Shown here: positions 1 to 18,871 of the stretch, piece after piece
Position numbering within the stretch: position 1 is the first letter of the stretch
How the letters are laid out: the number at the start of each line of letters is the position of its first letter
NCBI RefSeq assembly: GCF_000196355.1
Contig: NC_007615.1
Location: forward strand, 1 to 18,871
Source: Nitrosospira multiformis ATCC 25196
GTDB lineage: Bacteria; Pseudomonadota; Gammaproteobacteria; Burkholderiales; Nitrosomonadaceae
DNA: 18,871 nucleotides
Direction: 5' to 3'
Translations under genes and position numbers: made by a program
The notes under the pieces: model-generated
The model's database searches: none
Told to the model about the DNA's origin: nothing
Seen by the model: only the letters and a program-made list of their open reading frames with translations

Positions 1-81
1 TCCAAAGTCCGAGGTTTGGCTCCCACATGTCCGAGGTTTGGCTCCCAATAAGTCCGAGGTTTGGCTCCCAGTTCGATTTTA

Positions 82-110
82 CAGGGTGATTTTTTTAAAA
101 AATTACCCTG
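82..110. repeat. A/T-centred imperfect palindrome between iteron clusters
   Basis: CAGGGTGATTTTTTT / AAAAAATTACCCTG. The arms are reverse complements apart from one G/A mismatch and one extra central T. Confidence 0.7.
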
Positions 111-178
111 ATTTTCACTCCAAAGTCCGAGGTTTGGCTCCCACATGTCCGAGGTTTGGCTCCCAATTCACTTTTTAA

Positions 179-187
179 TGTGGATAA
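179..187. promoter_or_regulatory. DnaA box (TGTGGATAA, complement of TTATCCACA)
   Basis: Exact 9-mer match to the DnaA box consensus, located between iterons 5 and 6. Confidence 0.6.
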
Positions 188-321
188 AACAGGTTAAAAG
201 TCCGAGGTTTGGCTCCCAATTCAACTCTTCACAGGTAGTTTTTACCTCAAAGTCCGAGGTTTGGCTCCCAATTAAAACCAAAAAATTTCTATAAGAATTT
301 GAATAATAAAAATATTTTACC

Positions 322-330
322 TGTGGATAA
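322..330. promoter_or_regulatory. DnaA box (TGTGGATAA)
   Basis: Exact 9-mer in the A/T-rich stretch next to the iterons, in the same orientation as the other boxes. Confidence 0.6.
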
Positions 331-386
331 CTCCCTATTCTTTTCTTCTTTTAATCATATAAATATATTAGTCTTGTAATACCCAT

Positions 387-395
387 TGTGGATAA
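387..395. promoter_or_regulatory. DnaA box (TGTGGATAA)
   Basis: Exact 9-mer in the same orientation, 65 bp from the previous box. Confidence 0.6.
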
Positions 396-696
396 CCTCA
401 AAAGTGACACCATCAATTTTCATTGAACAACTATAGCTTAACAAGAAAGAAACAATCTCACTGCCAGCAAACTCTCTAGGAATCAAAATAAAGCCATTCT
501 GACGCTATAAAAAGAAGCTGAAGCACCAACCCCTACAGACAAGAATAAAAAACGCTCCTATGGGCTTTATTTTGCGTTTAACAAGGCATTTGAAAATGAG
601 CTTTTCCTTACCATCAAATTTCCGGTCCAATCATCAGCACACAATCCCCAAAACTGTCAGTCATATCACTAACTAAAACGCGAATTACTAATTTCT

Positions 697-725
697 TTGA
701 CAACCATAAAGAAGAGTAGCAAGAT
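697..725 (+). promoter_or_regulatory. Candidate sigma70 promoter for the mob operon
   Basis: TTGACA at 697-702, a 17-nt spacer, then a weak -10 CAAGAT at 720-725. The predicted start falls inside the first inverted repeat of the oriT candidate. Confidence 0.3.
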
Positions 726-845
726 GTGGAAATGTCCGACAAAAAAGCGTTTGTCTACCAATTTCCATCTTGGCAAGGGGGAAGTGCTGCGCTTTCCCCC
801 GTTGCATCCCCCATAGCCCTAACACTTCGCATTAAGAGGAAGTGC
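723..845 (+). promoter_or_regulatory. Candidate oriT / relaxosome assembly region
   Basis: Three inverted repeats lie directly upstream of mobC. IR1 is GATGTGGAAAT (723-733) / ATTTCCATC (761-769) with nested GACAAA (738-743) / TTTGTC (750-755). IR2 is GGGGGAA (777-783) / TTCCCCC (794-800). IR3 is CACTTC (823-828) / GAAGTG (838-843). GAAGTGCT occurs twice (781-788 and 838-845). ATAGCCCT at 813-820 loosely recalls the GCGCCCT nick core of MOBQ oriTs. The nick site is not identifiable with confidence. Confidence 0.4.
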
Positions 846-849
846 TTCA

Positions 850-1188
850 ATGCCTCGACCGAAAAAAGAGCAAGCACAAAAACGTCCCCATCGGATAAGT
901 ATTCGCTTATCCGATGATGAGCTTTTACACATCAGAGAAAGGGCAAATCAGGCAGGAGGCTCCACCAGCAAATATCTTCGCAAGGCAGCATTATCTGGAA
1001 AAGTTGTCATACAGCAGAAAACCGGCAATGGGCCAATAGTGCGTCAGCTCTTAGGGATTGGAAATAACCTGAACCAGTTGACGCGCATGGCACATATTCA
1101 TGGTGGCCATGACAGGGAGAAACTTCGGGAGGTTTTAAACGATGTTCAAACCGTGGTGATGAGATTTATCGATGATAGTCAAGATTAA
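850..1188 (+). CDS. mobC: MobC-family relaxosome accessory protein (ribbon-helix-helix)
   Basis: The N-terminus is RHH-like (RISIRLSDDELLHIRERA) and the protein carries the GNNLNQLTRMAH motif typical of MobC mobilisation proteins. An AAGAGGAAG RBS sits at 834-842. The gene overlaps the relaxase gene by 17 nt. Confidence 0.8.
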   Translation: MPRPKKEQAQKRPHRISIRLSDDELLHIRERANQAGGSTSKYLRKAALSGKVVIQQKTGNGPIVRQLLGIGNNLNQLTRMAHIHGGHDREKLREVLNDVQTVVMRFIDDSQD

Positions 1189-2368
1189 CCGCCGAGGGCA
1201 TAGCTTTAAGGGAGTAGTCTCTTATCTTATGCATGATAAGGATGCTACTAGCGCAGAACGGGTAGCGTGGTGGGAAACGGGCAACCTACTTACTAATGAC
1301 CCAAAAGAGGCAGCCAAGGTAATGGCCTACACTGATATGAATTCTGAACAATTGAAACGGGATAACCAAGGTAGCTTAGCAGGCCGTCAGGCTACGGCAG
1401 GCGCGGTATATCATTATTCTCTGTCATGGGCACATGGTGAAAATCCCAACCCTGAGCAGCAAAAGACGGAAGCAAAAGCAACCCTTGAACAGCTAGGGCT
1501 GGATAAGCACCAATATCTCATGGTTGCCCATAATGATACGCAACACGCGCATTTACATATCGTGGTTAATCTCACTGACCAGGAAACCGGCAAACGCAAT
1601 ATACCTAGTTACGACAAACGGGAATTGCAAAGTTGGGCCTTGGAGTATGAACGCACCCACGGGATATATTGTGACCAGCGGGTAGAAAACGTGCATAAAC
1701 GCGAGCAGGGCAACCCCACCAAATACCGGGACGAAAAGCAGAGCTATGCCGGAAGGGTTACTGAAGCTTATAAGCAGGCAGATAGTGGTAAGGCTTTCGC
1801 AGCAGCTCTTGAAACCCACGGTTTAACCCTTGCCCAGGGACGGCGAGGCGGCTTGGTGATTGTTGACATGCAGGGCGATATCCAGAAACTGGCCCGTCAG
1901 ATTGACGGTGCAAGCACGAAGGAAATTAAGGCGCGCCTTTCCGACCTTGACATAGACAGCCTGCCCCTGGCTAATGAGCTGGCAAAAAAGCGACAGGAAA
2001 CAACCCTGCCTGAGCAAGCGGAACCACAAGCGCAGGCAACACCTCCGGCAAGCGCGGTACGACAGCCAGCCAATATTTATGAATACAAAGAGGCAATACA
2101 GGGCAACAACAATCCTCCACCTGCCAGCCTGAATGAATTTTCATCAATGGTTACAAAAACCATGCAGGAAAATAATGGTGAACTTCACATGAATGACGGC
2201 CTTACCTGGTGGCAACGGCCTGTAGTCAGTCAGGCAATGCGGGATTGGGCTATAGAAACAGCAAAAGAAATCCTGGACATGGCCAAGGACAAATGGCAGG
2301 AATTTGTCAGGCGCTTTGATACCGGCCCTGAAAATCATGAGCGTGACGGACATGAAAGGGAAAGGTAA
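1172..2368 (+). CDS. mobA: Relaxase / mobilisation nuclease (MobA/VirD2-type, MOBQ-like)
   Basis: The N-terminus MIVKINRRGHSFKGVVSYLMHDK has candidate catalytic Tyr18. The histidine-triad motif H120-N-D-TQ-H-A-H-L-H-IVVN is encoded at 1529-1570 (HxDx3HxH). The position after mobC is typical. The C-terminal half is low-complexity and unassigned. Confidence 0.88.
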   Translation: MIVKINRRGHSFKGVVSYLMHDKDATSAERVAWWETGNLLTNDPKEAAKVMAYTDMNSEQLKRDNQGSLAGRQATAGAVYHYSLSWAHGENPNPEQQKTEAKATLEQLGLDKHQYLMVAHNDTQHAHLHIVVNLTDQETGKRNIPSYDKRELQSWALEYERTHGIYCDQRVENVHKREQGNPTKYRDEKQSYAGRVTEAYKQADSGKAFAAALETHGLTLAQGRRGGLVIVDMQGDIQKLARQIDGASTKEIKARLSDLDIDSLPLANELAKKRQETTLPEQAEPQAQATPPASAVRQPANIYEYKEAIQGNNNPPPASLNEFSSMVTKTMQENNGELHMNDGLTWWQRPVVSQAMRDWAIETAKEILDMAKDKWQEFVRRFDTGPENHERDGHERER

Positions 2369-2370
2369 CC

Positions 2371-2787
2371 ATGATTGATTCCTTCGATGAGTTCCGCAAA
2401 CAGGGCATGGCTCAGGCAAGTCAGGAGAAAGCAGCTCCCGACCTTGTTATTAACCGTCCTGCGCGTCAACCTTACGAAGCTTTCGCGGCCAAGGATAAGG
2501 TGCTGCGTCTCGATATCCGCTGCCCCAGCAGCGATATGGGGCATAGCCTGCCCTACAACTACATTACCAATATTACCTACAAACTCAGCGATTACAGCGA
2601 GATTTTCCTCACTGTCAGTGGAATAACAGTAACTATTACCGGCAAAAACCTGCGTCCTGTTGTAGAAGCGCTAAAACTGCATACCTGCGAGTTTATCCAG
2701 GAATATAGCTCTGATAAATTTATAGAACATGGTGACAGGAACAAGCCCTTTGTCAGCAGCATAACCATAGCAGTTATTGGCAGATAA
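2371..2787 (+). CDS. Hypothetical protein (138 aa) in the mob operon
   Basis: The ORF starts 3 nt after the relaxase stop, with GGAAAGG upstream, on the same strand as the tightly packed operon. I recognise no motif. Confidence 0.6.
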   Translation: MIDSFDEFRKQGMAQASQEKAAPDLVINRPARQPYEAFAAKDKVLRLDIRCPSSDMGHSLPYNYITNITYKLSDYSEIFLTVSGITVTITGKNLRPVVEALKLHTCEFIQEYSSDKFIEHGDRNKPFVSSITIAVIGR

Positions 2788-2820
2788 AGCAGGAAAGACT
2801 ACAGAAAAAGGAGAAAAAAA

Positions 2821-3054
2821 GTGAAAAAAGATAGCCTTATGGAAGAGTTTGTTGCTGGAGTAACCGGGGCAATTAATGACATACGGGAAAAAGTTGTTGA
2901 GGAAGGGTGGTTCGGTCGTACTGTAACAACCTCATCACCGGAAGCAGGTTCCAGCAATGCAATTGACACTTGGGAGTCCTATGTGCAGCAGGCGCAACGT
3001 AATGCCCCCGCTGAAAAAGAAGAGATTGCTCCAGGAAATGACATTGACCGTTAG
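2821..3054 (+). CDS. Hypothetical small acidic protein (77 aa, GTG start)
   Basis: An AGGAG RBS at 2809-2813 precedes the GTG at 2821. The ORF fills the gap between flanking operon genes. No recognisable motif. Confidence 0.5.
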   Translation: MKKDSLMEEFVAGVTGAINDIREKVVEEGWFGRTVTTSSPEAGSSNAIDTWESYVQQAQRNAPAEKEEIAPGNDIDR

Positions 3055-3065
3055 CAGGAGCGGCC

Positions 3066-4604
3066 ATGTCCTTTGCAAGCAGCCTGGATACTCCACTACT
3101 GAATCTCTCAGCAAAAGACTCTTTCACCCTGCGCGATGCCTGTAATGGCGTTCATATTTTCGGAGGAATAGGCTCCGGTAAAACCAGCGGTTCAGGAAAA
3201 ACTCTCGCCGGCGCTTATTTGCGTGCCGGCATGGGGGGCCTGGTGCTATGCGCCAAGCCCGAGGAAGTGAATCTCTGGCTTGATTACGCTAACCAGCATG
3301 GACGGCGCAGGTCAGTAATCCTGTTCGATGAAAACGGGGGATTCAACTTCATTGACTACGAGCTGGCACGACAGGGAACAAAGGGCATCAGCAACGTTAC
3401 CGAGTGTTTGTTGCGGGTACTGGAAGCCGCCGACCAGGCCACCGGCAGGCATGGAGGAACATCCGACCAGTTTTGGGTCGATGCTATCCGCCAGATCCTC
3501 AATTACACCATACCCGCCATTTATTCAGCTTACGCCAGGGTAACAGTCAGTGACATCATTTACTTTGTCAGCTCCGCCTCTACAAAACCCGAGCAACTGG
3601 CTGATGATAATTGGGTAGCTGAGAGCTATTACGCCCGGACCTTGCGCCGTGTCATAGAAAATCCGAAAGTGCCGATAGAGGAGAATGCCAGGCAATCCTT
3701 GCTTCACTACTGGTCCACGCAATATCCGGCTATTCCTGAAAAAACCAGGGGCAATATGGTGATTTCCCTGTCCACCCGGCTTGACCGCTTCCGGCATGGG
3801 AGCCTGCAAAAGTCGTTTTGCGGGAATACGGACATAGTTCCTGAAATGACCTTTCATGGGGCAATCATCATCATGAACATGCCAGCCCTGACCTGGAATG
3901 AAGATGGCATTATCGGCCAGCAGCTTTTCAAATTCATGTGGCAGCGGGCGGTTGAATCACGCAATGGGCTGGATAAAACCCAGCATGAACGCCCCGTATT
4001 TCTCTGGGCGGATGAGGCGCAGTATTTTACGAATCTGAAGGACGACCAGTTTTTATCAACCTGCCGCGGCTCCAGAGCCTGCGTGGTATTTCTGACTCAG
4101 ACCCTGCCCAGTTACTACGCGGTTTTTGGTAGGGATAAAAGCGATGCCGCTGACGGGCTGGTAGGAAAATTCAATACCCAGATATTTCACCAAAATGCCT
4201 GCAACCGAACCAACCACTTCGCATCCGAGATGATTGGGCGCGCGCTCCAGCTCCGCAACACAACGGGCAGGAGCACCGGAACCAGCCAGTCGGAGGGTTT
4301 GAGCCAGGGTAGCAGTGAAACCTCCGGCCATACGCGCGGAAATAGCGGTTACGGTAAATCAGGTGGAAGCGGGGAAAATATCGGGAGCAATATAGGTATG
4401 GGAAGAACCGAAACCTTCAGCACCGGTGCTAGCGAGCAGATGGATTATCTGGTTCAGCCAATGTTTTTTGCCAGCAATCTTAAGTCAGGAGGCAAAAAAC
4501 ATGGCAATCAGGTTTCCGCCCTGTGGTTTAAGGTGGGGGGCCATTTTCAGAACGCAATCGGCGCTAAAGGCGGCAATACGCTGCATGTTACTTTCAGACA
4601 ATGA
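3066..4604 (+). CDS. TraG/TraD/VirD4-like coupling-protein ATPase lacking an N-terminal membrane anchor
   Basis: Walker A is GGIGSGKT (residues 33-40, nt 3162-3185), followed by a second SGSGKT. The Walker B-like motif is VFLWADEAQ (D316-E317 at 4011-4016). FLTQTLPSYYAVFG and NHFASEMIGR resemble the conserved post-Walker-B motifs of T4CPs. A Gly/Ser-rich tract spans residues about 398-457. An AGGAG RBS lies 5 nt upstream. No hydrophobic helices are present. Confidence 0.6.
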   Translation: MSFASSLDTPLLNLSAKDSFTLRDACNGVHIFGGIGSGKTSGSGKTLAGAYLRAGMGGLVLCAKPEEVNLWLDYANQHGRRRSVILFDENGGFNFIDYELARQGTKGISNVTECLLRVLEAADQATGRHGGTSDQFWVDAIRQILNYTIPAIYSAYARVTVSDIIYFVSSASTKPEQLADDNWVAESYYARTLRRVIENPKVPIEENARQSLLHYWSTQYPAIPEKTRGNMVISLSTRLDRFRHGSLQKSFCGNTDIVPEMTFHGAIIIMNMPALTWNEDGIIGQQLFKFMWQRAVESRNGLDKTQHERPVFLWADEAQYFTNLKDDQFLSTCRGSRACVVFLTQTLPSYYAVFGRDKSDAADGLVGKFNTQIFHQNACNRTNHFASEMIGRALQLRNTTGRSTGTSQSEGLSQGSSETSGHTRGNSGYGKSGGSGENIGSNIGMGRTETFSTGASEQMDYLVQPMFFASNLKSGGKKHGNQVSALWFKVGGHFQNAIGAKGGNTLHVTFRQ

Positions 4605-5188
4605 AACCCCATCCTTTTATCTTTCTGATAGGTAGCAATGCTATATGCGCTCTGCTGCTGATTGCGCTAGGGGCGGTGATATTTGACTGGTCACAGGGGA
4701 TACCGCAAAACCCCCTGGTTATCGCCTCTTTATTCGCTCTCGCTATTTATTCTTTTCGCGCTAACCAGCGCGTCACGGCTTATAAGAAATTCCAGGGCGA
4801 ATGGGATGCTATCGGTGGAAAACAGCTTAAGCCCAGGCGTAAATCGCAAATAGTCGCTGCGGTTTTTCTATGGCTGATTTCGCTTTACATTCTTCTTAAG
4901 ACTCCCCGCGAAAGCGACCGGCTTCTTTATGACCTGGTGTTGGGTGTCTTTTTTATTCCTTTTACCCTGTGGTTTTGCTACCTGTTTCTGCACAACTTTC
5001 CCGGATTGGCGGTTAATCTCTTCCGTCGTGGCAAAAGCCGAAGCCATACTCCAAAGGATTATATTGTCAGCCACTGCCAGTCAGTACCCAGGAGCGCGGC
5101 AGTAGCAGCGCAGATAAACCGGAATCTTCCCGGTTACTGCAAATCATTACTGGAACAGAAGCAGAATCCAGCCAGGGAAAATAAATAA
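4601..5188 (+). CDS. Integral membrane protein (about four TM helices), translationally coupled to the ATPase
   Basis: The start overlaps the stop of the upstream ATPase gene (ATGA). Hydrophobic stretches are FIFLIGSNAICALLLIALGAVIF, LVIASLFALAIYSF, IVAAVFLWLISLYILL and LVLGVFFIPFTLWFCYLFL. The C-terminal tail is basic. Confidence 0.65.
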   Translation: MKPHPFIFLIGSNAICALLLIALGAVIFDWSQGIPQNPLVIASLFALAIYSFRANQRVTAYKKFQGEWDAIGGKQLKPRRKSQIVAAVFLWLISLYILLKTPRESDRLLYDLVLGVFFIPFTLWFCYLFLHNFPGLAVNLFRRGKSRSHTPKDYIVSHCQSVPRSAAVAAQINRNLPGYCKSLLEQKQNPARENK

Positions 5189-5207
5189 AGCAGGACTTTC
5201 CCACCGC

Positions 5208-5246
5208 GCCGCACGCTCTTGCCCTATATAGGGGGCTGCGAGCGGC
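5208..5246. terminator. Imperfect GC-rich hairpin between the convergent mob operon and parE
   Basis: GCCGCACGCTCTTGCCCTA ... TAGGGGGCTGCGAGCGGC, with paired blocks GCCGC, CGC and CCCTA. There is no clear U-tract. Confidence 0.25.
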
Positions 5247-5287
5247 CCCGTGGAAAAGTCTCTATCCTTGGTTCCTAACTTTCGCTT

Positions 5288-5632
5288 TCAATCCCCTTCA
5301 AACCCACCATCCGCAATATTTGTGAAAAGGAGAATTTCCTCTTCCAGATTCTGTTCAATATCCATATTCTGGTGCGGAATGCCAATAATCTCTATTGTGC
5401 TTTCAACTACCCGGTAAAATATTATGTGGCTGCCTTCCTTGAAACTGCGGTAGCCTTCCTTTACTTCATCTCTTGCCCGTCCCAGCATGGGGTTGTCTGC
5501 CAGCCAGCGCATCCGTTCGCGAAGTTCCAGGGTGTACTTGTCGGCTTGGGATTTTCCCCATTTCTGGATCGTGTATTTACGTATGTTGGTGATATCGGTT
5601 TTTGCGGCCGGCGAGAGGATGTAACGTTTCAT
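5288..5632 (-). CDS. parE: ParE/RelE-family type II toxin
   Basis: MKRYILSPAAKTDITNIRKYT...WGKSQADKY...LADNPMLGRARDEV..GYRSF..GSHIIFYRV is a typical ParE pattern. The start overlaps the stop of the upstream antitoxin gene (ATGA). Confidence 0.88.
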   Translation of the reverse strand: MKRYILSPAAKTDITNIRKYTIQKWGKSQADKYTLELRERMRWLADNPMLGRARDEVKEGYRSFKEGSHIIFYRVVESTIEIIGIPHQNMDIEQNLEEEILLFTNIADGGFEGD

Positions 5633-5886
5633 GCTTCACTTAACAGTTCGGCAAAAACTGCTTCGCCGTCCACCCCTTCCCCCCTGTTTAGCTGTCCCTC
5701 ACCTACAGCCAGTTTCGCCTGCAACCTTTCAAGTTTCATCTGTTGGTATTCCCGGGCTGACATAACCACGGCAACAGCTCGCCCATGTTTTTCAATGGTA
5801 AGTGGTTCCCGCTGAACGGTGTCCAGCATTTCTCCAAAATTATTTTTTGCCTCTTTGGCAGCAATAGCTTTCATATAAAACCCCAT
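5629..5886 (-). CDS. phd: Phd/YefM-family antitoxin
   Basis: KAIAAKEAKNNFGEMLDTVQREPLTIEKHGRAVAVVMSAREYQQM is a typical Phd/YefM N-terminal domain. The true start may be the second Met (5874). The gene is operonic with parE. Confidence 0.85.
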   Translation of the reverse strand: MGFYMKAIAAKEAKNNFGEMLDTVQREPLTIEKHGRAVAVVMSAREYQQMKLERLQAKLAVGEGQLNRGEGVDGEAVFAELLSEA

Positions 5887-5903
5887 AAATAGCTCTTATA
5901 GCC

Positions 5904-5917
5904 ATAATAGCTATTAT
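5904..5917. promoter_or_regulatory. Candidate Phd-ParE operator palindrome
   Basis: A perfect 14-bp palindrome ATAATAGCTATTAT lies 18 bp upstream of the phd ORF start. A degenerate second copy AAATAGCTCTTAT is at about 5887-5899. Confidence 0.5.
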
Positions 5918-6135
5918 ATCTATTGATGCAAGCAAAAAATTTTGGAGGATAGGATTATCGACGAGCTGGAGCTGGATTGCTGACACTACGAATCGGATAC
6001 AATCGGGTGAAGACGAAATACGTGGCCTTGAGCGAGGTTGCTATCAAGGGTGAGAAATCATCACAAAGGCCAGCCCTTGGAAGCTAGTCTTTGTTTTTAT
6101 ATGAGCTTCAAAATTTAGCAGGAGATAAACTCTCC

Positions 6136-6166
6136 TTGACATTTTATGTTAGTTCCGCCATATTAT
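6136..6166 (+). promoter_or_regulatory. Candidate promoter of the higBA-like operon
   Basis: TTGACA at 6136-6141 is followed by CATATT (6159-6164, 17-nt spacer) or TATTAT (6161-6166). The -10 ends only 5-7 nt before the annotated ATG at 6171, and there is no Shine-Dalgarno sequence. Confidence 0.4.
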
Positions 6167-6170
6167 AAAG

Positions 6171-6557
6171 ATGCAGGATGTAAGAAAAACAATAAAACCT
6201 GTGGAGTGGGTCGGCTCAAGTTTCAGGGATTTCCGCGCGTTTCCTGATGCGGTCAAAGATGAAATGGGCTATGCGCTACACCAAGCTCAAATAGGTGGCA
6301 AAAGCCTCAGTGCTAAACCGCTTCAGGGGTTTGGGGGAGCCGGTGTTCTTGAAATTGTGACTAATGAGATGGGAGATACGTTTCGCGCTGTTTATACGGT
6401 GAAATTCGCAACGGCCATCTATGTGCTGCACGCTTTTCAAAAGAAATCGAAAAGTGGAATTAAAACACCTGCTGAAGACATGAAACTGATTGAACAAAGA
6501 TTCAAAGCAGCGGAAGCCGATTACAGGCTTCAACTTGAAAAAGGAAAAATATCATGA
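6171..6557 (+). CDS. higB: HigB/Gp49-like (RelE/ParE superfamily) toxin
   Basis: KPVEWVGSSFRDFRAFPDAVKDEMGYALHQAQ...GAGVLEIV...FRAVYTVKFATAIYVLHAFQKKSKSGIKTP matches the phage Gp49/HigB-like family pattern closely. The toxin-first gene order and the ATGA overlap with the antitoxin gene fit this family. Confidence 0.88.
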   Translation: MQDVRKTIKPVEWVGSSFRDFRAFPDAVKDEMGYALHQAQIGGKSLSAKPLQGFGGAGVLEIVTNEMGDTFRAVYTVKFATAIYVLHAFQKKSKSGIKTPAEDMKLIEQRFKAAEADYRLQLEKGKIS

Positions 6558-6907
6558 CTCAAGATATTGAAAACACCATTGTGCGCGGTTCCGAAAACCT
6601 TTTTGCAGACCTTGGTTATGCCGACGCTGAAACACATCTGCTTAAAGCTGGACTGGTGAACCGTATTCAGGAAGTTATCAACGAACAAAAAATGACACAA
6701 ACCGTTGCAGCCAAACGTATGGGGCTTAGTCAACCAGATGTGTCACGCCTGCTCAAGGGACATTTCCGCGATATATCCGTAGAACGCCTGATGCGGCTGT
6801 TGACCCGGCTTGGTTGTGAGATTGACATTGTCATCCGGGAGCAAGGTAAAAAAACTTCCCGCCGTAATACCATCCATCTAGGAATGGACGTCAACGTTAC
6901 GGCTTAA
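6554..6907 (+). CDS. higA: XRE-family HTH antitoxin (HigA-like)
   Basis: NLFADLGYADAE...MTQTVAAKRMGLSQPDVSRLLKGHFRDISVERLMRLLTRLGCEIDIVI is the typical partner of Gp49/HigB-like toxins. Confidence 0.85.
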   Translation: MTQDIENTIVRGSENLFADLGYADAETHLLKAGLVNRIQEVINEQKMTQTVAAKRMGLSQPDVSRLLKGHFRDISVERLMRLLTRLGCEIDIVIREQGKKTSRRNTIHLGMDVNVTA

Positions 6908-6936
6908 TTTCTTAAGGGTGGGGTGAACGTACCATT

Positions 6937-6990
6937 TTAACAGTCGGCAAAAACCGCTTCACTGTCCACCCCTTGACGGCCATTTAACCC
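6937..6990 (-). pseudogene. Decayed 3' fragment of a second phd-like antitoxin gene
   Basis: On the plus strand, 6938-6975 aligns with 5641-5679 (the 3' end of phd): TAACAG-TCGGCAAAAACCGCTTCACTGTCCACCCCTT versus TAACAGTTCGGCAAAAACTGCTTCGCCGTCCACCCCTT. The fragment has a 1-nt deletion. Its minus-strand translation is ..GLNGRQGVDSEAVFADC*, compared with ..QLNRGEGVDGEAVFAELLSEA* for phd. No upstream part of the gene remains. Confidence 0.55.
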
Positions 6991-7009
6991 GCTTGAAGGA
7001 GGAACGGGA

Positions 7010-7381
7010 ATGACCAAAGGACTTATTTTTCAGGAAATATGGAACAGCCTGCCATCTGACCGTAAGGCACAGATCGAGGCGCGTACCCGCAAGCTGGAAG
7101 CGGAATATCTGACCTTACAGGAACTACGCAAGGAAGCTGGGCTGACACAAGCCGGAGTATCGCAGGAGCTGGGAATGCCTCAATCCAATGTCTCCCGCCT
7201 GGAGAAAGGGTCTGACATGCTGCTTTCTACCTTGCGTCAGTATGTGGAAGCTGTTGGCGGAAAACTCAATCTCACCGTTGAGCTGCCAAACGAACCCCCT
7301 ATCAGGCTGAATGTGCTGAGTGACCTTGTAGACCACCCACTCACTATAGAAGGTTCGCAGCCGCAGGCACCGGTGCAATAA
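7010..7381 (+). CDS. XRE-family HTH protein, orphan antitoxin-like
   Basis: LTLQELRKEAGLTQAGVSQELGMPQSNVSRLEKGSDMLLSTLRQYVEAVGGKLNLTVELP is the pattern of HigA-type antitoxins that normally follow a RelE/HigB toxin gene. A strong GAAGGAGG RBS is present. No cognate toxin ORF lies upstream. Confidence 0.8.
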   Translation: MTKGLIFQEIWNSLPSDRKAQIEARTRKLEAEYLTLQELRKEAGLTQAGVSQELGMPQSNVSRLEKGSDMLLSTLRQYVEAVGGKLNLTVELPNEPPIRLNVLSDLVDHPLTIEGSQPQAPVQ

Positions 7382-7389
7382 GGGTGGAT

Positions 7390-7432
7390 TCTGCAAGATG
7401 AAACTATTTTCTCTTGCTTGCAGAAATTTTTT
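7390..7432 (+). terminator. Candidate terminator for the XRE gene, overlapping the 3' end of the convergent nuclease gene
   Basis: TCTGCAAG (7390-7397) pairs with CTTGCAGA (7417-7424); alternatively GCAAGA pairs with TCTTGC. AAATTTTTT follows. The loop is rather large. Confidence 0.35.
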
Positions 7433-8837
7433 GCGTAGCATCGATCACAACAATCTCTGAGGCTGGTTCTCCACTCTCCAGGAGTGCATCACGTATTGCT
7501 TGTATGGTCGTAAGTTTTTTACCTAAATCGCCATAGTCAAGCACCACGAAGACACCATGGCTGGTGCGTGACGCGTCCTTATAAATCTCAAGCTGTTCTT
7601 TGTACCCATGTACGACAGTGCCCGATGAGCGTTTCATTTCAACAAGAACACGGGCACTATAACCCTTAGAATATTTAAAATCGATTGGTCCTCCACCCAT
7701 ATTAGCTTCCGGTGAAATGTCAATATCATTGGCTTTACAGAAGCAGTCGGTAATTGCAAAGTAAATTAGCTGGGCTGCGCGTTCCTTCTTCGGTTTATCG
7801 TCTATCCAAAGGGCCTCCCAGAGATTGCCCTTTTCTACATGATGCTTGAACATATCCATTGTGTCGTTTACGACACGATGGATTTCATCGATACCCTTCT
7901 CAATTTCATATTTTTTATTGGATTTAAGTTCATATTCTTTGCTACCAAGTATCCTCCTCAATGTGTAGTAGCCTAGAACATCACTGTTCGGATCATAATA
8001 TGCCGCATTCTCTTTAATGGCGGCAATAAAGGCTTCGAAAAGTTCTTTGGATTGAAGTGCTGCTTCACGGACAGCCTTTTTGAGATCATCAACTTTTGGG
8101 CGAGTAATACCTGCCAGGAGATGATTTACCCGTGCTCGGATGGCAGCGTTAGCGTCTATTGCTGCCTCAATATCCGACCAATCATTAGCCATTGGTAACT
8201 CCCGAACAATATCAGCGGGCACAAGCACAATCGCCCGCTCTTTTCCATTTGCAGAGGTGTAATGGGGTAATGGGATATCAGGAGAGGTATCTGACGTCTT
8301 TAACGTAATACCCAGAGGTGTGCAAAATTCATGGGTGAGCTTCGCGAGCTGTGGCTCAATTATTCTGGAAGTTAGGTCACTGATAGTATCTGCGCCGACT
8401 TTTTCTTCAAAAAAGCCCATAAGTGAAATCATCTCAGGATCTTGAGAGCCAAGCTCAATAATTTCTTTAGCTGTTCGAAGAATCGCGTTACGAATTTCTT
8501 CAGGGCGGGAAGTGCCAGGACGGTCGCTCCTTCCATAACCAAGGCCATTTGCAGGAGCTTCGCGAAGGTTAAATTGATTCTGGGCAGCCCTCCAAGCTGC
8601 ATCCCCCTCCTTCTTAGAAATGGCAAGCAGTCTAATTACATTTTCAAAATATTTCCTAAATGCTTTGTACGCTTCCTCACTAATGATCTTGTTTGAGCAT
8701 TTATCAAGCAAGATGGGATCAATGAACAAGCGCGTATCAACCGTCAGAAAGGGGTCGATCAATCCTGCCTTTGCAAGTTCATCCGGCGCAATTTTGAAAT
8801 GTTTGGAGAAAAGAAGGGGATTTGAGAAAGATGCCAT
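7404..8837 (-). CDS. 477-aa protein with a C-terminal RecB/Cas4-type PD-(D/E)xK nuclease domain and an unknown N-terminal domain of about 340 aa
   Basis: The motifs appear in order: helix KE352RAAQLIYF, GGGPID386F (GAT at 7680-7682), VLVE400-M-K402 (GAAATGAAA at 7632-7640), and Q415-LEI-Y419 (QxxxY). The gene is monocistronic and visibly AT-richer than its neighbours. I recognise no motif in residues 1-340. Confidence 0.6.
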   Translation of the reverse strand: MASFSNPLLFSKHFKIAPDELAKAGLIDPFLTVDTRLFIDPILLDKCSNKIISEEAYKAFRKYFENVIRLLAISKKEGDAAWRAAQNQFNLREAPANGLGYGRSDRPGTSRPEEIRNAILRTAKEIIELGSQDPEMISLMGFFEEKVGADTISDLTSRIIEPQLAKLTHEFCTPLGITLKTSDTSPDIPLPHYTSANGKERAIVLVPADIVRELPMANDWSDIEAAIDANAAIRARVNHLLAGITRPKVDDLKKAVREAALQSKELFEAFIAAIKENAAYYDPNSDVLGYYTLRRILGSKEYELKSNKKYEIEKGIDEIHRVVNDTMDMFKHHVEKGNLWEALWIDDKPKKERAAQLIYFAITDCFCKANDIDISPEANMGGGPIDFKYSKGYSARVLVEMKRSSGTVVHGYKEQLEIYKDASRTSHGVFVVLDYGDLGKKLTTIQAIRDALLESGEPASEIVVIDATQKISASKRK

Positions 8838-8996
8838 AATTTCGCTAAATAGAATTGAGCGAAAACTTATTTCGCCGCATTAAAACAATCTGCTATTGAG
8901 AGGAGCCGTTTAGATTGTAAGTTTTACGGCTGAGCAAGCAATTGGACTTAGGTACACCTGTCGCTGAGTATGGGTATTGAAGTTCTGTTGAGTCGC

Positions 8997-9042
8997 GGTA
9001 AATCTACTATTGATAAAATACGTTATCAATAGTAGATTTACC
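8997..9042. promoter_or_regulatory. Perfect 20-6-20 palindrome: candidate recombinase core site and/or operator
   Basis: GGTAAATCTACTATTGATAA (8997-9016), spacer AATACG, TTATCAATAGTAGATTTACC (9023-9042). The arms are exact reverse complements. The palindrome ends 2 nt before the recombinase ATG. Confidence 0.6.
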
Positions 9043-9044
9043 CA

Positions 9045-10016
9045 ATGACAACTCAAAACCCCGATTCCCAAAATGCCCTGCCTGCTACTAATCGGCGGCT
9101 TACTGCCGTTGCCTATCAGCGCCTCGCCGACATACCCCCTGAAATTGAATGGTTCGCCAACCTTCCGAATGATGCAACCCGCCGCGCTTACAACAATGCG
9201 CTAAAGGATTTTATGGGCTTTACTGACATCACCCGGCCTGATGAATTCCGTAGCGTAACCCGTGCGCATGTAATTGCCTGGCGCGACGAGCTGGTTAAAC
9301 GCTCTTTAAGTGGAACGACCATCCGCCACCGTCTCGCCGCTTTATCCTCTCTGTTCGAGTATTTATGCGAAAGAAACGCGGTAACCCATAATCCTGTGAA
9401 GGGGGTGAAGCGTCCCCCGGTGGAAAGCTATGAAGGTAAAACTCCGGCTCTTGGCGATCACCAGGCGCGTGCGCTGCTCGATGCTCCGCATAGTCTCTCA
9501 CTCAAGGGCAAGCGTGACCGTGCCTTGCTTGCTACCCTGCTCTACCATGCGCTGCGGCGCGACGAGCTATGCAGGCTCACCGTCAAGGATTTCAGGCATG
9601 AACGGCGTGGGGTCCGTCACTTGCGGGTCCTGGGTAAAGGCGGCAAGACCCGTTATATCCCGTTACACCCTGCCGCCAGCACTCTCATCACCGAGTATCT
9701 GGAAGCAGCGGGACATGGCGCGGAAGATTCAGCTCCCCTTTTCCACCCCGTCAGTAATAACTGCGCTGGGGTTTCAAGCAAGGCCCTTACGCCCGACGGG
9801 GTTTATAAGCTGGTACGCGAATATTCTTCAAACCTTGGTTTTGAAATTGGCCCGCACTCCTTGCGGGCTACCGCTGCGACTAACGCCCTGGACCATCAGG
9901 CCGATATTTCCAAAGTGCAGGAATGGCTGGGCCATGCCAATATCTCCACTACCCGCATTTATGACCACCGCAGGAGCCGACCCGAGGATAGTCCGACGTT
10001 TAAGGTTAGTTATTAA
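9045..10016 (+). CDS. Tyrosine recombinase / integrase (XerC/XerD-like)
   Basis: The N-terminal SAM-like region is TIRHRLAALSSLFEYL. The catalytic-domain motifs are RDRALLATLLYHALRRDEL (Arg), GKGGKTRYIPLHP, HSLRATAAT (HxxR), and LGHANISTTRIYDH (His and the nucleophilic Tyr). Confidence 0.9.
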   Translation: MTTQNPDSQNALPATNRRLTAVAYQRLADIPPEIEWFANLPNDATRRAYNNALKDFMGFTDITRPDEFRSVTRAHVIAWRDELVKRSLSGTTIRHRLAALSSLFEYLCERNAVTHNPVKGVKRPPVESYEGKTPALGDHQARALLDAPHSLSLKGKRDRALLATLLYHALRRDELCRLTVKDFRHERRGVRHLRVLGKGGKTRYIPLHPAASTLITEYLEAAGHGAEDSAPLFHPVSNNCAGVSSKALTPDGVYKLVREYSSNLGFEIGPHSLRATAATNALDHQADISKVQEWLGHANISTTRIYDHRRSRPEDSPTFKVSY

Positions 10017-10097
10017 AATTCTCTGTTATGGGGTGACGGGTGTGTAGTACGGCCAGGAAAGGCGGCCAGCGGCTCTAATTGTTTGCACCTATCTAGG

Positions 10098-10119
10098 CCG
10101 TCGCGATCATAAGCGACGG
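10098..10119 (+). terminator. Candidate hairpin downstream of the recombinase gene
   Basis: CCGTCGC (10098-10104) pairs with GCGACGG (10113-10119) around an 8-nt loop, followed by the T-rich ACATTTCGCTTTCTGC. Confidence 0.25.
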
Positions 10120-10327
10120 ACATTTCGCTTTCTGCTTAACAATTCGTAGGCTACAGCGACGAATGTTTATTTGATGCTCTAATGGTTCGACCTTGCGCCG
10201 GCTTTAAACGGTCAGAACGAGGCTGCTTGATAGCTCGGCTTGAGCGCACATTGAGAAGGTGAAAAGATCGATATATCACGGGCAAGGTGGAGGAAGAGCC
10301 GGTGGTAAAGGGGAGGATGCTGTAAGC

Positions 10328-10897
10328 TTAATTCTTAATTAAGATTCCAATAGGAATAAAGGGGGCATGGTTATATATTTGAAGCCCACGAACTTCAGAA
10401 AATTCTGAGGCTGATCTATAAGTTTTAAATAAACCAAATTTATTTATTGTTTTACTCAGGTAATTTTGAAAGAAGGGTATTTCACTTATTTTACCACACC
10501 CACTTAGGCCGCTAATTAAACCACGTAAATCTAGGATGTCGAATCCCATTAGTCGCCATCCCATATTTATAAGGGCAGTTTCCGAAGGCTGCTCCTCAAA
10601 CCATCCAAACCCATAGTGTTCTCTAAGGGCAATAGTATTTATTTCTAAACATGTCAACGAAATAAGACTTAATTGATCTATAGAAATATGATTTGATCGA
10701 CAAGTATTTATAAGGTCTTCAATATGCGTCGCAAGTGTTAGAGGATTACTTAAAGCATGAGCGTTATTTTGTATAAGATCATCAACTAGGGGAGGGCGAG
10801 GCCAAATATTTGGGTCGCCACTGATTTGCATGTGATTATTCAAATCCAGAGAAATTCTTAGATCGAATCCCAAACTTATTCTTCGATTCCTCATCAT
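10328..10897 (-). CDS. Putative immunity protein for the RHS C-terminal toxin (189 aa from the ATG; the track ORF extends to a TTG at 10930)
   Basis: The gene lies immediately downstream of the rhs gene. The minus strand reads TAATGATG, so the rhs TAA stop (10899-10897) shares its final A with an ATG (10897-10895), which suggests translational coupling. The gene is markedly AT-rich, like the toxin tip. No recognisable family, signal peptide or TM segment. Confidence 0.55.
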   Translation of the reverse strand: MMRNRRISLGFDLRISLDLNNHMQISGDPNIWPRPPLVDDLIQNNAHALSNPLTLATHIEDLINTCRSNHISIDQLSLISLTCLEINTIALREHYGFGWFEEQPSETALINMGWRLMGFDILDLRGLISGLSGCGKISEIPFFQNYLSKTINKFGLFKTYRSASEFSEVRGLQIYNHAPFIPIGILIKN

Positions 10898-13800
10898 TAT
10901 TGGTGAGGCCAAGTTGTATAATTGCCACAATCTTTTATTTCTTCTTTTCCTACTGGAGCTACCGGGGGAAATTGAGTTGTTCCTTTCGATCCACTCCCTC
11001 TATTCCAATAGCATTGACAAGTGTTAGGATTTTGTCCACGACTCCAAATATGATAGTGTGGATCCCACCCATTATGTGTGTGTCCAGTGTCGGGTTCATA
11101 ACATTGGGTTCCCTGAGGTGGATTACAGGGGGGGCAAATAGGTGGTTGAGCAGTTTTATTCTGAGCCGTTTTGGATTCTGAGTTTCCTGAGCACGCGTCA
11201 TATATCGTTGCTCCAGTGATTAAAATAGCCCAACCAGCCCACTTCTGCCAGGCTATATCGCTCGGATCCGGGGTTGCTATGTCAGAACTGGCCCCGCCAA
11301 GTATCCAAGGAAGTGCCCTCAGACCTAAAGGATCAATCATATTAATTGGATTTCCTCCCACATACCCATAAAGATTTAATCCTCCTTTTTCTCCAATCGG
11401 GTCACGCGATAGCCACTTCGCCGTTTTCGGGTCATAGGCCCGGAAATTCGTCAGGTACAATCCGCTCTGCTGATGATAGAACATCCCCGCATAGCGAAAG
11501 TCAACTGAAATCCGCCCACTCCCCGCTATCTGGTTTCCATAAGGATCATAGTCGTAGCTTGCCACCTTGGCCCCATTCTGGGCCGCCATCACGTCCCGCA
11601 CCGAGCCTAGATGGTCAGTGCCGTAATAAAGCAGAGTGCCGCCCTGCGGAATTGCCATGCCTTGCGGGTAATAGCGGCGTGTGACCACATCGCCTGCCGT
11701 TCTGGCCTGGCACAGCGTAGCGCCGCACCAGAGATGACGGGTTTCTGTTATTGCTCCTCCATTATTTTCGACAATAGCCAGCCGCCGCCCCATGCCATCG
11801 TAGCGGAACGTGGTCGCCTTGCTGGGATCGTTCTTGTAGCTGATGGAGAGCAGACGGTTTTCGGCATCCCACTGATAGGTGCGGACTCCGTCATCCTTCA
11901 GATTGCCGTTGGCGTCGTAACTGAAGCTTTCACTGTTAAAACTCGTCAATTGGTTGACGGTGTTGTAATGCGTCAACGCGCCATTGAGGGAAGTCAGGTT
12001 GTCAGCGGCGTCATAACCATAGCTGAAGCTTCCCCCGGATGAAGGCTGGGCGGAGAGGAGGCGGTCAGCGCCATCATAGGCGTAGTGCCAGCTCTTCTGC
12101 GCTGCTCCCCCCGCAGTTTCCGTCAGAGTGGAAATCTGGTTTTCCGGGGTGGTGGCATAGTGGAAACCGCGCGCCAGACCGCTGTTCGTGATCGACTTCA
12201 GGCGGCGGTCATGGGTGTTGTCCTCATAGCCCCACTGCGTTCCCACAGCCCCGGCCTGCTGGCTTAAAAGCTGCCCAGTCTGACCCAGATAGCTGAAATT
12301 GAAGGAGCCCAGCGGATTGGTATGCTGGGTGACGCGGTCGAGCCTGTCATAGGCAAAGGACTCGGTTATCGTATCCACCTTGCGGCTGGTCATCCGCCCC
12401 AATGCATCGTACTGGTAGGAAATCTCGTCATTGGTATAAGGCCCGTTCTCACCTGTCAGCTTGAGCGCCCCCAGGGAGCCGACAGCGCCATACTGGAACT
12501 GGGTGGTTCCCGCCCCATCGGTCATGGTGGTTCTGCGCGGGAAATAGGGGTCGTAGGCGAAGCTTACGCCCGGTGTGGGACTTATAGCATTGGCATAACT
12601 CAGCGCCGCGAGCCGGTCGTCCTTCGTATAGCCATACTGCCTGGTCTGTCCCAAAGCGTCGGTTACGCTTATCAGGCGGCTTGCGCTGTCATAGGCATAG
12701 GTTTCCCTGGAATCGTCGGCATAAACCTTGGCAATGGGGCGGCTCTGGATATCGATATCCCAGCGCGTCATGTTCCCGTTGCCGTCGGTGATGCTGCGCA
12801 ACACCCCGTTACGGTAATAGCTGTAACTGGTGGTCTGACCCGCAGGATCGGTCATCGAGGTCATGCGCCGGTTGGCGTCATAGCTGTAGCTCGTGGCCCT
12901 CCCCATCCTATCTTTTGTTTCTACCAGGTCGAGCAGGTCATAGGTATTCAGCGTGCTGGTTCCATCGGGATAGAGGATTTGCGTAACCCGGTCGAGGGCG
13001 TCGTATTCATAGGCCAGGGTGTGGCCTTCCGAATCGGTGGCGGTGGCAACGCGGTCGAAGGCGTCATAGGTGAAGCTGTGCTGCACCGCGTTATCCGGGT
13101 TGGTGATCGATATCAGCCGTCCCAGCCCATCATAGGCATAGCGCGTGGTCTGCCCGAGCGCGTCGGTCACGCCCGTTACCTGGCCATCCGAGTTGTAGGT
13201 ATAGGAAGTTGTCTTTCCCGCCGCATCGGTCGCAGTCAGGGGAAGGTGCTGGCTGTTGTAGGTGAAGGCCGCCAGCGTGGCCTGGCCGCTGCCCGTGGTC
13301 TGCTGGATGGAAGTAAGATCGATGTCATTGGAAGCGTAGGTAAAGGAAGTCTTGCGTCCTGTAGGATCTATGGCTGTGAGCGGCTTGCCGATGCTGTTAT
13401 AGGTAAATCTTCTTGCTTGCGTGGAGCCGTCATCTAATACTCGGCCGATTGCTATCGGTGTCCCGGCAGTTCCTTCCATGATGGAATTACCTTGTCCCGG
13501 GTAGGTATTCCAGACGCGGCGCTCAAGGGGCTGTTTGCTGCTTTCTATGATCGGCGAGGTCTGTCCAGCCGGGTTATGGAGCCAGTGAATGATTCGGGCT
13601 TGGGTGTAATCGGTATGAGTGATAGCATAAAGATGCTTGTCCCAGTGGAAAGTATTACGGTAGTAAAGAAAACCGTTCAGTATCCCCATGCCAGCCGGAG
13701 CCACAGGATCACCATTGGGTATGCCGGAAGCAAAATGCCGGAATTCCAGTCGTTCGGTAAAACCCATCGGATCGGTCATTTCCAAGAAGCGTGAGTTTTC

Positions 13801-15696
13801 ATAGATGTTCTGCCCATAGGTGAAATGATGGGTACCATAGGGTGTCGTCATTTCATTGATGAGCCCCCCCGTATCGTATTTGAAGGAGGAAGTAATGCCG
13901 ATCACATCGGTGATCGAGGCGAGACGTCTGTTTGTGTCGTATGTCAGTTCGGCACGGCGTCCGAATGGATCGGTTATTCCGGTTACGAGCAGGGGATTGG
14001 CAGGGAACTCATAACTGAAGATGGTGTTGCGGCCAGTGGCATCCGTGAGCGATACCAGGCGCAACTGATTGTCATAATTGAACGTTAGCGCGTTACCCGA
14101 AGGATCGATTATTTGGCTTAAGAACATGCGGCGCGGGTATACGGTTGCGCCATCGCTCTGGGCGAATACCTGCTTGCTTCCATCGGGCATGCGCAATTCA
14201 TAGGAAGTGGCGGGACCGGTGGCGGGTATGCGAACCAGCACTGCCTGACCCTGACGTTCAGGCGAGAACGCGCCGGATGCCGTTGAATAGCTGTAGCCGA
14301 TCGAATAATCCACCGATCCCCCGCCTGCCGCATAGCGCAGAACTGAGCGGCCCGGCGAGTCGGGAGTATCCTGAACCCAGGACAGCACGTTCAGTGTCCA
14401 TTTGGGGCTGATATTGAAAAAGCTGAAATTGGCTGGCTGGCTGGCTTCGCGCTGATTGTAGGTCAGGCTGATTTTGGCGGAAGGCCCCTTCGGCGGCTGG
14501 TACCCGACCGGAACGTCGCTTAAGTTCAGGCTCACCAGCATCATTTTAGCGTTCACTACACACATGGCTGGTGGTGACGCTGCGGAGCCAGTGAGAGGAA
14601 CAGGGCCTTTTGGATTGGAGCAGGTCAAGTTGCTATCAAGCTTCTGTGTCGTACCGGGCTGATTAACACTTGTCTGTCCCATTCCATAGATACGCCTTGC
14701 CTCTTCAGGAGTGGCCATACGCCAGGACGCAACTTTCTGGGTTCCAGCCGGAACCAGGAAATACCCGCTTGCCTCCGCATCGATGGCCTCCTTGGTGAGC
14801 CAGGCATCCCCGCTTGCGAAGGTGGGATCCTGGACATGGTAGAGGCCGTTCTGCTCACCGATGATGGCAGCATAATGATTCAGTTTCCAGTTCACCACTG
14901 AGGGGACGGGGATGGGCTGTCCGGGAGCACGGAAAATCAGCCGATGAGGTACGTTGGCCTTGCTTGCCAGCTCCGATACCTGGGCAAGCGTGTAGCCATG
15001 CGGACCTGAGCGCGCCGCATCCATGATGGCGATTTTTGCCGGATCGGCCTGGGCCGAGACCAGCAGACTCTTGAGCGCCATGGGACCGCAAAGGTAAGCC
15101 TTGTCGTACTCGTTTCGGAACATCCACAGGCTTTCATGAGCGTCCGTGATCAATTCCGTGGCGGGACCGCTGATGGGCCGGTCCTTGATATCGGCAAGCA
15201 GTTTTTCAAGCTCGTCCGCATGTCCCAGGCGGGAGTGCATGCGCATCAGCTCCCCCATGGCGCGGTCTGCCAGCATCTTGCCCATAGGATTATCGGCGGG
15301 ACGAGTTCTTTCCGTCTGCCAGGCCCGCTCCCACGCATTTATCGCCCTGGAGAAATAGCCCTGGCGGTAATAGGCAAGCCCCAGATTGGCGAGAATCCCG
15401 ACATTCCATCCCGAGCGCGGATACTCTTTAAGGAAAGTCTCGAATACGGCCAGATCTTCAAAAGACGACTGGCTGCGATGGGTGGAGATGGCTTCCGCGA
15501 GGGCCCGGTCTTCCTTCGGCGTGGTTCCATACATGGGAACCAGAGGCTCCTCGAATCCATCCACCTTGAGAAGCGGAAGAGGCGCGGGGTTTTCTGGAGG
15601 GGCGGCATGGAGGAGAGGGCTTGCCAGCAAAAGCAGCGTGGCAAAAAGAGAGGGAATGAAACGGGAAACGGCCATACTGGACCAGAGGCGAGCCAT
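10897..15696 (-). CDS. rhs: Secreted RHS/YD-repeat polymorphic toxin (1599 aa)
   Basis: Dozens of YD repeats are present (for example YTYNSDGQVTGVTDALGQTTRYAYDGLGRLISITNPDN). The RHS-associated core ends FRAYDPKTAKWLSRDPIGEKGGLNLYGYVGGNPINMIDPLGL. The N-terminus is a signal peptide. An AGGAG RBS lies 5 nt upstream of the ATG at 15696. Confidence 0.95.
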   Translation of the reverse strand: MARLWSSMAVSRFIPSLFATLLLLASPLLHAAPPENPAPLPLLKVDGFEEPLVPMYGTTPKEDRALAEAISTHRSQSSFEDLAVFETFLKEYPRSGWNVGILANLGLAYYRQGYFSRAINAWERAWQTERTRPADNPMGKMLADRAMGELMRMHSRLGHADELEKLLADIKDRPISGPATELITDAHESLWMFRNEYDKAYLCGPMALKSLLVSAQADPAKIAIMDAARSGPHGYTLAQVSELASKANVPHRLIFRAPGQPIPVPSVVNWKLNHYAAIIGEQNGLYHVQDPTFASGDAWLTKEAIDAEASGYFLVPAGTQKVASWRMATPEEARRIYGMGQTSVNQPGTTQKLDSNLTCSNPKGPVPLTGSAASPPAMCVVNAKMMLVSLNLSDVPVGYQPPKGPSAKISLTYNQREASQPANFSFFNISPKWTLNVLSWVQDTPDSPGRSVLRYAAGGGSVDYSIGYSYSTASGAFSPERQGQAVLVRIPATGPATSYELRMPDGSKQVFAQSDGATVYPRRMFLSQIIDPSGNALTFNYDNQLRLVSLTDATGRNTIFSYEFPANPLLVTGITDPFGRRAELTYDTNRRLASITDVIGITSSFKYDTGGLINEMTTPYGTHHFTYGQNIYENSRFLEMTDPMGFTERLEFRHFASGIPNGDPVAPAGMGILNGFLYYRNTFHWDKHLYAITHTDYTQARIIHWLHNPAGQTSPIIESSKQPLERRVWNTYPGQGNSIMEGTAGTPIAIGRVLDDGSTQARRFTYNSIGKPLTAIDPTGRKTSFTYASNDIDLTSIQQTTGSGQATLAAFTYNSQHLPLTATDAAGKTTSYTYNSDGQVTGVTDALGQTTRYAYDGLGRLISITNPDNAVQHSFTYDAFDRVATATDSEGHTLAYEYDALDRVTQILYPDGTSTLNTYDLLDLVETKDRMGRATSYSYDANRRMTSMTDPAGQTTSYSYYRNGVLRSITDGNGNMTRWDIDIQSRPIAKVYADDSRETYAYDSASRLISVTDALGQTRQYGYTKDDRLAALSYANAISPTPGVSFAYDPYFPRRTTMTDGAGTTQFQYGAVGSLGALKLTGENGPYTNDEISYQYDALGRMTSRKVDTITESFAYDRLDRVTQHTNPLGSFNFSYLGQTGQLLSQQAGAVGTQWGYEDNTHDRRLKSITNSGLARGFHYATTPENQISTLTETAGGAAQKSWHYAYDGADRLLSAQPSSGGSFSYGYDAADNLTSLNGALTHYNTVNQLTSFNSESFSYDANGNLKDDGVRTYQWDAENRLLSISYKNDPSKATTFRYDGMGRRLAIVENNGGAITETRHLWCGATLCQARTAGDVVTRRYYPQGMAIPQGGTLLYYGTDHLGSVRDVMAAQNGAKVASYDYDPYGNQIAGSGRISVDFRYAGMFYHQQSGLYLTNFRAYDPKTAKWLSRDPIGEKGGLNLYGYVGGNPINMIDPLGLRALPWILGGASSDIATPDPSDIAWQKWAGWAILITGATIYDACSGNSESKTAQNKTAQPPICPPCNPPQGTQCYEPDTGHTHNGWDPHYHIWSRGQNPNTCQCYWNRGSGSKGTTQFPPVAPVGKEEIKDCGNYTTWPHQ
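10900..11319 (-). other. 140-aa variable C-terminal toxin tip of the RHS protein (unassigned family)
   Basis: The tip comprises a hydrophobic segment WAGWAILITGATIY, then the Cys/His cluster CPPCNPPQGTQCYEPDTGHTHNGWDPHYHIWSRGQNPNTCQCYW. The region is AT-richer than the YD core. Confidence 0.7.
11320..11334 (-). other. DPLGL motif marking the RHS core / toxin-tip boundary
   Basis: The reverse complement of 11320-11334 is GATCCTTTAGGTCTG, encoding D-P-L-G-L. This is the conserved PxxxxDPxGL demarcation of RHS proteins. Confidence 0.9.
14749..15114 (-). other. C39-like (papain-fold) cysteine peptidase domain within the RHS N-terminal region
   Basis: YLC203GPMALKSLL ... WKLNH274YAAIIGEQNGLYHVQD290P has the CG...HY..(hydrophobic)...DP spacing typical of peptidase C39 and C39-like domains. 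It is preceded by TPR-like helices (NLGLAYYRQGYFSRAINAWERAW). Confidence 0.55.
15604..15696 (-). other. Sec-type signal peptide of the RHS protein
   Basis: MARLWSSMAVSRFIPSLFATLLLLASPLLHA/APPENP has a basic n-region, a hydrophobic core and an AxA-like cleavage site (LHA). Confidence 0.7.
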
Positions 15697-15806
15697 GCGT
15701 TCTCCTGAAAGAATGTCTGGAATTCCGACCGCATCCTTGAAACAGGGAGGCGGCCTGATCTACATCGTCATGCTGAAACCTTTTGAAACCTTGTTGCCGG
15801 TAATAC

Positions 15807-16472
15807 TCATGCCTTGACTTTCCTGCGGCGCAGAGCCCACGCTCCCGCCCCTCCCAAACAGAGCAAGGCGAGGCTTGAAGGCTCAGGTAGCGGGTTGGGC
15901 GGTGGCGTGGTCGAACCTGGTGCGAAGGTCAGGTTATCCAGTGTGAATTGCGTGCAGTTCACTGTGCCGCACTGGAACGGGTCCGTTGTGGAGCCAGTTG
16001 CAGCCGCGAAGAAATTCAGTTCGTTGATGCCGGTGAAGCCAAAGTTTACAAACAGGGGAGCAGCCGTATCGAGGGTCAGGGTTGTTGTGAACAGCAAAGT
16101 TCCATTCAGCCTGCCCTGCACCGTGAGGCTCAGATCATCGTAATAGCCGGAACCCAGATAAGCGCTAACAAAGTCGAAGGGATCGTCGGCTTCTATTTTG
16201 CCGATAACGGGAGTAACGATCGGGCCGAACGACTCACCCCCGCTATAGGCGGCATTATCGGGGGAGACAATGCCGTTATTGAATCCGGGAAAGCCGGGAA
16301 TGCTCGTATAGGCCGAGAAATTAGTCCAGGTGAAACCCTGATAAGGGCTCAGGGTATCCAGAACCAGATCGCCGCCTGAAGCGTCAAGATCATCGAAATT
16401 GACGATGGCGGCAGAAGCAAGGGAAATCTGGGAAAGCAGGAGGGTGGCAGTAAAAGCGATTTTGGAAAACAT
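15807..16472 (-). CDS. PEP-CTERM sorting-domain protein (221 aa)
   Basis: The signal peptide is MFSKIAFTATLLLSQISLASA. The C-terminus PLPEPSSLALLCLGGAGAWALRRRKVKA has a PEP motif, a TM helix and an Arg/Lys cluster. The body has the FDDL...YQGFTWTNF pattern common in PEP-CTERM proteins. A GGAGGAG RBS is present. Confidence 0.88.
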   Translation of the reverse strand: MFSKIAFTATLLLSQISLASAAIVNFDDLDASGGDLVLDTLSPYQGFTWTNFSAYTSIPGFPGFNNGIVSPDNAAYSGGESFGPIVTPVIGKIEADDPFDFVSAYLGSGYYDDLSLTVQGRLNGTLLFTTTLTLDTAAPLFVNFGFTGINELNFFAAATGSTTDPFQCGTVNCTQFTLDNLTFAPGSTTPPPNPLPEPSSLALLCLGGAGAWALRRRKVKA

Positions 16473-16657
16473 TATTATTCTCCTCCAAACTCTTATTCTA
16501 GAGTTTGAGTATACGCCTGTTTCAGCTTCTCCTTGTCGAATTTTTTATTAACTGATTGGGTCAATAGTGACGCAATTTTGTTTCTTAAAAAAGCGTAAGA
16601 ATCTATAAGGTTTTTCTCATTCTAGCTAATGCAATTTTTCAACATTCCATATTGAGT

Positions 16658-16686
16658 TTGACATTAGATAGCTATCTAAATATTAT
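16658..16686 (+). promoter_or_regulatory. Near-consensus sigma70 promoter of the parA / partner / rep operon
   Basis: TTGACA (16658-16663), exactly 17 nt, then TATTAT (16681-16686). The spacer is almost entirely the 16-bp palindrome TTAGATAGCTATCTAA (16664-16679). Confidence 0.6.
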
Positions 16687-16751
16687 AAATAGCTAGATAG
16701 CTATTAAGAAACATTTATGCTGTGGATAGCTATCTAGCTATTTAGATATCC
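16664..16751. repeat. Phased GATAGCTAT repeats / palindromes: candidate par operator and centromere
   Basis: GATAGCTAT occurs at 16667-16675, 16696-16704 and 16725-16733, exactly 29 bp apart. The copies sit within TTAGATAGCTATCTAA, ATAGCTAGATAGCTAT and GGATAGCTATCTAGCTATTTAGATATCC. The array lies directly upstream of parA. Confidence 0.55.
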
Positions 16752-16774
16752 AAACAGTTATAAGGAACTTTATC

Positions 16775-17470
16775 ATGCCAACCATAGTTTTTGCTTCCAG
16801 TAAGGGCGGGGCGGGAAAAACCACTGCCGCAATCATTCTGGCATCCGAATTTGCAAGACAGGGGGCAGCAGTCACGCTTATTGATGCCGACCCCAACCAG
16901 CACAGCGCGAAATGGGCATTAAAACTGGGCTGCCCTGCGAATATCTCTCTTGTGGAGAATACAAACGAAGAAAGCATTATTGAAGACATCGAGGAGGCCG
17001 AGGCAAAAACCGCTTTTGTCCTGGTTGACCTGGAAGGAACGGCAAGCATGGCGGTAGCAAGCGCCATAAGCCGCGCTGATCTGGTTATTACCCTGTGTCA
17101 GGGTTCACAGGATGATGCCGATGAAGCAGCAAAAACCATCAAGCTTATCAAGCGGCAATCTAAACTCCTGCAACGCCCCATCAATTTTTCTGTTCTGATG
17201 ACCCGTACCAATCCGGCCATTACCCCGCGAACGCTACGCCATATCATGGGCGAGTTTGAAGCGGCGGGAGTGCATATTTTTACAACCAGCCTCATTGACC
17301 GTGAAGCCTTTCGCGCTATGCGCTCTTTCGGCGGCACCGTAAATGATTTGAATCCGAAAGAGGTTTCCGGCATTGAGAAGGCAGCTCAGAATGTCCGCGA
17401 GCTGGCTAAGGAGGTTATAGCCAGGCTGAAAGAAGGGCAGAAGCAGGAAAGGATTAGCGCACATGGGTAA
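16775..17470 (+). CDS. parA: ParA-family partition ATPase
   Basis: The deviant Walker A SSKGGAGKTT is at the N-terminus. The TLIDADPNQ and VLVDLEG motifs are present, and the 231-aa size is typical of plasmid ParA. Confidence 0.92.
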   Translation: MPTIVFASSKGGAGKTTAAIILASEFARQGAAVTLIDADPNQHSAKWALKLGCPANISLVENTNEESIIEDIEEAEAKTAFVLVDLEGTASMAVASAISRADLVITLCQGSQDDADEAAKTIKLIKRQSKLLQRPINFSVLMTRTNPAITPRTLRHIMGEFEAAGVHIFTTSLIDREAFRAMRSFGGTVNDLNPKEVSGIEKAAQNVRELAKEVIARLKEGQKQERISAHG

Positions 17471-17816
17471 GGAACGCGCGGGCCTGGACTTGGGCGAGGA
17501 TCTCGATTTAACCGTCTTCACCCCAAAAACACACACGCGGCACGATAGCGAGGAAGAAAAATACGCCATCAAGCAGTCGGCGGAGCAAAGCGGGTTTATC
17601 AGCCGCGAACCCCGAATCCGCCGCCGCAAACCAGTAAGCCCCTACAAAATCCAGTTGAATCTGAAAGTCCGTGATGGGATAAAGGAGCTTTTTCAGGATT
17701 TGGGTGAACGTTTGCATGTTCACGATAAAACAGTTTTTGAAAGAGCCTTGCTTGCCCTACTTGAAAAGGAAGGGCAAAGCGATTTGTTACAGCGCTATAG
17801 AGAAATTGTGAAGTGA
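17463..17816 (+). CDS. Small ParA partner protein (putative centromere-binding ParB/ParG-like adaptor)
   Basis: The gene overlaps parA by 8 nt (ATGGGTAA). The 117-aa protein has a basic central region (REPRIRRRKP) and a C-terminal segment compatible with a ribbon-helix-helix (KIQLNLKVRDGIKELFQDLGERL...FERALLALL). Function is inferred from position. Confidence 0.5.
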   Translation: MGKERAGLDLGEDLDLTVFTPKTHTRHDSEEEKYAIKQSAEQSGFISREPRIRRRKPVSPYKIQLNLKVRDGIKELFQDLGERLHVHDKTVFERALLALLEKEGQSDLLQRYREIVK

Positions 17817-17829
17817 AAGGATAAAGGAA

Positions 17830-18870
17830 ATGCCAAAAAAGAAAACGCTCGTAGCAGTACCCTCAGCAGTACCCCCTCGCGCGCCTATAAAAAGCCTTCA
17901 ATATGACCTGTTCTCGCTGTTTGTCACTAATGAACCCAATTCAGTATCAAATACGATTGAACTATGGGACTGCATCCCAAAATATTTTTTCACCCCCAAG
18001 CAGGTAGAAAAACTGCGGACAGCAGACGGGCTGGCAAAGCCTTACAAATGGGAATATTCCTATAACGGCCTGCCATGCGCGGTAAAAATACAGCCAGCCC
18101 TGATAGAAGAAGAGGACGGAAATTTTAAAGCGTATTTTCCAAGCGTGACTGAGGAGCTTGTAGAAGAAGCCCTGAAAAAGATTTTTACCGACAAGCATTA
18201 CGGTACTCACGATCCGCAAAATTCTGAAAGCTGGGTCAAATTTTCATTAAGCATGCTTTACCGCGAACTCATGACCAGGGGCCGAAGCCGCAGCTATAAG
18301 GAGATTAAACGCGCCATCGAGGTCATGAATAAATGCAACATAGCCTTTTACAAGGATGGAAAAGAGCTTTGGAGTGGCGCCATACTTCAGGACCTGGTGA
18401 CAGTAGACCGCAAGGAGTATATCGCCGATACCGACTCCCACCATATAGCGCGATTGCCACTGTTTATATCCCACGCCATTAACCAGCTCGAATACCGCCA
18501 GTTCAACTATAACCGCCTGATGAGCTGCAACGAGCAGTTGGCGCGTTGGATTTACAAACGGTTAATTAACCGCTTCCGCCAAGCCAGTTTCATAAATGAA
18601 TACCATTTCATGTATTCCGATATTGAGCAATCGAGCGGCTTACTACAGCAAGGCCGAGAAACCGACAATCGAAAAAAAGTTATATCTTCTCTGGAAGAGT
18701 TACAAAAATGCGGGATTCTGATGAGATATGAAACCGATGAACGAAAAGAAGGCCGCAAAGTTATCGATATTAAATATACGCTCTACGCCGGTTCAGATTT
18801 TATCGGGGAACAAAAAGCAGCTAATAAACGGGCAAGCGATGCAGAGCTGAGTATGCCTGTGGATAAGTAG
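17830..18870 (+). CDS. repA: Plasmid replication initiator (iteron-binding Rep)
   Basis: This is the last gene of the par-rep operon, and its stop is followed across the window junction by the iteron array. The N-terminal pattern DLFSLF...NTIELWDCIPKYFF and the 346-aa size resemble TrfA/RepA-type initiators. The family assignment is not verified. Confidence 0.7.
   Translation: MPKKKTLVAVPSAVPPRAPIKSLQYDLFSLFVTNEPNSVSNTIELWDCIPKYFFTPKQVEKLRTADGLAKPYKWEYSYNGLPCAVKIQPALIEEEDGNFKAYFPSVTEELVEEALKKIFTDKHYGTHDPQNSESWVKFSLSMLYRELMTRGRSRSYKEIKRAIEVMNKCNIAFYKDGKELWSGAILQDLVTVDRKEYIADTDSHHIARLPLFISHAINQLEYRQFNYNRLMSCNEQLARWIYKRLINRFRQASFINEYHFMYSDIEQSSGLLQQGRETDNRKKVISSLEELQKCGILMRYETDERKEGRKVIDIKYTLYAGSDFIGEQKAANKRASDAELSMPVDK
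18858..18866. promoter_or_regulatory. DnaA box (TGTGGATAA) inside the last codons of rep
   Basis: Exact 9-mer in the same orientation as the three boxes at 179, 322 and 387. It lies 12 bp upstream of iteron 1 once the sequence is circularised. Confidence 0.5.
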
Positions 18871-18871
18871 C

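What the first reader, a model, noticed from the sequence alone, without database searches (positions are those of the whole stretch)
7404..8837. Standalone 477-aa protein: unknown N-terminal domain fused to a RecB/Cas4-type nuclease, a candidate single-gene defence system
The C-terminal 130 aa or so carry a full ordered signature: E352 in a helix, D386, E400-x-K402 and Q415xxxY419, as in RecB-family PD-(D/E)xK nucleases. The preceding 340 aa or so contain nothing I recognise. The gene is monocistronic, AT-richer than its surroundings, convergent with the TA region and divergent from a recombinase. That is a typical accessory or defence-island context. The architecture (variable N-terminal sensor plus C-terminal PD-(D/E)xK) parallels Shedu-type and related anti-phage nucleases, but the N-terminus does not look like any family I can name. 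A small inverted repeat, TTTCGCT (8840-8846) / AGCGAAA (8858-8864), abuts its start codon.
Basis: partly seen in the sequence, partly recalled or inferred. Interest (0 to 1): 0.75.

Follow-up and report, generated by a model that had tools for sequence, protein, structure and literature searches.

The report
Standalone sensor–nuclease candidate defence gene
This plasmid gene encodes a 477-residue protein in which an uncharacterised, highly conserved N-terminal domain is joined to a restriction-enzyme-type DNA-cutting domain. In relatives where that cutting domain is catalytically dead, known immune effectors (TIR, CHAT protease) are attached instead, so it is probably an untested single-gene anti-phage or anti-plasmid system.

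Summary
Window 7404-8837 (-) encodes a 477-aa protein identical to a hypothetical protein of Nitrosospira multiformis ATCC 25196.

- **Nuclease signature.** E352, D386, E400-x-K402 and Q415-xxx-Y419 are invariant or nearly so down to about 30% identity. An AlphaFold model (pLDDT 87) places them on an alpha-beta-beta-beta-alpha-beta core.
- **Family.** It is catalogued only as Pfam DUF8370 (N) plus DUF8371 (C). The N domain is distantly related to PADLOC's untested candidate PDC-M36A. I found no solved relative.
- **Gene context.** The gene is solitary in 84 loci, with no conserved neighbour, random neighbour orientation, and DNA similarity that ends at the ORF ends. It often lies beside restriction-modification, Abi, SIR2 and integrase genes.
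- **New result.** None of 24 relatives carrying a C-terminal addition (EAD1, EAD1-CHAT, TIR, EAD11 or unassigned) keeps the nuclease hexad. 125 of 127 without an addition keep it. All 24 keep the N-domain polar residues.

So the N domain is the constant module and the nuclease is an exchangeable effector, as in immune systems. The N-domain chemistry is unknown and no phenotype has been tested. The small inverted repeat at the start codon is no better than chance.

The parts
7404..8837 (-). Complete gene, 477 codons plus stop (stop codon 7404-7406). Member of the DUF8370+DUF8371 family.
   Evidence: ORF list and translation. 100% identical to an NCBI hypothetical protein of N. multiformis ATCC 25196 carrying precomputed PF28123+PF28130.
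7818..8837 (-). N-terminal module, residues 1-340 (DUF8370). Mostly helical. Its conserved polar set is D34, D40, E93, G100, G108, D150, D154, N230, R234, N238, K253, Y281, D286, E335.
   Evidence: Conservation. AF2 model with pLDDT mostly 80-97 over this part. No Pfam-A, NCBIfam, PDB or Foldseek match. PADLOC PDC-M36A hit over residues 29-182, E = 5e-7. The domain boundary at residue 340 is approximate.
7407..7817 (-). C-terminal PD-(D/E)xK nuclease module, residues 341-477 (DUF8371), followed by the conserved tail S472-A-S474.
   Evidence: AF2 order: helix 352-369, strands 377-379, 386-391, 395-403, helix 408-422, strand 428-434, helix 441-454, strand 461-466. Weak PDDEXK_9, Cas4, LmuA and DpnII-MboI hits in family members. 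The PDDEXK_9 hit maps to residues 353-425 of P0307.
7782..7784 (-). E352 codon (helix preceding the beta core)
   Evidence: Codon check. Invariant.
7680..7682 (-). D386 codon (putative metal-binding Asp at the start of strand 2)
   Evidence: Invariant in A1 and A3, 98% in distant members.
7632..7640 (-). E400-M-K402 (ExK motif on strand 3)
   Evidence: K402 invariant and E400 98-100% conserved.
7581..7595 (-). Q415-LEI-Y419 (QxxxY motif on the helix after strand 3)
   Evidence: Q415 invariant, Y419 98-100% conserved.
8376..8390 (-). D150-TIS-D154, the best conserved N-domain motif (consensus VGPDTISD), at the N-terminus of helix 149-159
   Evidence: Kept in all 24 nuclease-degenerate long forms.
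8838..9044 (.). Divergent intergenic region shared with the recombinase gene, presumably holding the promoter. It contains the small inverted repeat 8840-8864, which is not significant.

Best explanation
The gene encodes a self-contained, single-polypeptide immune nuclease carried as accessory cargo on a small mobilisable plasmid. The N-terminal module of about 340 residues (DUF8370) is the constant part of the family. It carries an invariant pocket-like set of acidic and polar residues, and it either senses an infection or foreign-DNA cue or licenses activity. The C-terminal module (DUF8371) is a Mg2+-dependent PD-(D/E)xK endonuclease or exonuclease of the E...D...ExK...QxxxY type that carries out the response by cutting DNA, either the invader's or the cell's own in an abortive mode.

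Shown here: the motifs, the predicted fold topology, the solitary gene organisation, the patchy and horizontally transferred distribution, the defence-island neighbourhoods, and the replacement of the nuclease by TIR or CHAT in relatives. Inferred only: that the N domain gates the nuclease, what it recognises, and the protective phenotype.
For: 1. **Catalytic signature.** It is invariant in 125 of 127 stand-alone members and sits on an alpha-beta-beta-beta-alpha-beta core in a model with pLDDT 87, pTM 0.83.
2. **Weak HMM hits.** All weak non-self hits of family members fall in PD-(D/E)xK families: Cas4, LmuA, PDDEXK_9, DpnII-MboI, SfsA.
3. **Effector exchange.** 24 relatives carry C-terminal EAD1, EAD1-CHAT, TIR, EAD11 or unassigned additions. 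None keeps the nuclease hexad and 19 lack E400, while all 24 keep the N-domain residues. They fall in at least three separate groups of an N-domain NJ tree. EADs are adaptor domains of bacterial conflict systems (PMC7159879), and one EAD1-CHAT form sits beside another EAD1 protein, a Type ISP RM enzyme and AbiTii.
4. **No partner gene.** No neighbour family is shared by more than 13 of 84 loci, and the commonest ones are recombinases. Neighbour strands are about 50:50 and upstream gaps are mostly over 50 bp. The window's own neighbours are not conserved partners.
5. **Neighbourhoods.** These include SIR2, Type IIG RM and AIPR; GmrSD and Fic; RM and AbiE; pPIWI-RE; and the B. subtilis rlmCD-LXG variable region.
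6. **PADLOC.** All 61 distant members hit candidate PDC-M36A, best E = 1.4e-19.
7. **Distribution.** It is patchy: 246 of 185,579 species genomes by pattern scan, and that scan used only two peptide patterns, so it is a lower bound. Members occur across Proteobacteria, Bacteroidota, Cyanobacteria, Firmicutes and Actinobacteria. None was found in 50,697 phage genomes.
Against: - No experiment exists for any member; PDC-M36 is itself only a candidate.
- Foldseek found no significant structural neighbour for either domain in PDB or BFVD: no hit at E <= 0.001, best E 0.47 and 0.041. hhalign against single RecB-C and lambda Exo sequences was negative. The nuclease assignment therefore rests on motifs, topology and weak hits.
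- Some loci lie among ordinary metabolic genes.
- The N domain is about as conserved as typical enzymes: 38% mean pairwise identity for residues 8-180 against 42% for the nuclease. It has about 12 invariant polar residues, which fits an enzyme at least as well as a sensor of fast-evolving phage proteins.
- EAD1-only forms with a dead nuclease suggest the N domain may itself be an effector.
- The long-versus-short contrast is not corrected for phylogeny, and the NJ tree is not bootstrapped.
Confidence: 0.6

Rival explanations
1. Two-enzyme protein in which the N-terminal domain is the principal catalytic activity. Its chemistry is unknown and metal-dependent, acting for example on nucleotides or on DNA bases or ends. 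The PD-(D/E)xK domain is a DNA-targeting or second processing step. It would still be a conflict or defence protein, but not a sensor-effector.
For: About 12 invariant polar residues in the N domain persist across the whole superfamily, including members whose nuclease is dead: D34, D40, E93, D150, D154, N230, R234, N238, K253, Y281, D286, E335. N230, R234 and N238 lie at i, i+4, i+8 on one helix. EAD1-only forms with degenerate nuclease residues (P0376) have no other candidate activity, and EAD1 mainly recruits effectors (PMC7159879). N-domain conservation is similar to that of the nuclease.
Against: No similarity to any known enzyme family or fold. Many immune sensors, such as NTPases, also have invariant catalytic residues. 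The strict link between loss of the nuclease and gain of TIR or CHAT says the nuclease is the executing activity in stand-alone forms.
Confidence: 0.2
2. Type IV (modification-dependent) restriction enzyme. The N domain reads a modified base or backbone in incoming DNA and the nuclease cuts nearby. This is a special case of the defence reading.
For: It is a solitary nuclease with no cognate methyltransferase as a fixed partner. It has frequent but variable RM and methylase neighbours. Its size and two-domain layout resemble MspJI/AspBHI-class enzymes (general knowledge).
Against: No SRA, EVE, YTH or PUA-type reader domain, and no PADLOC Type IV model hit. An acidic invariant pocket is unusual for a base-reader. 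Fusion to TIR or CHAT is not a feature of restriction enzymes.
Confidence: 0.1
3. Plasmid-maintenance, recombination or repair nuclease that works with the adjacent tyrosine recombinase or serves general DNA metabolism.
For: It lies divergent from a Xer-like recombinase, with a 46-bp perfect palindrome between them. Serine and tyrosine recombinases are the commonest nearby genes. RecB-type motifs occur in repair nucleases (general knowledge).
Against: Only 12 of 72,556 plasmids carry a relative and most members are chromosomal. The recombinase and HTH neighbours are not conserved partners. The patchy distribution does not fit housekeeping. TIR and CHAT fusions do not fit repair.
Confidence: 0.06
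4. Selfish mobile nuclease (homing-endonuclease-like or PD-(D/E)xK transposase) that spreads its own gene.
For: It is a solitary gene found in many unrelated insertion contexts, sometimes between core genes. Amino-acid conservation across phyla is high.
Against: DNA similarity to the closest loci stops exactly at the ORF ends, with no terminal repeats or conserved flanks. Loci hold a single copy, and the five apparent doubles are split ORFs. No intein, intron or target-gene association was seen.
Confidence: 0.03

Closest known systems
Pfam DUF8370 (PF28123) + DUF8371 (PF28130)
   Same: The identical protein and all full-length relatives carry exactly these two precomputed domains, in that order.
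   Different: Nothing differs. This is the family the protein belongs to, but both entries are 'domains of unknown function' and are absent from the local Pfam copy. I found no paper mentioning them.
PADLOC phage-defence candidate PDC-M36 (protein A), from Payne et al. 2024, bioRxiv 10.1101/2024.01.29.577857
   Same: The N domain is homologous. The query hits PDC-M36A at E = 5e-7, and all 61 distant members hit it, best E = 1.4e-19. PDC-M36 was nominated because it is embedded in BREX, DISARM or Type I RM loci.
   Different: In the three proteins whose hit coordinates were examined, the match covers only profile positions 9-269 of 457, the N domain. PDC-M36 is a three-gene cassette, FAM_01399>>FAM_00303>>FAM_00303, whereas this gene has no conserved neighbour. 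PDC-M36 is itself untested.
RecB / Cas4 / lambda-Exo type PD-(D/E)xK nucleases
   Same: The ordered motifs match: E on the first helix, D at strand 2, ExK on strand 3, QxxxY on the next helix. Three family members give weak Cas4 HMM hits.
   Different: There is no Cas4 four-cysteine cluster; only C367 is conserved. The query itself gives no significant HMM, hhalign or Foldseek match. The large N domain is unrelated to helicase or Cas partners.
Shedu (SduA) and similar single-protein sensor-nuclease defence systems
   Same: It works alike in outline: one polypeptide with an N-terminal regulatory or sensing part and a C-terminal PD-(D/E)xK effector, with no partner gene (general knowledge for Shedu; for this protein).
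   Different: No homology: there is no PADLOC or Pfam hit to Shedu/DUF4263. Here the N domain is the conserved constant part, not a variable one.
EAD-coupled conflict systems (Kaur, Burroughs, Iyer and Aravind 2020, PMC7159879)
   Same: Cyanobacterial relatives carry EAD1, EAD1-CHAT or EAD11, or carry TIR. One lies next to another EAD1 protein, matching the homotypic-adaptor logic described in that paper.
   Different: The window protein has no EAD, TIR or CHAT and keeps an intact nuclease. I did not find the DUF8370/8371 core named in the passages of that paper that I read.

Membership tests
Pfam DUF8370 + DUF8371 family | Matches to both family HMMs over the full length | tested here: met
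   Precomputed PF28123 and PF28130 on the 100%-identical protein P0001 and on every full-length homologue. The models are not in the local Pfam copy, so I could not rerun them.
PD-(D/E)xK (restriction-endonuclease-like) superfamily | Alpha-beta-beta-beta-alpha-beta core | tested here: met
   The AF2 model (pLDDT 87.1) gives helix 352-369, strands 377-379, 386-391, 395-403, helix 408-422, strand 428-434.
PD-(D/E)xK (restriction-endonuclease-like) superfamily | Conserved D on strand 2 and (D/E)xK on strand 3 | tested here: met
   D386, E400 and K402 are 98-100% conserved across 30-80% identity and present in 125 of 127 stand-alone members.
PD-(D/E)xK (restriction-endonuclease-like) superfamily | Significant sequence or structure match to an established member | tested here: inconclusive
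RecB/Cas4 nuclease family | QxxxY motif on the helix after the ExK strand | tested here: met
   Q415 is invariant and Y419 98-100% conserved; both lie on helix 408-422.
RecB/Cas4 nuclease family | Four-cysteine Fe-S cluster (Cas4/AddB/Dna2 type) | tested here: not met
   Only one conserved cysteine, C367.
RecB/Cas4 nuclease family | Family HMM or profile match | tested here: inconclusive
   The query has no Cas4 or PDDEXK_1 hit. Three distant members hit Cas4 at E 0.0015-0.0067. hhalign against single E. coli RecB C-terminal domain and lambda Exo sequences gave probability below 1%, an insensitive test.
PADLOC PDC-M36 | Protein A HMM match | tested here: inconclusive
   E = 5e-7, but only residues 29-182 against profile 26-172 of 457. 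All 61 distant members match. Where hit coordinates were shown, the match covers the N domain only.
PADLOC PDC-M36 | Three-gene cassette (FAM_01399, then two FAM_00303 genes) | tested here: not met
   Cassette definition from supplementary file 8. There is no conserved neighbour in 84 loci, and no PDC-M36 hit among the window's other proteins.
Shedu (SduA, DUF4263) | DUF4263/SduA HMM match | tested here: not met
   No such hit in Pfam or PADLOC for the query or for 61 relatives.
Type II toxin-antitoxin or addiction module | Conserved adjacent antitoxin or immunity gene | tested here: not met
   No conserved neighbour. The window's HTH gene 7010-7381 is convergent and has no homologue in any related locus.
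Anti-phage defence system (functional class) | Protection against phage or foreign DNA that depends on the catalytic residues | not testable with these tools
   Only indirect evidence: neighbourhoods and effector exchange.

The most novel reading that the evidence does not exclude
DUF8370 is a new protein fold that forms the constant, catalytically or ligand-active core of a widespread and so far unrecognised family of one-protein immune systems. The family has more than 1,700 clusters at 50% identity, from Proteobacteria to Cyanobacteria, Firmicutes and Actinobacteria. The core couples interchangeably to a PD-(D/E)xK nuclease, to TIR, or through EAD1 to a CHAT protease. Its invariant acidic pocket would carry out a sensing or enzymatic chemistry not yet described in bacterial immunity.
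Probability: 0.3. Interest if true: 0.8.

Novelty: new variant of a known kind. Interest (0 to 1): 0.62.

Why it matters
If the reading is right, this is an entry point to a large, uncharacterised family of compact immune proteins. The nuclease, TIR and CHAT versions form a natural series of effector replacements around one unknown conserved domain. That gives a clear experimental handle: compare N-domain mutants with nuclease mutants, and nuclease-containing members with TIR-containing ones, to find out what the domain detects or catalyses. The 1.4-kb gene is easy to clone and test. It would also correct current database names, since some members are labelled 'chromosomal replication initiator DnaA' or 'recombinase family protein'.

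Tried and rejected
- **Family libraries on the query.** Local Pfam-A, NCBIfam and PDB-sequence searches returned nothing useful. A profile search of PDB sequences with 101 members returned only noise.
- **First AlphaFold run.** Using 34 close homologues, it gave a poor C-domain (pLDDT 63). I replaced it with a 101-sequence alignment.
- **hhalign.** The family profile against single RecB C-terminal and lambda Exo sequences was negative, but a one-sequence template is insensitive.
- **Conserved partner gene.** None found. The small ORFs upstream in L004 and L094 are unrelated to each other.
- **Mobile-unit boundaries.** DNA similarity ends at the ORF ends, so I rejected the transposon or homing reading.
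- **Start-codon inverted repeat and 5' leader.** Folding is no better than shuffles and the region is not conserved. Rfam found nothing in the window.
- **Phage and plasmid collections.** No phage hit and only 12 plasmid hits, all below 60% identity.
- **Literature.** Searches for PDC-M36, DUF8370/8371 and the plasmid found nothing. Look-ups of the exact protein's contig failed.
- **N-domain resemblances I considered.** ARH-like 'GxDTxxD', the HhH-GPD 'GPD' loop, terpene-synthase Asp motifs and DEDD Yx4D. These are motif-level recollections only, unsupported by any search, and I do not claim them.
Full report
**1. What is in the sequence**

Window 7404-8837 (minus strand) is an ATG-initiated ORF of 477 codons. 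Its product is 100% identical to a 'hypothetical protein' of Nitrosospira multiformis ATCC 25196.

The 18.9-kb window looks like a small mobilisable plasmid. It carries:
- MobC and a relaxase, and a coupling-protein-like gene;
- ParE/Phd and Gp49(HigB)/HTH toxin-antitoxin pairs;
- a lone HTH gene and a tyrosine recombinase;
- a 1,599-aa Rhs/YD protein;
- ParA and a Rep-like gene next to three 22-23-bp iterons.

The target gene is convergent with the HTH gene, which ends at 7381. It is divergent from the recombinase, which starts at 9045. Its GC content is 0.44, against 0.495 for the window and 0.53-0.55 for its two neighbours.

It is one of 22 comparable pairs in 1.8 kb. The leader RNA folds no better than shuffled sequence (z = +0.48). 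Nothing upstream of the start codon is conserved in homologous loci.

**2. The family**

The protein belongs to a large, length-uniform family.
- 1,708 clusters at 50% identity match at E <= 0.001 and 421 at E <= 1e-30. The listed best matches are nearly all 460-490 aa and align end to end.
- Every member carries the same two precomputed Pfam domains, DUF8370 (PF28123, N-terminal) and DUF8371 (PF28130, C-terminal).
- Both are 'unknown function' entries newer than the local Pfam copy, which together with NCBIfam and PDB sequences returns nothing for the query. I found no paper mentioning them.
- Distribution is patchy and cross-phylum. Members occur in Alpha-, Beta- and Gammaproteobacteria, Bacteroidota, Cyanobacteria, Firmicutes and Actinobacteria.
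- Only 246 of 185,579 species genomes matched in a pattern scan. That scan used two peptide patterns, so the figure is a lower bound.
- Twelve of 72,556 plasmids matched, and none of 50,697 phage genomes.
- Close relatives share about 80% of amino acids but only about 71% of nucleotides, and the DNA similarity stops exactly at the ORF ends. This indicates strong purifying selection on a horizontally moving single gene with no recognisable transposon ends.

**3. The C-terminal domain**

So are Q356, E377, G381-x-G383, F387 and K388.

The first AlphaFold run, on a shallow alignment, was poor. A second run with 101 diverse members gave pLDDT 87.1 and pTM 0.83. In that model the domain reads: helix 352-369, strands 377-379, 386-391, 395-403, helix 408-422, strand 428-434, helix 441-454, strand 461-466. 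This is the alpha-beta-beta-beta-alpha-beta restriction-endonuclease core. D386 lies at the start of strand 2, ExK on strand 3, and QxxxY on the following helix.

Family members give weak but one-sided HMM hits. In PADLOC they hit Cas4 and LmuA. In Pfam they hit PDDEXK_9 (6 of 61), DpnII-MboI (3 of 61), SfsA and AF1548-like. These are all PD-(D/E)xK families, and one PDDEXK_9 hit maps to residues 353-425.

I therefore accept 'PD-(D/E)xK nuclease with RecB/Cas4-type motifs' but not strict family membership. There is no Cas4-style cysteine cluster.

**4. The N-terminal domain**

Residues 1 to about 340 are confidently modelled and mostly helical. They match nothing in Pfam-A, NCBIfam, PDB sequences or the Foldseek libraries.

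They carry a striking set of invariant polar residues: D34, D40-P41, E93, G100-Y101, G108, D150-xx-S153-D154, N230/R234/N238 (i, i+4, i+8 on one helix), K253, Y281, D286 and E335.

The only database link is PADLOC's PDC-M36A. The query hits it at E = 5e-7, and all 61 distant members hit it, best E = 1.4e-19. Where hit coordinates were shown, the match covers only the N-domain part of that profile.

PDC-M36 is one of 145 untested 'phage defence candidates' nominated because they are embedded in BREX, DISARM or Type I RM loci. It is a three-gene cassette, which this locus is not.

**5. Gene context**

In 84 non-redundant loci with up to 10 kb of flank, no neighbour family recurs in more than 13 loci. 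The recurrent ones are a family I read as serine recombinases (its L004 member carries a Pfam Resolvase domain) and integrases. Neighbour orientation is about 50:50, and upstream gaps are mostly over 50 bp. The window's own HTH and recombinase neighbours are not conserved partners. The gene stands alone.

The 143 immediate neighbours are heterogeneous. They repeatedly include Type ISP, IIG and II RM enzymes, methylases, AspBHI, Mrr, AbiEii and integrases, alongside ordinary metabolic genes.

Individual loci show:
- SIR2, Type IIG RM, AIPR, resolvase and integrase in Rhizobium leguminosarum;
- GmrSD, Fic and RadC on an integrative element in Chitinophaga;
- RM plus AbiE on a Legionella plasmid;
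- a pPIWI-RE module in Calothrix;
- the rlmCD-LXG variable region in Bacillus subtilis;
- but plain core genes in Aeromonas and in a Rhodospirillales MAG.

**6. The decisive comparative result**

Searching with the distant Calothrix homologue revealed relatives in which the core of about 480 aa is followed by one of these additions: EAD1 alone, EAD1 plus a CHAT protease, TIR, or EAD11. I verified the positions with the local Pfam.

In an alignment of 151 members:
- 0 of 24 proteins with a C-terminal addition of 60 aa or more keep the hexad E352/D386/E400/K402/Q415/Y419;
- 19 of those 24 lack E400, and the other 5 have D386E and have lost Q415;
- 125 of 127 proteins without an addition keep the hexad intact (Fisher p = 7e-26, not corrected for phylogeny);
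- all 24 long forms keep the N-domain residues.

In an N-domain neighbour-joining tree the long forms fall into at least three separate groups (TIR; EAD1/CHAT; EAD11), interleaved with intact stand-alone forms (no bootstrap).

EADs are adaptor domains that couple effectors to bacterial conflict systems (PMC7159879). One EAD1-CHAT form sits next to another EAD1 protein, a Type ISP enzyme and AbiTii.

The constant module is therefore the N domain. The nuclease is an effector that has been replaced by other classic immune effectors. Effector exchange of this kind is a signature of immune systems.

**7. How it most likely works**

My best reading (confidence about 0.6) is a one-protein immune nuclease. 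The DUF8370 module detects or licenses, and the PD-(D/E)xK module cuts DNA.
- Shown: motifs, topology, solitary organisation, neighbourhoods, effector exchange.
- Inferred: gating by the N domain, the nature of the cue, and the phenotype.

The main rival (about 0.2) is that the N domain is itself an enzyme and the principal activity. Three things favour it: its roughly 12 invariant polar residues, its enzyme-like conservation (38% against 42% mean pairwise identity), and the EAD1-only forms with a dead nuclease.

A Type IV restriction reading (about 0.1) is a special case of defence. No reader domain supports it, and it fits poorly with TIR and CHAT fusions. Plasmid-maintenance or repair (about 0.06) and selfish-nuclease (about 0.03) readings are contradicted by the distribution, the lack of conserved partners and the lack of element ends.

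**8. Novelty and verdict**

The family is already catalogued (two Pfam DUFs, and a distant PADLOC candidate), and the kind of system, a single-protein sensor-nuclease defence, is known.

What is new here:
- an N-terminal domain with no detectable relative;
- its status as the constant module;
- the exclusive relationship, in the sample examined, between an intact nuclease and appended TIR, CHAT or EAD modules.

I rate it a new variant of a known kind, with interest about 0.6. Three corrections apply: RecB/Cas4 membership is motif-level only, the resemblance to Shedu is an analogy, and the inverted repeat is chance.

Noticed in passing
window 8997-9042: A 46-bp perfect palindrome (20-nt arms, 6-nt spacer) ends 2 bp before the recombinase start codon at 9045. 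It holds promoter-like hexamers (TTGATA-17-TAGATT) in both directions. It could be an operator or the recombinase's own site.
   Followed up: partly
window 8929-8978: A 50-nt stretch of the intergenic region upstream of the target gene is 96% identical to an unannotated intergenic stretch of Nitrosospira sp. NRS527 plasmid pNRS527-2, the only DNA-level match in PLSDB. Its function is unknown and it has no Rfam match.
   Followed up: partly
window 5-70: Three direct repeats of 22-23 bp (AAGTCCGAGGTTTGGCTCCCA..) lie just past the end of the Rep-like gene (17830-18870) if the record is circular. They are probably oriV iterons.
   Followed up: no
window 10328-16472 (-): A 1,599-aa Rhs/YD-repeat protein (10897-15696) is followed by an overlapping, very AT-rich (GC 0.357) 200-aa ORF with no family match, possibly its immunity gene. 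It is preceded by a 221-aa protein with a PEP-CTERM-like C-terminus. This is a polymorphic-toxin cassette on a small plasmid.
   Followed up: no
window 5288-5886 (-), 6171-6907 (+), 5883-5924: Two type II toxin-antitoxin pairs: ParE with Phd/YefM, and Gp49/HigB-like with an HTH_37 antitoxin. A short AT-rich tandem or palindromic repeat (ATAGCTATT x4) sits at the phd start and is probably its operator.
   Followed up: no
window 7010-7381 (+): A lone 123-aa HTH_31/HTH_37 protein ends 22 bp from the target gene's stop codon. It gives weak PADLOC hits to HTH_VI and CapH. It has no homologue in any of the roughly 95 related loci, so it is not a conserved regulator of the family.
   Followed up: yes
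family members P0020, P0054, P0083, P0315, P0331: Several NCBI records name members of this family 'chromosomal replication initiator DnaA' or 'recombinase family protein', and UniRef names some 'Protein NO VEIN C-terminal domain-containing'. The first two look like annotation errors. The local Pfam search gave no NOV_C hit.
   Followed up: partly
L094:7470-7946 and L095:128-337: The cyanobacterial EAD1-CHAT and TIR long forms share a small upstream ORF (39% identity over 70 aa). It is absent from the window and from the stand-alone loci, and may be a partner specific to the long forms.
   Followed up: partly
L062, L066, L075, L088, L013: In five related loci, mostly MAGs, the gene is split into two adjacent ORFs. 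These are frameshifts or pseudogenes rather than tandem duplicates.
   Followed up: partly
L008 (Vibrio cholerae, 1-9419): The V. cholerae homologue lies about 1 kb downstream of a filamentous-prophage block (Rep_trans, Zot) and next to matP. It may ride with, or sit at the integration site of, that phage.
   Followed up: no

Follow-up and report, generated by a model that had tools for sequence, protein, structure and literature searches.

How does an Rhs toxin that lacks the usual delivery modules leave its producer, and what does the peptidase in its N terminus act on? The question is raised by a plasmid of Nitrosospira multiformis ATCC 25196, the whole of which (18,871 bases) we analyzed and refer to as the window. 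A single rhs gene makes up 25.4% of it, the one quarter given by the initial annotation of this DNA. Its product is an exact match to ABB76079.1 (UniProt Q2Y592), which carries the automatic UniProt name "Peptidase C39." The overall interpretation in that annotation, a plasmid-borne Rhs toxin with a Sec signal, TPR-like helices, and a C39-like peptidase at its N terminus, was supported. The reading that we favor, with moderate confidence, is that the locus is a T6SS-independent Rhs toxin-immunity module in which the toxin is exported by Sec and a type II secretion system (T2SS), has a surface accessory, and is matured in cis by its own peptidase.

The rhs gene encodes a YD-repeat shell with a polymorphic toxin tip

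We found that Pfam RHS_repeat (PF05593) matches the protein in 12 stretches (E, 4e-72), as does TIGR01643 (E, 1e-52), and that NCBIfam Rhs_assc_core (TIGR03696) matches aa 1383 to 1459 (E, 4e-23). Among solved structures, Rhs cocoons match best (7q97; E, 9e-57). These matches bear out the identification as an RHS toxin. The shell had been placed from about residue 390; the shell itself stands, and we put its onset at about aa 383, with the conserved motif MLVSLNLxDxPVGYxPP. At the other end is the predicted aspartyl autocleavage motif NPINMIDPLGL, of the PxxxxDPxGL form, with DPLGL at aa 1455 to 1459. The features are collected in Table 1.

TABLE 1 Features of the rhs locus, with positions counted from the first base of the window
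Feature	Position	Strand	Extent	Basis
rhs gene, whole ORF	10897..15696	-	1599 aa plus stop	ATG start
Sec-type signal peptide, predicted cleavage LHA/AP	15604..15696	-	aa 1-31	Sequence reading, heuristic
Conserved N-terminal segment and TPR-like helical domain	15112..15579	-	aa 40-195	AF2, Foldseek, profile, conservation
C39-fold cysteine peptidase, Cys203/His274/Asp290	14674..15111	-	aa 196-341	Pfam, fold, triad conservation
Flexible, length-variable linker	14551..14673	-	aa 342-382	AF2 pLDDT 35-49
YD-repeat (Rhs) shell, Rhs-associated core, and DPLGL	11320..14550	-	aa 383-1459	Pfam, NCBIfam, PDB
Polymorphic C-terminal toxin tip	10900..11319	-	aa 1460-1599	Identity break, GC drop
Putative cognate immunity gene, no signal peptide	10328..10897	-	189 aa	Directly downstream of rhs
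Upstream partner gene	15807..16472	-	221 aa	PEP-CTERM matches, synteny, AF2/Foldseek

The tip is 140 aa long and consists of a pre-toxin segment of ~45 aa with a hydrophobic helix, followed by a Cys/His-rich domain with the motif PPCNPPxGTxCYE...GHTHNGWDPHYHIW...CYWNR. Pfam and PDB searches with the tip gave no match, and only two tip homologs were found. Compared with the chromosomal paralog of N. multiformis, the protein is 88% identical up to aa 1466 and 17% identical beyond it, and the tip and the immunity gene of the paralog are of other types (Ntox50 and MafI2, respectively). Tips are unrelated among family members, and GC content drops from 0.58 to 0.41 at the tip.

The start codon of the next gene overlaps the rhs stop codon (TAATG), and the two genes are, judging from this junction, translationally coupled. 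A homolog of this gene (E, 2e-16) trails a homologous tip in an unrelated alphaproteobacterial locus. We regard the product as a putative immunity protein, predicted to be cytoplasmic.

The N terminus carries a signal peptide, a TPR-like domain, and a C39-fold peptidase

The protein begins with MARLWSSMAVSRFIPSLFATLLLLASPLLHA/AP, in which two Arg residues are followed by a hydrophobic core of 16 residues. The signal-peptide call is a sequence heuristic and agrees with the classical signal peptide proposed earlier; a similar hydrophobic segment precedes a conserved FEEPL motif in 56 of 60 homologs. Within the GFEEPLV segment, E50 is at least 98% identical among homologs, and P51 and L52 are at least 90% identical. 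Single-sequence searches gave weak TPR matches (TPR_2; E, 4e-4, under the cutoff). The AF2 model, however, is all-helical from about aa 60 to 195 (pLDDT, >90), this region resembles three-repeat TPR domains in Foldseek, and a family profile matches consensus TPR proteins (E, 7e-6), as expected from the TPR-like helices of the initial annotation.

Pfam Peptidase_C39 (PF03412; clan CA) matches aa 203 to 317; the score is 20.9 bits for the full-length protein and 23.8 bits for a scan restricted to the N-terminal 400 aa (cutoff, 22). The same family is matched by 21 of 22 homologs (best E, 1.3e-8). AF2 pLDDT is >90 across the domain. Its best Foldseek matches are double-glycine C39 peptidase domains, namely, those of LahT150 (6mpz), ComA (5xe8 and 3k8u), and PCAT1 (E, about 1e-4; probability, 1.00; TM, 0.60 to 0.70 relative to the target); the StbD-related structure 8ssk is also among the matches. 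The fold of aa 195 to 316 had been singled out beforehand as the point on which the peptidase claim could fail, and both the HMM and the structure model found a peptidase fold there.

In all 80 homologs compared, whose identity is only 35 to 55%, Cys203, Gly204, His274, and Asp290 are unchanged. The C39-like pattern CGP...NHY...DP and the choice of C203 as the catalytic Cys, both read earlier from the sequence, therefore hold. An invariant triad in homologs this divergent implies that catalysis is under selection, and the cysteine peptidase is apparently active. No Gln is conserved a few residues before the Cys, where C39 peptidases typically have their oxyanion-hole Gln: among the 80 homologs, position -8 is occupied by N, H, K, or T and position -7 by D, N, or E. 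The domain ends in a conserved tail, WRxxxxxEAxxxxG338-x-G340-T, with G338 in 79 and G340 in 77 of the 80 homologs; the G338-x-G340 tail is confidently folded (pLDDT, 96). The linker that follows has a median length of 32 residues across 80 rows and a maximum of 89 where both flanking motifs could be located, and Pro, Gly, and Thr are abundant in the linkers of homologs.

We also considered whether the domain is the peptidase of a bacteriocin exporter and rejected this. Family scans found no ABC transporter domain in the Rhs protein or the window, and the predicted Sec leader puts the domain outside the cytoplasm. We therefore class it as a C39-fold peptidase but not as that of a bacteriocin exporter, the UniProt name notwithstanding.

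The plasmid is mobilizable and has no T6SS, Tc, or T2SS genes among its scanned ORFs

A family scan of the plasmid ORFs found the mobilization genes expected of the mobilizable plasmid proposed earlier (NikA/MobC, a MobA-type relaxase, and a coupling protein) and, for maintenance, ParA, Rep, and two toxin-antitoxin pairs. The scan found no T2SS or other secretion genes. It had been noted that the gene has no PAAR, VgrG-binding, T6SS, or TcA/TcB-like neighbors. Consistently with this, we found no PAAR, VgrG, DUF6531, SpvB/TcdB, or T6SS family in the Rhs protein, the two flanking ORFs, or the other ORFs scanned, that is, the main ORFs of the window and four further ORFs.

Two known classes were rejected on these results. 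The protein does not fit a T6SS Rhs effector: PAAR/prePAAR, DUF6531, a VgrG-binding N terminus, and vgrG, hcp, tss, or chaperone neighbors are absent from the scanned plasmid ORFs. Nor does it fit the BC component of a Tc (ABC) toxin, as it has no SpvB/TcdB N terminus in Pfam and no TcA partner among its neighbors in the window.

The layout is widespread, and some homologs lie beside T2SS genes

We found that at least 1,397 clusters (50% identity; E, ≤1e-30) in Proteobacteria, Acidobacteria, and other phyla share this layout, so the N terminus, described earlier as atypical, is atypical relative to T6SS Rhs proteins but not overall. Family members are nearly always about 1,550 to 1,870 aa long, with the layout unchanged.

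An Rhs protein of the Ralstonia megaplasmid is homologous across the whole N-terminal module (~50% identity over aa 48 to 400; 108 Ralstonia records), and its gene and a neighboring gspG, gspF, and gspE cluster, which also includes a PilN-like gene and a secretin gene, are oriented divergently. Two Acetobacteraceae loci (L033 and L044) have GspE and GspF downstream of the Rhs homolog; in L033, pseudopilins, GspK, GspE, GspF, and a GspL-like gene directly follow the Rhs gene. T2SS synteny occurs in only 3 lineages among about 85 loci. Independently, a 2025 preprint (10.1101/2025.05.08.652813) connected 56 Rhs toxins in Ralstonia and 180 in Xanthomonas with gspG, and the supernatant activity of Bcn-A, an Rhs-family bacteriocin of X. 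perforans, is abolished in an xpsD T2SS mutant (PMC7259588). From the homologs beside T2SS clusters in Ralstonia and Acetobacteraceae, we infer export by Sec and T2SS. The initial annotation proposed Sec-dependent export with no known onward route; together with the gspG-linked family of the preprint, these homologs narrow that route. Because the linkage is present beside homologs and absent on the plasmid, the window protein is not a member of the gspG-linked families by synteny; by analogy, it probably works like the T2SS-dependent Rhs bacteriocins.

A PEP-CTERM protein is encoded directly upstream

The initial annotation did not include the PEP-CTERM partner directly upstream of rhs. This protein has a signal peptide, a beta-sandwich domain that is carbohydrate-binding-module/adhesin-like, and a PEP-CTERM sorting anchor; its C terminus, LPEPSSLALLCLGGAGAWALRRRKVKA, consists of the PEP motif, a transmembrane helix, and a basic tail. 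It matches PF07589 with 27.4 bits (cutoff, 20.7) and TIGR02595 with 28.4 bits (cutoff, 16). The AF2 model (pLDDT, 90) gave Foldseek matches to CBM4/16/22/32/51 modules, a gingipain adhesin domain, and toxin receptor-binding domains.

In 10 analyzed Rhs-homolog loci, a partner homolog lies immediately upstream on the same strand, with a median gap of 28 bp. When we searched from the partner side, three of five informative loci had an Rhs homolog next, aligned from about aa 1 to 33, and Pfam flagged C39 in one partner-side locus. A PEP-CTERM partner is found in just ~1 in 8 family loci, and some partner homologs have no Rhs linkage. More generally, family loci often have a variable secreted protein immediately upstream, which may be a PEP-CTERM protein, a repeat protein of 980 to 2,800 aa, or a 100-aa YD-repeat protein. 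These upstream genes vary by clade, and the peptidase is constant. No Gly-Gly site is conserved in the partner (GG in the window, AG or GD in homologs).

Discussion

According to the reading that we favor, the precursor would cross the inner membrane by Sec, fold in the periplasm, and then be exported by the T2SS of the host. The exported toxin would be a bacteriocin, either diffusible or kept on the cell surface or matrix, and the PEP-CTERM protein, with its carbohydrate-binding-module-like domain, may be an accessory for surface retention or targeting. The hydrophobic pre-toxin segment of the tip is a candidate element for entry into the target-cell cytoplasm. The most speculative step is the role of the peptidase. 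Our best guess is self-processing: by a cut that may lie within the linker or in the region of the conserved G338-x-G340 tail, the peptidase would release the loaded shell from the TPR-peptidase module and mature the toxin in cis. T6SS Rhs proteins, which are cleaved at the N terminus, and the StbD C39 domain, which processes itself in cis, would be parallels. In the polymorphic toxin StbD-CT, the C39 domain is redox-gated, cleaves its own linker in cis at Gly-Gly, and is able to cleave specific target proteins (10.64898/2026.05.07.723447).

Several observations weaken this reading. The plasmid has no T2SS genes, and the synteny comes from few lineages. G-x-G departs from the canonical Gly-Gly of C39 sites and lies in a confidently folded tail rather than the disordered linker. 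No Gln is conserved ahead of the Cys, where C39 peptidases usually have their oxyanion-hole Gln, and a thiol protease may act poorly in the oxidizing periplasm or extracellularly. The PEP-CTERM partner is confined to a minority of loci, and some of its homologs are not linked to Rhs.

The peptidase may instead act in trans, with the TPR domain capturing a peptide and the peptidase cleaving a partner, thereby enabling docking or entry; the protein cleaved might be a component of secretion or of the surface, an envelope protein or receptor of the target cell, or the accessory protein encoded upstream. We consider this possible but rather unlikely. TPR domains bind peptides, C39 enzymes usually cut other proteins (leader peptides), as StbD-CT does with its targets, and an invariant triad suits a multi-turnover enzyme as well as it does a self-cleaver. 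The frequent presence of a secreted protein gene just upstream also fits action in trans; against it, those genes change among clades while the peptidase does not, the PEP-CTERM partner has no conserved Gly-Gly, and no candidate substrate was identified.

It is improbable, in our judgment, that the N-terminal module is chiefly a recognition domain, for T2SS or surface targeting in the producer or for receptor binding on the target like the R domain of a colicin, and that catalysis is of secondary importance or vestigial, on the model of the C39-like domains in RTX transporters. The inactive C39-like domains that we know of lack the catalytic Cys, and the complete conservation of Cys, His, and Asp in 80 divergent sequences is hard to explain without catalysis. 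On the side of recognition, T2SS substrates require folded surfaces by which they are recognized, and this module is the only part of the N terminus that stays constant in a family with T2SS synteny. For Bcn-A, the study that described its T2SS dependence proposed binding of the N terminus to an outer membrane protein of the target (PMC7259588). We likewise give little credence to the view that no dedicated machine acts beyond the periplasm and that the toxin is released by lysis or outer membrane vesicles or is chiefly a plasmid-retention (addiction) device. The lack of secretion genes on the plasmid and of T2SS synteny at most family loci would fit, and Tc toxins are reported to be released when a subpopulation lyses (PMC10847046). 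However, T2SS synteny recurs in unrelated lineages, Bcn-A is a T2SS-dependent precedent (PMC7259588), and two classical toxin-antitoxin pairs already serve retention on the plasmid.

A broader version of the favored reading, which we regard as unlikely, is that TPR-C39 proteins are a major T6SS-independent class of Rhs toxins (>1,000 clusters) with Sec-T2SS export, holding by a lectin-like PEP-CTERM protein, and a peptidase as the release switch. If so, the partner would hold the toxin on the producer's surface or exopolysaccharide matrix in some lineages, and the peptidase would be a triggered switch, for example, redox- or contact-gated like the StbD C39 domain, that frees the loaded shell to enter a neighboring cell.

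Of the known systems, WapA and other Sec-dependent Rhs/YD toxins (the "T2SS/Sec" class) share with the window protein a signal peptide, an Rhs polymorphic toxin, and downstream immunity. "Releasing peptidases" are a recognized feature of toxins of this kind, and C39-like domains have been listed solely as C-terminal toxins (Tox-PLC39) (Zhang et al. 2012, PMC3482391); we found no description of an N-terminal TPR-C39 module there. The gspG-linked families are Ralstonia RRhs F II and Xanthomonas XRhs F VIII, and unlike their loci, the window plasmid has no T2SS genes. The Ralstonia megaplasmid Rhs protein is a true homolog of the whole N-terminal module, and the preprint that reports the gspG link (10.1101/2025.05.08.652813) mentions no C39 domain, TPR, or signal peptide. 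Bcn-A and the Xanthomonas family are likened to the window protein by Rhs type and T2SS/gspG link; Bcn-A is shorter (1,398 aa) and requires extra ORFs.

The window peptidase resembles the C39 domains of ComA, LahT, and PCAT1 in its papain-like fold and in having a Cys/His/Asp triad and a CGP...H(Y/F)...DP pattern. In contrast to them, it is fused to a TPR domain and an Rhs shell and not to an ABC transporter, is placed outside the cytoplasm by the Sec leader, has no evident double-glycine leader substrate, and has no conserved Gln shortly before the Cys. StbD-CT, which is CdiA-like, also has a C39 domain inside a polymorphic toxin and adjoining a flexible linker. StbD's C-terminal toxin is the peptidase itself, which an immunity protein neutralizes, whereas here the peptidase is N-terminal, constant in the family, and apart from the variable tip. 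Finally, the T6SS Rhs effectors (Photorhabdus Rhs1 [7q97], Tse5, RhsP, and Tse15) are the best PDB sequence matches and share with it the YD shell, the Rhs-associated core with its DPxGL motif for aspartyl autocleavage, a polymorphic tip that is encapsulated, and an immunity gene placed downstream. Unlike them, the window protein lacks the PAAR, prePAAR, VgrG-binding, and clade domains, and its gene has no T6SS neighbors among the ORFs scanned; in place of their N terminus, it has a Sec leader, a TPR domain, and an active-looking C39 peptidase.

Q2Y592 is an Rhs protein with an N-terminal TPR-C39 module

The rhs ORF encodes a 1599-aa protein and takes up a quarter of the plasmid. By exact protein match, its product is ABB76079.1/WP_011382064.1 (UniProt Q2Y592), which NCBI names "RHS repeat-associated core domain-containing protein" and UniProt names "Peptidase C39, bacteriocin processing." The initial annotation had described one rhs gene filling a quarter of the plasmid, with a Sec signal, TPR-like helices, and a C39-like cysteine peptidase bearing a catalytic triad, and with no PAAR, VgrG, T6SS, or Tc-like elements around it. 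Our analysis bore out this description.

Q2Y592 is beyond doubt an Rhs protein: RHS_repeat matches with an E value of 4e-72, the Rhs-associated core spans aa 1383 to 1459 and includes DPLGL at aa 1455 to 1459, and the closest solved relatives are Rhs cocoons. The N terminus has a typical Sec leader, and in 56 of 60 homologues a like hydrophobic segment stands ahead of a conserved FEEPL motif. We built an AlphaFold model of aa 1 to 400 with 22 homologues. In this model, aa 40 to 340 have a pLDDT of >90 and form a helical repeat domain (aa 60 to 195) followed by an alpha/beta domain. In Foldseek searches of the PDB, the helical part best matched canonical three-repeat TPR domains, and the alpha/beta part best matched double-glycine C39 peptidase domains, namely those of LahT, ComA, and PCAT1. 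Pfam Peptidase_C39 scored 23.8 bits on the N-terminal 400 aa (cutoff, 22), and 21 of the 22 homologues match it as well. Cys203, Gly204, His274, and Asp290 are invariant in an alignment of 80 sequences (35 to 55% identity). Because the triad is invariant across this set, we have strong evidence that the N-terminal C39 enzyme is active and under selection.

The C39 domain is followed by a conserved tail (WR...EA...G338-x-G340-T), which is modelled with confidence, and then by a disordered Pro/Gly/Thr-rich linker of up to about 90 residues across homologues. The conserved shell start, MxVSLNLxDTPVGYxPP, comes directly after the linker. PAAR, VgrG, DUF6531, Tc, and T6SS elements were absent from the scanned ORFs of the window.

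Coordinates of the features on the plasmid and in homologous loci (numbered L0xx; tip relatives are numbered P00xx).
Sequence	Feature	Position	Strand	Remarks
Plasmid	Type II toxin-antitoxin pair ParE/Phd-YefM	5288-5886	-	
Plasmid	Type II toxin-antitoxin pair Gp49(HigB-like)/HTH_37	6171-6907	+	
Plasmid	477-aa ORF	7404-8837	-	Between HTH gene and recombinase
Plasmid	50-bp PLSDB match	8929-8978		Just upstream of tyrosine recombinase gene
Plasmid	Tyrosine recombinase gene	9045-10016		
Plasmid	Toxin tip	10900-11319	-	aa 1460-1599; looks bipartite
Plasmid	rhs ORF	10897-15696	-	
Plasmid	Upstream partner gene	15807-16472	-	Same strand as rhs; 110-bp gap to rhs
L004, L007, L011, L013, L018, L021, L022, L026, L060, L085, L086, L088	Partner homologue			Immediately upstream of TPR-C39-Rhs gene; hosts are Beta- and Gammaproteobacteria and Acidobacteria
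L085 (N. multiformis chromosomal contig)	Second copy of partner-Rhs-immunity module	7789-12935		
L091 (alphaproteobacterial MAG)	Miniature three-gene version of the system	3058-5161		Secreted Transglut_core2 (papain-like)+TPR protein; 191-aa tip protein; immunity homologue
L048	Upstream repeat protein	6860-9814		
L071, L078, L076, L081	Upstream repeat protein			
L033	Upstream repeat protein	1398-9893		
L044	Upstream repeat protein	2046-9941		
L047	~100-aa secreted protein	9504-9806		Cluster spanning 16 loci
L077	~100-aa secreted protein	5418-5750		Same cluster
L039	~100-aa secreted protein	1369-1761		Same cluster
L084 (Ralstonia megaplasmid)	T2SS-like cluster adjoining Rhs homologue	1-8365		
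L033 (Acetobacteraceae)	T2SS-like cluster adjoining Rhs homologue	14788-20749		
L044 (Acetobacteraceae)	T2SS-like cluster adjoining Rhs homologue	16704-19749		

The tip differs between relatives and is coupled to a putative immunity gene

The chromosomal paralogue in N. multiformis (L085) is 88% identical to Q2Y592 up to aa 1466 and 17% identical beyond it; its tip is of the Ntox50 type and its immunity gene is MafI2. Across the family, the tips are unrelated to one another. On the plasmid, the core has a GC content of ~0.58, which drops to 0.41 across the tip and the gene that follows. Judged from its sequence, Q2Y592 behaves as a polymorphic toxin. We also noted a Tlde1 tip on another family member (L086, 7794-13233). 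Tlde1 acts on peptidoglycan in the periplasm; with both Ntox50 and Tlde1 tips present, the TPR-C39-Rhs family may deliver to more than one compartment.

The downstream 189-aa ORF (10328-10897) begins at the rhs stop codon (TAATG) and lacks a signal peptide. Only two relatives of the tip were detectable, P0091 and P0092. A homologue of the 189-aa ORF (E, 2e-16) follows P0091 in locus L091, which supports the view that the tip and the 189-aa ORF are a cognate toxin-immunity pair. Given the coupled immunity gene and the absence of TcA/TcB from the scanned ORFs, we rejected a Tc-like or anti-eukaryotic reading. Neither the tip nor the immunity protein matched anything in Pfam, NCBIfam, PADLOC, or the PDB, even when a 3-sequence profile was used. 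The GHTHNGWDPHYH/Cys-rich tip gives the impression of a His-Me-finger nuclease, but this is a guess and we make no such claim.

The first ~45 aa of the tip (ILGxxxxDIATPDPSDIAWQKWA plus a hydrophobic helix) also occur in P0092, which has a different distal part; this suggests that they form a pre-toxin or entry segment of their own. Only P0091 shares the distal Cys/His-rich part (GHTHNGWDPHYHIW). In L091, the 191-aa protein joins a signal peptide to the final ~30 residues of an Rhs core and then to a homologue of the plasmid tip, and a thiol-peptidase-like fold with TPR again adjoins a tip of this kind. We rejected the Transglut_core2+TPR protein as a TPR-C39 homologue, since a BLAST comparison with the TPR-C39 module detected no homology.

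The family is widespread and its upstream genes vary

A profile of the N-terminal module found 3,393 cluster representatives (50% identity) at an E value of ≤1e-3 and 1,397 at ≤1e-30. We scanned one genome per species, which gave 263 relatives, and kept 80 loci; in these, the homologue genes nearly always encode 1,500 to 1,870 aa, with the layout unchanged. Hosts include Competibacter, Accumulibacter, Methylococcales, Rhizobiales, Variovorax, Polyangiaceae, Acidobacteria, Verrucomicrobia, and Fibrobacteres, and 108 Ralstonia megaplasmids in PLSDB bear a homologue. Clustering of every ORF lying up to 6 kb from about 80 homologues turned up no universal neighbour.

The initial annotation overlooked a conserved PEP-CTERM partner gene upstream of rhs. 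Its product has a signal peptide, a domain of roughly 170 aa, and a PEP-CTERM anchor. Among the Rhs-homologue loci analysed, 10 have a partner homologue at the same upstream position, in several clades and two phyla. Searching from the partner side (127 homologues, 5 informative loci), we found that a homologue of Q2Y592 follows in three of the five informative loci and does not follow in the two most divergent ones. The partner model (pLDDT, 90) is a beta-sandwich resembling carbohydrate-binding modules, the gingipain adhesin domain, and toxin receptor-binding domains. We infer that the partner serves as an optional accessory, either tethering the toxin to the cell surface or matrix or aiding targeting; it may be a dedicated surface accessory.

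Other clades have different secreted proteins in the partner position, and no Pfam domain is shared among the differing upstream genes. In alphaproteobacterial members, the upstream gene encodes a 770- to 2,830-aa repeat protein that opens with WIGxxxADWxxxxNWSxGxP. The stop of this gene and the start of the Rhs gene overlap by a few bases. No signal peptide is obvious in the repeat protein, and no Pfam family matched it significantly (DUF4097 matched below threshold). Many Rhizobiales loci have a secreted protein of roughly 100 aa encoded ~70 bp upstream of the Rhs gene; it contains one RHS repeat and, at the C terminus, a WGxGxWGCxxW motif.

The plasmid is mobilisable

Exact protein matches show that the window, a small plasmid, is the 18,871-bp replicon of Nitrosospira multiformis ATCC 25196. 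Family scans of the ORFs identified a NikA/MobC-like protein, a MobA/VirD2-type relaxase, and a TraD/TraG-type coupling protein, as well as a tyrosine recombinase, ParA, and a Rep protein. Mating-pair genes are absent from the window, so the earlier label "mobilisable" is a fair one. Two classical type II toxin-antitoxin pairs are already on the plasmid, so the Rhs module is not needed for plasmid retention. The nearest Rep in PLSDB is a Nitrosomonas plasmid protein (69% identity). When PLSDB was searched for stretches nearly identical to any part of the window, there was a single match, 96% over 50 bp to a plasmid of Nitrosospira sp. NRS527; this stretch may be a recombination or resolution site. 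The 477-aa ORF has no Pfam or NCBIfam family and one weak PADLOC match (PDC-M36A; E, 5e-7; aa 29 to 182), and it may be a defence-related gene.

Export probably proceeds through Sec and a T2SS

Next to the Ralstonia homologue, and divergent from it, are gspG, gspF, gspE, PilN-like genes, and a secretin gene. The T2SS-like clusters in this and the two Acetobacteraceae loci include pseudopilins, GspK, GspE, GspF, GspL/PilN-like genes, and a secretin, and GspE and GspF are downstream of the Rhs gene in both Acetobacteraceae genomes. In L033, the Rhs gene is directly followed by pseudopilins, GspK, GspE, GspF, and a GspL-like gene; no immunity-sized gene lies between the Rhs stop and the first pseudopilin gene. 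T2SS genes are near a homologue in only 3 lineages among about 80 loci, and most family loci have no T2SS synteny.

A 2025 preprint independently reported gspG linkage for all 56 members of one Ralstonia Rhs family and for 180 Xanthomonas Rhs toxins and predicted T2SS export; signal peptides, TPR, and C39 are not mentioned in it (10.1101/2025.05.08.652813). Bcn-A, an Rhs-family bacteriocin of X. perforans, is active in supernatants, and its activity is lost in an xpsD mutant (PMC7259588). Because of this T2SS synteny in Ralstonia and Acetobacteraceae, the gspG-linked families, and the xpsD dependence of Bcn-A, Sec followed by a T2SS is probably the export route of TPR-C39-Rhs proteins and is the best supported one. 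The plasmid-encoded protein would need a chromosomal T2SS.

Role of the peptidase

We favour maturation in cis, in which the peptidase would cut its own chain and part the TPR-peptidase module from the shell. The module is always tethered through a flexible linker, a near-invariant G-x-G (G338-x-G340) lies after the C39 domain, and N-terminal cleavage occurs in T6SS Rhs proteins as well. The CDI toxin StbD has a C39 domain that cuts its own linker in cis in a redox-gated manner (10.64898/2026.05.07.723447). These four points are the basis for favouring cis maturation. Counting against it, the G-x-G is non-canonical compared with a Gly-Gly site and sits within the folded tail, not in the disordered linker.

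Action in trans on the partner or on a target protein is a serious rival to cis maturation. Neither the PEP-CTERM partner nor the Rhs linker has a conserved Gly-Gly, and G338-x-G340 is the only such motif that we found. A purely binding role for the N-terminal module is unlikely, as the invariant triad speaks against it.

Significance and comparison with known systems

To our knowledge, almost all mechanistic work on Gram-negative Rhs toxins has dealt with T6SS delivery. The TPR-C39 family offers a concrete handle on how Rhs toxins without T6SS parts exit and enter cells: a constant N-terminal module with a clear, mutable triad (C203, H274, and D290), a tractable Ralstonia solanacearum homologue adjoining its own T2SS cluster, and, in some lineages, a conserved partner anchored at the surface. 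Bacteria of soil, sludge, and the rhizosphere commonly carry family members (nitrifiers, Accumulibacter, Competibacter, rhizobia, and Acidobacteria), and the family may thus shape competition in agriculturally and engineering-relevant communities. Its location on a mobilisable plasmid means that the module can spread horizontally.

Q2Y592 belongs fully to the Rhs polymorphic toxin family, and its N-terminal domain belongs to the C39 fold family. Unlike bacteriocin-exporter C39 peptidases, it has no ABC transporter, and its Sec leader puts the domain outside the cytoplasm; these two features ruled out such an identity. It is neither a T6SS Rhs protein nor a Tc component. Zhang et al. (2012) listed Sec/T2SS Rhs toxins and many "releasing peptidases" and gave C39-like domains only as C-terminal toxins (PMC3482391). 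The C39 domain is already annotated automatically in databases, and we found no description of the N-terminal TPR-C39 module in the literature searched. We concluded that the TPR-C39-Rhs architecture is real and widespread but not categorically new.

Follow-up and report, generated by a model that had tools for sequence, protein, structure and literature searches.

A Cys-braced relative of the Ntox24 toxins as the probable cargo of an RHS protein in Nitrosospira multiformis

The C-terminal tip of an RHS protein of the soil nitrifier Nitrosospira multiformis ATCC 25196, together with the gene directly downstream, very probably constitutes a true toxin/immunity module from a family related to Ntox24. 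Judging from sequence comparison, the toxin domain belongs to a distant branch of the Ntox24 superfamily that is braced by Cys, and the region that encodes it appears to supply the cargo for an RHS polymorphic toxin exported through Sec. As to activity, we tentatively suggest a metal-independent RNase. To the explanation as a whole, in which the identity of the module and the RNase activity are blended, we assign a probability of about 0.5.

The RHS carrier and its variable tip

The window, that is, the whole stretch of 18,871 nucleotides that was analysed, contains on the minus strand an RHS polymorphic-toxin gene (10897..15696), an open reading frame for a protein of 1599 aa (ABB76079.1 / WP_011382064.1 / UniProt Q2Y592). 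Pfam RHS_repeat matches this protein in 14 stretches (E 4e-72), and NCBIfam recognises YD_repeat_2x (E 1.4e-52), RHS_core and Rhs_assc_core. Its N-terminus (residues 1-31; 15604..15696, minus strand) reads in translation as a Sec-type signal peptide, MARLWSSMAVSRFIPSLFATLLLLASPLLHAA, with a putative cleavage site before the following PP and a hydrophobic core of KD15 = 1.9. Downstream of the signal peptide lie a TPR_2 repeat (Pfam; residues 101-125) and then a candidate papain-like or Peptidase C39-like domain (residues 203-317; 14746..15090, minus strand), for which the Pfam Peptidase_C39 match (E 3.5e-4; 20.9 bits) is slightly under the cut-off of 22; the UniRef name of the protein is "Peptidase C39, bacteriocin processing". 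The RHS repeat-associated core (residues 1383-1459; 11320..11550, minus strand; TIGR03696, E 4.2e-23) is closed by the PxxxxDPLGL self-cleavage motif: GNPINMIDPLGL stops at residue 1459, and DPLGL itself occupies residues 1455-1459 (11320..11334). The protein and its neighbor hence display the attributes by which RHS polymorphic toxins are recognised, namely, a YD/RHS shell, a core with PxxxxDPxGL ahead of a variable tip, and then a downstream gene.

Exchangeable C-terminal tips are likewise found in the known RHS/YD-repeat toxins, such as E. coli and Dickeya Rhs, P. protegens RhsA, P. aeruginosa Tse5/RhsP2 and Photorhabdus TccC, which share with the window the YD shell, the core leading into PxxxxDPxGL, a swapped tip that is richer in AT, and an immunity gene that overlaps the toxin gene. 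The N-terminal parts differ, with a Sec signal peptide, TPR and C39-like peptidase in N. multiformis as opposed to the PAAR/VgrG-linked T6SS delivery of the known RHS toxins, and the toxin domain in the window matches no characterised RHS toxin domain (DNase, ART or pore-former). An RHS toxin of the Sec/C39 type, encoded on a small mobile replicon, would here join the means of competition already known from an ammonia-oxidising bacterium; in PLSDB, neither the window DNA nor the tip protein had a match.

A preliminary description of this DNA had proposed an RHS toxin tip of 140 aa after DPLGL, with an AT-richer composition, and both points are borne out. The tip comprises exactly 140 residues encoded by 11319..10900 (minus strand), ahead of the TAA stop (10899..10897), and the shell has a GC content of 0.56, which drops to 0.474 for the tip and further to 0.354 for the downstream gene. 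The first 57 residues of the tip (11149..11319, minus strand) form a variable linker that includes a Trp-rich segment of moderate hydrophobicity, IAWQKWAGWAILITGATIY. The "hydrophobic helix" originally seen in WAGWAILITGATIY is indeed moderately hydrophobic but is not a clear transmembrane segment because the maximum Kyte-Doolittle mean over 19 residues (KD19) is only 0.89. The remainder, tip residues 58-140 (10900..11148, minus strand), is the conserved toxin domain, supported by profile search and an AF2 model. The domain contains the motif C62-P-P-C65-x7-C73-x6-H80-T-H82-x5-H88-Y-H90-x10-C101-Q-C103, and 7 of the 12 Cys of the whole RHS protein sit in the tip. The Cys/His pattern had been noticed at the outset, with the correct counts of five Cys and four His; two of the spacings, however, were misquoted (x7 for x6 and x13 for x10), and the span is 42 residues rather than 44. 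The motif includes a His quartet, H80-T-H82-NGWDP-H88-Y-H90 (11050..11082, minus strand), in which residue conservation and hhalign single out H82 and H88 as the pair that is invariant across the family.

The AF2 model of the toxin domain (pLDDT 90.5, pTM 0.75) is all-beta: three strands are predicted, which span residues 72-77, 88-96 and 103-107 of the tip, and the helical content is one 3-residue turn. The Foldseek search that had been proposed as a check matched no known fold: when the model was compared with the PDB and BFVD, there was no match at E<1 and none with an E better than ~1.5. At the sequence level, the 140-aa tip had no match at E<=1 in Pfam and NCBIfam, and phmmer and profile searches against PDB sequences returned chance matches only (Fab chains, GLYR1). 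This outcome agrees with the original statement that there is no canonical deaminase, HExxH or ADP-ribosyltransferase signature, and inspection likewise found neither HExxH nor HxE...PCxxC; readings of the tip as a deaminase, ART or HExxH peptidase were rejected for want of motif or profile support.

A Cys-braced family and its relation to Ntox24

A word-indexed protein search retrieved a single relative of the tip, a number that rose to 13 when an alignment was used; the family becomes visible only in an exhaustive HMMER profile search, which yielded 177 cluster representatives at E<=1e-3. One match, an FG-GAP/VCBS-like repeat protein (P0136), was judged a false positive and left out. The toxin domain is always located at the extreme C-terminus, and the carriers are mostly of the RHS type. 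Among the 72 long members surveyed, RHS_repeat was detected in 27 and the RHS core in 22, and none matched CdiA, LXG, PAAR or MuF; the suggested survey for the same tip on RHS, CDI and T6SS carriers thus found RHS carriers only within this set.

The Cys/His pattern is above chance, being kept across 158 distinct homologues. In this set, P67 is present in 100% of the sequences, C65 and H88 in 98% each, H82 and C103 in 96% each, H90 in 87%, W105 in 86%, and H80 and Y74 in 77% each. All four His occur in 102 homologues, whereas H80 is replaced by Lys or Arg with the other three His kept in 18, and H90 by Asn, Lys or Arg in 11; overall, H80 gives way to Lys, Arg, Ala or Gly in ~20% of the members and H90 to Asn, Lys or Arg in ~10%. 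The Cys residues co-vary. C62 and C101 occur together in 99 homologues, are jointly missing in 51 and disagree in 8, and the respective counts for C73 and C131 are 85, 64 and 9 (Fisher p ~1e-31 to 1e-33 for the two co-occurrences). There are up to three Cys pairs, of which C65/C103 is near-invariant and C62/C101 and C73/C131 are each gained or lost jointly.

The only Pfam family that recurs among these proteins is Ntox24 (PF15529, "Bacterial toxin 24", formerly catalogued in Pfam as Toxin_49). It is found at E<=1 in 28 of 69 family members, and two distant members exceed its cut-off of 24 (38.8 and 25.7 bits). For the window tip, the score is 13.7 bits (E 0.08) and the match covers profile positions 54-86 of 91 only; its membership in Ntox24 is transitive. 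The bridge consists of a profile that combines the window tip with another family member (P0001) and that retrieves P0088-type proteins, which score 38.8 and 25.7 bits on Ntox24, at a whole-library E of ~4e-7. By hhalign, the toxin domain also aligns with a 56-bit Ntox24 domain from Nostoc pNe_1 (P 0.0025), with H82 and H88 paired with the two His of the Nostoc domain and with Lys and Thr opposite H80 and H90, respectively. The supposition that the tip belongs to an undescribed family accordingly stands insofar as it falls under every curated threshold but fails insofar as it is a sub-threshold relative of Ntox24.

Like the toxin domain of the window, Ntox24 domains are all-beta C-terminal cargo of polymorphic toxins, RHS carriers included, and the two share the core G-[HK]-x-H-x-G-x(1-2)-[DT]-P-H ... 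N-x-N-P, in which the invariant His correspond to H82 and H88. Of the Y, H and H described as conserved in Ntox24 (Zhang, de Souza, Anantharaman, Iyer & Aravind 2012, PMC3482391), both His lie inside the aligned stretch, and Y74, a candidate counterpart of the Tyr, falls outside it. The universally conserved residues of the superfamily are narrowed in this way to two His. The two also differ. No family member matches the Ntox24 profile before position ~43, whereas the Nostoc protein matches positions 3-83; the N-terminal half of the classical domain is swapped for C-x-x-C-x-P-P-x-G-T in the present family. Up to three Cys pairs contrast with none in the classical Nostoc example, the window tip has two extra His (H80 and H90), and the present family resides on RHS carriers only among the 72 long members, not on CdiA, LXG or MuF. 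The Ntox24 superfamily gains a sizeable Cys-braced branch (at least 177 clusters) that was missed by the curated models.

The downstream gene

Directly downstream of the RHS gene lies a gene for a protein of 189 aa (SEG15515.1; 10328..10897, minus strand), whose ATG overlaps the RHS stop codon (TAATG) so that, in the window, the two genes are translationally coupled. A homologous gene for a protein of ~170-225 aa, likewise devoid of a signal peptide, directly follows the toxin domain in 17 of the 17 loci examined, which span Acidobacteriota, Betaproteobacteria and Gammaproteobacteria, and we consider it a candidate for the immunity gene of the tip. The 189-aa protein of the window has no signal peptide, N-terminal hydrophobic segment or transmembrane segment. 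There was no match at E<=1 for this protein in Pfam and NCBIfam, none of its 59 database homologues has a Pfam domain, and 13 homologues searched against Pfam at E<=1 produced nothing besides single chance matches, with neither Imm50 nor Imm53 among them. In this respect, the present family differs from Ntox24, which has been linked to the immunity families Imm50 and Imm53 (Zhang et al. 2012, PMC3482391), and the candidate immunity protein also appears unrelated to the neighbor of the Nostoc Ntox24 (hhalign E 0.71). An AF2 model built from an alignment of the database homologues reached a pLDDT of 91.9; Foldseek of this model against the PDB gave no match with an E better than ~1.5. What accompanies the Cys-braced branch, then, is a new family of immunity proteins with a model of high confidence. 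Many Pseudomonas aeruginosa strains have the same toxin/immunity pair, and this species is genetically tractable, so that the activity of the whole superfamily becomes directly testable.

The constancy of this pair bears on the possibility that the linker is the toxic part, acting as an ionophore or pore in the manner of Tse5 and the ionophoric CdiA-CTs, with the Cys/His domain in an accessory role (receptor binding or folding). Most homologues do have a hydrophobic stretch in the linker: among the 94 homologues with a DPxG motif, 93 were scorable, and the maximum KD19 is at least 1.0 in 79 of these, with a median of 1.56. Furthermore, P. aeruginosa-type members contain a Gly-zipper_Omp-like stretch in the linker, and glycine-zipper toxins are known in the literature. 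The linker sequence, however, is not conserved and is only weakly hydrophobic in the window, and it is the Cys/His domain that is conserved and inherited together with the downstream gene. Immunity against pore-forming or ionophoric toxins is usually conferred by a small membrane protein, such as Tsi5 and the ionophoric CdiI, whereas the partner protein here is, by all appearances, soluble, with ~190 aa and no transmembrane segment. We regard a membrane-active toxin as highly improbable.

Hardly more plausible is a function other than enzymatic, in which the domain would be a small stapled module that binds an essential target stoichiometrically or would not be toxic at all. Such a role would suit a tiny domain (~80 aa, three strands) with no detectable fold relative; near-invariant His and Cys, a strict C-terminal place after the cleavage site and a constant partner gene, in contrast, make up the standard signature of polymorphic toxins and their immunity proteins, and the homology to Ntox24 also speaks for a toxin.

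Possible activities of the toxin domain

Ntox24 was named and suggested to be a metal-independent endoRNase, like colicin E3, by Zhang et al. (2012, PMC3482391), who also give it as all-beta, and a 2020 Xanthomonas review repeats the RNase assignment as a prediction only. In the searchable literature, we found no measurement of activity for any Ntox24 since the 2012 prediction and, in the PDB, no experimental Ntox24 structure; the assignment has been a computational guess throughout. Extended to the window, the model would run as follows. The toxin would be freed inside the RHS shell by autoproteolysis and delivered to a neighboring cell, where it would act in the cytoplasm, given that the immunity protein looks cytoplasmic. 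There it may cleave a phosphodiester substrate, most probably RNA, with H82 and H88 as a putative acid/base pair; H80 and H90, positions at which relatives frequently have Lys or Arg, would bind phosphate. The Cys pairs would staple the structure, whether through disulfides or by way of a Zn cluster, and the immunity protein would neutralise the toxin through 1:1 binding. The analogy drawn by Zhang et al. is to the metal-independent rRNases colicin E3 and CdiA-CT(ECL) (Ntox21), which are small, beta-rich cytotoxic domains with a catalytic His and no obvious metal site. The window tip resembles no PDB entry in sequence or by Foldseek, colicin E3-type domains included, and the analogy is hypothetical; because Foldseek at E<1 reveals neither an RNase nor a different fold in the PDB and BFVD, the idea of an RNase is suggested by the logic of the residues only. 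Three Cys pairs are, in addition, uncommon in a toxin whose site of action is a reducing cytoplasm, which counts against this explanation.

An alternative that we consider unlikely, and that corresponds in essence to the small metal-binding module of the preliminary description, is a metal-dependent hydrolase or nuclease; in its favor, the cytoplasmic setting would suit Zn better than disulfides. In such an enzyme, H82, H88 and H90 on adjacent strands would hold a catalytic Zn or other metal in a carbonic-anhydrase-type HxH+H arrangement, and CxxC/CxC would be a structural Zn knuckle. The three His are conserved at 96%, 98% and 87%, respectively; the HxH-x5-HxH spacing, combined with the AF2 strands, would place the His on one face of a hairpin; and CxxC...CxC is a classic spacing of Zn ligands. 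A site of four His is nonetheless argued against by the frequent occurrence of Lys, Arg or Asn in place of H80 and H90, and the Lys and Thr at the counterparts of these positions in classical Ntox24 leave only two universal His, too few alone for a metal site. In a Zn(Cys)4 site, the four Cys would be conserved together, whereas C62 and C101 are jointly missing in 51 of the 158 homologues (~1/3) with C65 and C103 staying near-invariant, so two separate staples fit better than one obligatory Cys4 Zn site.

The specific form of this alternative that was also raised there, an HNH-type or beta-beta-alpha-metal nuclease, was rejected: no HNH match was found in any of 69 members (0/69), and the all-beta AF2 topology lacks a conserved, ligand-bearing alpha-helix. 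The HNH/His-Me finger toxins (Tox-HNH, Tox-GHH, Tox-SHH and Tox-AHH) are likewise His-rich, sometimes stabilised by a Cys4 Zn site, and common on RHS tips, but the present family matches none of their Pfam families and is devoid of their metal-binding alpha-helix. Neither did the members or the scan of the tip match any other metallo-nuclease.

Besides the metal-independent RNase that we tentatively favor, the Cys-stapled His-quartet domain might combine an unseen fold with an unseen chemistry, for example, as a minimal metal-dependent enzyme or one directed at a new cytoplasmic target, next to an immunity partner that is itself a fold orphan. We consider such a non-RNase activity unlikely. 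If it were true, the pair, which is present in hundreds of P. aeruginosa genomes, would represent a new, experimentally tractable class of effectors.

RHS carrier and its C-terminal tip

The RHS protein, the translation of a 1599-aa ORF at 10897..15696 on the minus strand, contains 14 stretches of RHS_repeat (E 4e-72), a YD_repeat_2x match (E 1.4e-52), an Rhs_assc_core at residues 1383-1459 (E 4.2e-23), a weak match to Peptidase_C39-like at residues 203-317 and, in the profile scan, a TPR. As read from the translation and hydropathy, its N-terminus resembles a Sec signal peptide whose hydrophobic core reaches KD15 1.9. The sequence is identical to the one recorded for Nitrosospira multiformis ATCC 25196 as ABB76079.1 / WP_011382064.1 / UniProt Q2Y592. 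Another assembly of this strain (an 18,966-bp contig) splits the protein into two partial entries of 1032 and 598 aa, which suggests an assembly or frameshift difference within the repeat region. The gene immediately upstream on the same strand, at 15807-16472 (-), codes for 221 aa that include a PEP-CTERM sorting motif (E 3.3e-6), and may share an operon with the RHS gene.

The tip comprises exactly 140 residues (11319..10900, minus strand) beyond the DPLGL motif at residues 1455-1459. The preliminary description of an AT-richer, Cys/His-rich tip is confirmed as an observation, and its interpretation is partly supported. The GC content is 0.56 over the shell but drops to 0.474 over the tip and to 0.354 over the gene that follows. 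The Cys/His motif is real but two of its spacings had been misread: it is C62PPC65-x7-C73-x6-H80TH82-x5-H88YH90-x10-C101QC103, that is, 5 Cys and 4 His over 42 residues, with true spacers of x6 and x10. Of the 12 Cys of the RHS protein, 7 fall in the tip. The hydrophobic helix described ahead of the motif is only moderate in its hydrophobicity (KD19 0.89).

Toxin domain family and its partner gene

The toxin domain (tip residues 58-140) is an RHS cargo with an obligatory partner gene, and is homologous to the Ntox24 toxins through a central His-His core. A word-indexed protein search with the tip yielded one relative, P0001. Pattern scans for the tip motif recovered 14 metagenome loci and, among genomes, 3 loci from two Terracidiphilus MAGs and one Azoarcus MAG. 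An exhaustive HMMER search with a two-sequence profile brought in 177 cluster representatives at E<=1e-3, and 47 of them reach E<=1e-10. In the family members, the domain always ends a few residues or less from the protein C-terminus. The 72 long members include matches to RHS_repeat (27), the RHS core (22) and DUF6531 (4), as well as Big/CarboxypepD_reg domains in one protein, and none match CdiA, LXG or PAAR; judging from these sequence matches, the long members are RHS proteins.

The candidate immunity gene encodes 189 aa (10328..10897, minus strand), and its ATG start overlaps the RHS stop (TAATG). A homologous gene lies directly 3' of the toxin in all 17 fetched loci, with an N-terminal motif M..KR[VI]S.GFDLR and a C-terminal motif HAPF. 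NCBI records hold the protein with a later start, as a 167-aa form (WP_146063224.1), and as the 189-aa form (SEG15515.1); the latter is supported by family-wide conservation of its first residues (M..RR[IV]S.GFDLR) and by the overlap of its start with the RHS stop. The N-terminus is not hydrophobic, and the protein has no Pfam or NCBIfam match. The immunity profile search retrieved 59 proteins. None of them has a Pfam domain or carries a name other than 'hypothetical', and one group of homologs comes from hundreds of P. aeruginosa genome contigs. The AlphaFold2 model is a confident alpha/beta fold (pLDDT 91.9, pTM 0.88) for which Foldseek found no match in the PDB.

Several of the loci illustrate variations on this arrangement. 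Loci L012-L016, L015 (5928-10765) in particular, contain an RHS protein of P. aeruginosa type in which a glycine-zipper-like linker precedes this toxin domain. The protein is followed by a 171-175-aa immunity homolog, the one that recurs across hundreds of P. aeruginosa genome contigs; the L015 RHS reading frame is split into two overlapping ORFs (5928-7433 and 7166-10234). In locus L017 (10001-10212), the toxin ORF goes out of frame right after GHTHNG and the downstream immunity gene is intact, so that either the toxin has decayed while its immunity gene was kept or the sequence contains an error. The P0001 contig (JGI 3300067032) encodes a 118-aa tip-only product at 354-710, devoid of the RHS shell, followed at 717-1337 by a 206-aa gene that matches an immunity homolog in position and size, and looks like an orphan toxin/immunity cassette.

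Relationship to Ntox24 and the predicted activity

When 69 members were scanned individually, 28 matched Pfam Ntox24 (PF15529) at E<=1, and no other family was matched by more than one member. Most score 14-19 bits; the window tip reaches 13.7 bits (E 0.08, profile positions 54-86 of 91), so that its match to a known toxin family lies below the cut-off of 24 bits. Two distant members exceed the cut-off (38.8 and 25.7 bits), and 6 of the 72 long members match at E<=1e-3. One cut-off-passing sequence leads to a protein of Nostoc edaphicum plasmid pNe_1 annotated as 'polymorphic toxin type 24 domain-containing protein' (56.2 bits, profile positions 3-83). In the hhalign comparison of the family profile with this protein (P 0.0025), GHTHNGW-DPHYHIWSRGQNPNT is opposite GKAHGGIPTPHVTDYEININPRT; therefore, H82 and H88 correspond to both His of the Nostoc domain, with Lys at H80 and Thr at H90. 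The Nostoc domain lacks Cys, whereas the window tip has all three Cys pairs. The immunity family is unrelated to the gene adjoining the Nostoc domain by profile comparison, and shows no match to Imm50 or Imm53.

Ntox24 has been described as an all-beta domain with conserved Y, H and H, carried by RHS, FilH, LXG and MuF proteins with Imm50/Imm53 partners, and suggested to be a metal-independent endoRNase like colicin E3 (Zhang et al. 2012, PMC3482391), an idea restated as a prediction in a 2020 review; our literature search found no experimental paper on this family. The AlphaFold2 model of the toxin domain, built from the 69-sequence alignment (pLDDT 90.5, pTM 0.75), consists of strands at tip residues 72-77, 88-96 and 103-107, three in all, and its sole helical element is a 3-residue turn. 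The beta-beta-alpha-metal topology of the proposed HNH-like module is absent, Foldseek detects no fold relative of the model, and no relative was found in the PDB. The proposal of an undescribed toxin family holds insofar as curated models miss this branch, which also has no fold relative by Foldseek; however, the tip does not represent a fundamentally new type of system. It is best placed in the Ntox24 superfamily, as a divergent variant that is stapled by cysteines and paired with a new immunity family of its own.

Across 158 distinct homologs, the most conserved positions are P67 (100%), C65 and H88 (98% each), H82 and C103 (96% each), G70 (95%) and T71 (93%), followed by H90 (87%), W105 (86%) and Y74, H80 and Q96 (77% each). 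Lys or Arg is the main substitute for H80 (18 sequences), and 11 sequences have Asn, Lys or Arg instead of H90. Lys or Arg in place of H80 and H90 counts against a four-His metal site; a metal hydrolase is a less probable alternative reading of this domain. Under the Ntox24-like scheme, H82 and H88 would form the catalytic pair and H80 and H90 would bind phosphate, as suggested by their replacement with Lys and Arg; the substrate would be a phosphodiester, most likely RNA. As the immunity protein lacks a signal peptide, the toxin's site of action is probably cytoplasmic.

The Cys pairs would serve as structural staples, either disulfides or Zn ligands, because they are present or absent pairwise: C62/C101 occur together in 99 sequences, are jointly missing from 51 and are discordant in 8, the respective counts for C73/C131 are 85, 64 and 9, and C65/C103 occur together in 150. 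The first two pairs are mutually anti-correlated, and about 40 sequences, the window tip among them, have all three. The hydrophobic linker, common in the family, may aid membrane passage; that it is itself the toxin, acting as an ionophore, is unlikely because the Cys/His domain is the conserved, co-inherited unit and the immunity protein is soluble.

Genomic setting

The window resembles a small mobile replicon, encoding, for example, a ParA/VirC1-type partition ATPase (16775-17470), a TraG/TraD-type T4SS coupling protein (3066-4604) and a tyrosine integrase (9045-10016), the latter on the strand opposite to the immunity gene and about 300 bp past it. N. multiformis ATCC 25196 harbors a plasmid of this size (18,871 bp); PLSDB contains no match for the window. 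At E<=1e-3, Pfam offers no match for two large ORFs, 7404-8837 (-; 477 aa) and 17830-18870 (+; 346 aa). The overlapping genes for a Gp49/HigB-like toxin and an HTH_37/HigA-like antitoxin (6171-6557 and 6554-6907, plus strand) are a probable type II toxin-antitoxin pair, and an additional HTH gene is located at 7010-7381.
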